Source: an uncultured Clostridia bacterium
GTDB taxonomy: Bacteria > Bacillota > Clostridia > Christensenellales > UBA1242
NCBI GenBank assembly: GCA_944359935.1
Contig: CALVTD010000001.1
Span: forward strand, 14,432-78,431
DNA length: 64,000 nucleotides
Direction: 5' to 3'
Shown: positions 1 to 64,000 of the stretch, one piece after another
Position numbering within the stretch: position 1 is the stretch's first letter
Layout of the letters: every line of letters starts with the position of its first letter
Position numbers and translations under genes: made by a program
The notes under the pieces: generated by a model
What the model was told of the DNA's origin: nothing
What the model saw: the letters and a program-made list of their open reading frames with translations, nothing else
Databases searched by the model: none

Positions 1-1760
1 GCGTTTGGTTCAAGTTCCACCATGGAGAAGCCTTTATCTCGCCACTTGCACTCTTTAAGTTTGTCGGCGCTTATCTTAATCACATTGCCTCTGTCTGAGA
101 AAATGAGAATTGTGTCCGCGCTTGTGCAGTTTAGCGACTGAATATGCACATCGGTTAAAGTAGAAGTTTCCGTAAGCGCTTTGTTTGACATGGAGTAATT
201 TTTTGCGCTCACTTTTTTAACAGTTCCACCAGCAGTTAACGCAAGCACATAGTTTAAAGCAGATGGCGCTTCGCTTACTGCCTCTTTAACTTTAATTTCC
301 GCGCTTTTTAAAGCGTGGCTTTTTCTTGGCGTTGCATATGCCTTTTTAATTTCAAAAATCTCTTTTTTAACAACTTCAAACTGCAAGGTTTTGCTGTTTA
401 AAATTTTGGTTAATCTGTCAATGGTTTCATTAAGTTCTTTTAACTCGGCTTTAAGTTTGTCTTCCTCCAAATTTACAAGCCTTGCAAGACGCATATCCAA
501 AATGGCCTGCGTTTGCTTTTCCGAAAAGCCGAATTTGGCTTTCAATCTAGTTTTAGCCTCTGTAACAGTTGGGCTGGATTTGATTATTTTAATCACCGCG
601 TCTATGTTTGCAATCGCTTTAAGCAGGCCTTCAACAATATGTGCACGGTCTTTTGCCGCGTTAAGGTCAAAGCGCGTTCTTCTAACAATTACCTCGCGTT
701 GATAGTTGGCGTAATAGGAAATTATGTCCAAAAGCCCCATAAGCCTTGGCTTGCCACCTGCAATCGCCACCATGTTGATAGCATAAGAAATTTGCATGTT
801 GGTGGATTTGAACAACATTGCCAAAATTTTGTTAGGGTCGGCATCTTTTTTGAGCCTGATGATTGCTCGCATGCCGTTTTTATCGCTTTCGTCCCTGATT
901 TCGCTTATCGCAGAAAGTTTATCCTTATTTGCCTCTTTAAGTTCCACAATTTTTTGCAATAGAGCGGCTTTGTTAACCTGATATGGCAGTTCTGTGATTA
1001 CCAGATTGCACTTGTCGCCATTGTTTTCAACGCACACTTTGGCGCGAATGGTGATTTTTCCCTTTCCAGTTTGATAGGCCTGTTTAAGCCCATCTTCAAA
1101 AATCAGTTCGCCGCCTGTTGGAAAATCTGGGCCTTTGATGATGGTCATCATCTGCTCCAAAGTGATGCGCGGATTGTTGATGTATGCCACAACGCCGTCA
1201 ACCACTTCGCCAAGGTTGTGTGGAGGGATGTTGGTTGCCACACCAACCGCAATGCCAGACGCACCATTTACCAGCAGGTTTGGAAATCTGCCAGGCAGCA
1301 TGTCTGGCTCTTTTAACGAGTCGTCAAAGTTCAAACTCCATTTAACGGTGTCTTTATCAAGGTCGCGCAAAAGTTCCATTGCAAGCGGCGCAAGCCTTGC
1401 CTCTGTATAACGCATTGCCGCTGCGCTGTCGCCGTCCACCGAGCCAAAGTTGCCATGCCCGTCAACAAGCGGAGCACGCAGCACAAAATCCTGACTAAGC
1501 CTTACCATGGCATCATAAACAGAACTATCGCCGTGAGGGTGATATTTACCCATGCACTCGCCCACAATTCTTGCAGACTTTTTATATGGTTTTTCTGGCT
1601 GCAAGCCAAGTTCCAGCATGGAATAAAGAATTCTTCTTTGCACAGGTTTAAGCCCGTCTTCCACCCTTGGCAGCGCCCTATCCAGCACAACGTGCTCGGT
1701 ATAAGGAATCATGGAGTCATGCAGCACTTCATCTAGTGATTTATATATAATCTCTTCCAT
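1..1760 (-). CDS. Type IIA DNA topoisomerase subunit A (GyrA/ParC family), N-terminal ~586 aa; C-terminus lies beyond the window edge
   Basis: Absent from the ORF track because it runs off the window. Hand translation from ATG at 1760 (GGGAGG upstream) gives [48 protein letters not shown]...[19 protein letters not shown]...[10 protein letters not shown] (catalytic Tyr motif)...[15 protein letters not shown]. It starts 2 nt after the B-subunit stop. Confidence 0.85.
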
Positions 1761-1761
1761 T

Positions 1762-3708
1762 CTAGCCTCCCTTATACTCATTCATAAAACTGTCAACCCT
1801 GTCAAAGTTGGCATGCTGAGAAATGTATTCCTTCCTTGCCTCTATGTCATCGCCCATAAGCGTTACCACCATTTTTTCAGCCTCAGCGGCATCTTCAATG
1901 GTAACTTGAATAAGCGAGCGCTTTTCAGGGTCCATGGTTGTTTCATAAAGTTGGTCTGGGTTCATCTCACCCAAGCCTTTATATCTTTGAATTAAATAGC
2001 CTTTTCCACATCTAGCCACTGCGGCAGGAAGTTCGGCATCCGAATAAACATATTCTTCAAAGCCTTTTTTATAAACCTTGTAAAGCGGTGGAAGCCCAAT
2101 AAACACATGCCCGTCGTTGATAAGTTCGCGCATATATCTAAAAAAGAAAGTAAGCAGTATTGCCCTGATGTGTGCTCCGTCTTGGTCTGCATCCGAGAGG
2201 ATGATAACTTTGTTGTATCTTAAACTTGAAATGTCAAAATCTTCACCAATGCCAGTTTCAAGAGCGCTGATGATGGTTCGAATTTCCTCATTGCCAAGCA
2301 CCTGGTCGATGCGCTTTTTCTCAGCATTCAGCGGCTTACCTCTAAGCGGCAAGATTGCTTGGAAAGAGCGGTCTCTGCCCTGCTTTGCACTTCCGCCTGC
2401 GGAATCACCTTCCACTATGAAAAGTTCGGCTTTTTCACGATTTCTTGAAGATGACGCGGCAAGTTTGCCCACCAAGTTAAAGTTATCTGCCGAGTTTTTT
2501 GCCCTCGTCAGTTCTTTGGCGCGTTTTGCAGCCTCTCTGGTTTTTGCGGCTGCCTTTGCCTTACCCAAAATTGCCTCAGCAACCGAAGCAGATTTTTTGC
2601 CGCTTAAAAAGTCGTTTAAGCCCTTGATTGTCAGCGCTTCCACTTTCACCCTTGCCTCAGGGTTGCCAAGTTTGGTTTTAGTTTGCCCCTCAAACTGAAC
2701 ATTGTTCATTTTAACAGACAAAACTATTGTAACGCCCTCTCTAAAATCTTCGCCCAAAAAGTTTGGTTCTTTTTCCTTCAAAAAGTTGTTTGCACGCGCA
2801 TAGTCGTTAAACACTTTGGTGATTGCTGATTTTGCACCCGTCTCATGCGTTCCACCCTCAGTGGTTGGAATGTTATTTACATAAGAAAAGCAGTTTTCTG
2901 TGTAGCCATCTGTATAGATAAGGGCAAGTTCCATTTGAAAGTCTTCGTCCTCTTCCTCAATGTATATAGGCTTTGGATACAACTTTGTTTTGCCCTCAAC
3001 CAAATATTCAGCAAAATCGCTTATTCCTCCCTCATAGTGATAGGTGGCTTGTCCGCCATCTATTTTATCTATGATGTTAATTTTTAAGTTTTTGTTTAAA
3101 AATGCAAGTTCTCTGGCCCTTCTTGAAATGACATCAAAACTAAATTCCTGCTTGCCAAAAATTCGCTCGTCAGGCATAAATGTAACTTTTGTGCCGGTTT
3201 TGTTAGCCTTGCCAACAACAGTTAGTGGTTTTTCAACAACGCCGCCATGAATTTTGCCGTCTGCCCCTTCTTTGGATGCAAAACGCATATTGTGCTCTTT
3301 GCCGTCTCTGTAAACAGTTACATCACACCACAAAGAAAGCGCGTTGGTAACCGATGCGCCCACGCCATGCAATCCGCCCGAAAACTTATAGTTTGCAGTG
3401 TTAAATTTACCGCCGGCATGCAAAGTTGTGTAAACAACCTCCACGCCTGATTTTTTCATAGTTGGATGAATGTCAACAGGAATTCCGCGCCCATTATCTT
3501 CAACCGTTGCGCTTCCATCCTGATTGATTGTTATGTTGATTGTGTCGCCGTAGCCGCTGGAAATTTCGTCTATCGCGTTGTCTACAATCTCCCACAAAAT
3601 GTGATGAAAACCTTTTGGTCCTGTTGTGCCGATATACATGCCAGGTCTAAGTCTAACCGCGTCAAGCCCTTCAAGCACAACAATATCTTTTGATTCATAT
3701 TCGGCCAT
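1762..3708 (-). CDS. Type IIA DNA topoisomerase subunit B (GyrB/ParE family ATPase)
   Basis: [60 protein letters not shown]; start moved to MAEYESK (AGGAGA RBS). Gyrase versus topo IV cannot be decided without phylogeny. Confidence 0.9.
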
Positions 3709-3859
3709 ATCATCTCCTAGTTTAATAAATATATAATTATTATAACACAATCAAAATTTTAAACCAAGAAATTTTAACTTTTCGACATGTGTATTTTTAT
3801 TCATTTTTATGCATAAATACACTTAAATAAATTGCGCGATGATTGCGTATTATATAACT

Positions 3860-4897
3860 ATGAAAAAGATTGTATTCACTGGTGGCGGAACTGCGGGACA
3901 CATATATCCCAACATCGCCCTTATAGAGGATTTAAAAAATTATGAGGTTCATTACATTGGCTCAAATGGCATGGAAAAACAAATTTTGAAAAATTTTCCA
4001 AAAGTTGTTTATCATGAAATTTCAACAGTTAAATTTGACAGGGTTCACCTTTTAAAAAATTTATCCATACCCTTTAAACTTTACAAAAGTGTGCGCGAGG
4101 CAAGAAAAATTTTGCGTGACATTAAGCCCAATGTGATTTTTTCAAAGGGCGGCTATGTTGCACTTCCAGTTGCCATAGCCTCAAAAAAACTTAACATAAA
4201 TCTGCTCACTCACGAAAGTGACTTGTCGCTTGGCCTTGCAAACAAAATCATTGCAAGATATGCAAAAATCGTTTGCACAACTTTTGAGCAAACAAGCGCC
4301 TCGCGCAAAAATTTTATTTGGACCGGCCAACCAATTCGCCATCAAATTTTTGAAGGCGACAAAAGCAAAGTTTTGGCAAAAATTGGCTACCAAACCAAAC
4401 CAATAATTTTGTTTGTTGGTGGAAGTTTAGGCTCAACAAAAATCAATTCACTTTTAAAGCAGCCCTCATATTTGACAGACAAATACACCATCATCCACGC
4501 CGTTGGAAAAAACAATATAGGCAGTTTTAAAGCATCTCAAAACTATTTTCCTTTTGCATATCTAGACCCGATTGCAGACTTCTACGCTGCCGCCGACCTT
4601 GTGGTTTCGCGCGCAGGCTCGGGTGTCATCAACGAACTTTTGGCGCTCAAAAAACCCATGCTTTTGCTGCCCCTTTCTAAAAATGCATCGCGCGGCGACC
4701 AAATTGAAAACGCCAAACTATTCAAAGAAAAAGGCTATGCAGAAGTGATTTATGATGAGCAATTATCACAAAAAACTTTGCAGCAATGTATAGAAAAAAT
4801 GTTTAAAAACATTGATTTTTATAAAAAAAATATGCAAAAAAGCATAAAAAACAATGCAAATTCGCAAATTTTACAGTTAATTGAAAAGTTTAGTTAA
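3860..4897 (+). CDS. murG: Undecaprenyl-PP-MurNAc-pentapeptide GlcNAc transferase MurG
   Basis: N-terminal KIVFTGGGTAGHIYPNIAL glycine-rich motif and C-terminal SRAGSGVINELLALKKPMLLLP...QIENA; start at MKKIVF preferred over the upstream ATG at 3839. Confidence 0.85.
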   Translation: MKKIVFTGGGTAGHIYPNIALIEDLKNYEVHYIGSNGMEKQILKNFPKVVYHEISTVKFDRVHLLKNLSIPFKLYKSVREARKILRDIKPNVIFSKGGYVALPVAIASKKLNINLLTHESDLSLGLANKIIARYAKIVCTTFEQTSASRKNFIWTGQPIRHQIFEGDKSKVLAKIGYQTKPIILFVGGSLGSTKINSLLKQPSYLTDKYTIIHAVGKNNIGSFKASQNYFPFAYLDPIADFYAAADLVVSRAGSGVINELLALKKPMLLLPLSKNASRGDQIENAKLFKEKGYAEVIYDEQLSQKTLQQCIEKMFKNIDFYKKNMQKSIKNNANSQILQLIEKFS

Positions 4898-6022
4898 ATC
4901 TGGATACCCAAAACCCTCCAAATTTTTGTTTAAACAAATTGGCGAGCAGCAACTAAGCAGCCGGCGCTTTGCCTCGTCTGGCGAAATGTTTGGATGCTTT
5001 TGGGCAAGCAAACACATCGCCCCTGCAATCATCGGTGTGGCAACAGAAGTGCCGCTTAATTTTGTATAATCATAGTTAAGGCCGCAGGAGGTTATGTCCA
5101 CAGCCGGCGCAACAACATCCGGCTTAAACGCCCTAAACGATGGGCCGCGTGAAGAGAAGGATGCAATCTCAAAAAGCGAGGCAGAAAAAGAATTGTCATC
5201 CAAGCGGTTATCATCCATGCCGCCAACGGTTATAAGCCTGCGGCTTACACCAGGGCTTTTTATTGACTGAAACTCAGGGCCACTGTTTCCCGCAGCAGCC
5301 ACAACAATTATTCCACTTTTCCAAAGTTCTTCGGCGCCGTTCATGATTGGGTCGTTATATCCCAGCGGCTCGCTGCCAAAACTCATACATATAACTTTTA
5401 TGCCGCACTCTTTGTGATGCTCATAAACCCATTCCATCGCTGACAATATGTTGTTTGAATAGGCCTCCCCATTTTTATCTAGCGCCTTTAAGGCGTAAAT
5501 ATCCGCTTGCGGTGCAATGCCCATAAACTTGCCACCACTTGATGCGCCCGACCCTGCACACACTCCGCTGACAAAAGTTCCATGCCCATTGTCATCATAC
5601 GGCTTATCGCGCCCACCAATAAAGTCCACAAACTTTTTTATGCGGTTTTCACCCAAACAAAAATCATAGTGACTCGAAATGCCCGTGTCAATAAAAGCCA
5701 CGCCCACACCCTTTCCGCTAAGCGATGTCTGTGGCATTTTTAGCACACGTCTTGCCACATGCATAAGTGCAAGCGCTGTGGAATTTGCGGATATGTATTT
5801 CACAGCACCCAGCCGCGAAAGCAAAGCAATTTGTTTTTTGTTTGCCCTGATATAAAAAGAATTGATGAATAAATATTCATCTAAAATTTCAATATTATGT
5901 TTTTTGAGCGTGCTTTTAAGTTCTTGAAAGCCTCTTGCGCTTATTAGACAATTTATTTTTTTATCGTCCTGAGCAAGCGCTGCCACATGGGCGAGATTTA
6001 AATCTATTTTTTTAAAATTCAT
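4877..6022 (-). CDS. Subtilisin-like serine protease (peptidase S8) with I9-like N-terminal propeptide; no signal peptide seen
   Basis: Catalytic triad motifs VAFIDTGI (Asp), DDNGHGTFVSG (His), LSGTSVATPMIAG (Ser). Confidence 0.85.
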   Translation of the reverse strand: MNFKKIDLNLAHVAALAQDDKKINCLISARGFQELKSTLKKHNIEILDEYLFINSFYIRANKKQIALLSRLGAVKYISANSTALALMHVARRVLKMPQTSLSGKGVGVAFIDTGISSHYDFCLGENRIKKFVDFIGGRDKPYDDNGHGTFVSGVCAGSGASSGGKFMGIAPQADIYALKALDKNGEAYSNNILSAMEWVYEHHKECGIKVICMSFGSEPLGYNDPIMNGAEELWKSGIIVVAAAGNSGPEFQSIKSPGVSRRLITVGGMDDNRLDDNSFSASLFEIASFSSRGPSFRAFKPDVVAPAVDITSCGLNYDYTKLSGTSVATPMIAGAMCLLAQKHPNISPDEAKRRLLSCCSPICLNKNLEGFGYPDLTKLFN

Positions 6023-6324
6023 CGCAAGTTCTCTAATAATTTTTTTAAATTTTGATAGGTGTCGGCTGGCAAAAACGCGCGCATGGCTTCTACGCTTTGG
6101 CTTAACAAATCAAAATCAAACGAGCCGTCCGCTTTCTGCCTGCCCACTTCCTCGGCAAGTTTGCTGGCCAAGGCAGAAGAATCCAAATCTTTCAGGTTGT
6201 CGTAAGCCTGCCTGATTTTTTGCTCATCTATGTTTGTTGCAGGCTGCTTCTCATTATTTTTAGAACCCTTATCTTTCGGCGGCTGCGGTTTTTGATAGTT
6301 GAAATCTGCAAAGTTTTTGCTCAT
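6019..6324 (-). CDS. Hypothetical 101-aa charged protein, translationally coupled to the S8 protease
   Basis: ORF stop overlaps the protease start by 4 nt (6019-6022); no recognisable motif. Confidence 0.4.
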   Translation of the reverse strand: MSKNFADFNYQKPQPPKDKGSKNNEKQPATNIDEQKIRQAYDNLKDLDSSALASKLAEEVGRQKADGSFDFDLLSQSVEAMRAFLPADTYQNLKKLLENLR

Positions 6325-6416
6325 GCCACTTTTCTCCCTGTTGCATTATATGCTCGCAAAAATTTTAACTCCACAAAATTGTTACATATTTTATTTTTTA
6401 AGCATATAAATTTAGC

Positions 6417-6773
6417 ATGAACAATAATTTCCCTCCACTTTATCCGCAAGAGGCCTATTTAGAGCAAAACAACACCAATGCGTTTGTAAACAATAAAAAT
6501 AACGCATATTTTGAAAGCGGCACGGGGCAAACTCCTCAACAATTTTCGCAAAATCCGTTGGCGGGGCTGCTTGGAGGTATGTCTGGCTCAAATAATTTTT
6601 CCTCTGCCCTCTTACCTCTTTTAATAAAAGCGCTTTCTGGCGGCGGAGTTAATGCACTTGCAGAAGACACCTCAAAAAATTTAGACAATCCGCTTATGGG
6701 CATTCTTTCATCTTTTGGTGGCAATAAAAAATCCCCGCCAAATAATGTCGGGGAAAAGCAATTTCCAGATTAG
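6417..6773 (+). CDS. Hypothetical low-complexity (N/G/S/P-rich) protein
   Basis: 118-aa ORF divergent from the 6019-6324 gene; composition-biased, no motif. Confidence 0.3.
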   Translation: MNNNFPPLYPQEAYLEQNNTNAFVNNKNNAYFESGTGQTPQQFSQNPLAGLLGGMSGSNNFSSALLPLLIKALSGGGVNALAEDTSKNLDNPLMGILSSFGGNKKSPPNNVGEKQFPD

Positions 6774-7435
6774 TCTTCGCTGTTATACTCGCCTGCCGAA
6801 ACAATTGAGCCACTTTTAAAGTAAATCTTTCTTTTGCAGAACCTATCTGCAATTTTTTCATCTGTTGTTGCGACAATCAGCGTGGTTGAAGGCTGAACAA
6901 GTTTCTCCAAAATCTCCTCAATCACCTCAATGTAGAAGTCCGAAAGATTTTCAAAGATGTTGTCAATCATCAAAAAGTCAAGTTTTCTAAAAGAAAGCCT
7001 AATAAGCGAAAGAATATATTTTTCTTCCACTGAAAGGTTTGAAATTTTTTCATCTTTAATTTTTTCAAGCGAGAACTCAATCACCGCCTCGTTGATTTTG
7101 CTTTCAATTTCAGCAGGCGCAATTTTGCGTTCATTTAAAATATACTTAAAGTTTTCATACACCGTTTTATTTTCCAAAAACACAGGCGATGCTGGCACAT
7201 ATCCTGCGCTGATGTCAGAGCGAAAGTTAACCTTTTTAAGAGGCCTGTCTTTAAGATAAATCTCGCCTTTTGTTGGCTTTTCAAGTTTGGAAATTATTCG
7301 AAGCAGGCTGGTTTTGCCGCTGTTGTCCGCGCCCACAAAAGCCACTTTCTCGCCATCGGCAACTTCTAAGTTTATGTCATAAAGCGCATAAAATTCGCGT
7401 GTGTATTTTAAAAACAAATGTTTGATTGAAAGCAT
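6770..7435 (-). CDS. ABC-type nucleotide-binding-domain protein with degenerate catalytic motifs (orphan, no permease nearby)
   Basis: Walker A GADNSGKT is intact. The signature reads LSVEEK instead of LSGGQ, Walker B is FLMIDNI (no catalytic Glu), and the H-loop position reads ATTDE. Confidence 0.7.
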   Translation of the reverse strand: MLSIKHLFLKYTREFYALYDINLEVADGEKVAFVGADNSGKTSLLRIISKLEKPTKGEIYLKDRPLKKVNFRSDISAGYVPASPVFLENKTVYENFKYILNERKIAPAEIESKINEAVIEFSLEKIKDEKISNLSVEEKYILSLIRLSFRKLDFLMIDNIFENLSDFYIEVIEEILEKLVQPSTTLIVATTDEKIADRFCKRKIYFKSGSIVSAGEYNSED

Positions 7436-7467
7436 AACAACTCCTTGTAATAATTCTACTATAAAAT

Positions 7468-7500
7468 AATAAAAAATAAAAGCGATTTAACCTCGCTTTT
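7468..7500 (-). terminator. Rho-independent terminator after the lipoprotein gene
   Basis: Hairpin AAGCGA/TCGCTT (7480-7498) followed on the minus strand by a T-run. Confidence 0.45.
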
Positions 7501-7517
7501 ACTTTGCTTACAATTTT

Positions 7518-8021
7518 TTAACCACAATTTAAAACAAAATCTTCACTGACTGGCTGAGTATTCGCCAAAATCTGGCCTGTGCCCTCGGCGTTATCCTCAA
7601 CCTCGCCAGCCACAACCCTGAAAAATAACTTGGCAGGCTGTTCAACGTTAAAAACATAAATCACATCCACCGCATCTTTAAGCCTACTAAAAGTTTCTCT
7701 GCCCTCTTGCCCCATGCTTGAATAGATGAGGCTTGTCAGCGAATTCCACCTATCTTTTTGCGAGATTGTTGCGCTCATCTGCCCGTCACCCTCTCTAAAA
7801 AAGGTGAAACTTAAATTTTCAACATCGCTCATAATTTGCATGTCATAATATTTCTCTTCAACCCTGTCATCCTGCTGAAAACTGATTTTTATTGAATAGT
7901 CGTCACTGCCAGCGCTGGTGGCGTTGGAAAGGTACGCAACCGTGATTTCATTTGAACTTTCACAACCTGCAAATATGCACGCGCACATGATGAGCAAAGC
8001 CAAAAACTTTAATTTTTTCAT
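7518..8021 (-). CDS. Lipoprotein, unknown function
   Basis: MKKLKFLALLIMCACIFAGC lipobox; GGAGGTG RBS before ATG at 8021. Confidence 0.6.
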   Translation of the reverse strand: MKKLKFLALLIMCACIFAGCESSNEITVAYLSNATSAGSDDYSIKISFQQDDRVEEKYYDMQIMSDVENLSFTFFREGDGQMSATISQKDRWNSLTSLIYSSMGQEGRETFSRLKDAVDVIYVFNVEQPAKLFFRVVAGEVEDNAEGTGQILANTQPVSEDFVLNCG

Positions 8022-8069
8022 ATTCACCTCCTTTTACTTATTTCCAGTAAAAGCAGGTTTAATCATTTT

Positions 8070-9692
<1,623 letters not shown>

Positions 9693-9974
9693 CTACTTGA
9701 TGATTGCAAGAATGTCGCTTTGCCTTACCACGACATACTTTTTATCTCCGTCTTCAATTTCGACGCCTGCATATTTGGAATAAAGCACTTCGTCCCCAAC
9801 CTTTACAAGCATTTTAACATCTTTGCCATCTGCCGTTCCGCCTTCGCCCACAGCAACAACCTTTGCAATTTGCGATTTATCCTGCGCCACAGAAGGCAAC
9901 AAAATTCCACCTTTGCTTTCCTCCGCCTTTTTCGGTTCAAGCAAAACTCTGTCAAAAAGTGGTTGTAATTTCAT
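9693..9974 (-). CDS. groS: Co-chaperonin GroES (Cpn10)
   Basis: MKLQPLFDRVLLEP...GGILLP...AKVVAVGEG; directly upstream of groEL. Confidence 0.95.
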   Translation of the reverse strand: MKLQPLFDRVLLEPKKAEESKGGILLPSVAQDKSQIAKVVAVGEGGTADGKDVKMLVKVGDEVLYSKYAGVEIEDGDKKYVVVRQSDILAIIK

Positions 9975-10082
9975 AATTTCCTCCTTGAATAACTACTCTT
10001 TTAGTTTACAACTCCGCATTTTTTTTGTAAAGCAAAAGTGCCAGTTTTAACTGAATACTTTGTCAAAATAAGTCATAAAAAT

Positions 10083-10832
10083 ATGATGATGAAACATGCA
10101 AAAAGCAAAAAAATTAAAATAATTTTTCTTGTGCTTATTGTGGCTTTGGTTATATGTGCAAGTGTTGTTGCGAATTATTTTTCCTCCTCACTTTTTATAG
10201 GCAGCGCGCAAAATTATTCAGGAGGTTTCACCGCTCAGGCAAATGAGTGCTACCTGATAAGCATCGCCAAATCGCAAAGCGAACTTGAAGCAAAAACGCT
10301 TGCTGGCGATTATGAAGAGTGCGGCGCCGCGGGATATATTTGGAAGCAGAACGAATATTATCATGTGATTTTCAGCGCTCATGAAAACCAAAATGATGCC
10401 TCTCTTGTGCAAGAGGCATTGCAAGAAAGGCTGCTGAAAACGCAAATTATTAAAGTGATTTTGCCGCCATATAGTTTTGAAGGCGATTTCACCGCCTCTC
10501 AGCATGCCATTTTGCAGCACAGCGCCAGCAGTTTTATGCAAAGTTTTAGAACGCTTGCAGATCTTGCTGTGGGCATAGAAACAAATGTTTACTCAAATTC
10601 CACTGTGCAAGAAAAACTTCAAAAATTGCAAAACTCCGCCAATAGTTTATGTGAAGAATTTAACAGTGAGTTTGCTAACAGTTCTCAAAACAAAATTGTC
10701 GCGCTTGGTGAATACCTTGCCGACCAGTTGGAGACGATTATGCTGACAAATGTTAGCGCCGCAAACATAAAGTACCATGCTGTGGAGATTTTGGACATTT
10801 ACAAAAACATGTGCACAGAATTTAACAGTTAA
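10083..10832 (+). CDS. Membrane-anchored protein with possible SPOR-like domain
   Basis: N-terminal TM helix (IIFLVLIVALVICASVV). The segment YLISIAKSQSELEAKTLAGDYEECGAAGYIWKQNEYYHVIFSAHENQNDA resembles a SPOR repeat. Start at the MMMKH cluster. Confidence 0.4.
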   Translation: MMMKHAKSKKIKIIFLVLIVALVICASVVANYFSSSLFIGSAQNYSGGFTAQANECYLISIAKSQSELEAKTLAGDYEECGAAGYIWKQNEYYHVIFSAHENQNDASLVQEALQERLLKTQIIKVILPPYSFEGDFTASQHAILQHSASSFMQSFRTLADLAVGIETNVYSNSTVQEKLQKLQNSANSLCEEFNSEFANSSQNKIVALGEYLADQLETIMLTNVSAANIKYHAVEILDIYKNMCTEFNS

Positions 10833-11532
10833 AAAGATAGTGAAAAAATTTTGGCAGGCTTTCACCCTCGCCCGTTGTCATAAAAAAGCAGTCGTTCCCT
10901 CCACTTTGCGGGCAAAAGCAGTTTAAGCGCTTTGCAATGCCTTGGCTGCTGGCAAAAAGTTCAGCATCACAAAAACTTGAAATCTGCGCCTTAATAGCCT
11001 CAAAATGCGTGCAACCCAAAACAATCGCCTTAGGCGAAAGAGGCAAAATGTTTTGTTTTAGATATGGCGTTAAACAATCCAAATCAAACAAATTTTGGTC
11101 TATCAGCGTTGGCAAATTTTGGATGGCAAGCGTGCGCATGCGCGGATGTTTTTTTGCAAGCGCGCTGTATTTTATCGTTGCAGGAGTGGCAAGCAAAAGC
11201 ACCTCGCTCTCGTCATATTTTTCACATGCAGGCTTAATCGCTGGCTCGCAACCAACAAAAATAATGTGCGGATAAAGCGCCCGCATTCTTTTAATTGCTG
11301 CCGCCGTTAAAGTGTTGCATGCAAAAATTATGATGTCTGGCTTAAAAAAAGAATTTAACAGTTCCACCAAATTTTTTGCAATATTTATTAAATTTTGCTT
11401 ATTTTTTTGACCATACGGCGCATTTTTTTCGTCAGCGAGATATAAAAATTGGCAGTCGTGAACTGAACCGAGCAAATTTTTCAGCACATTCAATCCACCA
11501 CTGCCGCTATCAATCACCGCTACTTTTTTCAC
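10822..11532 (-). CDS. murI: Glutamate racemase MurI
   Basis: VIDSGSGGLNVL, FACNTLTAAAI and LGCTHFEAI catalytic Cys motifs. Confidence 0.85.
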   Translation of the reverse strand: MKKVAVIDSGSGGLNVLKNLLGSVHDCQFLYLADEKNAPYGQKNKQNLINIAKNLVELLNSFFKPDIIIFACNTLTAAAIKRMRALYPHIIFVGCEPAIKPACEKYDESEVLLLATPATIKYSALAKKHPRMRTLAIQNLPTLIDQNLFDLDCLTPYLKQNILPLSPKAIVLGCTHFEAIKAQISSFCDAELFASSQGIAKRLNCFCPQSGGNDCFFMTTGEGESLPKFFHYLFNC

Positions 11533-11546
11533 ATATTTTATATATG

Positions 11547-12323
11547 CTACATAGTTAAACTAATTGCCTGTGAAATTATTTTTGAAAGGTTGTTTATTTC
11601 GCTGTGAATATCCTTTGGGGTTAAAATAAGTTTCTCTGGAAACTCGGGGCTAACCTTGCCTGCCAGCAGCATGGTTGGCACACCGATTGAAATGCACGGC
11701 ACGCCTAATGAGTCCTCGCAAAGTTTATTGCCCAAATTGTTTACCGCGCTTGCAGGCGTCATGCCCACATCGTTGATTTGAATGGAGGTTGTAAGCCTGG
11801 AAGGGCTGTCGGTTCCCAGCGCATCAATAATGCAAACCGCGTCCACGTCCAGCCAAATGGCAAGCATGTTCACGGCATCAAAAGAATTGATGCCGGTGTT
11901 AACAAAAATGTTGGGAGCAAACTTAAAAATGCGAAGTGGCTTTTTAAAAACCTCCAAATCCATTCTGTCCAAAACTTTTGGGCCTATGCTGTCTGCCAGT
12001 ATCGCTGGGTTGCCCAGCCCCACCACAAGGATGCGCGATGATTTGGTTAAATTATTTTTTCGTTTCAACAATCTCAGCCCCTTGCAAATTTGCTGGCAAA
12101 CATAGTCAAAACATTGCTGCCCATAGCCGTGCAGCAGCGGGCAGTTATAAATAATGTAAGTGCCCCTGTCAAACCCTGTGCGTTTAGATTTTTCGTTGCT
12201 GTCAACATCAATTTTGCCCACTCGCAGAGAAAATTTGCCATGCATGGTTTCTTCATAGCCCAAACTTTTTAAATCTTCGCCACATTCATCAATCAAATCA
12301 AACATACAAATATTTTGCGGCAA
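11547..12323 (-). CDS. gpr: GPR spore germination protease (peptidase A25 family), short form
   Basis: RGTYIIY, ILVVGLGNPAILADSIGPKV, IIDALGT...RLTTSIQINDVGMTP, LGVPCISIGVPTML; divergent from rpsT as in Bacillus. Start uncertain (TTG 12323 or ATG 12305). Confidence 0.7.
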   Translation of the reverse strand: MPQNICMFDLIDECGEDLKSLGYEETMHGKFSLRVGKIDVDSNEKSKRTGFDRGTYIIYNCPLLHGYGQQCFDYVCQQICKGLRLLKRKNNLTKSSRILVVGLGNPAILADSIGPKVLDRMDLEVFKKPLRIFKFAPNIFVNTGINSFDAVNMLAIWLDVDAVCIIDALGTDSPSRLTTSIQINDVGMTPASAVNNLGNKLCEDSLGVPCISIGVPTMLLAGKVSPEFPEKLILTPKDIHSEINNLSKIISQAISLTM

Positions 12324-12346
12324 TCAAAAAAAATTATTTATTTTAC

Positions 12347-12375
12347 TTGCAAAATTGCACTTGTTATGATATAAT
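12347..12375 (+). promoter_or_regulatory. Sigma-A type promoter of rpsT
   Basis: TTGCAA (12347-12352), 17-nt spacer, TATAAT (12370-12375). Confidence 0.5.
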
Positions 12376-12402
12376 CACCTTAGACTTGAAAAGGAGAAGA
12401 AC

Positions 12403-12669
12403 ATGGCAAACATCAAATCGGCTAAAAAAAGAATTTTGGTTGCAGAAAAAAATCGTGATAAAAACAGAGCCATCAAATCAAAAATCAACACTTACACCAA
12501 AAAGTTTAAAACAGCGTTGGCTTCTGGTGATGTTGCACTCAGTGAAAAAGCATATAGTGAAGTTACATCTGTTCTTGACTCAGCAGTGGCAGATGGCGTT
12601 ATTCATGCAAACTGCGCTGCAAGAAGAAAATCAAGATTTGCGACCCAACTTGATAAAATTAGAAAATAA
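12403..12669 (+). CDS. rpsT: 30S ribosomal protein S20
   Basis: MANIKSAKKRILVAEKNRDKNRAIKSK; GGAGAAG RBS. Confidence 0.95.
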   Translation: MANIKSAKKRILVAEKNRDKNRAIKSKINTYTKKFKTALASGDVALSEKAYSEVTSVLDSAVADGVIHANCAARRKSRFATQLDKIRK

Positions 12670-12689
12670 CGCAAGTAAATAAAAAACAA

Positions 12690-12716
12690 AACCGAACAAA
12701 CTGTTCGGTTTTTTTA
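12690..12716. terminator. Bidirectional terminator between rpsT and the convergent 169-aa gene
   Basis: AACCGAACA/TGTTCGGTT hairpin flanked by an A-run and a T-run. Confidence 0.65.
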
Positions 12717-13223
12717 ATCTATGTTGATGCCGTGCCTTCTTAAAATTTCGCTTCCGGTTTCTCTTGCGCGCACTCTGGTTTCAAGATTGTATTCATACTC
12801 CTCTGCCGCAAGCGGGCTGCCTTTACGCTTTTTTGCCCCCTCTGTTTGCAAACGGATGGCTTCATCAGCCGCCTTTGAAATCACCTCAAAGTTTTCTTGG
12901 CTAAACTCTCCTTGCAAATTTTTAAGCCCATCAACGCCGTTTGTATAAACCTCTGCAACAACAGCCAGATACAAAGATTTGTCTGTTTTTTGATATTCCG
13001 CTGGCATCATGATTAGTGGTGCATCCAAATAAAACGGAGTTTTGTCATCACGCAATTTGTGCTCTTTAAAATCATACGCTACAACCACGTTATAACCCTT
13101 GCTGAACCTTGACAGAACCATCATTGACATTCCGTCTTTGTCAGGCAATGACAAACCTTTAATTTTTTTAATAAAAGTCTCGGTTAATGGTTGCTGTTTG
13201 ATAAGGTCGTTTTTTGTTGACAT
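12714..13223 (-). CDS. Hypothetical protein (169 aa), own promoter, function unknown
   Basis: GGAGGG RBS before MSTKND; TTGACT-17-TAAAAT upstream. It sits between two terminators, so it is transcribed separately from the phage-like operon. Confidence 0.4.
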   Translation of the reverse strand: MSTKNDLIKQQPLTETFIKKIKGLSLPDKDGMSMMVLSRFSKGYNVVVAYDFKEHKLRDDKTPFYLDAPLIMMPAEYQKTDKSLYLAVVAEVYTNGVDGLKNLQGEFSQENFEVISKAADEAIRLQTEGAKKRKGSPLAAEEYEYNLETRVRARETGSEILRRHGINID

Positions 13224-13280
13224 TTTGCCCTCCATGTTTAATTATTTTACCACAATTTAATATAAAAGTCAATAATGAAT

Positions 13281-13311
13281 AAAAAAAGAGGGCTTTTTTG
13301 CCCTCTTTTTG
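13281..13311 (-). terminator. Terminator ending the phage-like operon
   Basis: AGAGGGC-TTTTTT-GCCCTCT hairpin with flanking A and T runs, immediately after the holin stop. Confidence 0.65.
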
Positions 13312-13563
13312 TTAATTTTGCTCATCATCCTGCTTTTCTTCTGTCGCCTCGGCATCAGTTTGCGAAGAAGGGTCATCTTTTTTAGGCATTGTAACAACCC
13401 CCACTGCAACCAAAACCCCTGCGATGCTCATCACAATGTCGGCAATGGTTTCACCTTCAACATTGACGCTGAAAATTTTGCCAATCGCACTGCCAAGCAT
13501 CGCAAGAGCACCCGCAAGCGCCGTCCAAAAACTATATGAGCATATCAATTTTTTTATCTTCAT
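13312..13563 (-). CDS. Phage holin-like protein (two TM helices, acidic C-tail; phi-LC3/SPP1-type by pattern)
   Basis: SFWTALAGALAMLGSAIG ... IVMSIAGVLVAVGVV, followed by the tail DDPSSQTDAEATEEKQDDEQN. Confidence 0.55.
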   Translation of the reverse strand: MKIKKLICSYSFWTALAGALAMLGSAIGKIFSVNVEGETIADIVMSIAGVLVAVGVVTMPKKDDPSSQTDAEATEEKQDDEQN

Positions 13564-13786
13564 TTTTTCTTCTCCTTTTAGGAGTAACGATTTCTTTTAA
13601 ATATTCAACATCCTCTTTAATCTTCTCCACCACACCTATGTGCGCGGAAAGTTCATCGATGGTGTGCTGATACTTTTCCTCTCTTTTTTTGCTGTCTTTA
13701 AGTTGATAAACGAACAGCAGCACGAACAGAATTGCGAAAATGCCATTGCTGACAATCACGCTGACAATTTCCTGCCACAAATCCAT
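13532..13786 (-). CDS. BhlA/UviB-family holin-like protein
   Basis: Single N-terminal TM helix then LKDSKKREEKYQHTIDEL, matching the BhlA pattern (TM helix followed by K-x-RE-x-KY) as I remember it. Confidence 0.55.
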   Translation of the reverse strand: MDLWQEIVSVIVSNGIFAILFVLLFVYQLKDSKKREEKYQHTIDELSAHIGVVEKIKEDVEYLKEIVTPKRRRKNEDKKIDMLI

Positions 13787-14070
13787 TATTTTAACTCTTC
13801 AATAAGTTTGTCATAAAAAATGCCAAGTTCGCCTCGCAGTTGTGCGTTGGTTTGCACAAAACTCATTGCCACAGTTTTATCAAAATGCTTTAAAAATTCC
13901 ACTGTCGCCTCATATGCCTGCCTTTGTTTTTCAAGCAAACTAGAAGCAACCAAATTTTCACCACTATCATCCTGAACAATATCTTGCAATAAACTTTTCA
14001 TTTCCTGTTTTTCTCCTTTAATAAAAAGTCTTTTCAAAAATTTTGAAGAACCTCTGTCAAACATCTTCAC
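13786..14070 (-). CDS. Hypothetical phage-cluster protein (94 aa)
   Basis: GTG start overlaps the stop of the 489-aa ORF (GTGA); helical composition; no motif. Confidence 0.35.
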   Translation of the reverse strand: MKMFDRGSSKFLKRLFIKGEKQEMKSLLQDIVQDDSGENLVASSLLEKQRQAYEATVEFLKHFDKTVAMSFVQTNAQLRGELGIFYDKLIEELK

Positions 14071-15536
14071 GAGAAAACCTCAACTGTAATTTGCGGGCAT
14101 GAGATATGCGGAGCGGTTTGTTGGCAGTCAAAAGATAAGGAAAAGACTTTTCCAAAAACCCTCACTCTAAATCGTTGCGATAAGTCGCTGTCAGCAATTT
14201 GCAACTGCTGGCTTTGCGTTTCTGCGCTTATAGTAAGCGTGCCTTGGGTGTGCGGGCGAACAACCACCTCGGTTACGCATTTGTCATTGCCTGCATAACC
14301 AAAATCTGTTTGCGCGGAATTCCACTGCTTAGCAAGCGGAGTGCCGAAAAACAGTCCGTCATGGGTAAGTTGCCCAATAAGTCCCTTTTTCTCTCCCCTA
14401 AAAAGCGCACAAAGTTTTTTAACTTTTGGGGTTTGAATGGTAAATAATTGCCTGATGTCTATGCCACGCACAACCTCAAATTCTTCGGTTGTCATGTCGT
14501 AAACAACCATGGCGTTGTTGACATAAGTGCCGCTTTCACACCCCACCGTTTGGCTGTCGCCAAAGTCATATTTACACGCCAAGAAATATTTTCCGTCAAA
14601 GCAAACTCCGCTGCAATCGTTGTTGGCGTTTGCAGTCATGTTGGCAATAATTGGCAGTTCAATTTTTTCAACCCCGCTGCCTTTCAGCCTATACAGCCCA
14701 TCATCAGTGAAAAACATAATTTCTTCGCCGCTTTTAGCAATGGACTGCGGATAGATGTAAGAGGTGGAATGATAAATGTGCGTTTCTGCAACATCCGCGT
14801 TGGTGCTGTATAGCGACAACCTGGTTATGCCAAAATTGGTGAATAGATAAAGATAGTCTTTAAGCGCCACCAATTGCGTCATCCCTCCACGAATGTCTGG
14901 AAGTTCGGCAGTTTTCACATTGTCAAAGTTCCAAATGTCTATGCGTTGGCGGCTGTATTGAAGTTCATTGTTGTCGCCAATGGTAAGCAAAAACAGATAG
15001 GGGCCATACCAACACCCAGAAACAAACTTTGGAATATTTTCATATGTTTGAAAGCCAAGTCCGTTCAGCCCCACTGTTTGGTCGGCGCTGGAAGCAAAAA
15101 ACATGGTGTCGTTGTCGCTGTTAATTCTAAATGCCGCGCCGGTTGGAATTTCGGTGAAGGTGGCGTCGCTTTCATACATGAACTTGTCTTCATGAACATT
15201 GAAAAAATAGATTGTCATGTCCTGCGCCAAATAGAAAACATAATGTTTATCCTCGCCCGAATAACTTTCATACATCGGGAAATACCACGCCTTCAAAATT
15301 TCGGTTGCACCTATGTTAAAAGTGGTGTGCGCGTCACTTTGCGTCGAGGGTAAAGCAAGTTGTTCAAACCCATAACTAGGCGTCAGTGCACCTTTGCAAA
15401 AACTGAAATTATAACAATTTTTTGTTTGATTTATTTCAAGTTTTGCGTCATCTTCGCCCTTCCACTCGTCAAACTTATCAAATCGAACTTTTAAGGATTT
15501 GCTATCTTTGGTGGCAAAATTTTTTCTGTAAAACAT
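14067..15536 (-). CDS. Phage structural protein, unknown (candidate tail nozzle or distal neck protein; repeated beta-strand-rich segments)
   Basis: At 489 aa it is the largest post-capsid ORF. Aromatic-rich strand-like repeats (YLFLLT, YLYLFTNFGITRL, IMFFTDDGLYRL, KYFLACKY). The position matches the nozzle or tail gene of short-tailed phages. Function is inferred only. Confidence 0.4.
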   Translation of the reverse strand: MFYRKNFATKDSKSLKVRFDKFDEWKGEDDAKLEINQTKNCYNFSFCKGALTPSYGFEQLALPSTQSDAHTTFNIGATEILKAWYFPMYESYSGEDKHYVFYLAQDMTIYFFNVHEDKFMYESDATFTEIPTGAAFRINSDNDTMFFASSADQTVGLNGLGFQTYENIPKFVSGCWYGPYLFLLTIGDNNELQYSRQRIDIWNFDNVKTAELPDIRGGMTQLVALKDYLYLFTNFGITRLSLYSTNADVAETHIYHSTSYIYPQSIAKSGEEIMFFTDDGLYRLKGSGVEKIELPIIANMTANANNDCSGVCFDGKYFLACKYDFGDSQTVGCESGTYVNNAMVVYDMTTEEFEVVRGIDIRQLFTIQTPKVKKLCALFRGEKKGLIGQLTHDGLFFGTPLAKQWNSAQTDFGYAGNDKCVTEVVVRPHTQGTLTISAETQSQQLQIADSDLSQRFRVRVFGKVFSLSFDCQQTAPHISCPQITVEVFS

Positions 15537-15545
15537 AGCCCCTCC

Positions 15546-16097
15546 TTAATTTTTCCATTGTCTTTTTGGCAAAGTAAGCAAAGATTTTTTTCTAACAAAA
15601 CTAATCAGCGCATCTTTAAAACGCTTTTCATACAAAAGCGCCTCTTGTGAAAGCCCCTGCATAAACAGATACTCTCTTGCCGTGCCATACGCAAGCAGCC
15701 TTTCAGGAAAGATAACTTTTGCCTCATCGCCAAATTCAAACTTTTCTGGAACAATTTGATAAGTGATTTGCACCTGGCTTGCATTCACCTCAATATGGTC
15801 GGCTGATTGAGAATAAGCCAAATCTTTTCCGCCCTCGTCTTTAACGGCGATAATGCCACTGATTGGCTTAGAAAGCGCCGAAAAATTTATGATGCCCGAG
15901 TTTGCAGAAACAGTTTCTGTGAAAAGAATTGGCAGATATTCGGTGACAATTTCCTCATAAGCAAGGTTTAGACATGTAAGCATAGCGTCAAGTTTGGCAT
16001 TTTGAACATCATCGCCAGAAGTTGTGCCAACAAGCGATTTTAAGTCTTTTTCACCCAAAAAATCGCAACAAAGTTGAATTGTATCGTTAATTTTCAT
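15546..16097 (-). CDS. Phage structural protein, unknown (candidate head-tail adaptor)
   Basis: 183 aa, second gene after the capsid gene; AAGGAGG RBS; position-based inference only. Confidence 0.35.
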   Translation of the reverse strand: MKINDTIQLCCDFLGEKDLKSLVGTTSGDDVQNAKLDAMLTCLNLAYEEIVTEYLPILFTETVSANSGIINFSALSKPISGIIAVKDEGGKDLAYSQSADHIEVNASQVQITYQIVPEKFEFGDEAKVIFPERLLAYGTAREYLFMQGLSQEALLYEKRFKDALISFVRKKSLLTLPKRQWKN

Positions 16098-16408
16098 TTA
16101 AACACCTCTTTTAATTGCAAGACTGCATCTTTTATTTTGCCCTTTTCAAGCCTTTGATTTTGTGCATCCATCTCTCTAATAAGTTCGTCAAAATGCTCTT
16201 TGCGCGTTTTCCGTGCCAGAAAAATTGTTCGCGCGTCTAGCACCTCATATGGAATAGTCAGCGCATAAGTGCTGCCCCTTTGAGAGCGGTTGTGCAATTC
16301 AAAAACATTGCGCAAAGTGTTGTAGACAATAAAATAATTTTCGTCCACTTCCTTAATTCGACTTGCGATGTAGTAAGGGTCGCAGTCAAGCAAAATTTGG
16401 TTTTTCAT
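16094..16408 (-). CDS. Hypothetical phage-cluster protein (104 aa)
   Basis: First gene after the capsid gene; 4-nt overlap with the next ORF. Confidence 0.35.
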   Translation of the reverse strand: MKNQILLDCDPYYIASRIKEVDENYFIVYNTLRNVFELHNRSQRGSTYALTIPYEVLDARTIFLARKTRKEHFDELIREMDAQNQRLEKGKIKDAVLQLKEVFK

Positions 16409-16416
16409 TTTTTCTC

Positions 16417-16450
16417 CTTAAAAATCAAAGGGGCGAAAAACTCACCCCTT
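16417..16450 (-). terminator. Intra-operon hairpin plus U-tract directly after the capsid gene (probable partial terminator)
   Basis: Minus strand GGGGTGA-GTTTT-TCGCCCC followed by TTTGATTTTT; lies in the 49-nt gap after the capsid stop. Confidence 0.45.
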
Positions 16451-16457
16451 TTCATAA

Positions 16458-17690
16458 TTAACCTTGTGAATCTGTGCCAGAAGCAGTATCATCATCAGTT
16501 GTTGAAGCAACATCTGCTGGCAAGAAAGGATTTGTAACAGTTGACTTAATTTTGCTGATTTTTGCTTGTCCATTTGGTTTGTCGCATATAAGTTCAGCAT
16601 ATTTGACAAGTGTTGCAGTGTAAACTGGAAGGTTTGGAGTTTGTTTTAAAATTCTGCCATCCTCACCTTCAATCCATGTCCAATCGCAAAGTTCATGCAA
16701 AGTGAAGTCGTCTGTGTTAAGAAGATACATTGTGTCTTCATCCACAAATCTGTCAGCAACAAGCGGAATACCGTTGTGAGAAATTGCTTTAAAGCCGCCT
16801 TCAAGGTTCATGATGTCAATGTTCGTTCTGTAAGCGGTTAAGTATTGCTGATACGCCCTTCTTACCGCACTTGAACAAGCGATGAAGTTGATTCTTGAAT
16901 CAGCGTTCTCTTCCAAGAAATCAACAGCGGTTTGAATTAAGTTGTCGCTTATTTCTGTTTCAACACTTGAAGAATACGGTTTAAGCCATGGATAATCTGC
17001 TCTGGTAACCCCATAAAGAGTTGTGGAGTCGGAGAAGATTGCCCCAAGACCAGTGATGTCGTTATTTCTTGAAGATTGAACATATATGCCCATAGTTCCA
17101 CTTGAAATTGTCAAGTTTTTATCAATTGTGATTTGCTTGTTAACTCTGTCAACATACATTACTCTTGCTTTTGAAACTTGCAGAGCAGTGTTTTGATAGA
17201 TGTCTACCACCATGCCTTCAACCAGGTTGTTTACTTTATCACAGGTGATAACTTTGCCGCTGGATGCAGTTGCAGTTGCAAGCAATCCTGTGCCGTCACC
17301 ATAAAGCATTCTGCCAAGGTTGAATGCGCTGGCTTTAACAAGCCCTTCCATTTCATCTGTTAAAAGATTAACAAATGCGCCAATGTTGTTGGCAGAAGAG
17401 CGTACGGCCTTGTCGCTAAGTTCAATTTTGCCATAAAGGTTTTTAAGTGATGCCTTAAACTGAACATATTGGTTTTCAAATGCAGTTGGCAATGTTCCTG
17501 TTTCAGAGCCTGCACCAACACCGCCATTAAGGCCGTATGGAGCAAGTTTTATAATCTCCTTTCCCCAAATATCTTTGTTTGACCTTTTAATTTTGGCGTA
17601 AAGTGGGTTAACCGAAACATTAAGTTGATTTGCAACAACGCCCAAATAAACTGATTTCAGCGCGTTGTCAGCAGTTTCTAATGTAACCAT
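16458..17690 (-). CDS. Phage major capsid protein (HK97-fold type)
   Basis: 410 aa following the scaffold gene. The motif AFNLGRMLYGDGTGLLA resembles the conserved G-x-G-x-G-x-L segment of Phage_capsid family proteins. Strong GGAGGA RBS. Confidence 0.75.
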   Translation of the reverse strand: MVTLETADNALKSVYLGVVANQLNVSVNPLYAKIKRSNKDIWGKEIIKLAPYGLNGGVGAGSETGTLPTAFENQYVQFKASLKNLYGKIELSDKAVRSSANNIGAFVNLLTDEMEGLVKASAFNLGRMLYGDGTGLLATATASSGKVITCDKVNNLVEGMVVDIYQNTALQVSKARVMYVDRVNKQITIDKNLTISSGTMGIYVQSSRNNDITGLGAIFSDSTTLYGVTRADYPWLKPYSSSVETEISDNLIQTAVDFLEENADSRINFIACSSAVRRAYQQYLTAYRTNIDIMNLEGGFKAISHNGIPLVADRFVDEDTMYLLNTDDFTLHELCDWTWIEGEDGRILKQTPNLPVYTATLVKYAELICDKPNGQAKISKIKSTVTNPFLPADVASTTDDDTASGTDSQG

Positions 17691-17705
17691 AATTTCCTCC
17701 TTAAA

Positions 17706-18317
17706 TTAACTAAACATTTGCTCCACCAATTTTTTTGCGTCTTTAAGCGACGATGGAGTAACCGGCTTTTGCCCGGTTACTTTTTCACCATTGTCGCCGC
17801 TGATAATAAGTGGTGGATTTTTTGCATTTAGCATTCTCATGTAATTTTCAATGACATAATTTTTTAGTTCTTCATCATTTATTACATATTTTTTGATTAT
17901 AGGATTTTCAAGTTTTGACTCGTTTGTGTTAAGTTTGTCGACCAAAAGTTTTGCCCAAATCTCGTCAAAATTTGATTTTCCTCCGCCTTGCATACTCAAA
18001 TTTTTAAGTTGTTCGGCATAGTTTGTGGCATCGCTGTGCTTAGAAAGGAACTCGGCAAGTTCGCTGTCGATGGTTTTTTCGTCAGGAGTTGTTTGCGCAG
18101 GTTGTTGCTTTTCAAGTTCGCTAAGCCTCTGGCTTTTTCTTGTAAATTCTGCTTCCAGCGCCTTATATGCATCTAAGAGCGCCTCGGCAGACTTAAACTT
18201 TCCAAAGTCAGTGTGGTTTGAGGAGCCCTTTTCACTAGCGCCACTCTCACTATCTGTTGCCTGTGCAACCTCTGCCTGTTCCAAAGATGGTTGTTCCTCA
18301 AAAATTTCTTCTTGCAT
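17706..18317 (-). CDS. Phage scaffolding protein
   Basis: Acidic N-terminus and GKFKSAEALLDAYKALEAEFTRKSQRLSELEKQ, a motif typical of Firmicute phage scaffolds; lies between portal and capsid. Confidence 0.65.
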   Translation of the reverse strand: MQEEIFEEQPSLEQAEVAQATDSESGASEKGSSNHTDFGKFKSAEALLDAYKALEAEFTRKSQRLSELEKQQPAQTTPDEKTIDSELAEFLSKHSDATNYAEQLKNLSMQGGGKSNFDEIWAKLLVDKLNTNESKLENPIIKKYVINDEELKNYVIENYMRMLNAKNPPLIISGDNGEKVTGQKPVTPSSLKDAKKLVEQMFS

Positions 18318-20188
18318 TATTTAGCCTCCTTTTTCTCTTTAAGCATTTTCTTGTGCGCATTTATATGCTGCAAAAATCTTTGTTCCAAAGTGCTGTCTAA
18401 AAGCGACTGCTCTTCATAATCTCCACCAAGCATAAAGGCTATGTGCCTGTCGATGTGAAGTTCATGCTCGTCAATCTCGCTAACTTTAACTGGTTGGTTT
18501 TTGTATAGTTTAAGGTTTTCATTATCGGCTTTTTTGATGTGAAGTTCGTTGGTGTCCTGTGCGTTTTCCCAAATACCAAGCCCAAGCAGTTGCAGCGCCT
18601 TAACCTTCATTTTGGTGCTCATCTGGCCGTTTTCGTCATTCAAAAGCCCTGCATCAATCAGGTTGAACACCATCTGCCTGCGTTGCGATACACTTTCGCC
18701 TAAATCTGCTTGTGTTTCAAGTTCTATGTCATCGCTTGATATGTCGCTGGAATTGAAATAGAAAAGTTCCACTTCGCCGTTATCCCCAACAATTCTCGCA
18801 AGCCTTGGAATTATGGCAAACTGTTTGTATAAATTCAAAATCATCTGCGAAACGCTTTTCACGCAATCTTTCATGTTGTCTGCCGTGTTGTTGAGCCTAA
18901 GTTCATCCTGTTCAAGCATAAGTTCAAGCGCTGTGCCTGAAAGGTTGGACGAGGCCATACTGCTGTCAAAAACCTGATTTACTCCGCTGATGTCCTTAAA
19001 TTCGTTTAAAAGTTTGTCTTCTTCCTCTTCAAAACTTCCCGACAAATTTTCGCCATCCAAAAATTCTGGCGCGGTTGAGCCCTGCCTGTAAACCAAAATC
19101 TTGCCTGGGCACAGACCTTCATCTTCAAGGTTTTCAATGTCAATCGAGCCATCCTCAACAGTCAAAACTCCCATAGTGAGACGGTTCATAAACTCATGCT
19201 TTCTGTTTTTAACCGAGTTGTATGCGCGTTGCACTGGAATAAGCCTGTCAATCACGCTCACGCCCCAGAAAGAACTAACTTGATTGAGGGAAACCTGTTT
19301 AACAAATGGGAATGTTCTTGCCCCATCTGCGCCAATCTCGTATGGCAAGTCTCCATCAAAGAATAGATAGTCGCCAACCACAATTGTAAGCCTTCCATTT
19401 GGTCGCTCTGGGGATGGCTTTTCATATCTTTCAATAACAAGCGCGCTGTTGGTTTTAACCCCCTGACTGATTTTTGGAGCGGCAGATGAATATCCCAGCC
19501 CGCCAACGCCAACGCTTGTGGAAGACAGCGAGAAGATGTTGATGTCCTCGCCCTGCAAATCTATGTCATAACGGTTTTTAATTTCGCTCACATCCATCGC
19601 TCTTGCATGGATGATGCTTTGGCAAGCCTCCAAATTTTCACAGGTGAAACTGTCTGGATAAATTTCAAAAGGCGAGCAAACGGTAATCTCAACCTCACCA
19701 CTTCTAATTTGCTTGCCCTCTTCATCCTGTGCCACAACCTGCCCATGGGTCGGGTTCCATGTGATTTTATAAAAACTTGTGCCACAAATTTCGCTCCACT
19801 GCATAGCCTGAGTGATTTTTTTGTTAAGTTCAAGTTTGGCAGAGATGCTGTCTAGAATCTTTTTTGAAACTTTGGCAGCAAACACATCCTTTTCATCATT
19901 TGATGCTGGCAAAACTGTGGTGGTGGGTTTGATTTTGCCAAGTTTTGCAAGCCTTACATCCACAACTGGCGCGATATGGTTAAAAATTTCCCTCTCCTGC
20001 CAAAAATATTGTTTATCAAGGTCTTCAAGTTCGCCGCCATAGCCCACGCCGCAAAACTGATTGCCCATGTAAAAATTCATGTTCATAAGCCATTGCGTTT
20101 CAAAAGGCTTGCGCGCAAACTGCCTGGTGGCAAAATCGTCTTGAACAAATTTAACAATTTGCTCTTCCTGTTTAGTCATCTTTTTCAT
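18317..20188 (-). CDS. Phage portal protein
   Basis: 623 aa. N-terminal FETQWLMNMNFYMGNQF, central IPVQRAYNSVKNRKHEFMN, acidic helical C-terminus. Its stop shares 1 nt with the scaffold start. Confidence 0.8.
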   Translation of the reverse strand: MKKMTKQEEQIVKFVQDDFATRQFARKPFETQWLMNMNFYMGNQFCGVGYGGELEDLDKQYFWQEREIFNHIAPVVDVRLAKLGKIKPTTTVLPASNDEKDVFAAKVSKKILDSISAKLELNKKITQAMQWSEICGTSFYKITWNPTHGQVVAQDEEGKQIRSGEVEITVCSPFEIYPDSFTCENLEACQSIIHARAMDVSEIKNRYDIDLQGEDINIFSLSSTSVGVGGLGYSSAAPKISQGVKTNSALVIERYEKPSPERPNGRLTIVVGDYLFFDGDLPYEIGADGARTFPFVKQVSLNQVSSFWGVSVIDRLIPVQRAYNSVKNRKHEFMNRLTMGVLTVEDGSIDIENLEDEGLCPGKILVYRQGSTAPEFLDGENLSGSFEEEEDKLLNEFKDISGVNQVFDSSMASSNLSGTALELMLEQDELRLNNTADNMKDCVKSVSQMILNLYKQFAIIPRLARIVGDNGEVELFYFNSSDISSDDIELETQADLGESVSQRRQMVFNLIDAGLLNDENGQMSTKMKVKALQLLGLGIWENAQDTNELHIKKADNENLKLYKNQPVKVSEIDEHELHIDRHIAFMLGGDYEEQSLLDSTLEQRFLQHINAHKKMLKEKKEAK

Positions 20189-20406
20189 ACTTTCTCCTTT
20201 TTAAGTCGTTGTTTTAATTTGAATGGCGAAGTTGTGCCCTTAGGAACTTGAAGTTTTCCAATTTCCTCATACATGCCTTTTAAACAGTCGTTGCAAAAGG
20301 ATAATTCACGCTTGATTAGTCCTTTTGTGCTGAACGAATAATCGGCAAGGTTGTTGCAACCAATGAAATCACATTTGGTCGGTCTCTTGCACTTTTCTAT
20401 TTGCAT
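20185..20406 (-). CDS. Small Cys-rich (zinc-ribbon-like) protein
   Basis: CKRPTKCDFIGC ... FCNDC; ATGA overlap with the portal start. It occupies the slot where TerL normally sits. Confidence 0.4.
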   Translation of the reverse strand: MQIEKCKRPTKCDFIGCNNLADYSFSTKGLIKRELSFCNDCLKGMYEEIGKLQVPKGTTSPFKLKQRLKKEKV

Positions 20407-20758
20407 TTTCTTCCTCCTCTTTTAAAAGTTGCAGCAGGCGGATTTTTTCTTTCTCCAATTCTTCATCGCTCATCTTTTCCACCGAAAAATCACCATAAAA
20501 CTTTTCCAGCAGAATTTTCAGCGCTGACAAATCGGGTGAAAGTTGCTTTTTGGTAACCTTCTTTTTAGCAAGCACCTCTTCTCCATTTTCATCCACGCTG
20601 TATTCACAAACTTGCTCTTTGGCTATGTAACCCAGCGCCTTTTTAAGTAGTGCTTTTTTAAGTTTTTCTTCGCTTAGGTCGCTCAAAATTTCCCCCTCCT
20701 TGCAATAGTTAGCCCATTTTAACCCGCGCATGAGGGCAAATTCAATTTCGAGTGCCAA
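20369..20758 (-). CDS. Small helical protein resembling the C-terminal oligomerisation part of a terminase small subunit (no N-terminal HTH recognised)
   Basis: KKKVTKKQLSPDLSALKILLEKFYGDF resembles the K-x-PD-x-x-A-x-x-LL-x-K motif of Firmicute phage TerS proteins. Start is either TTG 20758 or ATG 20731. Weak call. Confidence 0.3.
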   Translation of the reverse strand: MALEIEFALMRGLKWANYCKEGEILSDLSEEKLKKALLKKALGYIAKEQVCEYSVDENGEEVLAKKKVTKKQLSPDLSALKILLEKFYGDFSVEKMSDEELEKEKIRLLQLLKEEEENANRKVQETDQM

Positions 20759-20811
20759 CTATTATTCACACATTTTGAAGTTGCGAGTAAAATGATAATG
20801 TAGAGGTATTT

Positions 20812-21591
20812 ATGAGCACGCTGCTTGAATTTAAAGATGTTAATTTTTTTTATCAAACCAAAGATGCGGAAATTCACGCACTTAAAGATTTAAACTTTAC
20901 AGTGGATAAAGAAAGTTTTGCGTCTATTGTAGGCCCAAGCGGTTGTGGCAAAACCACAATTTTATCGCTCATTGCAGGACTTTTGAAAAAAAGTTCTGGC
21001 CAGATATTGCTAAACGGAAAAGAAATCGATGAAAATGATTCCCGCATAGGCTACATGTTTCAGCGCGACCATCTTTTTGAATGGCGCAATATTTGGCAAA
21101 ATGTAACACTCGGCATAGAACTCACTAAACCAAAAGATGCCGATAAAAAAAAGGAATTTGCAAAATCCCTTTTAAAAAAATACGACCTCTACGATTTCAT
21201 CTCTTCAAAGCCTCGCGCACTAAGTGGCGGGATGCGACAGAGAGTTGCACTGATTAGAACCTTGGTTATGGAGCCAACGCTGCTGCTGCTTGATGAGCCT
21301 TTTTCTGCGCTGGATTTTCAAACCAGGCTTAGAGTTTGCGACGATGTTTATGAAATAATCAAAAGCGAGAAAAAAACCGCTGTTTTGGTTACGCATGACA
21401 TTTCGGAAGCAATTTCAATGTCAAACAAAGTGATTGTTCTCTCTTCTAGACCCGCAACTGTCAAACATGTACAAATGCTAAATCTTAATGGAGAAACCCC
21501 ACTGTCAAGGCGTGAAGACCCAACTTTTGGCAGCCTTTTCGACTTGATATGGAAAAAACTTACGAATGAAAAACAAACAACTGAAAACTAA
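20812..21591 (+). CDS. ABC transporter ATP-binding protein (NitT/TauT, SsuB-like family)
   Basis: GPSGCGKTT, LSGGMRQRVALIRTL, LLLLDEPFSALD, THD. Confidence 0.85.
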   Translation: MSTLLEFKDVNFFYQTKDAEIHALKDLNFTVDKESFASIVGPSGCGKTTILSLIAGLLKKSSGQILLNGKEIDENDSRIGYMFQRDHLFEWRNIWQNVTLGIELTKPKDADKKKEFAKSLLKKYDLYDFISSKPRALSGGMRQRVALIRTLVMEPTLLLLDEPFSALDFQTRLRVCDDVYEIIKSEKKTAVLVTHDISEAISMSNKVIVLSSRPATVKHVQMLNLNGETPLSRREDPTFGSLFDLIWKKLTNEKQTTEN

Positions 21592-22393
21592 ACCTTCTTC
21601 TGCTGCGCCCTACTCCAAAGCACATGAAAAGTATTTGAAAAGGCTTAGAAATGATAAAATCTTTGTTCTTTCCTTTCAAATTTTAATTCTAGTTTTAATT
21701 ATTGGACTGTGGGAACTTTTAGCAGCAACAAACGTCATTGACCCATTCTTCGTTAGTAGCCCATCAAGAGTGTTTAACATGTTTATAAGTATGGTGGAGA
21801 ATGGAACTATATGGCGACACATTGGCATAACTCTGCTTGAAACTTTGGTGGGGTTTGCCATAGCAACTTTGGGCGGAACGCTGATTGCCATTCTGCTTTG
21901 GTGGAACAAGCGATTAAGGCGAATACTTGAACCCTACATTGTGGTGTTAAATTCACTGCCAAAAATTGCGCTTGGGCCCATCATAATCCTTTGGGTGGGC
22001 TCTGGAATGAGCGCAATCATAACAATGTGTGTGCTTATCTGCATAGTTTTAACCACCATATCCATGCTAAATGCATTCAATTCTTGTGATGCTGATAAAA
22101 TTCAACTGATGAAATCTATGCACGCAAACAAGTTCCAAATATTTTGGAAACTTATTCTCCCCAATGCAACAAGCGAATTTATTTCGGTGTTAAAGATAAA
22201 TGTTGGCATGAGTTGGGTTGGAACTATCATGGGTGAATATCTTTCATCAAGTGCAGGGCTAGGCTATTTAATCGTGTATGGAAGTCAAATATTCAACATC
22301 AATCTTGTAATGACAAGCACAGTTCTGCTTTGCATACTTGCCGCGCTTATGTATCTGGCAATATGCTTAATAGAAAAGTGGCATTCACGCTAG
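21566..22393 (+). CDS. ABC transporter permease (SsuC/TauC-like)
   Basis: Multi-TM protein with an EAA-like loop (LMKSMHANKFQIFWKLILP). It overlaps the ATPase gene. No binding-protein gene is adjacent. Confidence 0.8.
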   Translation: MKNKQLKTKPSSAAPYSKAHEKYLKRLRNDKIFVLSFQILILVLIIGLWELLAATNVIDPFFVSSPSRVFNMFISMVENGTIWRHIGITLLETLVGFAIATLGGTLIAILLWWNKRLRRILEPYIVVLNSLPKIALGPIIILWVGSGMSAIITMCVLICIVLTTISMLNAFNSCDADKIQLMKSMHANKFQIFWKLILPNATSEFISVLKINVGMSWVGTIMGEYLSSSAGLGYLIVYGSQIFNINLVMTSTVLLCILAALMYLAICLIEKWHSR

Positions 22394-23355
22394 GAAGTAT
22401 CTTTCTGTGGCGTAAAAAACAAAATCATCAAAAGAAGAACCCCTAGCACACTTGCAAAGGGATAAAGAAAACTAACAATCGCCCCAAACCCAAACAGCGA
22501 TGCTAGCCCCGGAAATATTATCGCAATAAAGTAGATAAGTTTTTGGGAAAGATTAAACTTTTTGAGAGTTTCGGCGGTTGTGAACACCAATGAGAAAAGT
22601 GTGGTGATGCACCCTGAAAAAACTACAAATCTAATCAAAATTCCCTTCACCCCACTCGATAAAAACACAAGAGGCATGCCCTCTTCCATGCTCGCGGGGT
22701 TTGAAAGAAGCACAAAATTAGTGAGAAGCAGAAAGGCAGAAAGAATAAGGCTGGAAATTAAACTTGCCAAAACTTTCTGCTTTTTTGTCATGTCAAGCCC
22801 AGTTTTGGCAATCACCAGCCCGCTGATGGAAAAATTCAGCACCCAATAAAGCACCGCGAAAAATAGCCCCGCAAACGCGTTTTGTCCCCTAAGCGCAGAA
22901 AAATCTGGCATGCCAAAATTTGAAATCAAAACCACCAGCAGACAAACAAGTGTTGCAGGAATAAGCAGGTTGTTGAGTTTGGCAAGCATCGGCACGCCCT
23001 TTTTTGAAACTCGGCAGCATATAAGAAAAAGCACAACCACAAACACTACTTTCACATAGATGTTATCCGGCAAAACATTTATTGTTCCTGCAATCATGGA
23101 GGCAGTGAAAATTAAGGAAATAATCACACATATGATTGAAAAAAATTTAGACGCCGCAAGTTTGTTCAGCGCCTTTTCGCCCAAACTAAAAAACGCATAA
23201 ATAATTGCAAAAAACGCAAAAAAAGTTAAGGCAATAAAAAAATATGAAACCGCCCCAAACCTAGAAAAAAACACCGCGATTTCCTTGCCGCTTGCAAAAC
23301 CCGAGCCAATCACAGTGCCAATAACAATCATGGCCGCAGAAAAAGTTTTTTTCAT
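22390..23355 (-). CDS. YkvI-family membrane protein (APC-superfamily-like transporter)
   Basis: IGTVIGSGFASGKEIAVFF N-terminal motif; about 10 TM helices. Confidence 0.6.
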   Translation of the reverse strand: MKKTFSAAMIVIGTVIGSGFASGKEIAVFFSRFGAVSYFFIALTFFAFFAIIYAFFSLGEKALNKLAASKFFSIICVIISLIFTASMIAGTINVLPDNIYVKVVFVVVLFLICCRVSKKGVPMLAKLNNLLIPATLVCLLVVLISNFGMPDFSALRGQNAFAGLFFAVLYWVLNFSISGLVIAKTGLDMTKKQKVLASLISSLILSAFLLLTNFVLLSNPASMEEGMPLVFLSSGVKGILIRFVVFSGCITTLFSLVFTTAETLKKFNLSQKLIYFIAIIFPGLASLFGFGAIVSFLYPFASVLGVLLLMILFFTPQKDTS

Positions 23356-23406
23356 TAAAATAAATATATTTTTTTATTTTTTAAAAAATTACGCAAAATA
23401 AGTGGC

Positions 23407-24009
23407 ATGAGAAAACTTTTTCCGCTTTATGCCATAGTTGTTGTGATTGCATGTGGGCTTATCACATGCATTCTTCCATATCCGCTTGTTTCCAAATACA
23501 CAAACTTAACTTCAAAGGATGTTTACAACATCAACAACTATAACGAAAGCGAAGAGCACATTTATTCCCCTTCCAGCCCAGTCAGCGTATCCAACCTAAA
23601 CTGGTTTGACACAGTAAACACCATGTTCAAAACATATCAAAAAACCCGCGTGATTGATATTAAAAGCGGCCTTACATACTATGTTTATCGCAACGGCGGC
23701 CACAATCATGCCGATGTTGAACCAATCAACCAAGAAAACACCGCGATTTTTAAAGAAATATATGGCGGCGTTTGGAGTTGGGCACGGCGCCCTGTTTGGG
23801 TTGAACTTGGTGAAGGCAATTTTGTTGCAGCAAGCATAAACGGCTATCCACACGGGCAAAGTTATGTTGAAAACACAGGAATGGATGGGCACACATGCAT
23901 ACATTTTTTGCTCAGCAAAACGCATGGCACAAAGCGCGTTGACGAAGCCCACCAAGAAGCGGTCGCCTATGCCTATGCTCACAGAGATGAAATTGAAAAT
24001 TATTTGTAA
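23407..24009 (+). CDS. Membrane-anchored hypothetical protein with His-rich C-terminal domain
   Basis: N-terminal TM helix; GGHNHADVEP and GHTCIHF hint at metal binding. No family assigned. Confidence 0.4.
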   Translation: MRKLFPLYAIVVVIACGLITCILPYPLVSKYTNLTSKDVYNINNYNESEEHIYSPSSPVSVSNLNWFDTVNTMFKTYQKTRVIDIKSGLTYYVYRNGGHNHADVEPINQENTAIFKEIYGGVWSWARRPVWVELGEGNFVAASINGYPHGQSYVENTGMDGHTCIHFLLSKTHGTKRVDEAHQEAVAYAYAHRDEIENYL

Positions 24010-24037
24010 AAAAATGCAAATTTAATTGCATTTTTTA
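24009..24037. terminator. Bidirectional terminator
   Basis: AAATGCAA-ATTTAA-TTGCATTT hairpin between convergent genes. Confidence 0.5.
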
Positions 24038-24049
24038 ATAATATTTTGA

Positions 24050-24508
24050 TTATTTATGATAACTTGTTCCAGCAGCGATGTTAAAGGCTCGGTAAATTTG
24101 TTCAATCGCCACAATTCTGGCAAGATTATGCGGCAGGGTTATTTTTCCAAAACTCAATTTTTTATCGGCTGCTTTTTTAACGCCATCACCAACCCCATAT
24201 GAGCCGCCTATAACAAAAGTCAGTGTGCTGTTTAACAGACTGGACTTTTGAATAAACTGGCTAAACTGCTCACTTGAAATTGCCTCACCTTGAACGTCAA
24301 ACAAAATTACGCTGCCTTTGCACTTTTCCAAAATAAGTTTTTCCTCTTTTTGCAAAATGTCTTTTGGCGTGGAGGCAACATTTTTTTCTTCCACCTCAAT
24401 AACATTAAACTTGCAAAATTTTTGCAGGCGCTTTATGTATTCATTTTGGGCTTCAACCCAAAATTTTTCTTTCAAATTTCCCACGCAAACAAGATTAACC
24501 GTAATCAT
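24050..24508 (-). CDS. rlmH: 23S rRNA (pseudouridine1915-N3)-methyltransferase RlmH
   Basis: MITVNLVCVGNLKEKFW...FVIGGSYG...LSFGKITLPHNLARIVAIEQIYRA; start trimmed to MITV. Confidence 0.85.
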   Translation of the reverse strand: MITVNLVCVGNLKEKFWVEAQNEYIKRLQKFCKFNVIEVEEKNVASTPKDILQKEEKLILEKCKGSVILFDVQGEAISSEQFSQFIQKSSLLNSTLTFVIGGSYGVGDGVKKAADKKLSFGKITLPHNLARIVAIEQIYRAFNIAAGTSYHK

Positions 24509-25608
24509 AGCACCCCCCAAACAAAAGTGCAAATTGTAAGCACTGCGCCAAGGCACATGGTTACCGCAAGCAACAGTTTGCCATATTTAGGCATAACAAA
24601 CTTTTGCTCCTGCCCGTCATCCTCGATGATGATAAACTGTTTAAGCCTGTCAAAAGCGTCGCTGCTAAGCGGCTGCCCTGCAACATTGTTTTTCGCATTT
24701 TCCAGGTCCATCAAATACGCCTCTCTCAGCAGTTGCTTGCCAAATTCTTGCTGCATAAGGTTGATGTCGTCTTTTAAACTAAGCGAAGCAATTTTTCTTG
24801 TAAGCAAAAACAGCAGATACAACAAAATCACCAAAATTGCAAGTGTCATAATGATTGCCACAAACACATTTGAACTCAAAACCGCTTCAACCCAACTTAC
24901 AATTTCTCCAAAAGGCAAACCGTTCACCTGTGAGAATGTTAGATAGGTGCTTAAAAAGTTGTTCATGAAATGCACAATCATGGCTGGAACTATCGAATTT
25001 GAAACCATGGTTAAAAATCCCAAGAACAAACCAATTATTGTGGCATAGAAAAACTGCTCAATGTTTAAATGCAACAATCCAAAAAACAGCGCCGAAATCC
25101 AAATGGCTTTGCTTGCGCCAAGCGGACTGAGCGATTTAAGCAGCATGCCTCTGTGAGCAATCTCCTCACAAATGCCTGGCAGCACTGCTGTGAAAATAAC
25201 ATTGACAATAAGCGTAGCAAACGAATATGACGAAATTGCAGAGCCAGAAGCGTGCTCATATCCAAGCAGGCCAATCAAACCATTGAAAGCGCTTGAAACA
25301 AACATATTCAAAAAGAATACAACCGCACCAAGCAAAATGCTGAAACCCACAATCTTCCATGAAACCTTTTTGATGCCAAACTCACCAAAAGTGCGCTTAA
25401 TTTTTTGTTTTTTAAATGCTGAATAAAGAAAAATGCTGCCGCAAAATAACAGCACAATTTGCACAACAATGGTGAAAACATAGTCGCCTGCCTCACCCAT
25501 AAACGACAACAGCCCAAAAGACGACAGCAATCTAAGCGCAACAAAAAGGATGACGATAATAAAATATGTCAACATCGCACTATTAAAAGATTTATATTTT
25601 TCAGCCAT
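24505..25608 (-). CDS. CPBP-family intramembrane glutamic endopeptidase (CAAX protease-like)
   Basis: ICEEIAHRG, FFGLLH, HFMNN motifs in a multi-TM protein with a long C-terminal extension. Confidence 0.75.
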   Translation of the reverse strand: MAEKYKSFNSAMLTYFIIVILFVALRLLSSFGLLSFMGEAGDYVFTIVVQIVLLFCGSIFLYSAFKKQKIKRTFGEFGIKKVSWKIVGFSILLGAVVFFLNMFVSSAFNGLIGLLGYEHASGSAISSYSFATLIVNVIFTAVLPGICEEIAHRGMLLKSLSPLGASKAIWISALFFGLLHLNIEQFFYATIIGLFLGFLTMVSNSIVPAMIVHFMNNFLSTYLTFSQVNGLPFGEIVSWVEAVLSSNVFVAIIMTLAILVILLYLLFLLTRKIASLSLKDDINLMQQEFGKQLLREAYLMDLENAKNNVAGQPLSSDAFDRLKQFIIIEDDGQEQKFVMPKYGKLLLAVTMCLGAVLTICTFVWGVL

Positions 25609-25650
25609 AGTTTTATTATATTCCCTTTGTCCGCTTGTAATTCATTAGGT

Positions 25651-26658
25651 TTAAGCGCTTGGCATAAAACCAATCGCCGTGCCAATTATAAAAATAATCA
25701 CAGCCACGCCAATGCTCACCCAAAATGAAATTGGCATGTTTTTAAAGCCTGTTTTGCTCTGCTGTTTTTCTGTTTGCTGGTCGTTTTCCTCATCCTGATT
25801 TTTGCCTTTAAAGTAAAAGCGCTCTATCAAATAAATCAGCACACCAGCAACAGCCGCAACAACAATGGCAAGCACCCAAACCCATGCATTTGTATATGAC
25901 ACACTCATGTCAAGCCCATGCCTAACGGTGAAGTAGTTGATGATTATAACGATGGCATTGTTTAAAAAGTGAACAAGCATGCTTGTGAAAGTTGAGCCCG
26001 TTCGCATAGCCAGCCAGCCAAGCACAAGCCCAAGCGCGAAAGGATACACAAGTTGCTGAATTGAGCCGTGCATAAGCGCAAACATCAACGCTGAAATGAA
26101 TAGCGCGCTAATGTCGCTAAGCCCCTTTCTAAGGCCGTTAAGAAGAATGCCTCTAAACACCAATTCTTCAAAAATTGCAGGAAGCAGTGCCATCAAAATC
26201 AGCGCAAGCACAAGCCAGCCAAAGTTATCCATAGGAAGAGAAATTTGGGTTAAATTATAGCCACCAAGTTGCAAAACATAGTCTATTCCGCCAATCAAAT
26301 ATTGCATGCCAAACACACAAATAAGTGCCACGGCAAAACAAACCACGGTGTTAACTATGCCAATTTTAAACTTGACTTTTGCGGCGCTAAAACTCACCTT
26401 TTTCACCTTATTGAACGCAAAAAACACAATTGCAAAAGCAATTGGGCTGCACAAGCAAGAAAATATTGTGTAAACCACCGAACTTTCAATGCTCTCCGCT
26501 GGCACCCCAGAGGAGATTACAATTTGGCAGACAAGCACCAGCAACAGCGAAATTACATATGGCGCAACCAATGCACATATGTAAGCAATGCCCATATCCT
26601 GTGGGTTATAAAATTTTGCTTTTTCAAAAGTTTGAGGAGTGATTTTTTGTTTTGTCAT
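25651..26658 (-). CDS. CPBP-family intramembrane glutamic endopeptidase (second, tandem copy)
   Basis: IFEELVFRG, FALMHG, HFLNN. Start placed at ATG 26658 because TTGAAA-16-TATAAT lies immediately upstream (see findings). The alternative ATG is at 26676. Confidence 0.7.
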   Translation of the reverse strand: MTKQKITPQTFEKAKFYNPQDMGIAYICALVAPYVISLLLVLVCQIVISSGVPAESIESSVVYTIFSCLCSPIAFAIVFFAFNKVKKVSFSAAKVKFKIGIVNTVVCFAVALICVFGMQYLIGGIDYVLQLGGYNLTQISLPMDNFGWLVLALILMALLPAIFEELVFRGILLNGLRKGLSDISALFISALMFALMHGSIQQLVYPFALGLVLGWLAMRTGSTFTSMLVHFLNNAIVIIINYFTVRHGLDMSVSYTNAWVWVLAIVVAAVAGVLIYLIERFYFKGKNQDEENDQQTEKQQSKTGFKNMPISFWVSIGVAVIIFIIGTAIGFMPSA

Positions 26659-26715
26659 GACAAAATTATACAACATATGCTGGACTTTTCAAAGCAAATA
26701 AGTTAAAATTTTGTT

Positions 26716-27159
26716 ATGAACAAATTTATCTCAGCCGCAATTAAGCAGGCGCAAAAAGCATATACCGCAGGTGAAATTCCAGTTGGCGCAGTTGTCGTGA
26801 AAGACGGCAAAATTATTTCGCGCGGCTATAACAAACGCGAAAGCAGCCAAATTGCCACCAAGCATGCGGAAATAATTGCCATAGAAAAGGCCTGCAAAAA
26901 ACTTGGCAGTTGGCGGCTGGAAGATTGTGACATCTATGTCAGTTTAGAGCCTTGCCCAATGTGTCTTGGCGCCTGTGTGAATGCCCGATTGAAAAACATC
27001 TATTATGCCGCCGAGCAAACCTCGTCTAGCGACAACATCACCAACCTCATCGCCTCCTCAAACAGGCTAAACCATAAAGTGAACTTGATTTTGATTAAAG
27101 ACGAGCGGGCCTCGACGCTGCTTTCACAATTTTTTACGCAAAAAAGAAGAGCAAACTAA
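26716..27159 (+). CDS. tadA: tRNA adenosine(34) deaminase TadA
   Basis: HAEIIAIEKA and PCPMCLGA zinc-binding motifs. Confidence 0.88.
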   Translation: MNKFISAAIKQAQKAYTAGEIPVGAVVVKDGKIISRGYNKRESSQIATKHAEIIAIEKACKKLGSWRLEDCDIYVSLEPCPMCLGACVNARLKNIYYAAEQTSSSDNITNLIASSNRLNHKVNLILIKDERASTLLSQFFTQKRRAN

Positions 27160-27737
27160 TCTTGCTCTTTTCTTTTAATTATTTCAATAAGCATATCTTT
27201 AAACTCTTGGTCGTTAATTTCGCCCTTGTTCTTTAATTGTCGCAACACATCGATTTTGCGCTTTACGGCCTCATCACTCTCGTGCGCACTTGAAACATCG
27301 CCATAATCATAAACCATCGCTTCGTTGTTGAACTCGCCGCTTCTAAGTTCGCTGGACGGAACATTTTTATAGCAAAATGAAATGTAAAGCAGCAAACATG
27401 CAATGGAAACAAGCCCTCCGCCTATAATGGTCAGCGCGCAACCCGCCTTATATTTACCCGACGAGGTTTGAAAAACTTTATTCGCACCTGTAACCTGCAA
27501 AAGCAAAACACCGCCAATAAGTGAAAGCACGCCCATTATGGCAATAACCACCCCCATCGCAATGAAGGCTTCGCGAGGAATATTGATGCCTGGAATTGCC
27601 ATGCCCATTCCCGTTAAGGCCTCGCCGAAATATCCCGTTGTGGTTGCCAAAATAATGCCCGCAAAAATGCAGCCAATGGCGTCTATAATTGCAAAAATTG
27701 CACTAACTTTCACAAGTGTTGCTTTTGTTTGGTTCAT
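27156..27737 (-). CDS. Four-TM membrane protein with C-terminal SHOCT domain
   Basis: C-terminus VLRQLKNKGEINDQEFKDMLIEII (SHOCT pattern); paralog of the next gene. Confidence 0.6.
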   Translation of the reverse strand: MNQTKATLVKVSAIFAIIDAIGCIFAGIILATTTGYFGEALTGMGMAIPGINIPREAFIAMGVVIAIMGVLSLIGGVLLLQVTGANKVFQTSSGKYKAGCALTIIGGGLVSIACLLLYISFCYKNVPSSELRSGEFNNEAMVYDYGDVSSAHESDEAVKRKIDVLRQLKNKGEINDQEFKDMLIEIIKRKEQD

Positions 27738-27775
27738 GATAATAATATTATACAATAATTTAGAAAAAAATCAAT

Positions 27776-28312
27776 TTATTTTTTTAAAAGGTCAAGCACC
27801 ATGTCATGAAACTCTTGCTCTGTAATTTCACCCTTTTGCTTCATCTCTCTAAGAATTTCAAGTTTGTTTTTAATTTTTTCATTGCCATCTTCCACCTTAG
27901 GTTGTGGCTGAACTGATGGCGCAGGCACCACCTCTGGTTTAGAGTCATCATTCAGTGCAAAAGCGATGTAAAGCAAAATCGCCGACACGCCCACAGCGCC
28001 GCTGCCTATGATTGTGAAAACTGCCCCAGTAATAAACATGCCTTTTCTTTGTTTAATTTTATCGCCCGACACCGAGCACAAAAGCAAAATTCCACCAACA
28101 AGATTAACAATCGCCAGCAAAAACATAACAATACCCATGGCGATAATCATGTTGGTTAACACCGCAATGTCTGCGGTTACCTCAAACCTTAAACTATCTA
28201 CAATAACGCTTGCATTTAAACAAAACACCAGCCCTAAAATAAACATAAAAAAGCACTCAACAAGTGCGATAATGCCGCTCGCTAAAATCAAGCCTTTCTT
28301 TGATTTATTCAT
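27776..28312 (-). CDS. Four-TM membrane protein with C-terminal SHOCT domain (paralog)
   Basis: ILREMKQKGEITEQEFHDMVLDLL; GGAGGAG RBS. Confidence 0.6.
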   Translation of the reverse strand: MNKSKKGLILASGIIALVECFFMFILGLVFCLNASVIVDSLRFEVTADIAVLTNMIIAMGIVMFLLAIVNLVGGILLLCSVSGDKIKQRKGMFITGAVFTIIGSGAVGVSAILLYIAFALNDDSKPEVVPAPSVQPQPKVEDGNEKIKNKLEILREMKQKGEITEQEFHDMVLDLLKK

Positions 28313-28402
28313 TTCTCCTCCTATTTGAATTTTAACATTAAATTTAATTAAAAGTCAATATAAATTCCTTACCTTTATGTTATAATATACTTAGGAGATG
28401 AG

Positions 28403-29161
28403 ATGAACAGAAACATTTTGCTGACAGGCGGAACAAGCGGCATTGGCAAGGGACTGAAAGATTATTTTGAAAGCAAAGGCGACAAGGTGTTTAACCTGTC
28501 TCTTTCTTCGCAAGAATATCCTTGCGATATAACCAACGCCGCCCAACTTGATGCGGTTTTTGAAAAACTGCAAAACATTAAGTTTGACATTTTAATCAAT
28601 TGTGCTGGGCGCGGGCTTTCTGGCGCAGTTGAACTTACCAGCGAAAGCGACGTGCGCGCTCAATTTGAACTCAACTTTTTTGCACTCGTAAGTGTAACAA
28701 AAAAAGCGCTTCCGCTTATGAAAGAAAAAAGCAAAATAATAAACATCAGTTCCACTTGTGCCCTATTTCCGCTGCCGTTTAGGGCTTATTACTGCGCAAG
28801 CAAAGCGGCTGTAAACATGCTAACAGACGGGCTGAGAATGGAACTTAAAAACACAGGCATTCAAGTTGCCGCCATTTGCCCAGGCGAAGTTAAAACCAAC
28901 TTCACTAAAAACCGAGTAAAACATTTTGAAACCAACGCTAGATATGGCGATAGCGTTGAAAAATCCACTTGCTATGTAGACAGCCATGAAGATAAGCGCA
29001 TGAGCGTTGAAAAAGCCGTTAAAAAAATGGCAAAATTCATTGAACGCAAAAAGTTAAAACCTATGACGATTATTGGCAAGCAAAAATATCTTTACTTCAT
29101 CTCTCGCTTTGTGCCAAAAGCGCTGTTTGTTAAAGTTATAGGAAAAATTTTTGTAAAGTAA
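28403..29161 (+). CDS. Short-chain dehydrogenase/reductase (SDR) family oxidoreductase
   Basis: LLTGGTSGIGKG cofactor motif, NISS...YCASKAA catalytic motif. Confidence 0.8.
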   Translation: MNRNILLTGGTSGIGKGLKDYFESKGDKVFNLSLSSQEYPCDITNAAQLDAVFEKLQNIKFDILINCAGRGLSGAVELTSESDVRAQFELNFFALVSVTKKALPLMKEKSKIINISSTCALFPLPFRAYYCASKAAVNMLTDGLRMELKNTGIQVAAICPGEVKTNFTKNRVKHFETNARYGDSVEKSTCYVDSHEDKRMSVEKAVKKMAKFIERKKLKPMTIIGKQKYLYFISRFVPKALFVKVIGKIFVK

Positions 29162-29212
29162 ATTGACAGAAAATTTAATGTGAGCATATCATGAAAATGG
29201 AGGTGCTTACAA

Positions 29213-29410
29213 ATGAAAAATTGTTATAGCCCTGGCTGTTATTTTGACATGCCTTGCCATTGCCCTCCATCCTGCCCGCAGCCTTGTTGCAATCCGCCCT
29301 GCCCTCAAAACAACAATATGATGGGCGGCTGCGGATATTTAAACATCGCAATCCCAATTGGATTACTTATTTTTGCGGGAGGATTTTTGCTCGGGCAAAA
29401 ATGCAATTAA
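29213..29410 (+). CDS. Cys/Pro-rich small protein with C-terminal TM helix (65 aa)
   Basis: MKNCYSPGCYFDMPCHCPPSCPQPCCNPPCPQ...IAIPIGLLIFAGGFLLG. It has its own TTGACA -35 box (29163-29168), a GGAGGTG RBS and a terminator. Confidence 0.5.
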   Translation: MKNCYSPGCYFDMPCHCPPSCPQPCCNPPCPQNNNMMGGCGYLNIAIPIGLLIFAGGFLLGQKCN

Positions 29411-29439
29411 AAAATGCTTAATTTTTTAAGCATTTTTTT
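29409..29439. terminator. Bidirectional terminator (Cys-rich gene / pepF)
   Basis: AAAATGCTTA-ATTTTT-TAAGCATTTT hairpin. Confidence 0.65.
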
Positions 29440-31207
29440 ACATTTCTTTTAACAAATCTTCCAAAAACGCAAAAACTTCATCAAAAGTTTGTTGCTTTTC
29501 TAAATCCACGCCCGCATCTTGCAAAAGTTCAACTGGGCCTTTTTTGCAACCACTTTTTAAAAAGTTTAAATATTTTTGCTTTGCCCCCTCTTCACCTTTC
29601 AAAATTCTGCTTACAATGTTGAGCGCACTAATGAGGCCCGTGGCGTATTTGTAAACATAGAATGCGCTGTAAAAATGAGGAATTCGTGCCCATTCAAATT
29701 GGGTTTCTTTTGTAAGCACAACACCTTTTCCAAAGTATAATTTGTTAAGTTCTAAATACTTTTGGCACAACTTATTTTTTGAAAGAGGCTGATTTTGTTC
29801 ATATTGTTCATGCACCCATTGCTCAAATTCAGCAAACATTGTCTGTCTAAAAATTGTGCCTTTCACATCTGTGAAAAGTTCATCAATGATATGGCTTTTT
29901 TGGCTGGCACTATCTTGCTCATTCAAAAGCATAAGCCTCAATAGCATTTCATTCACCGTGCTTGCAACCTCTGCCACAAAAATCACATAGTCGCTCTCTT
30001 CAAAAATGTTGTTTAAGTTTGAATAATATGTGTGCAGCGCGTGACCAAGTTCATGCGCCAAAGTTGTGACTGATTGAAAATCCCCTGTAAAGTTGGTGAG
30101 CACAACAGGATGCGCGCCATATGCCCCCGATGAATATGCCCCGCCTGCCTTGCCATCGTTTGGCATAACATCAATCCATTTTTCTTTCACTGCTTTGTCA
30201 ATCAACGAAACATACTCCTCGCCCAGTGGCGCGACTGCTTTTTTAATAAGTTCAATCGCTTGCTCAAAGGTGTAGGTTTTGTTAACCGCATTTTTTAACG
30301 GCGCAAATTGGTCGTAAATATAAAATTTGTCATAGCCCAAAATCTTTTTCTTTTTTTCAAAATATTTGTAAAGCAATTTAAGGTGTTTATGAACATTTTC
30401 AATCAGCGCATTATACACTTCAATTTTTGCGTCTTCACCAGATATGGCACTGGCAAGCGCGCTGTCATATTTTCTAATTTTTGCAAAGTAGCAGTTGGCT
30501 TTCACCTCGCTGATATAGTTGTTAGAAATAAAATTGATAAACCTGCCGTAAGCGCCATTTTCCTCAGCGAAAGTGTTTTTTCTAAGTTCTCTATCTGGGC
30601 TGTGCATAAATTTGGAATACAATGCTTGGTTATATTTATGACTTCTGCCTTTGCCGTCTTTGACATCATTAAATTTTAAGTCGGCATCGCTGAACGCATC
30701 GTGGTTGCTTGAAAATCCGTCCAAAAAATCACCCATGCCAGAAAGAAGTTTTTCTTCATTTTTTGGAAGAATATGTGGTTTTTCTTTGATAATATCCTTA
30801 AAAAACAGTCTAAAATGTAAAAATTTTGGATTTTTCATTAAAGAATTTAATTTTGCATTAGAAAACTTGCTCACCTCAGGCGTTATAAAAGAAGATGCAA
30901 CGGAAATTTGATTTTCAATTTTTGAAATGTAATTAAGCCTCTCCATCGCCTTGCTGTCTGCCAAATTTTCATCCGCCTTGCGTTTAGCATAACAATAAAG
31001 CAAAATCATCTCTTGCGAATACTCGCTTGAAAGATTGAGCACTTTCAAAAGATTATCTTCATCTGCAAGTTTGCCTTCAAAACTTTTGAAAAGGTTTTCA
31101 TATTGTAAAAGATTTTTCACCCTAATTTTAAAATCTTCGTCATCTTTGGCAAACGCGGTTAAATCCCATTTATATTTTTGTGGCACAGCGCTTCGTTTCA
31201 TTTTCAC
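29438..31207 (-). CDS. pepF: Oligoendopeptidase F (peptidase M3B)
   Basis: TLAHELGHALH zinc motif; 589-aa length typical of PepF. Confidence 0.85.
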   Translation of the reverse strand: MKMKRSAVPQKYKWDLTAFAKDDEDFKIRVKNLLQYENLFKSFEGKLADEDNLLKVLNLSSEYSQEMILLYCYAKRKADENLADSKAMERLNYISKIENQISVASSFITPEVSKFSNAKLNSLMKNPKFLHFRLFFKDIIKEKPHILPKNEEKLLSGMGDFLDGFSSNHDAFSDADLKFNDVKDGKGRSHKYNQALYSKFMHSPDRELRKNTFAEENGAYGRFINFISNNYISEVKANCYFAKIRKYDSALASAISGEDAKIEVYNALIENVHKHLKLLYKYFEKKKKILGYDKFYIYDQFAPLKNAVNKTYTFEQAIELIKKAVAPLGEEYVSLIDKAVKEKWIDVMPNDGKAGGAYSSGAYGAHPVVLTNFTGDFQSVTTLAHELGHALHTYYSNLNNIFEESDYVIFVAEVASTVNEMLLRLMLLNEQDSASQKSHIIDELFTDVKGTIFRQTMFAEFEQWVHEQYEQNQPLSKNKLCQKYLELNKLYFGKGVVLTKETQFEWARIPHFYSAFYVYKYATGLISALNIVSRILKGEEGAKQKYLNFLKSGCKKGPVELLQDAGVDLEKQQTFDEVFAFLEDLLKEM

Positions 31208-31887
31208 CTCACAAAATATTTTGAAATGTTAAATTGGTTCCATGGTCGTTTGCCCTCGTCTGGGCTGGCAATGAAAACCATTTTTTCTTTTGTGGTTGGA
31301 TGAGTAAATTCAAGCCTTCCCGCCCAAAGTGCCAAGTTGCCTTTTGCGGCGTTTTTGTTGTATTTCATGTCACCATAAATTGGATGCCCAATGCTTGCAA
31401 GTTGCACCCGTATTTGATGCGACCTTCCTGTTAAAATTTTCACGCTTAAAAGTGAATATTTTTCATTTGTCTGCAAAGTTGTGTAAACAAGTTCTGCTTT
31501 TTTTGCACCCTCTTCAAGCGGCGGACAAATTTTTACGATGTTGTTTTTTTCGTCTTTTTTAAGATAATGCACAAGGTGCTGAGATTGATATTTTATTTTG
31601 CCCTCAACCACTGCAAAATAAACCTTTTGCATTTGATGAGATTGCAGTTGTTTTGAAAGGCGCTCGGCCGATTTAGAGTTTCTTGCAAAAACCATAAGCC
31701 CACCAGTTGGCCTATCCAACCTGTGCACCAAACCTATAAACGCTTCGCCAGGTTTGTTGTATTTTTGCTTAACATATTCTTTAACCTCGCTAAGCAAATC
31801 TAAGTCGCCCGACTCATCCTTTTGCGATGGTTGGTTTTGAGGCTTAATCACAACGATTATTTGATTGTCTTCATAAACAACTTGCAT
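31204..31887 (-). CDS. RluA-family pseudouridine synthase (no S4 domain)
   Basis: HRLDRPTGGLMVFARN, GRSHQIRVQLA. Start at MQVVYED (AAGGAG RBS). The longer track ORF reads through a GC-rich palindrome. Confidence 0.8.
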   Translation of the reverse strand: MQVVYEDNQIIVVIKPQNQPSQKDESGDLDLLSEVKEYVKQKYNKPGEAFIGLVHRLDRPTGGLMVFARNSKSAERLSKQLQSHQMQKVYFAVVEGKIKYQSQHLVHYLKKDEKNNIVKICPPLEEGAKKAELVYTTLQTNEKYSLLSVKILTGRSHQIRVQLASIGHPIYGDMKYNKNAAKGNLALWAGRLEFTHPTTKEKMVFIASPDEGKRPWNQFNISKYFVR

Positions 31888-31901
31888 ATCAAACTCCTTT
31901 T

Positions 31902-31984
31902 GCGCGCGCGGAGAGGAAATTTTGCTCCGCAAAATTTCGCCGCCTGGCGGCGGGCGCATGCGCATGCATGCACTCTCCGCGCGC
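31902..31984. repeat. GC-rich nested palindromic element (intergenic)
   Basis: 12-bp outer stem GCGCGCGGAGAG (31904-31915) / CTCTCCGCGCGC (31973-31984). Inside are GCGGAG/CTCCGC, CGCCGCC/GGCGGCG and a GCGCATGCGCATGCATGC run. Confidence 0.6.
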
Positions 31985-32838
31985 TACTTCCAAATTTTAA
32001 ATCCGCTGTTGCCGCAAGGCAAAATCAAGCCCTCTTTGGTTGCAAGCCCGATTTCATCTGCCTCAACATTTTCGCTGCCAAAAACTAAACTTAATATGTT
32101 TGCAATCACTCCCGCTTGCAGCCCTGTAGTGTAAGAATTTATCAACACAAAAAGAGGCTGCGGCGAAAGCACCTGCGCGCAAAGTTTAACAAACTCAAAC
32201 AAATTTTCTTCAATCTTCCACATCTCGCCGCTTGGCCCTCTGCCATAACTTGGAGGGTCCATGATGATGGCATCATAACTATTTCCGCGCCTTATTTCGC
32301 GCTCAATAAATTTTTTGCAATCATCCACAATAAAGCGGATGTTGGAAATGTTGTTAAGTGCGGCGTTTTGCTTAGCCCGCTCAACCATGCCTTTGCTGGC
32401 ATCCACATGCGTAACTTCCGCCCCTGCCTCACTGCACGCAACAGAGGCGCAACCAGTATAGGCAAAAAGGTTAAGCACCTTGATTTTTCTGCCAGTGCCT
32501 TGAATGAGTTGCTGCATTCTCTGCCAGTTTACTGCCTGTTCTGGAAAGATGCCTGTATGCTTAAAGCCCATTGGTTTTACAATAAATTTAAGATTGTTCC
32601 AAGTGCAGGTCCACTGCTCAGGCATTTTTTTAATTTCCCGCCAATGTCCACCGCCAGAGGACGAGCGCTCATAAACCGCGGTAATCTGCTTTTCAAAAGG
32701 CTTAACTCGGTTTTCAAAATCTCCCCAAATCACCTGAGGGTCAGGCCTGAGCAAAACTTGGCCATTCCAGTTTTCAACCTTTTTGCCATCCCCGGTTGCA
32801 AGCACTTCAAAATCTTTCCACCCGTTTGCAATTTTCAT
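31984..32838 (-). CDS. Class I SAM-dependent (RNA) methyltransferase, RlmI/PF10672-like catalytic domain
   Basis: LNLFAYTGCASVA...VTHVDAS...IIMDPPSYG motifs; start at MKIANGW (AAGGAG RBS). Confidence 0.65.
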   Translation of the reverse strand: MKIANGWKDFEVLATGDGKKVENWNGQVLLRPDPQVIWGDFENRVKPFEKQITAVYERSSSGGGHWREIKKMPEQWTCTWNNLKFIVKPMGFKHTGIFPEQAVNWQRMQQLIQGTGRKIKVLNLFAYTGCASVACSEAGAEVTHVDASKGMVERAKQNAALNNISNIRFIVDDCKKFIEREIRRGNSYDAIIMDPPSYGRGPSGEMWKIEENLFEFVKLCAQVLSPQPLFVLINSYTTGLQAGVIANILSLVFGSENVEADEIGLATKEGLILPCGNSGFKIWK

Positions 32839-32847
32839 GTGCACTCC

Positions 32848-35800
32848 TTAAATTTTCTTTATAGCAAAGTTGAGGTTTGCAGCATTAAATTTAAATGTGC
32901 CCTCACCAAAATTAAGTTCATCACAAAGCGTGCCAGATTTGATAAGGCCAGAATGCTTTTTCATAACTTTTTTAACATCTTCATCGCCGTTGATAGAAAT
33001 CACAATGTGGTCGGTAACTTCAAGCCCAATGTCCTTTCTCGTCTGCTGAACCTGTGAGATAAAATCTCTAACAAGGCCCTTTTCTTTAAGTTCTTCGGTT
33101 AAAGCAACGTCCAAAACCACGGTTACATCGCCATTGCTTTCGCTTACAAACCCCTCTTTATTTTTAACTGAAATAAGCACATCGTCCATGGTTAAAATCA
33201 TGTCGTCAATGTAGAGGTTTTCGCCCTTTCTAAGCAAAGCGACATCGGCATTGGCATCACATGAAGCAAAATATTGCCTGATTTCATTCAATCTTTTGCC
33301 GTATTTAGGCCCAAGAGTTTTAAGTTGTGGTTTAAGTTCAAAATTCACATAGGTGTTTGCGTCATGGCTGAAAGCGATATCCTCAACATTGAGTTCATCT
33401 TTAATCAAATTTTGAAGTTCTTTATCAAGATTGATTTTCTCGGCCGTGCAAACGATGACCTTGGCAAGTGGCTGACGGTTTTTAATCAGGCTTGCGGCTC
33501 TGCAAGCCCTGCCCAAAATAACAATATCCAAAACTTTTTCCATGCCACGATTGAGTTTTTTGTCAATCAGCGCGTCATCTTTTTGAGGATACTGACAGAA
33601 ATGCACACTTTCAGGCGCATTTTTATCCACACTTCTCACCAAGTTTTGATAGATGCTTTCAGCAATAAATGGAACAAATGGCGCAATCAGTTTGCAAAGC
33701 GATGACAGCACTTCATACAAAGTTTTAAATGCAGCATTTTTGTCATCAGCCATGCCGTTCTGCCAAAATCTTTCACGGCTGCGCCTGATATACCAGTTGG
33801 AAAGTTCATCCACAAAATTGGTTATTGCGCGAGTTGCAGACTGCAATTCATATTTTTCAAGTTTTTCATTAACCTCTTCAACCAGAGCGTTATATTTTGA
33901 AAGCAACCACCTATCCAGCAAACTAAGTTTGCAGTCAGCAAGGCTGATTTTGGTTGGGTCAAAATTGTCGATATCTGCATAGAGCACATAAAAAGCATAC
34001 ACGTTCCAAAGCGTGCCCATAAACTTGCGTTGAAGTTCAATCAAGTTGTCTTCATTGAATGAAAGCCCTTGCCCAGGCGAGCAGGAATAGAAGAAATACC
34101 ATCTCAGCCCGTCTGCTCCCTCTTTATCCAAAATCGACCATGGGTCAATGCCATTGCCGAGGTGTTTAGACATTTTAACACCAAACCTATCATTCACAAG
34201 CCCAATCGCCTCACAAGTTTTGTATGGGCTTTTGCCAAACACTGCACTGTTTACAGCCTGCAAAGTGTAAAACCACCCTCTGGTTTGGTCGATGCCCTCA
34301 GCAATAAAATCTGCTGGGAAGGTTTTTTCAAACATCTCTTTATTTTCAAATGGATAGTGATATTGTGCAAATGGCATAGAGCCAGAATCAAACCAGCAGT
34401 CCATAACCTCTGGCGTTCTAGTCATGGTTTTGCCACACTGTGGGCATGGGAAAGTGATTTTATCAAGCGTTGGTTTATGAAGGTCAAGTTCGCCTTTCAC
34501 GCCCGAAAGTTTTCTTAATTCTTCCACACTTCCAATCACATGTTTGTGGCCGTTTTCACAAGTCCAGAAAGGCAGCGGAGTGCCCCAATATCTTGTTCTA
34601 GAAATGCCCCAGTCGATGTTGTTTTCAAGGAAATTGCCCATTCTGCCCTGTTTGATTGTCTCTGGCAGCCAGTTTACTGAATTGTTGTTTTTAACAAGCA
34701 AATCCTTGATTGCGGTGGTTTTAACAAACCATGCATTTTTTGCGTAATACAAAAGCGGAGTGCCGCATCTCCAACAATGTGGATAAGCGTGCTCAATCAA
34801 CTTAACCTTAAACAGTTTGCCTTCGCTTTTTAACTTGTCGATGATTGGTTTATCTGCCTCTTTAACAAACATGCCGGCAAAATCGGTTTCTTTGCTCATC
34901 TTGCCCTCTTCATCAACAAGTTGAACAAAGTCGATGTTATATTTTTTGCCCACTTGATAATCCTCTTCACCAAACGCAGGCGCAATATGAACTATGCCCG
35001 TGCCGTCCTCGGTGGTAACATAGTCGTCAACGGTAACGAAATAGGCGTTTTTAACCTGTTTTTCAACATAGTTAAACAGCGGAACATATTTGTGCCCCTC
35101 AAATTCTTTTCCCTTTTTCTCATACACAATCTTGTAAGTGCCATCCTCGAAGAGAGTTGGAATAAGGCTTTTAAGCATGATAAAGTTTTCGCCGTCCACG
35201 CTTATCTTCGCATAAACCTCATTTGGGTTCATACACAAAGCCACATTGGATGGAAGCGTCCAAGGCGTGGTTGTCCAAACAAGAAAATAGGTGTTATCTT
35301 CCTCTTTGCTTTTAATTTTAACAAAGATGGAGTTTTCTTTTAAAATTTTGTAGTTGTCGCCGTTTTCAACCTCCATTTTGGAAAGGCTGGTGCCGCAGCG
35401 TGGGCAGAAAGGCACAATTTTATGCCCAAGGTAGATTAAGCCCTTTTTATCCATCTCTTTAAGCGCCCAAAAAACTGATTCGATATAGTTGTTGTCATAG
35501 GTGATGTATGGATGCGACATGTCAATCCAATACCCAAGCCTGTCGGTGATTTTTTCCCAAAGGCCTTTATATTTCCAAACCGACTGTTTGCAAAGTTCAA
35601 TAAACTTTTCAACGCCAAACTTTTCAATATCCTGTTTGCCGTTTAAGCCCAGCGATTTTTCAACCTCAACCTCAACAGGCAGCCCGTGAGTATCCCACCC
35701 CGCTTTTCTTGGCACAAAAAAGCCTTTCATGCTTTTAAAGCGTGGAAAAACATCCTTAATTGCTCTTGTAAGCGGATGCCCCATGTGTGGCATGCCGTTT

Positions 35801-35952
35801 GCAGTTGGTGGGCCCTCATAGAAAGAGTAAACCTTGCCCGAATTTTCATTTAGGTGCAAGCCCTTTTCAATAATGCCGTTCTTTTTCCAAAACTCCAAAA
35901 TTTCGGTTTCGTTTTTGACAAAATCAAGTTTTGTGTCAACTTTTTTATACAT
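32848..35952 (-). CDS. ileS: Isoleucyl-tRNA synthetase, type 2
   Basis: PPTANGMPHMGH (HIGH region), KMSKHLGN (KMSKS), ~1030 aa with C-terminal extension; GGAGGAG RBS before MYKKVD. Confidence 0.95.
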   Translation of the reverse strand: MYKKVDTKLDFVKNETEILEFWKKNGIIEKGLHLNENSGKVYSFYEGPPTANGMPHMGHPLTRAIKDVFPRFKSMKGFFVPRKAGWDTHGLPVEVEVEKSLGLNGKQDIEKFGVEKFIELCKQSVWKYKGLWEKITDRLGYWIDMSHPYITYDNNYIESVFWALKEMDKKGLIYLGHKIVPFCPRCGTSLSKMEVENGDNYKILKENSIFVKIKSKEEDNTYFLVWTTTPWTLPSNVALCMNPNEVYAKISVDGENFIMLKSLIPTLFEDGTYKIVYEKKGKEFEGHKYVPLFNYVEKQVKNAYFVTVDDYVTTEDGTGIVHIAPAFGEEDYQVGKKYNIDFVQLVDEEGKMSKETDFAGMFVKEADKPIIDKLKSEGKLFKVKLIEHAYPHCWRCGTPLLYYAKNAWFVKTTAIKDLLVKNNNSVNWLPETIKQGRMGNFLENNIDWGISRTRYWGTPLPFWTCENGHKHVIGSVEELRKLSGVKGELDLHKPTLDKITFPCPQCGKTMTRTPEVMDCWFDSGSMPFAQYHYPFENKEMFEKTFPADFIAEGIDQTRGWFYTLQAVNSAVFGKSPYKTCEAIGLVNDRFGVKMSKHLGNGIDPWSILDKEGADGLRWYFFYSCSPGQGLSFNEDNLIELQRKFMGTLWNVYAFYVLYADIDNFDPTKISLADCKLSLLDRWLLSKYNALVEEVNEKLEKYELQSATRAITNFVDELSNWYIRRSRERFWQNGMADDKNAAFKTLYEVLSSLCKLIAPFVPFIAESIYQNLVRSVDKNAPESVHFCQYPQKDDALIDKKLNRGMEKVLDIVILGRACRAASLIKNRQPLAKVIVCTAEKINLDKELQNLIKDELNVEDIAFSHDANTYVNFELKPQLKTLGPKYGKRLNEIRQYFASCDANADVALLRKGENLYIDDMILTMDDVLISVKNKEGFVSESNGDVTVVLDVALTEELKEKGLVRDFISQVQQTRKDIGLEVTDHIVISINGDEDVKKVMKKHSGLIKSGTLCDELNFGEGTFKFNAANLNFAIKKI

Positions 35953-35995
35953 TTTCTCCTCCAAATGTTAATTTTTTGGCGAAACAGAGATTTTT

Positions 35996-36235
35996 TAACA
36001 AAAAACCTCGGCACTTGCAAGACCCCGCCGAGGTTCAACCACTTGTAAATGCCTGTATGCCATCACATACTCCTTCTATAACGGGAAGTCCCGGCAAAAC
36101 TTACTAAATTTCAGTCCGCAACTCCAAAAGTGATAATTCGCTTGCCCTTTTATTGCCTCGCACCATCCGGCAACTCTCTGGAAAAGTGTGCTAGTGAATG
36201 TTGTCTTTTATCATCGTTTTTATATAACCAAGTTT
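35996..36235 (-). promoter_or_regulatory. T-box riboswitch leader (Ile specifier) with terminator, upstream of ileS
   Basis: Minus strand: AGAGAG...GGTGCGAG stem-I elements, GAATTATCAC with an ATC codon, T-box-like AAGTGGTTGAACCTCGG. Terminator CCTCGGC...GCCGAGG plus T-run (36001-36033). A TTGACA-17-TAAACT promoter lies at 36236-36264. Confidence 0.72.
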
Positions 36236-36264
36236 AGTTTATCATTATGTTTAAATTTTGTCAA

Positions 36265-36984
36265 CTAAAAGTTATCCAAAACTTTGTTCATTTCAATGGC
36301 GTCCGCGCCCGTTACGATGCCAAGCGGCAATTCGTTTGGCTCGCCATTTTTTGTAAGCAAAATTGCAAGAAGTTTTGGGTTTGTGTGAAATTTGTTCAGC
36401 GCATCTTCAATCGTAAGGTCAACTTTGCAAACTTCATAGTAATTTGAGTCTTTAATTTTGGTTAACATATCTTCAATCTGTGCGTTTTCTAAAAAGGTTT
36501 TTGCCTTGCCGCCAGAAAGCAGAAAAAGACCAAAAGAATTTAAAATTTTTTGACCATTTGCAATGCCGATAAGTTGCTTGTTTTTATAGACAGGAATATT
36601 TGAATAATTTGAAGAAGCAATAAGTTTAATCACCTCTTCCATTGATGCATGCGCTTCGGTTGAAAGCACATCCCTGCGGCAAATGTCAATTGCCTTTGGA
36701 GGTGTGTTGATAAGCCTTTCAATTTTTTCAATGTGCTCCACCACCTGCTCGTGTGGCTCAGCGATTATATATGATTTGTTGCCTTGATGCACAATGGCAT
36801 TTCTAAGCCTGCCATAATCAATAAGGTCATCCTCATATTTTCTTACAACATAGTTTAAACTAACGCATCTTCTAATAAGGTCGGAAAAGCCCATGCTTCT
36901 GTTAAGCCCATATCTTGCGCGCAAGGAATAGTCAATATTGTTGAATGCATCTAAAAATCTTTCTGCTTTTGTTTTTTCAGCCAT
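36265..36984 (-). CDS. Fusion protein: N-terminal HEPN-like domain (RX4H) plus C-terminal CBS-domain pair
   Basis: GRLRNAIVHQ (R-x4-H) at the end of a ~95-aa helical domain. This is followed by CBS-like segments (VLSTEAHASMEEVIKLIASSNYSNIPVY..LIGIANG; EVCKVDLTIEDALNKF...LLTKNGE..PLGIVTGADA). Confidence 0.55.
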   Translation of the reverse strand: MAEKTKAERFLDAFNNIDYSLRARYGLNRSMGFSDLIRRCVSLNYVVRKYEDDLIDYGRLRNAIVHQGNKSYIIAEPHEQVVEHIEKIERLINTPPKAIDICRRDVLSTEAHASMEEVIKLIASSNYSNIPVYKNKQLIGIANGQKILNSFGLFLLSGGKAKTFLENAQIEDMLTKIKDSNYYEVCKVDLTIEDALNKFHTNPKLLAILLTKNGEPNELPLGIVTGADAIEMNKVLDNF

Positions 36985-37051
36985 CACTTTCTCCTAGATT
37001 AAATTTAGTTATATTATAAAGCAAAATATAAAAAATAAAAAATGATTTTCC

Positions 37052-37080
37052 TTGATTTTTTCAACCTTTTAGTTTATAAT
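37052..37080 (+). promoter_or_regulatory. Promoter of SRP RNA
   Basis: TTGATT (37052-37057), 17 nt, TATAAT (37075-37080), about 7 nt before the RNA 5-prime end. Confidence 0.55.
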
Positions 37081-37087
37081 AATTGAA

Positions 37088-37354
37088 CCGGGCTAGATGG
37101 GGAGTTAGCGGTGCCCTGTAACCTGCAACCCGCTATAGCAGGATTGAACGCTTGCCTCGGCAATGCTAGGTCAAAAATGTGCAGGCTTATTTTGGCGATG
37201 AAATCAAGGTCTTATGCAACGGTTGCTCCTGAACCATGTCAGGCCCTGACGGGAGCATCATTAAGGGAATACAACTGTGTGCCATAAGGAAGCTTTGGTG
37301 GAGCGAAAATAGTTTGAGGCAGTTGGTTTAGCATTGACAAAGCATTCGCCCGGT
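37088..37354 (+). ncRNA. ffs: Signal recognition particle RNA, long Bacillus-type (scRNA, with Alu domain)
   Basis: GGGGAGTTAGCGGTGCCCTGTAACCTGCAACCCGCTATAGCAGG and TGAACCATGTCAGGCCCTGACGGGAGCATCATTAAG closely match the B. subtilis scRNA as remembered. 5-prime CCGGGC pairs with 3-prime GCCCGG. Confidence 0.9.
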
Positions 37355-37360
37355 CGTGAA

Positions 37361-37390
37361 AAAAGCAAGTTAAAGGCTTGCTTTTTTGTT
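37361..37390 (+). terminator. Terminator of SRP RNA
   Basis: AGCAAG-TTAAAGG-CTTGCT hairpin plus T-run. Confidence 0.65.
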
Positions 37391-37399
37391 TTTATCACA

Positions 37400-37490
37400 C
37401 GGTCAAGAAGCCATGCCCTTTTGGGCATGTTTTTTATTTGCTGAGCAAATAAAAAGGCAAGACTTTTTTAAGTCTTGCGCTTCTTGACCG
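37400..37490. repeat. 91-bp element: 11-bp terminal inverted repeat enclosing three hairpins
   Basis: CGGTCAAGAAG (37400-37410) / CTTCTTGACCG (37480-37490). The inner hairpins are CATGCCC/GGGCATG, ATTTGC/GCAAAT and GCAAGACTT/AAGTCTTGC. Confidence 0.55.
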
Positions 37491-37501
37491 GAGAGTTTTA
37501 T

Positions 37502-37672
37502 TTAAGCCTTTTTTTGTGCTTTTTTAACTTTATTTGTGGCTTTTTCGACTTCTTTCATAACTGCCTTTTCACTTTTATCAACCATTTGTTTGGCAGAGGT
37601 TGAATATTTATATAAAAGTGCGCCAGTTACAAGCCCCATGCTAAAACCCAAAAGCATCATAACATCTTTCAT
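37502..37672 (-). CDS. Small membrane-anchored Lys-rich protein (56 aa, YtxH-like pattern)
   Basis: Below the ORF-track cut-off. Hand translation gives MKDVMMLLGFSMGLVTGALLYKYSTSAKQMVDKSEKAVMKEVEKATNKVKKAQKKA, with a strong AAGGAGGGAG RBS. Confidence 0.45.
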   Translation of the reverse strand: MKDVMMLLGFSMGLVTGALLYKYSTSAKQMVDKSEKAVMKEVEKATNKVKKAQKKA

Positions 37673-37762
37673 ATCTCCCTCCTTGCAATATAGTGTGCGA
37701 AGAGAGCGAAAAAATATACTTTTGCAAATAAACTTGAAAATTAACTATAAAAAAGGGGATTG

Positions 37763-38167
37763 TTATTCCCCTTCTTGTGCTTGCTCTTTTTTCTGCAATT
37801 TTTCAAGGCGTTTGTGATAGTCTGCAATGGCATCTTTAATGCCGTCAACTGCAAGCGATGCGCAGTAAACTTTGTTGGATGGAAGTTCTTCTAAAACCTC
37901 AATAATGTCTGCGCTTGTCAAACTTAAAGCATTTGAAACTGGCATGCCTTTAACCAAATCGCACACAACATCTGCCGATGCGATTGCAGCGCAACATCCA
38001 TAAACTTTAAATCTTGCCTCCTGAATTACTTCGTCTTCAATTTGCAGATAGAACTTCATAATGTCGCCGCATCCAACATCGCCAACTTTGCCCGTGCCAT
38101 TTGCGCCTTTCATTCCGCCAGCATTTTTTGGATTTTGAAAAATGGAAAGAACTTTTTTGTTATACAT
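37763..38167 (-). CDS. nifU: Fe-S cluster assembly scaffold protein (NifU/IscU type)
   Basis: VGCGDIMKFYLQI...YGCCAAIASADV three conserved Cys; downstream of the cysteine desulfurase gene. Confidence 0.85.
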   Translation of the reverse strand: MYNKKVLSIFQNPKNAGGMKGANGTGKVGDVGCGDIMKFYLQIEDEVIQEARFKVYGCCAAIASADVVCDLVKGMPVSNALSLTSADIIEVLEELPSNKVYCASLAVDGIKDAIADYHKRLEKLQKKEQAQEGE

Positions 38168-38169
38168 TT

Positions 38170-39345
38170 TTATCTCCTCCCTGCCTTAGTAATTGGTGAA
38201 ATAGCCCTCAACTTTTTAACAGCACTAATTAACACTTCCAGTGCATAGTCAACATCGGCTTTGGATGTGTTTTTGCCAAATGAAAACCTGATTGTGCCTT
38301 GTGCAAGTTCATCTTCAATTCCCATTGCTTTTAAAACATGTGAAGGCAAAAGTGAATTGGATGTGCATGCAGATGCGGTTGAAACAGCAACGCCGTCAAG
38401 GTCCAAAAGCATCAAAAGGCTTTCGCCTTCCACCATTTCGAACGACACGCTAACAGTGCCCTGAATTTTTTGATGAGGATGGCCGTTGATGTGAATATAT
38501 TCAACATTTTCTTTTAATTTAGAAAGGAAATATTCCCTGATTGAACGCAATTTTTGTTGATTGATTGCAAGGTCTCTCACAGCAATTTCTGCTGCCTTTC
38601 CAAAGCCTGCAATGCCTGGAACATTAAGTGTGCCGCCGCGTTTGCCACGCTCTTGGCTGCCACCGTCAACCAAGTTTTCAATTCTTATGCCGTTTTTAAC
38701 ATACAACGCGCCCACGCCTTTTGGCCCATAAATTTTATGTGCTGAAATGCTGAGTGCATCAATTTCCATATCCTGCACATCAAGCCTAAGCGCGCCAAGT
38801 GCCTGAACTGCATCGGTGTGGAAAATAATTCCATTCTCATGCGCGGTTTTTGCAATGGTTTTGATGTTTTGAATTGTGCCAACTTCATTGTTAACCGCCA
38901 TAATTGAAATTAAAATTGTGTCTTTTCTAATCGCACGCAAAAGTTCGGTTATGCTTACAAGCCCAGTGCTGTCAACTGGAAGATATGTGATTTCAAACCC
39001 CTCTTTTTCAAGCGCAGCACACGCATCTAAAACCGCATGATGTTCAATAGCGGAAGTGATGATGTGCTTACCTTTGTTTGAATTTGCATAAGCCAAACCT
39101 TTGATTGCCCAGTTGTCTGCCTCTGTTCCGCCAGAAGTGAAATAAATTTCATTTGCGCTTTTTGCATTGATTGCGGCTGCAATTCTATCTCTTGCCCTGT
39201 CAACAATCGCAGCAGCATCCCTGCCAAAGCCATGAATTGAACTTGCATTGCCATAAATTGCGTTAAAGCAAGGCAACATTTCATTCAAAACTTCGCTGGA
39301 AACATATGTTGTTGCTGCATTGTCTAAATAAACCTTTCTGCTCAC
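38170..39345 (-). CDS. nifS: Cysteine desulfurase (NifS type)
   Basis: VYLDNAATT, SAHKIYGPKGVGALY (PLP Lys), SACTS active-site Cys; GTG start at 39345 with AAGGAG RBS. Confidence 0.9.
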   Translation of the reverse strand: MSRKVYLDNAATTYVSSEVLNEMLPCFNAIYGNASSIHGFGRDAAAIVDRARDRIAAAINAKSANEIYFTSGGTEADNWAIKGLAYANSNKGKHIITSAIEHHAVLDACAALEKEGFEITYLPVDSTGLVSITELLRAIRKDTILISIMAVNNEVGTIQNIKTIAKTAHENGIIFHTDAVQALGALRLDVQDMEIDALSISAHKIYGPKGVGALYVKNGIRIENLVDGGSQERGKRGGTLNVPGIAGFGKAAEIAVRDLAINQQKLRSIREYFLSKLKENVEYIHINGHPHQKIQGTVSVSFEMVEGESLLMLLDLDGVAVSTASACTSNSLLPSHVLKAMGIEDELAQGTIRFSFGKNTSKADVDYALEVLISAVKKLRAISPITKAGRR

Positions 39346-39411
39346 AATTTTTCTCCTTTTATGCAATAATTTTAACACTTTAACCGCTTTAAGTCAATAT
39401 TAAAATTAAAA

Positions 39412-39442
39412 TTTAATAAAAAAAGGGGCAACAATCCCCTTT
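39412..39442 (-). terminator. Terminator after trxA
   Basis: AGGGG/CCCCT hairpin with a following T-run on the minus strand. Confidence 0.5.
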
Positions 39443-39748
39443 TTATTCGTAAGATTTAACAAAATCCACAAAGTCATCTGCTTGCATAAGCCCAACATGT
39501 TTGCCAGCCATTTCGCCGTCTTTCATCACAACTATGGTTGGGATAGACATGATGCCAAACTTTCTTGCAAGGTTTGGGTTTTCATCCACATCAACTTTAA
39601 CAATGTTGATTTCAGGATTGCTCTCTTCCACCTCTTCCAAAATCGTGCTCATCATTCTGCAAGGCCCACACCAGGTTGCAAAAAAGTCAACCGCGGTTAC
39701 TCCGCTTTTGGTGACCTCTTCAAATTGCGCTTCGTTAATATGTTTCAT
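39443..39748 (-). CDS. trxA: Thioredoxin
   Basis: FFATWCGPCRM active site; 101 aa. Confidence 0.92.
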   Translation of the reverse strand: MKHINEAQFEEVTKSGVTAVDFFATWCGPCRMMSTILEEVEESNPEINIVKVDVDENPNLARKFGIMSIPTIVVMKDGEMAGKHVGLMQADDFVDFVKSYE

Positions 39749-39756
39749 GTTCCCTC

Positions 39757-41049
39757 CTATAACACATATTTTTTAAGGTCAAATTTCTTTTTGGTATCTT
39801 TAAATGCATTTTGAACATAGTTTTTGTCAATCACAACATCCAGCATAGGATGCTCGCCGCTTGCGTTGAAAGAAATGTCTTCAAGCAACAGTTCCATAAT
39901 AGTATGCAATCTTCTTGCACCAATATTCTCGCTGGATTCATTTTCTGCGGCAGCCATTGCAGCAATTTCATCCAATGCATCGTCTGTGAAAGTGAGGTTG
40001 ATGTTGTCAACTTTCAAAAGTGAAGCATATTGCAAAGTAACAGCATTTTTAGGCTGAGAAAGAATGCGTTTAAAATCTTTTTCAGTAAGACTATCCAAAT
40101 CAACCCTGATTGGAAAACGACCTTGAAGTTCTGGAATCATATCCTCAATTTTGGAAACATGGAATGCGCCAGAAGCGATGAATAAGATGAAATCGGTTTT
40201 AACATTTCCATATTTTGTGGCAACTGTGCAGCCTTCCACGATTGGCAAAATATCTCTTTGCACGCCCTCTCGTGAAACATCCTGAGAGTTATTGTTTTTA
40301 ACGCCAATGATTTTATCAATCTCGTCAATGAAAATAATACCCTCTTCCTCTGCCCTTCTAATTGCCTCGCTGTTAACATTGTCAAGGTCAATCAGTTTGT
40401 CGCATTCATCGTTCATAAGCGCTTCTCTTGCATTTTTAACTGGCATGCGCTTATTCTTTCTTCTTTGTGGAAGCAAGCCGTCAAACATAGAGCCCAGTGA
40501 AATCTCTGGCCCGCCTATTGCCATGATCGGTTTTGGCGCGTCAACAACGGCAACCTCGATTATTTCGTCTTCCAGTTTGCCCTCTTGCAACTCTTTCTTT
40601 ATCTCTGCCTTATCTTGCGAAAGCGTGCCCTCTCTTCTTGCCAAAGCAATGGCATCAATAAGTTTGCTTTCAACAATTGGGGCAACTTTGTTTTCAACCT
40701 CGTGCTGTTTTTCGTCCTTAACCATTCTCACGGAAACTTCCACAAGGTCTCTCACCATGCTTTCAACATCTCTGCCCACATAACCAACTTCGGTGTATTT
40801 GGTGGCTTCAATTTTAATAAACGGCGCCTTAACAAGTTTGGCAAGCCTTCTGGCGATTTCGGTTTTGCCCACACCAGTTGGGCCGCGCATGATGATGTTT
40901 TTAGGGGTTATTTCCTCTCTAAGTTCTTTTGGCAGTTTGCTTCTTCTATATCTGTTTCTAAGCGCAATTGCCACAGCGCGCTTTGCTTTGTTTTGACCAA
41001 TGATGTATTTATCAAGTTCTTTAACTATTTGTTTTGGTGAATATTCCAT
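39757..41049 (-). CDS. hslU: ATP-dependent protease ATPase subunit HslU
   Basis: PKQIVKELDKYIIGQNKAKRAVAIALRNRYRR, GPTGVGKTEIARRLA, IIFIDEIDKI. Confidence 0.93.
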   Translation of the reverse strand: MEYSPKQIVKELDKYIIGQNKAKRAVAIALRNRYRRSKLPKELREEITPKNIIMRGPTGVGKTEIARRLAKLVKAPFIKIEATKYTEVGYVGRDVESMVRDLVEVSVRMVKDEKQHEVENKVAPIVESKLIDAIALARREGTLSQDKAEIKKELQEGKLEDEIIEVAVVDAPKPIMAIGGPEISLGSMFDGLLPQRRKNKRMPVKNAREALMNDECDKLIDLDNVNSEAIRRAEEEGIIFIDEIDKIIGVKNNNSQDVSREGVQRDILPIVEGCTVATKYGNVKTDFILFIASGAFHVSKIEDMIPELQGRFPIRVDLDSLTEKDFKRILSQPKNAVTLQYASLLKVDNINLTFTDDALDEIAAMAAAENESSENIGARRLHTIMELLLEDISFNASGEHPMLDVVIDKNYVQNAFKDTKKKFDLKKYVL

Positions 41050-41051
41050 AA

Positions 41052-41594
41052 TTATGCTCCTAATTCTTCAACAATAATGTTGTCGTTGGTGTAAACGCAA
41101 ATTTCACTTGCAATTTTAAGTGCACGATAAGCAATCTCTTTTGCAGACAGGTTTGTGTTTTGCTTTAACGCTTTTGCAGCCGCCAGCGCATAGTTGCCGC
41201 CAGAACCGATTGCGCAAACATTATCCTCTGGCTCAATCACATCGCCTGTGCCATCCAAAATAAGCAATGTGTTCTTGTCTGCAACAATCATCATCGCATC
41301 AAGTTTTCTTGCAATTTTGTCATCTCTCCACAGTTCTGCCAAAGCGACTGAACTTCTCATAAGGTTGCCTGAATATTTGTTAAGCATCTCCTCAAAGCGT
41401 TCGGTAAGCGAAAAAGCATCGGCCACGCTGCCCGCGAAACCAACAATAACCTTGTCATCAAAAATGCGCCTAACCTTTTTTGCATTTCCCTTAAAAATCA
41501 CCGAGTTTTGCATGGTAACCTGTCCATCACCTGCAATGGCGATTTTACCATCTTTTTTGACTGCACAAATGGTTGTGCCACGAAACTCTTGCAT
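41052..41594 (-). CDS. hslV: ATP-dependent protease subunit HslV
   Basis: [22 protein letters not shown] (N-terminal Thr nucleophile), [10 protein letters not shown]. Confidence 0.93.
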
Positions 41595-42681
41595 TAAACT
41601 CCTCCTTAAATTTTGTCAATTTATTTATTGCCTGCGATTGATTTACATCTTTGATTATATCATAGTTTAAATCAATTTGTTCTTGTTTGAAGCCTTGAAG
41701 TGAAAATAATTTGGCAATTATATTTCCGCAGATTGTACCGGCCGGATATTTAACAAGCCCTCTGCCTTCAATCATGTTTAAAACATTCAGCGCCGCCAAA
41801 TGTCCAGTGGCGATGGCTTCAAGTTCGCCGCCCACCAAAATCAACCTGCCCGCAAAGAAAATGTTGGAATACGACTGCGATTGAAGATGAATGTTGATGC
41901 AGGAGGCTGGTGAAATAAATGTGCATTTTTGCATATCTCCAAATTTGATTACCTGCGCCTCTTTTAGCCCGTCAAAAATATTGAACAATTTTTGCTGCTG
42001 CTCGCTTGGCATTTTGGTTTGAAAATTTTGTAAAACAAACCCCTCTTCGGTTTTTTTAAACTTTAAACATGCTGGGAAAATTTTTCCATCAATCACGGCA
42101 GGCTTGAACGCTTTGGCTTTTAAAAGTTGCGCTCCACACGCAGCCCATTTTTCAATGCAATCTTCCTCGCAAGAAAAATTTTTTAGAAACTGCTGCGCCT
42201 CTTTCACCTGCTCTTCTTTAACAGGCAAAAAATATTGCTCATTTTGCTTAATCAATTTTAAGTTGCCAAAAACAGGAAAAATAGGCTGCCATTTATATGC
42301 CCTGTTTTTTCCAACTATATTCTCAATTTGGCTAAAAAACTCATCGCTGGTGTTGCTTCCAGTCGCAATAATTGTGGGCTCATTAAGCGAAATTTCACCG
42401 ATTTTGCCATTAAAAATGTTAATTTTTGCATCTTTTTCAAGTTTTTCACGAATTTTTAACCTTAAATCCACTAAATTATCGTCAGCCAGTGCGCAACTTG
42501 CCGAGCCCAAAGCCTGCAACTCTCTAAACAATTTTTTTGTGTTTTCATTTACAGCAATTTGATTTTCAAAAGGCGAATAAATGTCAAAAAGATGCACTTC
42601 CACTCCATAAGAACTGAGCGTAAGTGCCGCTTCGCCTCCTGCATATCCTCCACCGATTATGTTGACAATATTGCTTTTCAT
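41545..42681 (-). CDS. Divergent, short TrmFO/Gid-family FAD-dependent protein
   Basis: [17 protein letters not shown] motif, [35 protein letters not shown]. It keeps the topA-trmFO-hslVU synteny known from Bacillus. At 378 aa it is shorter than the usual ~435, and its 3-prime end overlaps hslV by 50 nt. Confidence 0.6.
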
Positions 42682-44726
42682 TGCTCCTTATAATCACATT
42701 TTGAACAAACGATTTTTTTGTTTTTTATTATCAATGGCTCGTTGCAATTTGGGCATCTTTTGCCAGTTGTTGGATACCAACTCATAAACTTGCAGGTTGG
42801 ATAATTTGCGCATGAGAAAAATGTTTTGCCTCGTTTAGACTTTCTTGCAACAACATCCCCACCGCATTCTGGACATTTGCCAACCACTTTTTGCTGCTCT
42901 TCATATGGCATGATATTTCTGCATTTTGGGAAGTTTGAGCAGCCCAAAAATTTGCCGTATCGCCCCTCTCTTAAAAGCATCTTATGCCCGCACTTATCAC
43001 AGATTATGTCGGTTTCTTGTGGCTCGGCTTTAAGCGAAAAGCCAGAGGCATCACTTGCCGACAAAAGTTTTGAAAAGCCCGACCAAAAACTCTCGACAAC
43101 GTCGTGCCAGTCATCATTTTGAGTGGCAATGTCGTCAAGCCTGTTTTCCATGTTCGCAGTGAATTTAACATTTATTACAGAACTGAAAAATTTCTCTAAG
43201 TATTCGGTAACCTTTCTGCCAAGTTCGGTTGGCACAAGGCTTTTGCCGTCTTTGGTTACATATTCTCTTGTCTGCAAAACCATGATGGTTGCGGCATATG
43301 TTGCAGGTCTGCCAATGCCTTTTTCTTCCATCGCCTTAACCAAACTTGCCTCGGTGTAGCGTGCTGGTGGCTTGGTGAACTTTTGCTCGGTTTTAACCTC
43401 TTTGGCAGGAAGTCTCTCGCCTTCATCCAGCACTGGAAGTTTGGAAATTTCCTGTTTTTCATCACCTTCAAATTCTTTATAAGCCGCAGTGTAACCAGCA
43501 AATTCCATGGTTTTTCCAACCGCTTTAAATTCATAGTCTTTTGCGCTGAAATTTGCAGTTACATTTGAATAAATTGCATCACTCATTTGGCTGGCAAGAA
43601 ATCTTTCGTAGATAAGTTTGTAAAGTTTATAGTTATCCGGCGAAAGCGATGCTTTAACCTTTTCAGGCGTTATATTCATATTGATAGGCCTGATTGCCTC
43701 GTGTGCGTCCTGCGCGTTGGCTTTTTTGGCATAGATGTTTGGTTTTTCTGGAACAAACTTGTCGCCATACATCTTTTTTGCAAACTCACGGCAGGCGTTT
43801 TGTGCATCCACCGAAACACGAGTGGAGTCTGTTCTAATGTAAGTAATCAAGGCAAGTTTGCCCTCGCCTGCAATTTCAACGCCTTCATAAAGTTGTTGTG
43901 CAGCCGCAGTGGTTCTTTTAATGCTGAGGCCGGCTTTGTTTAGTGCATCCTGCTGCATGGTTGAAGTTGTAAAAGGCGCCGGTGCGTGTGATTTTGTGGT
44001 TGAACGCTTAACTTTTGTGGTTAAAAATGGTTGGTCTTTAACCTCGTCCACAACCCTTTTTGCCTCCGCCTCATTTGCAGGCAAAAACTTTTTGCCATTC
44101 TTTTTTTCAAGGCTTGCTTTAAAAACATCGCTGTTTTTAATTAAAAACGCTGTAACCGGCCAATATTCTTCCGGCTTGAACGCCTCAATTTCTTTTTCCC
44201 TGTCAACAACAAGTTTCAACGCAACCGATTGCACTCTGCCTGCGCTGAGCCTTGGTTTTATTTTTTTGCAAAGAATTGGTGAAAGTTTATATCCCACAAT
44301 TCTGTCAAGTGCACGCCTTGCTTGCTGGGCGTTAACCAAATTTTGGTCGATTGCGCGCGGCTGAGTTAAAGCGTTTTGCACTGCTTTTTGTGAAATTTCG
44401 TTAAACTGAATTCTGCATTTTTTATTTTTATCAATTCCAAGCACATTTGCAATATGCCATGCAATTGCCTCACCTTCTCTATCCGGGTCGGTTGCAATCA
44501 GCACATTGTCTGCATTAGCTGCTTTTGATTTAAGGTCGCTAATAAGTTGCCTTTTATCTGGCATGATTTCATATTTTGGCTCGAAATGATTGTTTACATC
44601 AAGCCCAAAACTTTTTTGCGGAAGGTCGCGGATGTGGCCTTTGGTTGCAAAAACATCATAGCCGCTTCCCAAATATTTTTTTAACGTATCCCTTTTTGCA
44701 GGGGCTTCAATTACGACAAGGTTCAA
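42678..44726 (-). CDS. topA: DNA topoisomerase I
   Basis: TOPRIM N-terminus (VVIEAPAKRDTLKKYLG, ATDPDREGEAIAWH), C-terminal Cys4 zinc ribbons; TTG start with GGAGGA RBS. Confidence 0.93.
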   Translation of the reverse strand: MNLVVIEAPAKRDTLKKYLGSGYDVFATKGHIRDLPQKSFGLDVNNHFEPKYEIMPDKRQLISDLKSKAANADNVLIATDPDREGEAIAWHIANVLGIDKNKKCRIQFNEISQKAVQNALTQPRAIDQNLVNAQQARRALDRIVGYKLSPILCKKIKPRLSAGRVQSVALKLVVDREKEIEAFKPEEYWPVTAFLIKNSDVFKASLEKKNGKKFLPANEAEAKRVVDEVKDQPFLTTKVKRSTTKSHAPAPFTTSTMQQDALNKAGLSIKRTTAAAQQLYEGVEIAGEGKLALITYIRTDSTRVSVDAQNACREFAKKMYGDKFVPEKPNIYAKKANAQDAHEAIRPINMNITPEKVKASLSPDNYKLYKLIYERFLASQMSDAIYSNVTANFSAKDYEFKAVGKTMEFAGYTAAYKEFEGDEKQEISKLPVLDEGERLPAKEVKTEQKFTKPPARYTEASLVKAMEEKGIGRPATYAATIMVLQTREYVTKDGKSLVPTELGRKVTEYLEKFFSSVINVKFTANMENRLDDIATQNDDWHDVVESFWSGFSKLLSASDASGFSLKAEPQETDIICDKCGHKMLLREGRYGKFLGCSNFPKCRNIMPYEEQQKVVGKCPECGGDVVARKSKRGKTFFSCANYPTCKFMSWYPTTGKRCPNCNEPLIIKNKKIVCSKCDYKEQ

Positions 44727-44735
44727 AATTTCCTC

Positions 44736-45797
44736 CTAACTGAGCGAATAAACTCCGCCCGGCATTCTTTTAATTATACTTTTTATTTCAAGGCTTGTCA
44801 AAAGACTGTTGAGTTTTGCAATATTTATTTTTGTAATTTCTTCAATTTCGTCCATGGTTTTTTCACCATTCGACAAACACTGCACAATCAAATTTTCGTT
44901 TGTGGAGAGTTTGGAGGCCGTGGTTTTCTTTTGTTCAAGCCCAAGTTCATCAATAATCTGCTTTGCGTTCAGCGCACAAATGCCTTGCATAGAGGCAATC
45001 AAATTGTTTGTTCCATCGCTTTGCGCCGAAGTGATGTTGCCTGGCACAGCATAAATAGGCACGCCATAATCCAGCGCAAAATCTTTGGTGATGGTTGTGC
45101 CGCTTTTGGCACCCGCCTCGGTGATTAGCAAAGCATCACTTAGCGCCGCAACAATTCTGTTGCGCTGCGGAAAGTTATATTTCACCGCATTTATATCTGG
45201 CCTGTGCTCGGTGAGAACTAAGCCTTTTTTAACAATCTCTTCAAAAAGCGAGGTATGCTCGGCAGGATAAACTTTGTCAAACCCGCCTGCAAGCACTGCA
45301 ATGGTTTTGCCACCAACTGCTAAGGCTTTGCGATGCGCAATGCTGTCCACGCCGTATGCGAGCCCGCTGATAACCACCGCTCCACTTTTGGCAAGTTCGC
45401 CAGCAAAACGTTCCGTAATCACTGCGCCGTAATTTGAAGGTTTTCTTGTTCCAACAATTGCCACAGACGGCAGCGAGAGCAAGCCAAGGTCGCCTTGATA
45501 AAACAAATAATATGGCGCATCGTCTATTTTTTTCAACTTGTCTGGATAAACCTCACTTTCAATCGTGAAAAGCCCAATGCCCTTTTCTTTCAATCTGTTT
45601 AAATAGGCATCAAAAAATTTTTGATTGGCTTTTTTGGCAATGGCAGAATAATCCTCGCCCAAAACGCTTTCCACCTCGTCATTGAGGTAAAAATTTTCAA
45701 AATCATAATTTTGATTTAAAGCATTTAAAATTCTGCTTATTTTAGAGTGCGACAACTCAAATGCAGATAAAAACTTTATAAAACAATCTCTATTCAT
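44736..45797 (-). CDS. dprA: DNA processing protein DprA (Smf)
   Basis: VAIVGTRKPSNYG, SGLAYGVDSIAHRKAL, C-terminal winged-helix-like tail. Confidence 0.88.
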   Translation of the reverse strand: MNRDCFIKFLSAFELSHSKISRILNALNQNYDFENFYLNDEVESVLGEDYSAIAKKANQKFFDAYLNRLKEKGIGLFTIESEVYPDKLKKIDDAPYYLFYQGDLGLLSLPSVAIVGTRKPSNYGAVITERFAGELAKSGAVVISGLAYGVDSIAHRKALAVGGKTIAVLAGGFDKVYPAEHTSLFEEIVKKGLVLTEHRPDINAVKYNFPQRNRIVAALSDALLITEAGAKSGTTITKDFALDYGVPIYAVPGNITSAQSDGTNNLIASMQGICALNAKQIIDELGLEQKKTTASKLSTNENLIVQCLSNGEKTMDEIEEITKINIAKLNSLLTSLEIKSIIKRMPGGVYSLS

Positions 45798-45805
45798 ACC
45801 TTTTC

Positions 45806-47350
45806 CTATAAATATTTTCTATCAAGCGAGCGATATGCAATGGCCTCGGCAATATGCTCTGGCAAGATTTCCTCCTCGCCCTCCAAATCGGCGATTGTTC
45901 TGGCAACCTTCAAAATTCTGTCATGCGCACGCGCTGAAAGTTTTAAGTTTTCAAAGGCCGTTCTCAAAAGTTGCTCGCTCTCTTGGCTCAACTTGCAAAA
46001 GCGTTTGGTTGCTGGCACGCTCATTTTGGCATTGGAAAAGTTTTTCATGCCCCTAAATCTTTCAAGTTGAATTTTTCTTGCCTTGTCCACACGCTGCTTG
46101 ATTGACTGAGAGTTTTCCTCTTCTCGCTCAGCGCGAAGGTCGTCAAACTCCACATCATCCACTTCCACATGCAGGTCTATTCTGTCCAAAATAGGCCCTG
46201 AAATTTTTGAAAGATATTTATGTATCTGTGATGGCGAGCACTTGCACTCTTTGTGTTTGCTGCCATAGTTGCCACATGGGCATGGGTTCATGCTGGCGAT
46301 AAGCGTGAAGTTGGCAGGATATGTAACTGTCAGTGCGCTTCTTGCCACGGTTATTGTGCCGTCTTCAAGTGGCTGACGCAACATTTCCAAGCATTGGCGC
46401 GGATATTCAGGCAGTTCATCCAAATAAAGCACACCATTGTGCGCAAGCGAAATTTCGCCAGGCCTGCTGTGAGTGCCGCCGCCTGTTAAACTCACCGCCG
46501 AAGCCGAATGATGCGGTGTTCTAAAAGGTCGTGAAGAGACAATGCCCTTTTTAAAATCAAGTTCTCCTGCAACCGAATGAATTTTTGTAACTTCCAGTGC
46601 CTCTTCAAAAGTCATGTCTGGCAAGATTGACGGAAAGCACTTTGCAAGCATGCTTTTGCCGCTGCCTGGTGGGCCAATCATAAGCACATTGTGTCCGCCT
46701 GCGGCAGCAATTTCCAGCGCGCGTTTTGCGCGCGCCTGACCTTTAACAAATTTAAAATCCATCGCGCCTTGCTCTTGCGCTTGCCCCGGAACAAACTGCA
46801 AAGCTTTAAGTGGCTGAATTTGCAAATGCCCCGCAATAAATTCCACCGCCTCGCTCAATGATGAAACGGCAAAAATTTCTAGTCCCTGAATGTAACTTGC
46901 TTCAAGAGCGTTGGCTGACGGAATGATAAATCTTTTAAAGCCTGCGCTTCTTGCCGAAATTAAAATTGGAAGCAAGCCTTTCACCGGCTTAACCTCGCCG
47001 TTAAGCGAAAGTTCGCCAAGTATAACAAAAGGTGTTGCTTTGCCGCTTGTAAAATCTGGCACATCGTTATCTTTATCCGCAGCCATGATGCCAATGGCGA
47101 TGGCAAGGTCATAGAGCGGCCCTTCTTTTTTAACATCAGCAGGTGCAAGGTTGACAGTGATGCGTTTTAGTGGATAGTTATATCCCGAATTTTTAATTGC
47201 CGAGTGCACCCTTTCCTTGGCCTCTTTAACGGCGGTGTCTGCCAGCCCCACAACATCAAAGTGCGGCAAACCTCTTGAAATGTCAACCTCCACTTCAACA
47301 GCAAAGCCTTCAATGCCTTTTAGCCCATAACAATGAATTTTTGAAAGCAT
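45806..47350 (-). CDS. YifB/ComM-family Mg-chelatase-like AAA+ ATPase
   Basis: GLPHFDVVGLADTAVKEAKERV, MIGPPGSGKSMLA, GVLYLDELPEY, C-terminal RAHDRILKVARTIADLEG. Confidence 0.88.
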   Translation of the reverse strand: MLSKIHCYGLKGIEGFAVEVEVDISRGLPHFDVVGLADTAVKEAKERVHSAIKNSGYNYPLKRITVNLAPADVKKEGPLYDLAIAIGIMAADKDNDVPDFTSGKATPFVILGELSLNGEVKPVKGLLPILISARSAGFKRFIIPSANALEASYIQGLEIFAVSSLSEAVEFIAGHLQIQPLKALQFVPGQAQEQGAMDFKFVKGQARAKRALEIAAAGGHNVLMIGPPGSGKSMLAKCFPSILPDMTFEEALEVTKIHSVAGELDFKKGIVSSRPFRTPHHSASAVSLTGGGTHSRPGEISLAHNGVLYLDELPEYPRQCLEMLRQPLEDGTITVARSALTVTYPANFTLIASMNPCPCGNYGSKHKECKCSPSQIHKYLSKISGPILDRIDLHVEVDDVEFDDLRAEREEENSQSIKQRVDKARKIQLERFRGMKNFSNAKMSVPATKRFCKLSQESEQLLRTAFENLKLSARAHDRILKVARTIADLEGEEEILPEHIAEAIAYRSLDRKYL

Positions 47351-47426
47351 TATTTCTCCTTAGTTTGATAGTAGTATATCAAACCCGATGTTTTTTCGCA
47401 AATAAATGAAAGGTTAAATTTTTGTT

Positions 47427-47456
47427 ACAAAAAAACCTTTGCTGAGCAAAGGTTTA
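47427..47456 (-). terminator. Terminator of rplS
   Basis: AAACCTTTGC-TCA-GCAAAGGTTT hairpin plus T-run on the minus strand, overlapping the stop codon. Confidence 0.65.
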
Positions 47457-47804
47457 TCTGTTATCTGCTGATTTAATCTTAGCGGCTTTTCCAGTAAGAG
47501 CACGAACATAGTAAAGTTTTGCCCTTCTTGGCTTACCTTTTCTAATTACTTCAACATTAGCAACAAGTGGTGAATGCAATGGGAAAGTTCTTTCAACGCC
47601 AACGCCGTTTGAAATTTTTCTTACGGTGAAAGTTTCTCTAATTCCGCCATTTTTTCTTGCAATCACAACGCCTTCAAAGCCTTGAATTCTTTCTTTGTCG
47701 CCTTCTTTAATTCGAACGCCCACTTTAACGGTATCGCCGATGTTGAAAGAAGGAATTTCTTGCTTCATGTTCTCTTTTTCAATTTGGTCGATTATGTTTG
47801 CCAT
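47454..47804 (-). CDS. rplS: 50S ribosomal protein L19
   Basis: [38 protein letters not shown]...TFTVRK. Confidence 0.95.
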
Positions 47805-47954
47805 TGACTTATCTCCTTTTTCCAGATTTTCGACATAGTGTTCATTGATGTTATCAAGCGGACCACTCGAAGTCTTGTATATATTATCATATTAGAAAAT
47901 ATATTTCAAGCGATTTTGCAACTTTTTTTAATAAAAAATCGGCTAAATGCCGAT

Positions 47955-48335
47955 TTATCTTGCTAGTTCTGTATTGATAGGTGCGGTTGGGTCTGGTCTA
48001 GAAGGTCTGTTAGGGTCCAAATCTGGGTTTGGCTTAGATGAATCACCTTGATTTTCCGCATCATCTGCACTGTTTGCATCACCATTGCCAGTGGATGGAT
48101 TTTCATACCTATCACTATTGTCATCCTGAACATAATGAGTGTCATCTTGCATATTTTGTGCAACCGTGTCGGTATGGTTATATTTTATTCCAAAATATGT
48201 GCCTGCCGCAGCCGCTACCGCGCAAAGGCAAAACACACCCACGCCTTTCAAAACTGGGTGTTTTGTAATTCTTCCAGATCTTTCGGTTGTTTCGCTGTAT
48301 TTTTTTTCAGCAGCCTTATTAACTCTTGTAGCCAT
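47955..48335 (-). CDS. Hypothetical single-TM protein with acidic low-complexity ectodomain
   Basis: GVGVFCLCAVAAAAGTYFGI TM helix; D/N/P-rich tail. Confidence 0.4.
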   Translation of the reverse strand: MATRVNKAAEKKYSETTERSGRITKHPVLKGVGVFCLCAVAAAAGTYFGIKYNHTDTVAQNMQDDTHYVQDDNSDRYENPSTGNGDANSADDAENQGDSSKPNPDLDPNRPSRPDPTAPINTELAR

Positions 48336-48391
48336 TTTTCTTACCTCATGTGTATTATATCACTCTTCTCTCGCCCTGTCAATACTCACTT

Positions 48392-48736
48392 TTAAAAACA
48401 TGCTTTTAAATACTCAACTTTTCCATCCAAAACCTCAATCACATCAAACCTGCATTCGCAATCTGTTTGGTTGGTTTTTAAAAGATAGTACTCGGCAACT
48501 CTTCTAATCTTGTTTTGCTTTGTGACGTTAACCATTTCACGCGGATAGCCAAAATCTAAATTAGATTTTGTTTTAACCTCAACAAAAACAATGGTCTTTT
48601 TTTGCTGAGCGATGATGTCTATCTCGCCTATTTTACATGTGAAATTTGTGGCTAAAATTTTATAGCCCTGGTCTTTCAAAAATTTTTGCGCAATGGCTTC
48701 GCCCTGACTTCCCGTGATTTTGTTAAAAATTTTCAT
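48392..48736 (-). CDS. YraN-family (UPF0102) endonuclease-like protein
   Basis: GEAIAQKFLKDQGYKILATNF..GEIDIIA...VFVEVKT. Confidence 0.8.
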   Translation of the reverse strand: MKIFNKITGSQGEAIAQKFLKDQGYKILATNFTCKIGEIDIIAQQKKTIVFVEVKTKSNLDFGYPREMVNVTKQNKIRRVAEYYLLKTNQTDCECRFDVIEVLDGKVEYLKACF

Positions 48737-49552
48737 TTAATCACCTATCATCAAGTTGCCAAGCCTGCCACTTCGAAAATCGCTGATAAGCGCCTTTGCG
48801 CCTCGCGACACATCAAATTCTCCGCCCGGCAGCAAAAATGCCCGCGCTTTGCATATCTCTTGCAAATTGGAGGCGCCTTTGTAACGCTCTTCAATCTTTC
48901 CTGGATAAAGTTTTTGCATGCGCTTTAAAAATTCCTCCGCCAGTTCTACTTCATCCACAACTTCATCTCTAATGCTGCCAATAAATGCCAAACTTTTTGC
49001 AACTTCTTGGTTATCTAGGTTTGGATAAAGAGTGCCAGGCGTGTCGCAAACCTCAATGTCGCTTGCAATCTTAAACCACTGCTTGTTTTTTGTAACGCCG
49101 GGCCTGTCACCAGTAACCGCTTTTGCTTTTTTGCAAAGATTGTTTACAAGGGTGCTTTTGCCCGAGTTAGGCACGCCAACAACTATGGCACGCAAAGTAA
49201 CGCTTATGCCTTTATTTTTAAACTTCTCCACCTTGTTTTTGCACAGCAGACGCATTTTTTCACACACATTTTTTGCAAGCCCACTTTGAGTTGAGTTGAG
49301 CATCAAGTAGTCATGGTTTTCGCCCTTGAAGCACGCTTTTACTTTGTTTAACCTTTCTAAATCTGTTAAATCAATCTTATTTAAAATGTAAAGAACAGGC
49401 TTTGTGCCAGCAAGTTTTTTTAATTCAGGGTTAAGGCAACTTTTTGGCGCACGAGAATCCAGCACATATATGATAACATCCGCTTTCACAAGTTCTTTTC
49501 GCATTTGGTCGAGCGCTTTTTTCATGTGCCCTGGAAACCAGTTAATCTTCAC
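48737..49552 (-). CDS. rbgA: Ribosome biogenesis GTPase A (YlqF/RbgA)
   Basis: [11 protein letters not shown], circularly permuted GTPase motifs NKIDL ... GVPNSGKST ... DTPG; GTG start at 49552 with AAGGAG RBS. Confidence 0.87.
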
Positions 49553-50222
49553 CCTTCTCTCCTTTAAACAAATCTGGACGCACGCGTTTGGTTTTTTGCT
49601 CGGCCATTTCTTTGCGCCACTTCGCAATCTCGGCATGATTGCCGCTTAAAAGCACCTCTGGCACTTTAAGCCCCTCAAAAATTTGAGGACGAGTGTATTG
49701 AGGATACTCAAGAAGCCCATTTGAAAAACTTTCTTCATTCAAACTTTCTTTGCTGAGCACGCCATCAACAAACCTTGACAGGCTGTCGATGATAACCATG
49801 GCTGGCAATTCCCCGCCCGTCAAAACATAGTCGCCAATTGAAACTTCTTCTGCATCAAAAATTTCAATCAGCCTCTGGTCGATGCCTTCATAGTGCCCGC
49901 AAATAAAAATCAAATGCTCTTGTTGAGCATACTCTTTTGCTTTTTCATGATTAAAAACCTTGCCACTTGGAGATGGAAAAATAACCTTGCTGTTTTTATC
50001 CCACACGCTTTTTACGGCGTCATAAACAGGCTGCACGCTCATCAGCATGCCCGCGCCTCCGCCAAAAGGTGTGTCATCGCATTTCTTGTGTTTATCCTTT
50101 GTGAAATCGCGAATGTTGATTATGTTGATTTGCAGCACGCCTTTTTTTTGCGCGCGAGAAATGATGCTTTCTTCGAAAGGCTTAAAACTATCTGGAAAAA
50201 GCGTTAAAACATCAATCCTCAT
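49542..50222 (-). CDS. trmD: tRNA (guanine37-N1)-methyltransferase TrmD
   Basis: [47 protein letters not shown]. Confidence 0.94.
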
Positions 50223-50707
50223 ATTTTATTTTCCTCATATGCGCGCCTGTTGATGGTAAGCCTGTCGCCCTCTGTGATGAAAATTTGGCTGATATACGGC
50301 ACTTCATACACATGCCCATTTTCGTCTATGGAAATAATCGGTGCCGAGCCATAATCTTCATAATCCACAATTTGGCCAACTTTATTGCCCTCTTCGTCAA
50401 AGAGAAGCATGCCAATAAGGTCGTCCACCAAAAAATCCGTCTGCTTATATTTTTCAAGTTCTTGTTTAGGCAAATAGATTTCGCAGTTTCTAAAAACCTC
50501 GGCATTGTTGCGGTCGTTTACGCCAAGCAGTTTTAAATAAAGCGCACCTCCGCGCACAACAGCCCTTTCAACATCGCATTCATTGCCGTCAATATACACT
50601 TTTTTTGCATTAGTTACAGCCGCAAGAACATCGGTGAACAGTTGACACTTTATTTCACCCCTCAGCCCTTGCGGCTTTGAAACTTTGGCAATAAGTAAAT
50701 TTTGCAT
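50219..50707 (-). CDS. rimM: 16S rRNA processing protein RimM
   Basis: [16 protein letters not shown]-terminus plus PRC-barrel C-terminus; conserved position between the KH protein and trmD. Confidence 0.85.
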
Positions 50708-50937
50708 TATTCTCCAAACTTAACAAAAGTTTTTCTTTTATTTTTTCCAGCAAGTGATTTAACAATGGTTCTAATGCTTGAAGCAACTTTGCCATTTTTG
50801 CCAATCACCCTGCCCATATCCTCGTCAGCAACATTGACACGAACGATTGTTTCATCCTCGCCTTCTTCAATGCTAACGCTAACGGCATCTTTATTTTCAA
50901 CAAGATGCTTAACGATGTATTCAACAAGTTCTTTCAT
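50707..50937 (-). CDS. KH-domain RNA-binding protein (YlqC family)
   Basis: MGRVIGKNGKVASSIRTIV; conserved position after rpsP. Confidence 0.8.
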   Translation of the reverse strand: MKELVEYIVKHLVENKDAVSVSIEEGEDETIVRVNVADEDMGRVIGKNGKVASSIRTIVKSLAGKNKRKTFVKFGE

Positions 50938-50947
50938 AGCCGTCCCC

Positions 50948-51202
50948 TTACTTTTTGTTTTCGATTACGCCTGCTTTAACAAGCACAGATTTTGCTGTTT
51001 CAGTTGGCGTAGCGCCGTTTTTAAGCCATTTTGAAGCCTTTTCAGCATCAACTTTAATTTCTGCTGGGTTTTTAAGAGGGTTGTAAGTTCCAATAACTTC
51101 GATGAACTTGCCATCTCTTGGGCTTCTTGAATCAGCAACAACAACTCTGTAAAAAGGTGCTTTTTTGTCGCCAAGTCTTGTTAACCTAATTTTTACTGCC
51201 AT
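50948..51202 (-). CDS. rpsP: 30S ribosomal protein S16
   Basis: [35 protein letters not shown]. Confidence 0.95.
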
Positions 51203-51255
51203 GTTTTCCTCCTTATAAAATTTATATATAAAATTGCCTAAGCAATCCTATATCA

Positions 51256-52563
51256 CTAAAACCTCAGTCCCTTTTTATTTTTCATCATTTTCATCATCTC
51301 TTTGGACTGAGCAAACTGCCTAAGCAGCGCGTTTACTTGCTGAACGCTTGTGCCACTGCCTTTGGCAATTCTCTGGCGTCTAGACGCCTTGATGATGTCT
51401 GGGTTTTGCCGCTCCTCTGGCGTCATAGATTGAATGATGTATTTGTTTATTTGAATTTGCTGTTCGTCAATCTGCACGCCCTTTAATTTGTTGCCCATGC
51501 CTGGAATCATCGCCAGGATGTCTTGAATTGAACCCATTTTTTTCATGCTTTCAATTTGGGCAAGGTAGTCATCAAATGTGAACGAGTTTTCTCTAAACTT
51601 CTTTTCAAGCGCTTTTGCCTGTTCCTCGGTTACGGCCTCCTGTGCCTTTTCAATCAGTGAAAGCACATCGCCCATGCCCAAAATTCTGCTAGCAATGCGG
51701 TCTGGATAAAACGGTTCAATATCCCCAATTTTTTCACCCACGCCAGTGAATTTAATTGGCTTGCCAGTTATTGCTTTGATTGAAAGCGCCGCGCCTCCTC
51801 GAGTGTCGCCATCCAGTTTGGTTAAAATAAAACCAGTAACATCCAGCGCGTTATTAAACGCCTCTGCCACATTCACGGCATCTTGACCTGTCATGGCGTC
51901 AAGCACAAGCAAAATTTCTGTTGGCTGAACTTCTTTTTTGATGTTTTTAAGTTCATCCATAAGTTCTTCATTGATGTGCAATCTGCCCGCCGTATCCAAA
52001 ATAACAACATCATAGCCCTGCTTTTTTGCGTGTTCCACGGCCTGTTTAGCGGTTTTAACTGGGTTTTGAGTGCCTTTTTCAAACACCTCAACATTGGCTT
52101 GTTTTCCAACCACCTGCAACTGAGAAATTGCCGCAGGCCTGTAAATATCGCAGGCTACAAGCAGTGGTTTCTTGCCGCTTTTTTTAAGATGCGCGGCCAG
52201 TTTTGCACACATGGTGGTTTTGCCCGCACCCTGCAAACCGCAAAGCATAATTATGGTTGGCGGAGCGGAGGAAATAACCAGTTTTTGATTGTTGGAACTC
52301 ATAAGGCTTGTAAGTTCATCGCGCACGATTTTAATAACTTGTTGTGCAGGCGTTAAACTTTTAAGCACCTCGTCGCCCACTGCTTTTTCGGACACATTCT
52401 TAACAAAATCTTTGGCAACCATATAGTTGACGTCCGCTTCCAGCAAAGCAATTCGCACTTCACGCATTGCCTCTTTAATTTCAAGTTCTGTCAACCTGCC
52501 GCGCTTTGTGAGTTTTGAAAAAATGTGATTAAATTTTTCGGATAATGATGAAAAAAGTGCCAT
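51256..52563 (-). CDS. ffh: Signal recognition particle protein Ffh
   Basis: MLCGLQGAGKTT, DTAGRL, TKLDGDTRGGAALS, Met-rich C-terminal M domain. Confidence 0.95.
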   Translation of the reverse strand: MALFSSLSEKFNHIFSKLTKRGRLTELEIKEAMREVRIALLEADVNYMVAKDFVKNVSEKAVGDEVLKSLTPAQQVIKIVRDELTSLMSSNNQKLVISSAPPTIIMLCGLQGAGKTTMCAKLAAHLKKSGKKPLLVACDIYRPAAISQLQVVGKQANVEVFEKGTQNPVKTAKQAVEHAKKQGYDVVILDTAGRLHINEELMDELKNIKKEVQPTEILLVLDAMTGQDAVNVAEAFNNALDVTGFILTKLDGDTRGGAALSIKAITGKPIKFTGVGEKIGDIEPFYPDRIASRILGMGDVLSLIEKAQEAVTEEQAKALEKKFRENSFTFDDYLAQIESMKKMGSIQDILAMIPGMGNKLKGVQIDEQQIQINKYIIQSMTPEERQNPDIIKASRRQRIAKGSGTSVQQVNALLRQFAQSKEMMKMMKNKKGLRF

Positions 52564-52806
52564 TTACCTCTCCCCATTAAGTCTTTTTAAAAAACCAAGT
52601 TTGTTTTCATACATTTGAAGTTTAGCCTCTGCTTTTGAAATTGCGTCCTTCACTGCCTGCCTTGAAACATCGTGATTTTGCCCAATTTCAGTTATTGTCA
52701 AATCTTTTAAAAGATAGTCTTCCATCACCTGCCTTTGGGTTGCTGAAAGCAGCGGGCCATACAAATCTAAAAGACTTGCCAAATACAAATTTTTCTCTAA
52801 ACTCAT
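52564..52806 (-). CDS. ylxM: YlxM-family putative DNA-binding protein (UPF0122)
   Basis: LLDLYGPLLSATQRQVMEDYLLKDLTITEIGQNHDVSRQAV; abuts ffh. TTGACA-17-TAATAT promoter upstream. Confidence 0.8.
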   Translation of the reverse strand: MSLEKNLYLASLLDLYGPLLSATQRQVMEDYLLKDLTITEIGQNHDVSRQAVKDAISKAEAKLQMYENKLGFLKRLNGER

Positions 52807-52875
52807 CTTCCTCTCCGTAAAGCATTTTTACTTTACAAAGTTATATTAGCATAGTCTTAAATTCTTGTCAAGCAT

Positions 52876-53955
52876 TTAATCAATTAAATGTAAAATTATA
52901 GAATTGGAAACGTTGTAATATTTACTGTTAAGCCTAATGATGCCATCCTGAACTTTAAGAATATTATCTTGAACATATTTTTTAAATATCGGTTTTTCAC
53001 TTATGCTGGCATTCAATGCATCCAGCCTAAACCCAGCGTCGCACCTCAGCCCAAGCATAATCACCTCTTCATCGCGCTGAGATGATGAAAGCACCTCTTT
53101 GTTTTGTTTGCCTAAAAAATAATCCTCAAAGTTGTCGGCGTTTGCCCAGCGAACAAAACCCCCGTCAAAGGAATGTGCTCCCAGCCCAAAACCCAAATAT
53201 GCCTGGCCCGTCCAGTAAGCATAATTGTGTTTGCTTTTGAAGCCTTTTAACGCAAAATTGGAGATTTCATACTGCAAAAAGCCGTTTTTTTGCAAAAAAT
53301 CAGTTAATTTTTGATATTTTTTCACCACTGCGTCATCATCCGGCAGTTTAATCTCGCCTCGTTCAACCATGCCTTTAAGGCGCGTTCCGTCCTCAATTTG
53401 AAGCATATAGGCAGAGATATGTTTGACACCAGAGCGTAGCAAAATTTTTGCATCGTTTTGAATATCGCCTTTTGGCAAACCCAGCAAAAGGTCGGCAGAG
53501 ATGTTGTCAAACCCCGCGCGTTTTGCGTTTTCAATGGCCGCAAGTGCCTGCGCTTTTGTGTGCCTTCTTCCCAAAAATTTTAGCATTTTGTCATTTAACG
53601 ACTGCACGCCAAAACTAACACGGTTAAAGCCCGCCGAATGGTAGGCTTTAAGTTTTTCTAGGCTAGCAGAGCAAGGGTTGCATTCAATGGTGATTTCCGC
53701 CTCCGGCAAAACATGAAATGCGCTTTTGATTGTTTGCAAAGTTTTGACAATTTGTTTTTCGCTGACGCAAGACGGCGTTCCTCCGCCAAAATAGATGCTG
53801 GCAACTTCCCTGTCAGGAAAATTGCAATTTTTTATTTCTTTATTCAAATATTCAAAGTATCTATCTTGAAAATTTTCATCACGCACAAAAGAAGCAAACG
53901 CACAGTAGATGCATTTGCTTTCACAAAACGGAATATGCACATATATGCCAATCAT
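52876..53955 (-). CDS. hemW: Radical SAM heme chaperone HemW (HemN-like)
   Basis: [16 protein letters not shown] CxxxCxxC motif; ATGA overlap with lepA as in many Firmicutes. Confidence 0.85.
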
Positions 53956-55748
53956 TTGTCATCATCCAATTTGAGGATTGATAAAAACGCTTCCGATGGA
54001 ATTTCCACCGAACCAATTTGCCTCATGCGCTTTTTGCCCTCTTTTTGTTTTTCCAAAAGTTTGCGCTTGCGAGTTATATCCCCGCCATAGCATTTTGCAA
54101 GCACATCTTTTCTAAGTGCGCTGATGGTTTCTCTTGCAATAATTTTATTGCCAATCGCCGCTTGAATTGGCACTTCAAAAAGTTGACGAGGAATGATTGT
54201 TTTAAGTTTTTCAGTAATAGCCCTTCCCCTTGCATACGCACTGTCTTCATGCACGATAAGCGACAGCGCATCGCATTTTTCACCGTTAAGCAAGATGTCA
54301 AGTTTAACCAGTTTGCTTGGCGCAAAGCCATCCATTTCATAGTCAAAACTTGCATAGCCCTTTGTAAGCGATTTAAGTTTGTCAAAAAAGTCGTAAATAA
54401 TTTCTCCCAGCGGAAGGCTGTATTCCAGCCTCACACGGTTGGCGTCCAGATACACCATGTTTTTATATTCGCCACGCTTATCTTGGCACAGTTGCATAAC
54501 CGAACCAACATATGCCGGCGGAGTGAAGATGCTGGCCTTAACAATAGGCTCAAAAATTTTGTCAATCTCCACTGGCGAAGGCAACGATGCAGGATTTGAA
54601 ATTTCCAATTCCTCACCATTTGTTTTTAACACTTTGTAAGAAACGCTTGGCGCCGTGGTGATGATGTCTAAGTTAAACTCTCGCTCCAACCTTTCGGTTA
54701 TGATTTCAAGATGCAACAGTCCCAAAAATCCACACCTAAACCCAAATCCCAGCGCCTGCGAAACCTCTGGTGAAAATTGCAGACTGGCATCATTAAGTTT
54801 AAGTTTCAAAAGCGCCTCTTTAAGTTCGTTATATTTAGAGCCGTCCACGCAAAACACACCACAGTACACAACAGGCTGCACAACTTTATAGCCAGGAAGA
54901 GGCGTAAGCGTAGGCCTCTCTTCATGCGTAATCGTGTCGCCCACATGCACATCTGCCACGCTTTTAATTGACGCGCAAACATACCCCACTTCGCCCGCGC
55001 TCAAACTTTTTGTCTGCTGCATTTTAGGGTTAAAAATTCCAACTTCGGTTACCTCATATTTGCGCCCAGTTTGCATAAACAAAATGTTGTCGCCCGCTTT
55101 AATCACACCGTCAAAAACCCTGATAAGGCACACCGCGCCCTTAAAATTGTCATAAAAACTGTCAAAAACCAAGCACTTGAGTGGCGCCTTGTCATCACCC
55201 TTTGGAGGTGGAAAATCGGTTACAATTTTCTGCAAAACTTGGTTTATGTTTGTGCCCTCTTTGGCCGAAATGCATGGTGCGTCATCCGCAGGCAGCCCCA
55301 CAACATCTTCAATTTCTTTTTTAACCTCTTCCACTCTTGCTGATGGAAGGTCAATTTTGTTTATAACCGGCACAATTTCAAGCCCTGCATCAAGCGCAAG
55401 ATATGCATTGGCAAGCGTTTGCGCCTCCACACCTTGTGACGCATCCACAATCAAAATTGCGCCCTCACAAGCCGCAAGCGAGCGTGATACCTCATACGTA
55501 AAGTCCACATGACCCGGCGTGTCGATTAAATTCAAAATATACTGCTCACCATTAAAGGTGTAATTCATGCGTGTTGGAGTAAGTTTAATGGTGATGCCCT
55601 TTTCTCGTTCAAGTTCCATGCTGTCTAAAAGTTGCGACTGCATGTCTCTGGACGCGACAGAACCCGTTTGCTCCATAAGCCTGTCAGCAAGCGTGCTCTT
55701 TCCATGGTCGATGTGTGCGATGATGCAAAAGTTGCGAATATTTTTCAT
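53952..55748 (-). CDS. lepA: Translation elongation factor 4 (LepA)
   Basis: [36 protein letters not shown]-terminal LepA domain. Confidence 0.95.
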
Positions 55749-55896
55749 ATGCAAAAATTATAACAGATAATTTTGTTTATTACAAATTTTTAACATAAAT
55801 TGTAGTTTTTTTGCTTAAAAACTCTTGGGAATTTTTATTTTATTATGTATAATAATTTTATCAATAAATTAAATTATTTTCAAAGGATATAAAAAC

Positions 55897-56625
55897 ATGG
55901 ACCTTTTTAAATCTTGGCTTGTGGAAACCCCAATCGCTCACAGAGGGCTTCACGATGAAACTCACCCTGAAAATTCTATCAGCGCTTTTAAAAATGCAAT
56001 CGCACACGGCTACGCAATTGAACTTGATGTGCAGATGCTTTCAGACGGAACCGTTGTGGTTTTTCACGATGAAAGCCTTTCAAGAATGACGGGCAATGAT
56101 GGATATTTAAAATTTTTAACTAAACAAGATTTGCCTATGCTTAAACTTAAAGGCTCAAAAGAATGCATCCCAACCCTGCAAGAGGCATTAGAGGCAATCA
56201 ACGGTCAAAGCCCTGTGATTATTGAAATCAAAAATAATTCAAAGGTCAGGGATTTGGAACAAAAAGTGATTGACATTTTGTCTGGATACAAAGGTGAAGT
56301 GGCAATCGCATCGTTTAACCCGCTTGTGCTCTCCTATTTCAAACAGCATGCGCCAAATATTTTGCGCGGACAACTTGCCGGCTTTTTAAAAAATATCAAA
56401 ATGAAATTCATCACTCGTTGGGGCATGAAAAGAATGCTGCTGACAAAAAAATTGGCAGCCGCCGACTTCATCATGTATGAAGCAAAAACTTTGCCAAACA
56501 GGTTTGTGAAAAAATTTAAAAAGTTGCCGCTGATTGCTTGGACGGTTAAAAGCCAAGAGGAATATTTAAGAGTTGTAAAATATTGCGATAACGTGATTTT
56601 TGAAGGCTTCGAACCAAAAATTTAA
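55897..56625 (+). CDS. Glycerophosphodiester phosphodiesterase family protein
   Basis: IAHRGLHDETHPENSISAF, IELDVQMLSDGTVVVFHDESL. Confidence 0.85.
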   Translation: MDLFKSWLVETPIAHRGLHDETHPENSISAFKNAIAHGYAIELDVQMLSDGTVVVFHDESLSRMTGNDGYLKFLTKQDLPMLKLKGSKECIPTLQEALEAINGQSPVIIEIKNNSKVRDLEQKVIDILSGYKGEVAIASFNPLVLSYFKQHAPNILRGQLAGFLKNIKMKFITRWGMKRMLLTKKLAAADFIMYEAKTLPNRFVKKFKKLPLIAWTVKSQEEYLRVVKYCDNVIFEGFEPKI

Positions 56626-56661
56626 CCACAGCAGAGCGCAATTTTAATTGCATTAAAATTA

Positions 56662-56689
56662 AAAGCCTAGCATGATGCTAGGCTTTTTG
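56662..56689. terminator. Bidirectional terminator between the GDPD gene and rsmD
   Basis: AGCCTAGCA-TGA-TGCTAGGCT hairpin plus T-run. Confidence 0.65.
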
Positions 56690-56697
56690 TCCGCTTT

Positions 56698-57240
56698 TTA
56701 AGCGGACGCGCTCTGCCGTGCAAGATACAACAGCGTTATATTTCCATATCTTTTCTCATCCAATTTAATAAACGGCGAAAAATCAAACTCATCCTCTTTG
56801 GCATGCTCGCAAACGATAATTCCTCCCTCTGCAAGCAGGCCCAGTTCGTCAATTTTTTTAAGCGCACTTTCATATAGACCCGACTTGTATGGAGGGTCAA
56901 TTAAAATAAGGTCAAACTGTCCCCAATTTGCATTCAAAATTTTCAGCGCATCGGCAGTCAACACCTTTGCCTCAAAGCCCATGTTCTTCAAATTTTGTTT
57001 GGTTAGGTAAACGCTTTTTGGGTTTTTATCTATAAACACAACCTCACCTGCACCCCTAGACAGTGCCTCAATGCCCAGCGCGCCTGTGCCGCAAAACATA
57101 TCCAGAACCCTCTTCCCCTCCACAAAAAATTGCAGTTTTGTGAACAGTGCCTGCTTAACCTTATCAGTGGTTGGCCTGATGTGCTCAAAATTATTTTCTA
57201 AAAGGCGTTTGCCTCTTTTGCTTCCCGCCACAACTCTCAT
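56698..57240 (-). CDS. rsmD: 16S rRNA (guanine966-N2)-methyltransferase RsmD
   Basis: MRVVAGSKRGKRL, DMFCGTGALGIEALSRGA, LIDPPY. Confidence 0.87.
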   Translation of the reverse strand: MRVVAGSKRGKRLLENNFEHIRPTTDKVKQALFTKLQFFVEGKRVLDMFCGTGALGIEALSRGAGEVVFIDKNPKSVYLTKQNLKNMGFEAKVLTADALKILNANWGQFDLILIDPPYKSGLYESALKKIDELGLLAEGGIIVCEHAKEDEFDFSPFIKLDEKRYGNITLLYLARQSASA

Positions 57241-57303
57241 AAAAATATTTTAACATTTATAGGCAAAAATGTAAATTTTTAAAAGCAACTTTTTAAAATT
57301 TAT

Positions 57304-57337
57304 TGTATAATTAGAAAAAGTCGAAATTTGTCGAAAT
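57304..57337 (+). promoter_or_regulatory. Extended -10 promoter plus tandem GTCGAAAT repeats (putative operator of the RHH gene)
   Basis: TGTATAAT at 57304-57311. GTCGAAAT occurs at 57320-57327 and again at 57330-57337, one helical turn apart, over the expected transcription start. Confidence 0.4.
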
Positions 57338-57356
57338 ATTTAAGGAGGGTTTGCAA

Positions 57357-57530
57357 ATGAGAAAGGATTATCCAAGATACACATTAAGAATATCCAAAGT
57401 TATGCTGTCAAAACTTGCAAGCATCGCCGAAAGAAATGGTCGCACAAAAAATAAAGAAATCGAGTTTTTGCTAAAAAGGCATATCGCCGAATATGAGCGC
57501 CTTAACGGAGAAATTAAAATAGAAAAATAA
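57357..57530 (+). CDS. Arc/MetJ-type ribbon-helix-helix DNA-binding protein (57 aa)
   Basis: Below the track cut-off. Hand translation gives MRKDYPRYTLRISKVMLSKLASIAERNGRTKNKEIEFLLKRHIAEYERLNGEIKIEK, a beta-strand then two helices in the RHH pattern. AAGGAGGG RBS. Confidence 0.6.
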   Translation: MRKDYPRYTLRISKVMLSKLASIAERNGRTKNKEIEFLLKRHIAEYERLNGEIKIEK

Positions 57531-57543
57531 CTCACCAAAATTA

Positions 57544-57572
57544 TTGACTTTTTTTTGAGTTTTTTATATACT
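57544..57572 (+). promoter_or_regulatory. Promoter of tRNA-Lys
   Basis: TTGACT (57544-57549), 17 nt, TATACT (57567-57572). Confidence 0.45.
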
Positions 57573-57635
57573 TGTGTGTGCAAGTGATGCGGCAAGAAAT
57601 TTGTTTTGCAAACGCACGCCAAAACAACTTAACAT

Positions 57636-57711
57636 GGACTTGTAGCTCAGTTGGTAGAGCAATTGACTCTTAATCAATGGGTCCAGGGTTCGAGCCCCTG
57701 CAAGTCCACCA
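57636..57711 (+). tRNA. tRNA-Lys (anticodon CTT), CCA encoded
   Basis: GGACTTG/CAAGTCC acceptor stem, GCTCAGTTGGTAGAGC D-arm, ATTGA-CTCTTAA-TCAAT anticodon arm, CAGGG-TTCGAGC-CCCTG T-arm, ACCA end. Confidence 0.93.
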
Positions 57712-57786
57712 AAAACCAGCCTTTCGCGGCTGGATTTTTTCTTGCAGTGGCTGCAAAGGTTAAAACCTTTGCGCATGCTCCGCATG
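57694..57786 (+). repeat. 93-nt direct repeat, copy 1 (last 18 nt of tRNA-Lys, terminator hairpin, and ~55 nt downstream)
   Basis: Near-identical to 57884-57976. The only differences are in the A-run and the hairpin loop and flank. Confidence 0.9.
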
Positions 57787-57883
57787 CCGAACCCTGCACT
57801 TCGTCCAGGTCGGAGCAAGCGTGGTTACAACCACACTCGCTCGGCCATTCGCTTGTTGCTCCCCAGAGCAACGCTCATAACGC

Positions 57884-57976
57884 GCCCCTGCAAGTCCACC
57901 AAAAAACCAGCCCTCGCGGCTGGCTTTTTTCTTGCAGTGGCTGCAAAGGTTAAAACCTTTGCGCATGCTCCGCATG
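57884..57976 (+). repeat. 93-nt direct repeat, copy 2
   Basis: GCCCCTGCAAGTCCACCAAAAAACCAGCCCTCGCGGCTGGCTTTTTTCTTGCAGTGGCTGCAAAGGTTAAAACCTTTGCGCATGCTCCGCATG. Confidence 0.9.
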
Positions 57977-58450
57977 TACGAACCCCGGACAAGTCCGGGT
58001 CGCAAACTTCCAGTTTGGGCCATTCGGCTATAGTTTGCCTGCCGGCAAACGCCTCATACTACGCTTCCCCCGACAGTCCACCATGCTAAATTCGTTATTT
58101 TAAAGAAATTTATTTATTTTTATATAACTATTTCTGCTAGTTTAGAATTTGAGTTTAAATTTGATTTTACATTTCACACCTCCTTTTAGATAATTTTACT
58201 ATTCCCGTGTGGACACCATTTGTCACGCGAGAAAAGTTTTCGCAAGAATTTTAGCATTCTCGCTGTATCACCATTTGCTACAGCGGGAAAAGTTGTTAAG
58301 AAAAAATATCTCTGCTTTTGCAAAGATATTAGTCTCTCTACTTATATAACAAATACTTTTTAATTTCGTGGGGTCATTTTGGGCGATTTTCACGAAAATA
58401 ATTGAAAAAGCTTTGTTTATGTGATATATTTATTTAAAAGGAGTAAGATA

Positions 58451-59194
58451 ATGGTTGGATATTATTGTAGTGGTTTTGATGTTGAAAATGCTTTCGGTCA
58501 CGGACTTGGAGAGATGTTTAAAACAGAACTAAAAAACACAAGAAATATTGTGTATATTCCGGGTAGTCCAGATAAAATGGAAAAGGCAAGAACGAAATAT
58601 GTCCCTGCTTTTGTTGAGCATTTTAAAAAAGCTGGAATAGTATTTGATAATGTAAATATTATTTCGCCCGTATTGAGTAGTGATAAAGCAAAAGAAATGA
58701 TTAGAAAAGCAGATTTTGTTATGCTAATGGGTGGTGATCCTTTTAAACAAAAGGCGATGTGCGAAAAACTTGGCATTATGGACGAGCTAAAAAAATTTAA
58801 TGGTCTTATACTTGGTTTTAGTGCTGGCGCTATGCTTATGTCTAAATATATCATTATCACCCCTTGCAGTGAAGAATATCCTAATTTTAAAATTGAAGAA
58901 GGCTTAAATCTTGACGGAATATCAATCTATCCACATAATAATACAGCGGAAGAAAAGTATCCAGATGTTTTAGTCGCTGGTGATGAAACATATCGCAAAG
59001 AAGATTTGCTAAAAGTAGCAAAAAAATATGGAAAATTTTACTTGTTGCAAGATTACGATAACAAAGATATTAGCATAATAAAATTTACAGACGGAAAAAT
59101 GGAATTTTATACAGAAAACAATGGAAAGATTTGGGAAGCGGATAATGACGTTAACCTAATCGTAAACGAAAAACAAGAAGAAAGAATTAAATAG
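58451..59194 (+). CDS. Peptidase S51 (dipeptidase E / cyanophycinase-like) family protein
   Basis: VMLMGGDPFKQ, LILGFSAGAMLMS (nucleophile Ser), ISIYPHNN (His); AAAGGAG RBS before MVGYY. Confidence 0.68.
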   Translation: MVGYYCSGFDVENAFGHGLGEMFKTELKNTRNIVYIPGSPDKMEKARTKYVPAFVEHFKKAGIVFDNVNIISPVLSSDKAKEMIRKADFVMLMGGDPFKQKAMCEKLGIMDELKKFNGLILGFSAGAMLMSKYIIITPCSEEYPNFKIEEGLNLDGISIYPHNNTAEEKYPDVLVAGDETYRKEDLLKVAKKYGKFYLLQDYDNKDISIIKFTDGKMEFYTENNGKIWEADNDVNLIVNEKQEERIK

Positions 59195-59316
59195 TTCCTC
59201 TACTTATATAACCAACGCTTTCCCAAAATCGTAAGGGTATTTTTGCCCATTTTTACAAAAAAAAGTTTAAAAATTTTTACACAACAAAAAAGAAGCAAGC
59301 AAAAACAAAAAGCATT

Positions 59317-59523
59317 GTGAAGGCCCGCTGCAACTATCCTAGCACATTTTCAATGACGAGTACCATAAAGATTGAATTCTTAGATGAGCCAAACATACGA
59401 ACATCAGGAACATTTAGGGCTGCAAACGCATTTGGTGTTTACGAGAACCGAAGCTTTATTATAAATTTTAAGTATAATTCTTCTTCCGAGTCTTTTACAT
59501 TAGTGAAGTGCACTATTATTTAA
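59317..59523 (+). CDS. Doubtful hypothetical ORF (68 aa)
   Basis: GTG start, no RBS, no motif. It is listed only because it fills the space before the terminator copy. Confidence 0.15.
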   Translation: MKARCNYPSTFSMTSTIKIEFLDEPNIRTSGTFRAANAFGVYENRSFIINFKYNSSSESFTLVKCTII

Positions 59524-59545
59524 AATTTTTTATCTTAACTGACAT

Positions 59546-59580
59546 CACCAAAAAACCAGCCCTCGCGGCTGGCTTTTTTT
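59546..59580 (+). repeat. Third copy of the CACCA-plus-terminator segment (34 nt identical to 57897-57930); also acts as a bidirectional terminator
   Basis: CACCAAAAAACCAGCCCTCGCGGCTGGCTTTTTT; sequence diverges immediately on both sides. Confidence 0.85.
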
Positions 59581-60295
59581 ATCTTATTAAAAAACTGTCG
59601 TTAAACTTAATTTGGTTTTTTCCTATTCTTGGGCTGTACTCAACCCTAGGCGCTGGGAAATGCAAAAATTTATCGCTGTATAGCAGGTTGATAAACTCCA
59701 TCGCATGATATGGCCTTGGGGAAACAATTTTAGAGACATTGCAATAATCGTCAAAAAAGCAACGATGATTTTTATTTATCTCTAAAATTTTATGTGCTCT
59801 TGACTTGTCATATCTCGTTTTTGATGCTGACACATAATCTTTCTCGTTAAAAGTAATCAGGTTTATTCCCAAAGTAGTTGCCTCACCCATGATGTAAGCA
59901 TCATTTGAAGGAACATATTTACCAGTGGCTGCGCTGTATTCAATTTTCATTGGAGAAAGGCCACCATCATCATTAATTTCACAGTAACTGTAAGCCAATT
60001 TTTCAGCTTTTTTGGCATAGTTTAATTCGTTTGGAGTGATCAAAGGAATATAACATAACTCTTTAATAAAATCATCCACTATTTCGCTGTTGACTTGAGG
60101 ATTATGAACCTCGTTAAAAACAACACTTGGAACAATAAACCTAACCGCATACTTATTGCTCTTAACATCGTTCAAAAATTCAATAATCCTATCTTTCGTA
60201 TTCTGTGTAAGCGAAACTCCTCGTTCTTTACCATAGTAAATTTTGGCAAAGTTGATAAGCACATCCGAATCAATCGCAACATAAAGAGGTTTCAT
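59579..60295 (-). CDS. PIN-like domain protein with ~90-aa C-terminal extension (putative toxin)
   Basis: N-terminal YVAIDSDVLINF, then FNEV, SNDAYIMGEATTLG and ITFNEKDY supply acidic residues spaced as in PIN nucleases. ATGA overlap with the upstream small ORF. Confidence 0.5.
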   Translation of the reverse strand: MKPLYVAIDSDVLINFAKIYYGKERGVSLTQNTKDRIIEFLNDVKSNKYAVRFIVPSVVFNEVHNPQVNSEIVDDFIKELCYIPLITPNELNYAKKAEKLAYSYCEINDDGGLSPMKIEYSAATGKYVPSNDAYIMGEATTLGINLITFNEKDYVSASKTRYDKSRAHKILEINKNHRCFFDDYCNVSKIVSPRPYHAMEFINLLYSDKFLHFPAPRVEYSPRIGKNQIKFNDSFLIR

Positions 60296-60468
60296 TGCTC
60301 ACCCTCCTTTACATCTGGAAATTTAACCGCCACCTCATTCTCAATCGCAAAGGCCTCTGCCTCTTTAACCATTGCAACTAAACTTTCAAGCCTTTGTTGC
60401 TGCGACATCTTTGCCCGCTCTTTATGCATTTTTTCGCGAACTTTTTTAACATTTTCAATTTCTTGCAT
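60292..60468 (-). CDS. Small helical protein (58 aa), putative antitoxin or partner of the PIN-like protein
   Basis: Below the track cut-off. Hand translation gives MQEIENVKKVREKMHKERAKMSQQQRLESLVAMVKEAEAFAIENEVAVKFPDVKEGEQ. GGGGGAG RBS. Confidence 0.45.
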   Translation of the reverse strand: MQEIENVKKVREKMHKERAKMSQQQRLESLVAMVKEAEAFAIENEVAVKFPDVKEGEQ

Positions 60469-60488
60469 AACTCCCCCTTACAATCTTT

Positions 60489-60516
60489 ATTTTACAACAA
60501 ATTGTTAAATTGTCAA
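60489..60516 (-). promoter_or_regulatory. Promoter of the two-gene PIN module with internal palindrome
   Basis: Minus strand TTGACA (60511-60516), 16 nt, TAAAAT (60489-60494). The spacer contains AACAATTTGTT. Confidence 0.45.
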
Positions 60517-60587
60517 CGAAATTTTTATATAAATGCTTTTATAAAATTCGACAATATGATAAACTATAATAGTAACAGGAGATAAAA

Positions 60588-61781
60588 ATGACGATAACAT
60601 TTGTAACTGATTGCTATTTTGACGAGAACAACGGAACAGGCATCTCTGCAAGAAGATTTACAGATATGCTTAGACAGCGCGGGCATGAAGTAAGAATTGT
60701 AACTATTGATGGAGAAGGGCGCACATTATATGGCGTGCCAAAGCGCTCTTTTGGCAAACTTTTTGACAAAATAATTATGGCAGAAGGTTTCGTGTTTGCA
60801 GACCCAGACGAGGAAATTTTAAGAAAAGCCATCACTGGCAGCGACATTGTGCATATTTACATGCCATTTAAACTTGGCATAACCGCAGCAAAACTGTGCC
60901 GCGAACTCAATGTTCCATGCACAGCAGCGTTTCATGTAGACCCATGCAACATCACCTCAACAATTTACATGCACAAAATAAAGCCATTAAATGACGCAAT
61001 TTATCTTTCTTTTTACAACAACCTGTATAGATACATCAAACATATCCACTGTCCTAGCATGATGATTGCAAACAGGCTTGTAAAACAAAAATATAACTCA
61101 TACTTACATGTAATTTCAAACGGCTATTCCCAAAACTTTACAATGGCGGAGGTTGAAAAACCAACCTTTTTGAACGACAAAATTATCGTGTCATTCATTG
61201 GCAGATTTTCACAGGAAAAGCGCCACGACCTTATCATTAAAGCGGTGGCAAGGTCCAAATATAAAGACAAAATTCAGTTAACATTCGGTGGAAAAGGTCC
61301 ATTAAAGAAAAAAATTCAAAAAATGGCAACCAAACTGCCAATTGCCCCAATATTCGGCTTTTACACAAAAGAGCAACTGCATTCAATCCACAATTTCACC
61401 GACATTTACATTCACCCAGCCGACACTGAAATTGAAGGCATAAGTTGCATTGAGGCAATCGCCTGCGGAGTTGTGCCAATAGTTTCCAAATCAGTTCGCT
61501 CTGCCACCCCACAGTTTACAATCTGCGAAGAATCATTGTTCAAACCTGGCGACTACAAAGATTTGGCGGCAAAACTTGACTGGTGGATTGAACACCCAGA
61601 AGAACGCCTAAAATACAAAACCGAATATGTAGAACATTCCAAAAACTTCCAAATTGAAAGAAGCATCGACCTTATCATTGACATGTTCAATCAAGCCATC
61701 GCTGACTGGGATGCAAAATATGATGGCAAAAAGAAACAAAAAGCCATCGCTCCAACAATCGTATCAAACACAAATAATTAA
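60588..61781 (+). CDS. Glycosyltransferase family 4 (diacylglycerol glycosyltransferase-like)
   Basis: N-terminal FVTDCYFDENNGTGISARRF, C-terminal EX7E (EIEGISCIEAIACGVVPIVS). Confidence 0.8.
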   Translation: MTITFVTDCYFDENNGTGISARRFTDMLRQRGHEVRIVTIDGEGRTLYGVPKRSFGKLFDKIIMAEGFVFADPDEEILRKAITGSDIVHIYMPFKLGITAAKLCRELNVPCTAAFHVDPCNITSTIYMHKIKPLNDAIYLSFYNNLYRYIKHIHCPSMMIANRLVKQKYNSYLHVISNGYSQNFTMAEVEKPTFLNDKIIVSFIGRFSQEKRHDLIIKAVARSKYKDKIQLTFGGKGPLKKKIQKMATKLPIAPIFGFYTKEQLHSIHNFTDIYIHPADTEIEGISCIEAIACGVVPIVSKSVRSATPQFTICEESLFKPGDYKDLAAKLDWWIEHPEERLKYKTEYVEHSKNFQIERSIDLIIDMFNQAIADWDAKYDGKKKQKAIAPTIVSNTNN

Positions 61782-61782
61782 A

Positions 61783-61812
61783 AAATCTAGTGCGTTTGCA
61801 CTAGATTTTTTT
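61783..61812 (+). terminator. Terminator of the GT4 gene
   Basis: ATCTAGTGC-GTTT-GCACTAGAT hairpin plus T-run. Confidence 0.65.
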
Positions 61813-61890
61813 CACTTGCCAATTCTACTTCTTTTTTATCTTTTGTAACACAAAAAAGGAAAAAAGCTCAAAACCTTTTTTCCTTTTCGC

Positions 61891-63378
61891 TTATACATAA
61901 ACAAATTCAACTTTTCCATTAAGCCAACTGTCGAAAAACTTTTCTAAGTTTCTGCCCGCTTTTGATGAAAAATATGCAATAAATTCACTGGAACTAACAT
62001 TTTGATATGCAAATTCTTTATAATATCCCTTTAAAGTTGAAAGCAGTTTTTTATCGCCAATTTCACTTCTAAGTGTGTCAAACAACAGTATCCCGCGCGT
62101 GTAGATGTTGTTAACATATTCCGGTTCAGTGCTAAACTCGTTCAAAGCGCGCAACATGCTGCTATCCACTTCGCCTTGAATTTTATCATAAATCTGTAAA
62201 AAGAATTTATAGTTCTCCTCCGCCCCGCTTATAATTTGATTGTAAGAAATGTTGTATTCAGTATAGTTCTCAAAAAACAGCGCGGTGGAAAATTCGGTTA
62301 AACTCTCATCCAGCCATGCCTCGTGATATTCATCATTGCCCACAACGCCATACCACCACTGATGCGCAATTTCATGAGCGATAACATAGTCATAATCCAC
62401 GCCTGACACTGTGTCAGCAATCATCACAAGCCGTGGATACTCCATACCACCATGCACAAAATTGGTTTGCACCACTGCCAGTGAAGAATAGGGATACTCA
62501 CCAAAACTCTTCCCATAAAACTGCACCGCTTTCACTGCAGTGCCAAGCGAGCCCTGTGGGTCGGCGTCATCATAATAGTAGTAATCTATTTGGCAATCAC
62601 CACTCTTTGCCGAAACAACATTAAAATTTTGTGAAAGCACAAAACTTACATCGCGCACATTGTTGGCATTAAAAGTGGTGGTAAGATATTGCCCATTTTC
62701 GCCGGTTTTTAAATTGTCGCCAGAGCAGGCAATTTTGAAATTTTTTGGATAACTCACCGTAACCGAATAATTTGCCACATTTGAATAAAACGGGTCGCCA
62801 TTTGCGATGTAGCCTTCATCCATAAAACCCTCGCCTTCCTCATACACACAGGCGATTGGATAAAAATTTCCAAAATTTACTGCGTTATCGCCATAGCCAA
62901 ACCTATGATTTGCATTCGGCAAAATCAGCACAAAATCAATTTCAATTTTAACGCGCTCATCTGGAAACAACTGCTGCAACAACTTCACATTCAGCAGCAT
63001 GCCTGCCTCGCCCTCAACTGAATACTCCGCTTCACTGCCGCCCACTTTTACACTGGTTATTTCAATTCCTCCATAACTTTTGCCGTTTGGATAGGTTTTC
63101 GCCTCATTGGATGTGGAGCACACAAGCCCTTCACCCTCCTGAGAAAACGCGTTGGGATAAAGGTGAAACAACACACTGTCAAAGGCATTGTTTGAGGTGT
63201 TTACATAGTCCACCGCGCACGCGCCCTGAGCGCTTTTGGTTTCATCGTCATATGTGAGCACAAGTGCATATGAATTAAGCGCCTGCTCCTCGCCACAGCC
63301 CGACAAAAAAAGCGCCGGTGAAATTAACACTAAACACAACAAAAGCCACAATTTTTTCATGCTATAACATATTCGCAA
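61891..63378 (-). CDS. M1-family zinc metallopeptidase, lipoprotein
   Basis: Lipobox LFLSGC; HEIAHQWWYGVVGNDEYHEAWLDE (HEXXH-X18-E). Confidence 0.85.
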   Translation of the reverse strand: MRICYSMKKLWLLLCLVLISPALFLSGCGEEQALNSYALVLTYDDETKSAQGACAVDYVNTSNNAFDSVLFHLYPNAFSQEGEGLVCSTSNEAKTYPNGKSYGGIEITSVKVGGSEAEYSVEGEAGMLLNVKLLQQLFPDERVKIEIDFVLILPNANHRFGYGDNAVNFGNFYPIACVYEEGEGFMDEGYIANGDPFYSNVANYSVTVSYPKNFKIACSGDNLKTGENGQYLTTTFNANNVRDVSFVLSQNFNVVSAKSGDCQIDYYYYDDADPQGSLGTAVKAVQFYGKSFGEYPYSSLAVVQTNFVHGGMEYPRLVMIADTVSGVDYDYVIAHEIAHQWWYGVVGNDEYHEAWLDESLTEFSTALFFENYTEYNISYNQIISGAEENYKFFLQIYDKIQGEVDSSMLRALNEFSTEPEYVNNIYTRGILLFDTLRSEIGDKKLLSTLKGYYKEFAYQNVSSSEFIAYFSSKAGRNLEKFFDSWLNGKVEFVYV

Positions 63379-63441
63379 CTAATAAATAAAATTCTTTGAC
63401 AAATTAAATTTTTGTGATAAAATCTTTTTAACGGAGTTAAT

Positions 63442-64000
63442 ATGAGTTTTTGTAGATTTTCAACCGAATTAGTGGCAAACAACAAAACCGAAATCGACAA
63501 CATTTTTATCGATAATTTTTTGCCATCCGCGCCTGACATGTGCGTGAAAGTATACCTGTATGGGCTTTACCTTGCCACCAACGACAACGAAATGGAAAAC
63601 ACCTTTGCCTCTTTCGCAAAAAAACTGAACATCAGTGAACTTGACCTTGAAAGTGCGTTTAGATATTGGGAAGAGCAAGGGCTTGTGCAAGTGCTTTCCA
63701 CCTATCCTATTCAGGTGCTGTATAAACCTTTAAAGGATGTCATCAACGGCACAAGATTGTATAAGCCAGAAAAATATGAAAAATTCAACACCCAAGCGCA
63801 AGAACTTTTTAAAGGCATGCGTGAAATCACCAAAACTGAGTATGGCGAGTATTACGACTTTCTTGAAAAAAGCCACATGCAGCAAGAGGCGCTTTTGATG
63901 ATAATGGGCTATTGTATTGAAAGCAAGAAAAAAGCAGTTGGCTATAACTACATCCTCACCGTTGCAAAAAATTGGGCAAAAGAAGGCATATTAACCGCTC
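63442..64000 (+). CDS. DnaD-domain replication initiation/primosome protein (DnaB/DnaD-like), partial; continues beyond the window
   Basis: MSFCRFSTELVANNKTEIDNIFIDNFLP..VKVYLYGLY and YNYILTVAKNWAKEGILT (DnaD-domain motif). Confidence 0.7.
   Translation, partial: MSFCRFSTELVANNKTEIDNIFIDNFLPSAPDMCVKVYLYGLYLATNDNEMENTFASFAKKLNISELDLESAFRYWEEQGLVQVLSTYPIQVLYKPLKDVINGTRLYKPEKYEKFNTQAQELFKGMREITKTEYGEYYDFLEKSHMQQEALLMIMGYCIESKKKAVGYNYILTVAKNWAKEGILTA

Follow-up and report, generated by a model that had tools for sequence, protein, structure and literature searches.

What does an operon of phage head and holin genes do on the chromosome of a gut Clostridia bacterium, set among housekeeping genes and with no large terminase (TerL) beside it? 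The operon lies in a 64-kb stretch of DNA, called here the window, and a first reading made from its letters (the sequence-only reading) had left three possibilities: a cleanly trimmed prophage remnant, a capsid-encoding satellite, or a domesticated GTA-like particle released through holins. The last of these fits best, given a fixed chromosomal site, divergence in step with host genes and purifying selection. We hold with fair confidence that the operon supplies the head, neck and lysis parts of a particle system that descends from a short-tailed phage, is fixed in the chromosome and is inherited vertically; the system is probably GTA-like, and its packaging motor is probably encoded elsewhere. 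The features on which this account draws are listed in order of transcription.

20716..20757, minus strand: promoter-like composite motif TGGCAC-N6-TTGAAT-N18-TAAAAT, ~30 nt ahead of the first gene's TTG start
20369..20686, minus strand: TerS-like protein, 105 aa (family matches to phrog_309, terminase small subunit)
20185..20406, minus strand: basic, Cys-rich, zinc-ribbon-like protein, 73 aa (p73; pI 9.5, from sequence)
18317..20188, minus strand: portal, 623 aa (Pfam P22_portal 5e-18, above cutoff; phrog_156 9e-42)
17706..18317, minus strand: candidate acidic scaffolding protein, 203 aa (position and composition)
16458..17690, minus strand: major capsid protein, 410 aa (NCBIfam NF033394 capsid_maj_Podo; phrog_14242 4e-60)
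16427..16451, minus strand: hairpin and T-run directly 3' of the capsid gene (terminator-like scan; 11-bp stem, 5 GC pairs)
16094..16408, minus strand: conserved 104-aa protein between capsid and adaptor (p104; family in 56 loci)
15546..16097, minus strand: tail adaptor, 183 aa (AF2 model, pLDDT 89.7; Foldseek PDB)
14067..15536, minus strand: tail nozzle or hub, 489 aa, all-beta fold (AF2 model, pLDDT 84.8, pTM 0.86; Foldseek PDB)
13786..14070, minus strand: 94-aa protein, the C-terminal domain of a ~330-aa coiled-coil DUF7934 protein (DUF7934 family HMM 2e-7)
13532..13786, minus strand: BhlA-family holin, 84 aa, one TM segment (PF10960 2e-15)
13312..13563, minus strand: second holin-like protein, 83 aa, acidic tail, two TM segments (Phage_holin_1 9e-4, below cutoff)
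13283..13310, minus strand: intrinsic terminator closing the operon (GAGGGC-loop-GCCCTC stem, then a T-run)

The layout described by the sequence-only reading largely holds. Eleven co-directional ORFs follow one another with stop/start overlaps of 1-4 nt, a hairpin and U-tract stand after the capsid gene (16451-16427), and a clean terminator, placed earlier at 13281-13311 and located here at 13283-13310, ends the operon; no att-like repeats were found at its flanks. The post-capsid hairpin is a possible attenuator. The first gene most likely starts at TTG 20686, after AAGGAGGGGG, giving 105 aa, and its ribosome-binding site and TTG start are also those of the public gene call. This start lies 72 nt inside the 129-aa ORF that had been likened to a TerS C-terminus; the likeness stands and the length does not. 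Because it replaces the earlier start, the gap to the ABC gene, previously put at 53 nt, is now ~125 nt and holds the promoter-like motif. One flank carries rpsT, a GPR-like gene and groESL, and the opposite flank an ABC ATPase/permease, as had been said of rpsT, gpr and the transporter.

The composite motif at 20716..20757 is predicted to act as a promoter. It occurs once in the 64-kb window, and the region upstream of the first gene is kept in 15 inspected loci of the window's lineage and its sister lineage, with one- or two-base variants in some. The same architecture is found upstream of the regulator F9 in 12 of 34 F9 loci, plus 3 TerL-only loci, against a background of 0.025 per kb.

Profile searches bear out the earlier portal and capsid calls. 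Besides the matches listed, the portal hits SU10_portal (1e-6) and, among PDB sequences, the portal of phage GP4 (8jov, 3e-6); the capsid reaches 1e-81 against capsid_maj_Podo (274 bits, cutoff 80) and is 26-28% identical to major capsid proteins of Arthrobacter and Microbacterium phages. Members of the TerS-like family match phrog_309 in 22 of 25 cases (best E 1.8e-8), over profile positions ~195-275 of 319 only, and this coverage, together with the length of the 105-aa protein, suggests a small terminase of the kind expected in a GTA, which would lack the N-terminal, sequence-specific DNA-binding region. The p73 family, placed between the TerS-like gene and the portal in 42 loci, had no match in Pfam, PHROG and NCBIfam searches. 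The scaffold call stands in part: the 203-aa protein is acidic as claimed (pI 4.8) and in 69 loci always lies between portal and capsid, while profile searches returned no match, and its assignment rests on position and composition.

The operon had also been called tail-less, with the proteins of 183 and 489 aa left among the unknowns. Neither description survives, because genes for a podovirus tail adaptor and nozzle are present. The 183-aa model finds the KHP30 tail (7wmp_m, 3e-6), Pa223 (9nwi_A), the SU10 adaptor (7z47_B), N4 and T7 gp11, and P0150, a homologue with 55% identity to this protein, matches Pfam SU10_adaptor at 1e-5; the adaptor would connect portal to nozzle. For the 489-aa model the matches include the Pa223 tail (9nwi_Y, 8e-19, TM 0.71), VP1 (8zkk_O), SU10 (7z47_G), a P22 tail-complex chain (9jg6_a) and the T7 nozzle gp12. 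Homologues of portal, capsid, adaptor and nozzle are therefore present in P22/SU10-like virion-module order. The p104 family extends to the phage-like contigs L089 and L090, and profile and PDB searches gave it no credible match.

The 94-aa protein aligns to positions 275-322 of 333 in Pfam PF25588, as the C-terminal piece of a protein of ~330 aa in relatives. The corresponding ORF is 46 aa in the L010-like sister species and shortened or missing in some relatives, which looks like partial erosion; the gene here has a dN/dS of 0.10-0.24. As for the two holin types that had been proposed, the BhlA assignment is sound, and the second, whose family occurs in 33 loci, is weaker, with a sub-cutoff profile match and two TM segments.

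Relatives of the portal occur in at least 207 species-level representative genomes, and the gut Clostridia that carry them live in a range of animals, among them humans, ruminants, rabbits and chickens. The clade consists of uncultured gut Clostridia, and most of its records bear the label Clostridia, Firmicutes or Christensenella. The gene order (TerS-like, p73, portal, scaffold, capsid, p104, adaptor, nozzle, holins) is preserved across the 80 loci that were kept, and none of the 80 places these genes in a full prophage. At least 10 species (loci L002, 3, 5, 6, 7, 8, 10, 11, 32 and 64) have the module at the same groESL-gpr-rpsT/ABC-transporter site, with GroEL 82-94% and portal 70-92% identical, and in distant clades the flanking genes (Ddl, a phosphoglucomutase-family gene, RNase J, a deacetylase, SSB) are likewise recurrent. 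Portal identity follows that of adjacent host genes, with Spearman coefficients of 0.70-0.89 for 8 of 9 host genes in a test confined to the neighbours. All eleven genes have dN/dS values of 0.03-0.35 (0.05-0.09 for the TerS-like gene), in the range of the flanking housekeeping genes; dS is saturated (about 1-2), which makes these values rough. Vertical inheritance and purifying selection, as expected of a GTA, are thus seen at one site in at least 10 species, by comparison with adjacent genes and at saturated dS. So is a chromosomal phage structural cluster free of integration, replication and lysogeny genes: no integrase, excisionase, replication or repressor gene was found here or in the relatives' examined flanks.

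That no TerL, protease, fibre, integrase or lysin is encoded at the locus is also borne out. The operon has no endolysin, fibre or receptor-binding gene, and HMMs for TerL, F9, F11 and tail proteins found nothing in all six frames of the window. The label terminase-less is right for the locus and its 64 kb and wrong for the family, in most of which TerL adjoins the TerS-like gene. Among the 80 loci, 48 have TerL immediately upstream of that gene, with the regulator F9 and the SH3 protein F11 ahead of it; TerL is ~480 aa long, matches Terminase_6N (6e-15) and, weakly, a PBSX-family model. Two sister-lineage loci, L027 and L106, have TerL ~6 kb from the head module with f200, f321 and ABC genes inserted between, and in the window's lineage host genes separate the TerL and head modules, which in some members are unlinked. 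Stand-alone F9-F11-TerL modules (L097-L101, L107-L108, L110-L120), mostly adjoining mgsA, keep TerL conserved at 80-89%; none of the TerL-only contigs could be linked to any genome of the window's lineage. The element measures ~7.4 kb here, as against 11-14 kb in complete relatives. TerL is probably supplied in trans in the source genome, and the two loci, TerL module and head operon, may be co-regulated through their common promoter motif.

The most serious competing explanation is that the lineage has truly lost TerL and that the operon still makes particles or parts in a role without its own packaging motor. Capsids that holin lysis frees empty or loaded with protein, a bacteriocin-like or lysis cassette, and heads into which a co-resident phage's terminase packs DNA would be examples. 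The 64 kb without TerL, the lack of a TerL contig tied to the window's lineage, the shortened DUF7934, the absent fibres and the operon's own putative promoter would all be in keeping with a loss of TerL. We nevertheless consider it unlikely: purifying selection on the TerS-like protein, portal, adaptor and nozzle is as strong as on the capsid, and such parts would be pointless unless DNA were packaged and delivered; relatives retain highly conserved stand-alone TerL modules; and the head-operon promoter resembles that of the regulator travelling with TerL. More doubtful again is the fuller claim that TerL is genuinely gone, yet portal, TerS-like protein, capsid, adaptor, nozzle and holins are selected for a new, motor-free role. 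If TerL loss were true, a DNA-free or cargo-loaded capsid, or a head using the terminases of resident phages, would represent an as yet undescribed type of domesticated phage particle.

A capsid-encoding phage satellite (PICI, cf-PICI or similar), mobile between cells and drawing terminase and fibres from a helper phage, seems improbable. Capsid genes are kept while TerL, fibres and lysin are absent, and a few short IMG/VR contigs carry this same set of genes, but the hallmarks of satellites, namely integrase, excisionase, replication and repressor genes and att repeats, are missing here and in the relatives' examined flanks; the distribution is not patchy, the locus is fixed at one site across species and diverges together with host genes, and the matching TerL family is itself chromosomal and adjoins the module in most lineages. 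An inert prophage remnant that has not yet decayed, to which head genes without motor, fibres or lysin and a clearly shortened DUF7934 might point, is very improbable, and a decaying cryptic prophage was likewise rejected, given that 10 of the 11 ORFs are intact across at least 10 species with saturated synonymous sites, only DUF7934 being shortened, that dN/dS is well below 1 and like that of neighbouring housekeeping genes, that gene order is conserved in ~70 further species, and that the nearest phage-like contigs (L089-L091) share only 35-39% capsid identity; the sequence-only reading had proposed to test its trimmed remnant by relatives with a complete prophage around the genes and relaxed selection on this copy, and neither was seen.

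Under the preferred reading, a vertically inherited GTA-like particle system whose TerL is encoded at a second locus, the dedicated promoter (20757-20716) would give one 7.4-kb transcript, from which portal, scaffold and capsid would build a procapsid. The TerS-like 105-aa protein may then recruit TerL from the locus where it is encoded with F9 and F11, and the motor would fill heads with DNA without sequence specificity. Adaptor and nozzle would seal the portal as a minimal podovirus tail, and the two holins would release the particles. The cargo is predicted to be host DNA, i.e. the function would be GTA-like.

The sequence-only reading did not recognise this configuration as described; it now has a counterpart in FpGTA of Faecalibacterium, a GTA-like system of podovirus type that spans more than one locus and shares the gene architecture (PMC12946183, 2026). 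We read the operon as an undescribed lineage of this known kind, with FpGTA as the closest known system. Both are chromosomal in a Gram-positive gut host, podovirus-type and without replication or integration genes, both are split over more than one locus with holin-mediated release (proposed here from genes), and content and order are similar, with TerL (in the relatives here), portal, capsid, adaptor and nozzle followed by a coiled-coil-rich protein. FpGTA has a scaffold reported in its operon and a TerS without an obvious DNA-binding domain (PMC12946183), as is proposed here. Membership of the FpGTA family was rejected: the capsid matches capsid_maj_Podo only and has no N4-gp56 match, whereas that of FpGTA is annotated as N4-gp56 family. 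Because the capsid families differ, function is not carried over from FpGTA by homology. In the present system the break separates TerL from the TerS-like/portal genes, and the holins lie with the head genes, whereas in FpGTA they accompany the fibres; no locus for fibres, receptor binding or endolysin was identified here. FpGTA is backed by particle, DNA and proteomic evidence (~40-nm particles with ~8.5 kb of host DNA in Faecalibacterium prausnitzii; PMC12946183, Nat Commun 2026), whereas the present system is known from its genes.

Few GTA-like systems are known outside Alphaproteobacteria, and FpGTA, the first from a gut commensal, dates only from 2026. The same study found GTA-like packaging of 4-6 kb fragments in Christensenellaceae MAGs and assigned no locus to it (PMC12946183); the present family is a concrete, testable candidate for the genes that it could not name, with a portal, a capsid_maj_Podo capsid, adaptor, nozzle, TerS-like protein and a detachable TerL/regulator module. 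The intact cluster, modules ~6 kb apart and unlinked modules form a natural series that shows the dispersal of a domesticated phage cluster around the chromosome, with co-regulation apparently retained. Should these particles carry DNA from cell to cell, they would open a major path for gene exchange within a section of the gut microbiota that is poorly cultured yet heritable and linked to health.

With the RcGTA-type GTAs of Alphaproteobacteria the operon would share the state of a domesticated, vertically inherited structural cluster, multi-locus, under purifying selection and with host-controlled lysis. Shared too would be a TerS without a DNA-binding domain, which in RcGTA is gp1. The lack of this domain is also stated in the FpGTA paper (PMC12946183). 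RcGTA, however, has a siphovirus-like build that includes a tail tube and a tape measure, and its TerS, TerL and portal genes stay together; it belongs to an unrelated lineage and host phylum, and structural likeness stays at the generic level of neck proteins (Foldseek ranks 25-29, weak). PBSX-like defective Bacillus prophages, listed as GTA-like in the same paper (PMC12946183), are likewise chromosomal, non-replicating and conserved, with lysis-released particles that package host DNA (again proposed here from genes), but PBSX is a myovirus-like killing particle with a contractile tail, whereas this operon has no sheath, tube or baseplate. A cf-PICI resembles the operon in being a small chromosomal element with its own capsid and portal and no full virion. 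In such elements an integrase, regulators and replication genes accompany the two terminase subunits, and tails are borrowed; the operon, in contrast, has no mobility genes and no local TerL and retains neck and nozzle.

The short-tailed phages of the SU10, Pa223, VP1 and P22 type share with the operon the portal (P22_portal, SU10_portal), adaptor and nozzle folds. The phage-like contigs L089-L091 have the same order of TerL, small genes, portal, scaffold and capsid, and L089 and L090 continue with p104 and then ORFs of adaptor and nozzle size. These contigs are genomes of 36-49 kb that also contain fibres, early genes encoded on the opposite strand, and further genes; the operon differs from them and from the short-tailed phages in having no replication genes and a fixed host locus. 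The operon showed no needle, spike, fibre or ejection protein. Some relatives carry tail and fibre ORFs (phrog_5302, phrog_4176).

The best supported of the three readings offered for the eleven-gene head operon is that it encodes a putative domesticated GTA-like particle system, to which a minimal tail must be added and in which the terminase appears to be displaced, the latter by inference for this genome. The physical description given in the sequence-only reading is borne out: the ORFs are co-directional with overlapping stop and start codons, the terminator and the hairpin after the capsid gene are real, and a search for att-like repeats around the operon found none. The operon and its immediate surroundings are as follows.

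Operon and flanks in the window
10822-11532, minus strand: glutamate-racemase-like gene adjoining gpr, scoring under curated cutoffs, with groES/groEL beyond it
11547-12323, minus strand: short GPR-like protease gene (gpr), 258 aa, aligning with positions 20-228 of a 306-position GPR model; rpsT lies between it and the 173-aa ORF
12714-13235, minus strand: 173-aa ORF between rpsT and the operon terminator
13272-13244: promoter-like site of the 173-aa ORF
13283-13310: operon terminator
13312-20758, minus strand: eleven-gene head operon, TerS-like gene first, holins last
16451-16427: hairpin after the capsid gene
20812-22393: ABC ATPase/permease pair, with no substrate-binding gene adjoining

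Profile searches confirmed the portal (Pfam P22_portal, 5e-18; phrog_156, 9e-42) and the major capsid protein (phrog_14242, 4e-60; NCBIfam capsid_maj_Podo, 1e-81). The scaffold is acidic (pI 4.8) and is assigned by position and composition. One of the two proposed holins is a confirmed BhlA-family member (2e-15), while the second, with two hydrophobic segments and an acidic tail, has a weak match to Phage_holin_1 (9e-4). The first ORF, read earlier as 129 aa, most likely starts at a TTG at 20686 behind a strong RBS, giving the 105 aa of the public gene call. Of its family, 22 of 25 members match the TerS profile phrog_309 (best E 1.8e-8), with the match limited to profile positions ~195-275 of 319, which makes the protein TerS-like but devoid of the N-terminal DNA-binding part that such proteins usually have. 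The 94-aa ORF represents the C-terminal end, ~60 residues, of a coiled-coil protein (300-370 aa; Pfam DUF7934) whose full-length gene comes after the nozzle gene in many relatives. In an L010-like sister species (head loci L121-L128) the remnant is 46 aa, as against 94 aa in the window, and the gene seems to be eroding further there while the other ten remain intact.

Profile searches against PDB sequences gave no match for the 104-, 183- and 489-aa families, and the 104-aa family has no credible match in PHROGs. The 73-aa protein, too, drew no Pfam, PHROG or NCBIfam match. AlphaFold models built from small alignments were confident for the 489-aa (pLDDT 84.8, pTM 0.86) and 183-aa (pLDDT 89.7) proteins. 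The predicted 489-aa fold resembles nozzle or hub chains of the short-tailed phages Pa223 (8e-19, TM 0.71), VP1 and SU10, and also matches a P22 tail-complex chain and T7 gp12; the 183-aa fold resembles the adaptors of KHP30, Pa223, SU10, N4 and T7 (gp11), and a homologue 55% identical to it matches Pfam SU10_adaptor (1e-5). With these proteins as nozzle and adaptor the operon is not tail-less, as had been supposed; it encodes a minimal podovirus neck and tail core.

Relatives of the portal were sought in one genome per species, of which 207 were positive, and 80 loci with portals at 44-92% identity were kept; the carriers are almost all uncultured gut Clostridia, many labelled Christensenella or Christensenellaceae. 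Mapping of the window's proteins onto these loci, together with clustering of all their ORFs, resolved a single conserved element.

Gene order of the conserved element
1. F9, ~180 aa, phage-type transcription regulator (phrog_36, 2e-7; weak sigma-70 region 4)
2. F11, ~260 aa, SH3_3 protein, opposite strand
3. TerL, ~480 aa, large terminase (Terminase_6N, 6e-15)
4. TerS-like gene, then the 73-aa gene
5. Portal, scaffold, capsid, 104-aa gene, adaptor, nozzle
6. Variable segment with DUF7934; in some clades also tail/fibre proteins (phrog_5302, 6e-35; phrog_4176, 1.5e-6)
7. Holins

Integrase, repressor and replication genes are absent from all relatives' flanks examined. Those flanks hold Ddl, a phosphoglucomutase-family gene, RNase J, polysaccharide deacetylase, an SSB-like gene, MiaB-like, Prp, OGG, NfeD/FloA and PolA, and the same sets recur between clades in which portal identity is only 45-53%. 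Isolated phages stand far off, podoviruses of Arthrobacter and Microbacterium reaching only 22-28% identity. Among phage-like contigs in IMG/VR, the nearest share the module order and have capsids at 35-39% identity, but they run to 36-49 kb and carry many small genes on the opposite strand. An ORF-poor stretch upstream of L042-type elements was considered as an rRNA operon or an assembly gap, and both were rejected. The records of three carriers (L023, L032 and L038) bear the labels Alistipes finegoldii, Eggerthellaceae and [Ruminococcus] torques; the genes around the element agree with those of Clostridia loci, and the L032 layout is nearly identical to that of L010. Mis-binning or mislabelling of contigs probably accounts for them, not cross-phylum transfer.

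By the sequence-only reading's own criteria an ordinary prophage remnant is rejected, on the site, the descent and the constraint of these genes. The operon lies at exactly the window's site in ten relatives' loci (L002, L003, L005-L008, L010, L011, L032 and L064), with GroEL at 82-94% and portal at 70-92% identity, and portal identity tracks that of adjacent host genes across loci (nine host genes were tested, and eight gave Spearman 0.70-0.89). Against L002, L003 and L064 all eleven genes, the 94-aa fragment included, show dN/dS of 0.03-0.35, the range of the flanking housekeeping genes, with dS saturated. A capsid-encoding satellite was also proposed, and no satellite hallmark is present.

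TerL, F9 and F11 were not found within the 64-kb window, part of a 291-kb contig, yet "terminase-less" describes the window better than the system: in 48 loci TerL immediately precedes the TerS-like gene, and it is not at that position in two lineages, the L014-L017 type, where NfeD/FloA is upstream of the head genes, and the window's wider lineage, where an ABC transporter is. A divergent TerL among the unassigned ORFs was rejected, since the 489- and 183-aa proteins are nozzle and adaptor and a TerL HMM was blank in six frames; likewise F33 and F34, upstream ORFs of the L016 type considered as a split TerL, proved to be FloA and a host protein. In two loci of the window's wider lineage (L027 and L106) the packaging/regulator and head modules share one contig, in the order mgsA, X, F9, F11, TerL, an 800-aa protein, f200, f321, ABC permease, ATPase, TerS-like gene, portal, indicating that host genes separated the two modules. 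Many other contigs carry an F9-F11-TerL module, mostly adjoining mgsA, with no head genes within 6-10 kb and with TerL at 80-89% identity to that of L027. An NMT1-type binding-protein gene adjoins the stand-alone TerL module, or is one gene from it, in L097-L101, L107 and L111-L120; taken with the ABC pair beside the operon, this suggests that past rearrangements may have cut a transporter operon between the modules.

A shared promoter-like motif offers one connection. The composite TGGCAC-N6-TTGAAT-N18-TAAAAT has a single copy in the window, 30 nt before the first start codon, and the region is kept before the head operon in the 15 split-lineage loci inspected, some with one- or two-base variants. 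The architecture TGnCAy-N6-TTGA plus a -10 box, with a background of 0.025 per kb, precedes F9 in 12 of the 34 loci that have F9, and also in three of the TerL-only kind; it was not found before TerL itself. A sigma-54 promoter was rejected, the spacing being too long by one base and the -12 position reading GA, not GC; a good -35/-10 pair comes after TGGCAC. The detached head operon would respond to the same upstream signal as F9. Three things lead us to infer that TerL acts in trans in the window's genome, displaced from the operon rather than absent from the system: this common promoter, the fact that relatives keep stand-alone TerL modules, and the strong constraint under which the TerS-like protein, portal, adaptor and nozzle evolve. 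Cluster accessions, NCBI-only TerL matches and the sample overlap of TerL and head loci yielded no link from a TerL-only contig to a window-lineage genome, and look-ups of the genes at the window's ends gave short contigs only, adding no sequence beyond it.

The closest known system is FpGTA of Faecalibacterium, which has the same architecture. Its operon I encodes a TerS lacking any evident DNA-binding domain, TerL, portal, a Prp-like protein, capsid, adaptor and nozzle, along with a coiled-coil "TolA-like" protein that is abundant, and a scaffold is also reported among its products; operon II, 125 kb away, encodes fibres, holin and endolysin; the particles are ~40 nm, have no visible tail and contain 8.4-8.9 kb of host DNA (PMC12946183). 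In Christensenellaceae MAGs (HGM11616, QANA01), GTA-like packaging of ~4-6-kb fragments has been described with no locus identified (PMC12946183). The capsid of the present element is of the capsid_maj_Podo family, whereas that of FpGTA is by published annotation N4-gp56; the element is therefore treated as a separate lineage, not a member of the FpGTA family. No published description of it was found in the literature searched. With DUF7934 truncated and no fibre or lysin gene present, the element may play a reduced or changed role in the window's lineage.

Several neighbouring features deserve mention. The 173-aa ORF diverges fast (43% identity to L002 and 37% to L003, against 80-95% for its neighbours; dN/dS 0.26-0.38), matched no family when one was sought, and is replaced in other species by unrelated ORFs of 142-225 aa; fast-evolving, with its own promoter and confined to the closest relatives, it was rejected as a system component. 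A 794-850-aa protein follows TerL in most split-lineage loci (L027:3536-5932, L097:11508-13955 and L106:11536-14004, for example; not L108). It also evolves fast (32-53% identity where TerL has 80-89%), and its N-terminus alone gave a single match, to a PHROG of unknown function; a displaced tail fibre is unsupported, as comparison with the tail and fibre ORFs of complete elements showed no homology, and the protein could be a system part or a host surface protein. One relative, L109, has SpoVA genes close to its TerL module. In the IMG/VR contig L082, as in the window, no TerL precedes the TerS-like gene; four extra small ORFs (218, 114, 112 and 112 aa) lie there between portal and scaffold. 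Farther along the window, GC content falls to 0.33-0.37 (~0.40 elsewhere) after tRNA-Lys(CTT) at 57636-57711; this low-GC stretch (region 57636-61000) includes a glycosyltransferase gene (60588-61781) and may be a variable surface-polysaccharide island.

Follow-up and report, generated by a model that had tools for sequence, protein, structure and literature searches.

The closest described counterparts of the locus analysed here are the TLRs of E. coli, defined (PMC8144298, following Egan & Landy 1978 and Rudd 1999) as one to five tandem copies within a tRNA or rRNA operon, directly downstream of the gene on its strand, each with 18 to 19 bp of 3′-end identity to that gene, co-transcribed with it and freed by processing. 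Known since 1978, they still "have no known function" (PMC8144298); the same study documents a TLR that sits between two terminators and is expressed via read-through, and the RtT RNAs are visible on Northern blots (PMC4986893). At E. coli tyrT-tyrV, the tyrT repeats (RtT; rttR; RF00391) are tandem 178-nt units, every one of which ends in the last 19 nt of tRNA-Tyr, and in the Rfam RtT consensus an inverted copy, GGGGAAGGAU, closes on AUCCUUCCCC and leaves CACCACCA free, with an inverted-plus-direct T-arm half also present. The rrA, rrB and rrF elements, which are TLRs at the ends of rRNA operons, repeat the 3′-end of the upstream gene ~150 bp downstream and lie between two terminators. Non-tRNA RNAs, among them 3′ETS-leuZ and other tRNA-operon sRNAs, are processed from tRNA primary transcripts (PMC8144298). 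The 3′-ends of tRNA-Lys(CTT) genes are also classic hotspots for ICEs, IMEs and CIMEs (PMC5704250).

Here, we show that a tRNA-Lys(CTT) gene in a 64-kb stretch of DNA from an uncultured Clostridia bacterium (the window, to which all positions refer) is followed by two tandem units that share much of this design (Table 1). Unit A (57712-57901) and unit B (57902-58083) each consist of a terminator hairpin and a ~155-nt GC-rich multi-hairpin core that ends in a copy of the tRNA 3′-end, so that this end occurs at 57695-57711, 57885-57901 and 58067-58083. Unit A starts at the base right after the tRNA-Lys CCA, on the + strand, as do the units of all relatives. The initial annotation had described tandem GC-rich units of ~185 nt behind tRNA-Lys, and this was borne out by ARAGORN, by Rfam and by a GC content of 0.53-0.575 over the units against 0.28-0.37 in the flanks; it was equally right that the same terminator-like hairpin with its T-run opens both units (57716-57733 and 57907-57923) and that unit A ends exactly as the tRNA does (GCCCCTGCAAGTCCACCA, 18/18, or 20/21 nt with T-loop bases). 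The 93-nt direct repeat that it placed at 57694-57786 and 57884-57976 is real and slightly longer, covering 96 nt (57691-57786 and 57881-57976; 92% identity ungapped, spacing 190), and the window contains two occurrences of a 26-nt core motif, with 0.00 expected. ARAGORN and the Rfam tRNA and tmRNA models called only the true tRNA and recognised neither unit, a permuted-tmRNA model reached 11.9 bits on the region against a threshold of 47, and tmRNA and permuted tRNA were rejected as identities of the units since no model matched. An Rfam search, which the initial annotation had proposed, returned only tRNA and SRP RNA over the whole window at gathering thresholds and over 57500-58300 at E<=10, with no family for the units; the match to RF00391 is one of design only. 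The promoter-like site 5′ of the tRNA, whose ATTATTGACTTT box is kept in relatives, is the sole good sigma-70-like match able to drive + strand transcription into the units.

Table 1. Features of the tRNA-Lys(CTT) locus and of the two units, in window positions.
Feature	Positions	Strand	Basis or remark
Promoter-like site TTGACT-17-TATACT, 5′ of tRNA-Lys	57544..57572	+	Sequence match
tRNA-Lys(CTT), acceptor type GGACTTG / CAAGTCC	57636..57711	+	ARAGORN; Rfam tRNA 74 bits
Terminator hairpin 1 (CCAGCC-TTTCGC-GGCTGG + T6)	57712..57740	+	The tRNA's own terminator, first part of unit A
Unit A P1 5′ strand CTTGCAGTGGC	57741..57751	+	Inverted copy of tRNA T-stem-3′/acceptor-3′ strand
Unit A H1 (GCAAAGG-TTAAAA-CCTTTGC)	57753..57772	+	Hairpin
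Unit A H2 (GCATGC-TCC-GCATGC)	57773..57787	+	Hairpin
Unit A H3, "inside-out T-arm"	57788..57812	+	Inverted copy CGAACCCTGCAC pairs with direct copy GTCCAGG-TCG
Unit A H4, 12-bp stem	57813..57842	+	Sequence and length variable among lineages
Unpaired GGCC, conserved	57843..57846	+	Lineage comparison
Unit A H5	57847..57878	+	Outer stem AUUCG..CUCAU, inner stem GUUGCUC/GAGCAAC
Unit A junction AACGC, P1 3′ strand GCCCCTGCAAG, free tail TCCACCA	57879..57901	+	Direct copy of tRNA 3′-end from T-loop on
Terminator hairpin 2	57902..57930	+	Closes the unit A transcript context, opens unit B
Unit B 5′ part (P1 5′ strand, H1, H2)	57931..57978	+	Alignment with unit A
Unit B 3′ part: H3 57979-58002, H4 58003-58017, GGCC 58018-58021, H5 58022-58057, junction	57979..58066	+	
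Unit B 3′-end CCCCCGACAGTCCACCA	58067..58083	+	Not paired with the A-type P1 5′ strand of B; P1 broken
Strain-specific island	58084..59540	.	Peptidase_S51-family ORF 58421/58451-59194
Third tail-remnant copy and same terminator hairpin (stem 59556-59572)	59541..59580	+	Original right flank of the array

Folded on a single strand, each unit is a closed multi-hairpin body with a free 7- to 8-nt CCA tail, after which the terminator comes again. The tRNA 3′ half is present in inverted orientation at the start of the body (CTTGCAGTGGCT against CTTGCAGGGGCT, 11/12), and this inverted copy pairs with the 3′ copy to form P1, the helix closing the whole unit. P1 (7-13 bp) with the tail (G)UCCACCA left unpaired was found in 11 of 12 unit types, the P1 of unit B being broken, and across lineages both P1 and the 3′ copy follow the acceptor type of the adjoining tRNA, with 5′/3′ strand pairs of CTTGCAG/CTGCAAG, CAGCAGGGAC/GTCCCTGCTG, UUGCCGG/CCGGCAG, UUGCCAGGG/CCCUGGCGA and AUCGCCAAGGGC/GCCCCUGGCGAU. 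Inside the unit, the 5′ strand of H3 is the reverse complement of tRNA GTCC(A/G)GGGTTCG, and in 11 of 12 lineages it agrees with the local tRNA in T-stem type. The two strands of unit A H3 are thus copies of the T-stem-5′/T-loop half, one inverted and one direct, and the inverted one matches the reverse complement of tRNA GTCCAGGGTTCG at 11 of 12 positions; the initial annotation had seen these inverted T-arm fragments and had missed the starting inverted copy that closes the unit. Both T-arm copies are broken at the same T-loop position, TTCG^AGC, the inverted copy being interrupted there by H1 and H2 and the direct copy by H4-GGCC-H5. H5 of unit A has a conserved UC/UC internal loop in its outer stem and a C-rich apical loop. 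A CGAA/UUCG pseudoknot between the H2-H3 junction and GGCCAUUCG was considered and rejected, being absent in the GCAA-type lineages (L017, L019 and L023).

Minimum free energy folding recovered the hairpins that had been noted at equivalent positions of the two units, with z-scores of -6.3 (A) and -3.6 (B) and no shuffled sequence folding as well; units from 13 lineages gave z-scores of -1.5 to -7.8. When all unit types were aligned with MAFFT (A2, A3), the H4/H5 region was misaligned, and hand-built helix tables and a covariance-model alignment were therefore used instead. In the latter, which was fitted to the model and holds sequences related to one another, 91.4% of cells were paired, compared to 77.3% in shuffles and 28-40% with partners slid, and both-side changes were seen in 37 of 49 pairs, compared to 17.8 ± 2.2 in shuffles. 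RNAalifold independently recovered H1-H4, and sequence changes in the five internal hairpins leave their pairing intact. Three unpaired motifs, GGCC, the UC/UC loop and AACG(A/C)G, persist among lineages in which neutral intergenic DNA cannot be aligned. The comparison supports a conserved, covarying single-strand structure in the units. H1, H2, H4 and H5b show 3 one-sided (wobble) changes versus 110 double changes. As to which strand carries the structure, G-U pairs only narrowly exceed A-C mismatches in the hand-curated helix tables (18 versus 10), and the two strands of the units fold about equally stably. The unit loops are consistently pyrimidine-rich on the tRNA strand, and some of the mismatches found in the P1 5′ strand are AT-directed transitions (C to T, G to A).

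The same layout, 3′ to tRNA-Lys(CTT) and on the same strand, was found in at least 12 lineages of uncultured Clostridia/Firmicutes, the sources being nine species-level genomes, two metagenome contigs and four more lineages reached via the upstream RHH gene. A covariance model (R1) of the kind suggested at the outset detected all family loci, always on the + strand and with E values from 1e-7 to 1e-51; in the 64 kb of the window it found both units and nothing else. Between lineages that share unit motifs RsmD is 51-74% identical and promoter-flanking DNA is unalignable; GC-rich motifs without a donor copy are nevertheless kept (GGCCAUUCGGC, CUCAUAACGAGC and H3 with two fixed bulges), and the element stays at one chromosomal locus with conserved synteny across this deep divergence. 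The unit ends of relatives are the ends of their own tRNA type. Comparison of tRNA-Lys loci in sister strains, also proposed in the initial annotation, showed the units to be present in 0 to 3 copies per strain, a range seen even among strains of one species: two in the window, 0, 1, 2 or at least 2 in sister strains and up to 3 in L015. Nearly all sampled strains and species carry at least one unit; strain L006 has none, which makes the element dispensable. Some units are truncated, and units or partial units of foreign lineages lie side by side in L016, in L038 and, as unit B, in the window. These strain comparisons show that copy number changes via recombination between the ~50-nt repeats of tRNA 3′-end and terminator, and that units travel and recombine with tRNA-Lys alleles between lineages. 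Pattern matches in Proteobacteria, Gemmatimonadetes and a high-GC contig (L012, L018, L020, L022, L024 and L026) were set aside as chance, lying in unrelated tRNA-free sequence; at the distant RHH homologues L043 and L046-L049 no tRNA-Lys adjoined the gene or the contig end was reached, and an anticodon-loop insert of upstream tRNA fragments in L013 matched no Rfam family.

Unit B is one such chimera. Its 5′ part equals unit A except for the last base of H2 (T in B, C in A) and an extra A before H3, and its 3′ part is of a type found in other species (L013, L034 and L035 lineages). The 3′-end of unit B, read in the initial annotation as a decayed copy, matches the resident tRNA end at 14 of 17 positions and the GGACTGC-type tRNA-Lys end of related species at 16 of 17, and its H3 hairpin matches the foreign GGACTGC-type T-arm at 12 of 12. 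The 3′ half and end thus derive from a different tRNA-Lys allele and are not a decayed copy. Exactly 3′ of the unit B CCACCA lies the strain-specific island, flanked by GACAGTCCACCA (58072-58083) and GACATCACCA (59541-59550), and in sister strains a flank of the type beyond the island sits directly 3′ of the last unit. An integrase+MobL element occupies the locus in L003, L032, L033 and L041. The tRNA-Lys locus is a genuine integration hotspot at which unit 3′-ends serve as junctions, each unit supplying one more copy of the tRNA 3′-end that integrating islands exploit.

We hold, with moderate confidence, that units A and B are RtT-type tRNA-linked repeats forming a new sequence family on tRNA-Lys(CTT) in a clade of uncultured gut Clostridia. 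The family is conserved and built like RtT, so the units are not simply integration scars. As in the E. coli TLRs, the clostridial units lie 3′ of the gene on the same strand, carry its 3′-end and are tandem; as in RtT specifically, they measure ~180 nt, directly follow a tRNA at 1 to 5 per locus, end in its last 18 to 19 nt including CCA, close a 5′ inverted T-arm/acceptor 3′ half on the 3′ copy with the CCA tail free, and contain an internal hairpin built from an inverted and a direct T-arm half. They are not matched by the RtT model (RF00391, gathering threshold 45 bits, gave no match at E<=10 on 57500-58300, while four E. coli units used as a positive control scored 133-138 bits), which is why we regard the family as new in sequence and known in kind. 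There is no detectable sequence or model similarity to RtT, the host tRNA is tRNA-Lys-CTT in Firmicutes rather than tRNA-Tyr in Gammaproteobacteria, each clostridial unit has an intrinsic terminator, two extra hairpins split its inverted T-arm copy and no Tpr-like ORF is present. The rrA, rrB and rrF elements differ in that they follow 5S rRNA and bind Hfq and CsrA, whereas the clostridial units follow a tRNA and have tRNA-strand loops that are C-rich and not GGA-bearing.

How such a unit would act can be proposed by analogy with E. coli TLRs. Some transcripts from the tRNA-Lys promoter may read through the terminator, and tRNA-maturation enzymes would then release the unit as a discrete RNA of ~150-190 nt, because it shares the tRNA 3′-end and trailer and has a minihelix-like P1. 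Such processing would resemble that of 3′ETS-leuZ, which differs in being a short unstructured trailer, without a tRNA 3′-end copy and not tandem. The C-rich apical loops suggest pairing with, or sequestering of, a partner. The units themselves contain no promoter-like site, and in all lineages each of them is preceded by a canonical terminator, so any + strand RNA depends on read-through. The initial annotation had offered a selected, structured, tRNA-linked RNA family as one explanation; its conserved covarying structure holds, with the RtT-like design added, and expression as a functional RNA is what the analogy would predict.

The scarcity of wobble pairs, the equal folding of both strands and the lack of a promoter of their own set the units apart from typical selected RNAs. 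These three traits also fit a DNA structure or template-switched hairpins, and a DNA-level role is therefore a serious rival. In integron attC and CTX-phi attP, inverted half-sites fold on one strand into a mimic of the duplex site with bulged bases, and integration yields tandem arrays. The units could likewise be ssDNA or cruciform mimics of the tRNA attachment site, P1 being the right half of the T-arm site duplex and H3 the left half, with the arms at the T-loop crossover, behaving as a miniature, non-autonomous CIME-like module amplified and moved by tRNA-Lys-targeting integrases. This would account for the way H3 tracks the local T-stem, the shared break at TTCG^AGC, the almost purely Watson-Crick stems, the element- and island-bearing hotspot and the adjoining foreign-lineage units. 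Neither an integron/Xer-type context nor a linked recombinase accompanies the units, however, and their target would be the tRNA T-arm: no recombinase is consistently linked to them, and the group-2 loci have no integrase within 8 kb. On reading, the unit body bears no resemblance to the arm repeats of the co-resident element (AAAGTGTCTAAAAA), and three pattern scans of viral contigs plus blastn against phages and plasmids gave no match, which means that no catalogued element has the units as its attP flank. The single syntenic locus, the RNAs yielded by E. coli TLRs of the same architecture and the pyrimidine-rich loops, an asymmetry that a duplex site does not need, also speak against a DNA-level element, which we regard as unlikely.

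The units might instead be a functionless by-product that arose at a recombination hotspot through fold-back and tandem duplication of the tRNA 3′ half, their similarity kept by tRNA gene conversion and horizontal exchange and their hairpins by replication template switching, which can create and maintain perfect hairpins (PMC8794818). Copy numbers of 0 to 3, truncated and chimeric units, AT-directed transitions in the P1 5′ strand, missing wobble intermediates and the lack of a known function for the E. coli TLRs (PMC8144298) all fit such debris; it is harder to reconcile with donor-less GC-rich motifs that outlast the divergence seen in RsmD, with the near-universal presence of a unit or with P1 complementarity maintained through different acceptor types, and we judge this reading improbable. 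Plain nested att scars, each the remnant of an integrated element between attL and attR with the oldest most distal, had been the other main explanation and now seem very improbable. The tRNA is a classic target, and relatives do contain true small scars, namely ~50-nt inserts between TCCACCA copies in L015 and L023. Streptococcal tRNA-Lys(CTT) CIMEs (PMC5704250) share the hotspot tRNA, the tRNA 3′-end repeats, tandem accretion and strain-variable content, but they are decayed several-kb elements with remnants of element genes or arm sites, whereas the clostridial units are 185 nt long, gene-free, conserved across species and internally structured. The units are bounded by attachment-site direct repeats, a trait that does not discriminate because TLRs share it, and their body matched no integrative element in the viral-contig, phage and plasmid searches. 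The repeat moreover holds a host terminator and an inverted tRNA copy, neither a product of simple integration, and the distal end is a near-exact foreign allele and not a decayed one. Absence from relatives together with an attP match had been named as the mark of scars; we see a conserved architecture in at least 12 lineages and no match in those searches. A retron, a type III antitoxin array and a group II intron fragment matched no model, RT and toxin genes being uncalled at the sister-strain and relative loci, and a MITE with TIRs was rejected because the duplicated segment of ~50 nt, terminator included, is too long for a transposase target duplication.

The RtT-type reading gives a second TLR-like family, which shares architecture and not sequence with the first, in a distant phylum, on another tRNA, in many lineages and with natural copy-number variation, and it turns a single-organism oddity into a comparative subject. 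The inverted tRNA half, closing helix, free CCA tail and inside-out T-arm can now be compared between families by asking which of them are invariably retained and whether they serve an RNA or tRNA-gene recombination. It also shows that apparent att-site debris beside a tRNA hotspot can in fact be structured and conserved, which is relevant to genomic island annotation and to ncRNA discovery in uncultured gut bacteria. More tentatively, we speculate that TLR/RtT-type elements are a general, independently recurring device and not an enterobacterial curiosity, and that the clostridial tRNA-Lys family is a functional, selected RNA. If so, fold-back of the T-arm/acceptor half of a tRNA would yield an RNA that is closed by a minihelix, carries a CCA tail and hijacks the processing of tRNA, and the same device would multiply the attachment site of integrative elements. 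The clostridial RNA might then, for instance, regulate through its C-rich loops or act as a decoy for factors binding the tRNA-Lys acceptor end, and it would be exchanged between species along with tRNA-Lys alleles.

The tRNA-Lys(CTT) gene, called by both ARAGORN and Rfam, is the sole tRNA of the 64-kb window and is followed by two tandem units, A and B, delimited by a direct repeat. Both start with the same terminator-like hairpin and T-run, and their 3′ termini repeat that of the tRNA, exactly in unit A and as CCCCCGACAGTCCACCA in unit B. The GC content is 0.53 to 0.575 within the units versus 0.28 to 0.37 in the flanks, and unit A folds into a closed multi-hairpin structure (−81.5 kcal/mol, z −6.3) to which that of unit B (z −3.6) is similar. 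Because the repeat, the shared terminator hairpins, the 3′-end copies, the GC content and the folds were all found, the initial annotation described this layout accurately. The Rfam search that it proposed called the tRNA and, even at E ≤ 10, assigned the units to no known family. The upstream gene for a small ribbon-helix-helix (RHH) protein and tRNA-Lys are kept together in at least six lineages, with protein identities of 64 to 93%.

Features of the window and of related loci (rc, reverse complement)
Feature	Position	Remarks
Large SRP RNA, bacterial	37088-37353 (+)	Rfam, 152.7 bits; ordinary housekeeping feature
ffh (SRP54) gene	51256-52563 (-)	same window as SRP RNA
Small RHH protein, 57 aa	57357-57530 (+)	precedes tRNA-Lys by ~100 nt; Pfam hits to TraY (28.8 bits) and Arc (22 bits)
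Promoter-like site	57544-57572	TTGACT-17-TATACT, upstream of tRNA-Lys(CTT)
tRNA-Lys(CTT)	57636-57711 (+)	
96-nt direct repeat	57691-57786 / 57881-57976	92% identical, spacing 190
Unit A	57712-57901	
Unit B	57902-58083	
Terminator-like hairpin and T-run	57716-57733 (A), 57907-57923 (B)	start of each unit
Strain-specific island, 1.46 kb	58084-59580 region	
Imperfect direct repeats flanking island	58072-58083; 59541-59550	GACAGTCCACCA; GACATCACCA
Peptidase_S51-family ORF	58421/58451-59194	in island
Far side of island	59541-59580	GACATCACCA and third copy of tRNA terminator (59556-59572)
Integrase/MobL element loci	L003 (rc ~10950-11230), L005, L041:2300-2450, L027:1985-2030	
~50-nt inserts after units	L015:4486-4541, L023 (rc 4599-4650)	flanked by TCCACCA
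141-nt upstream insertion	L002, L003, L006, L007; cf. L025:1-143	reverse strand, ~140 nt upstream of tRNA-Lys
~45-nt anticodon-loop insert	L013:3913-4010, L014 (rc ~700-800), L017 (rc 7580-7650)	

The units are members of a conserved family. A comparison of sister strains, which the initial annotation had suggested, was made on contigs obtained by look-up of the neighboring RsmD protein and read on the tRNA strand; unit A is absent from one strain (L006), single in two (L004 and L005), double in L001 and present at least twice in L002, L007 and L008. Copy number changes within a ~50-nt repeat of tRNA 3′ end, terminator and CTTG. In other species, a degenerate motif scan limited to one genome each detected this arrangement in nine MAGs of uncultured Clostridia, Eubacteriales or Firmicutes (L011, L013-L017, L019, L021 and L023), in all nine directly 3′ of tRNA-Lys(CTT) on the same strand; tRNA-Leu in L019, the sole other tRNA seen in these loci, is without such a repeat. 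Two more loci (L025 and L027) came from a metagenome scan, and four additional lineages (L028-L033 with L050, L034-L039, L040-L042 and L044/L045) from homologs of the upstream RHH gene. The covariance-model scan, likewise suggested, finds units in related loci: R1, built from seven units, recovers all the others, divergent group 2 included, at E values of 1e-7 to 1e-19 and always on the tRNA strand, and within the window nothing besides the units scores.

The core of a unit runs, 5′ to 3′, from the 5′ strand of the closing helix P1 through hairpins H1 and H2, CGAA, H3, H4 (variable in length), an unpaired GGCC, H5 and AACG(A/C)G to the P1 3′ strand and the tail (G)UCCACCA; H5 is long, with an outer stem AUUCGGC/GCCUCAU and a conserved UC/UC internal loop. 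In local alignments, the P1 5′ strand (CTTGCAGTGGCT) matches the reverse complement of the tRNA T-stem-3′/acceptor strand at 11/12 positions, the H3 5′ strand (CGAACCCTGCAC) matches that of the tRNA's GTCCAGGGTTCG at 11/12, and the last 21 nt match the tRNA directly from T-loop CGAGC onward at 20/21, showing that a unit combines an inverted and a direct copy of the tRNA 3′ half. The H3 3′ strand repeats GTCCAGGGTTCG in direct orientation minus two bases, and H3 therefore has two fixed bulges. Both copies are broken at TTCG^AGC in the T-loop, the inverted one by H1-H2 and the direct one by H4-GGCC-H5; in L044/L045, the most divergent relative, the inverted T-arm copy is without that interruption.

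The fold is conserved and tied to the neighboring tRNA, with whose acceptor type (GGACTTG, GGACTGC, GGACCAG or GGATCGC) both strands of P1 and the 3′ copy vary; in L027 they follow a tRNA with a ...GGCAACCC 3′ end. P1 complementarity is kept in 11 of 12 unit types, H1, H2, H4 and H5b (part of H5) differ in sequence between lineages with pairing kept, and RNAalifold independently recovers H1-H4. In a model-based alignment of 31 distinct but related sequences, itself fitted to the structure, 91.4% of cells form a standard pair, versus 77.3% when shuffled and 28-40% when partners are slid, and 37 of 49 pairs have changes on both sides, versus 17.8 ± 2.2 and 9-19, respectively. The signature is unusual in that H1, H2, H4 and H5b show 3 one-sided (wobble) versus 110 double changes and almost no G-U pairs (alignment A5). 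Hand-curated helix tables hold 18 G-U pairs, 12 of them at the P1 outer end, versus 10 A-C mismatches, and both strands of the units fold with similar z-scores. Hairpins can also be kept perfect by replication template switching (PMC8794818). Since pairing is kept, yet wobbles are few and both strands fold alike, these data establish a conserved single-strand fold, used as RNA or as DNA. One trait is strand specific: in essentially every unit, the H5 apical loop, and in group 1 also that of H2, is rich in pyrimidines or in C on the tRNA strand (TCCC, TGCC, TCTC, CCCA, CTCC), which we take only as a lead to the role of the product. The opposite strand would read as GGA/GGGA-type loops.

This design is shared with the tRNA-linked repeats (TLRs) of E. 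coli, 22 of which lie at ten loci, one to five at each, and whose last 18-19 bp exactly repeat the 3′ end of the preceding tRNA or rRNA gene (PMC8144298). Transcription of the rrnB TLR, which is flanked by terminators T1 and T2, occurs via T1 read-through and is followed by processing (PMC8144298). At the E. coli tyrT-tyrV locus (L051), Rfam finds four RtT units (133-138 bits) of 178 nt each, whose ends repeat the final 19 nt of tRNA-Tyr. In the RtT consensus, GGGGAAGGAU, which copies the tRNA strand in inverted form, closes on AUCCUUCCCC and leaves CACCACCA unpaired; the unit starts with an inverted T-arm that is almost complete, and direct AAGGTTCGA comes next. The clostridial units display all testable defining features of TLRs, but they give no hit with the RtT covariance model, the tRNA, phylum and internal hairpins differ, and an intrinsic terminator is built in; we therefore file them as a new sequence family of the TLR/RtT kind, outside RF00391.

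The 3′ end of unit B, previously read as a decayed tRNA copy in the most distal unit, fits a foreign allele better, matching a GGACTGC-type tRNA-Lys end at 16/17 positions versus 14/17 for the resident tRNA. Its first 93 nt are those of unit A, its A-type P1 5′ strand cannot pair with its own 3′ end, its H3 agrees at 12/12 with a CCGGGG-type T-arm, and from H3 onward it resembles units of other species (L013, L034 and L035). Unit B is thus a chimera with a 3′ part of foreign origin. L016 holds a 5′ fragment of one tRNA-Lys allele, then a complete second allele with matching units, then a window-type terminator and P1 start, and L038 ends with a partial L013-type unit. Units have been exchanged between lineages and, because unit B, L016 and L038 are mixtures, the exchanged module comprises tRNA-Lys, terminator and unit. 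The 141-nt insertion upstream of tRNA-Lys in some sister strains is the 5′-side counterpart of the downstream units: it starts with tRNA nucleotides 1 to 53, up to GTCCAGGG, continues with a GC-rich stretch bearing the hairpin CCCTAAAAATT..AATTTTTAGGG, contains an inverted T-arm half (CCCGAACCCTGGAC) able to pair with the fragment's GTCCAGGG, and then repeats the 25 nt upstream of the tRNA. Partial tRNA-Lys copies in three species share a conserved GC-rich anticodon-loop insert (GCAGCGCCAAGGCG..CCTGCGTATGGAGCG.AAGCGAAAT) with no Rfam match.

Unit 3′ ends serve as attachment sites, because element arms, the window island and the L015 and L023 inserts sit there. In L003, the tRNA adjoins an element that encodes a tyrosine integrase and a MobL relaxase; the element's arm repeats (AAAGTGTCTAAAAA) recur in L032, L033 and L041 and directly abut the unit 3′ end in L032 and L033. 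The window island is inserted exactly after the CCACCA of unit B, and sister strains, which lack it, have its far flank directly after their last unit. The inserts in L015 and L023, placed after the CCACCA of a unit and before the following terminator, look like genuine mini-scars of past integrations. The units themselves had been proposed to be nested att scars, a reading that we largely reject: they form a conserved structured family, their bodies bear no relation to the integrase/MobL element arms, and no similar sequence was found in viral contigs, phage genomes or plasmids. The apparent integration site of this integrative mobilizable element is the anticodon loop of tRNA-Lys (junction between ...CTCTTAATCA and TACGCTCC). 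It carries its own complete tRNA-Lys of another acceptor type (GGACCAG or GGGCTGT), which apparently replaces the gene it splits; L005 retains the foreign tRNA-Lys without the element, and L027 has the matching right junction.

If the units were functionless products of fold-back duplication, it would be difficult to explain why GC-rich motifs without a donor copy persist between lineages whose RsmD proteins are only 51-74% identical. The main rival is a role at the DNA level, in which the folded unit would imitate the T-arm attachment site; the almost purely Watson-Crick stems and the recombination context of the locus fit it, but the units are without a linked recombinase. The alternative originally set against att scars, a family of structured tRNA-linked RNAs, holds for structure, as the paired fold is conserved and matches the TLR class, and use as RNA is suggested by analogy. 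By that analogy, the units would be transcribed by read-through from the tRNA-Lys promoter, and each may be released by the tRNA-maturation machinery, since it shares its 3′ end and trailer with the tRNA, and since P1 with the CCA tail resembles an acceptor/T minihelix. The TLR/RtT class is already known but poorly understood, and the finding is of moderate interest and not a new principle; the units are the first comparative handle found on elements of the TLR type beyond the RtT family of Rfam.
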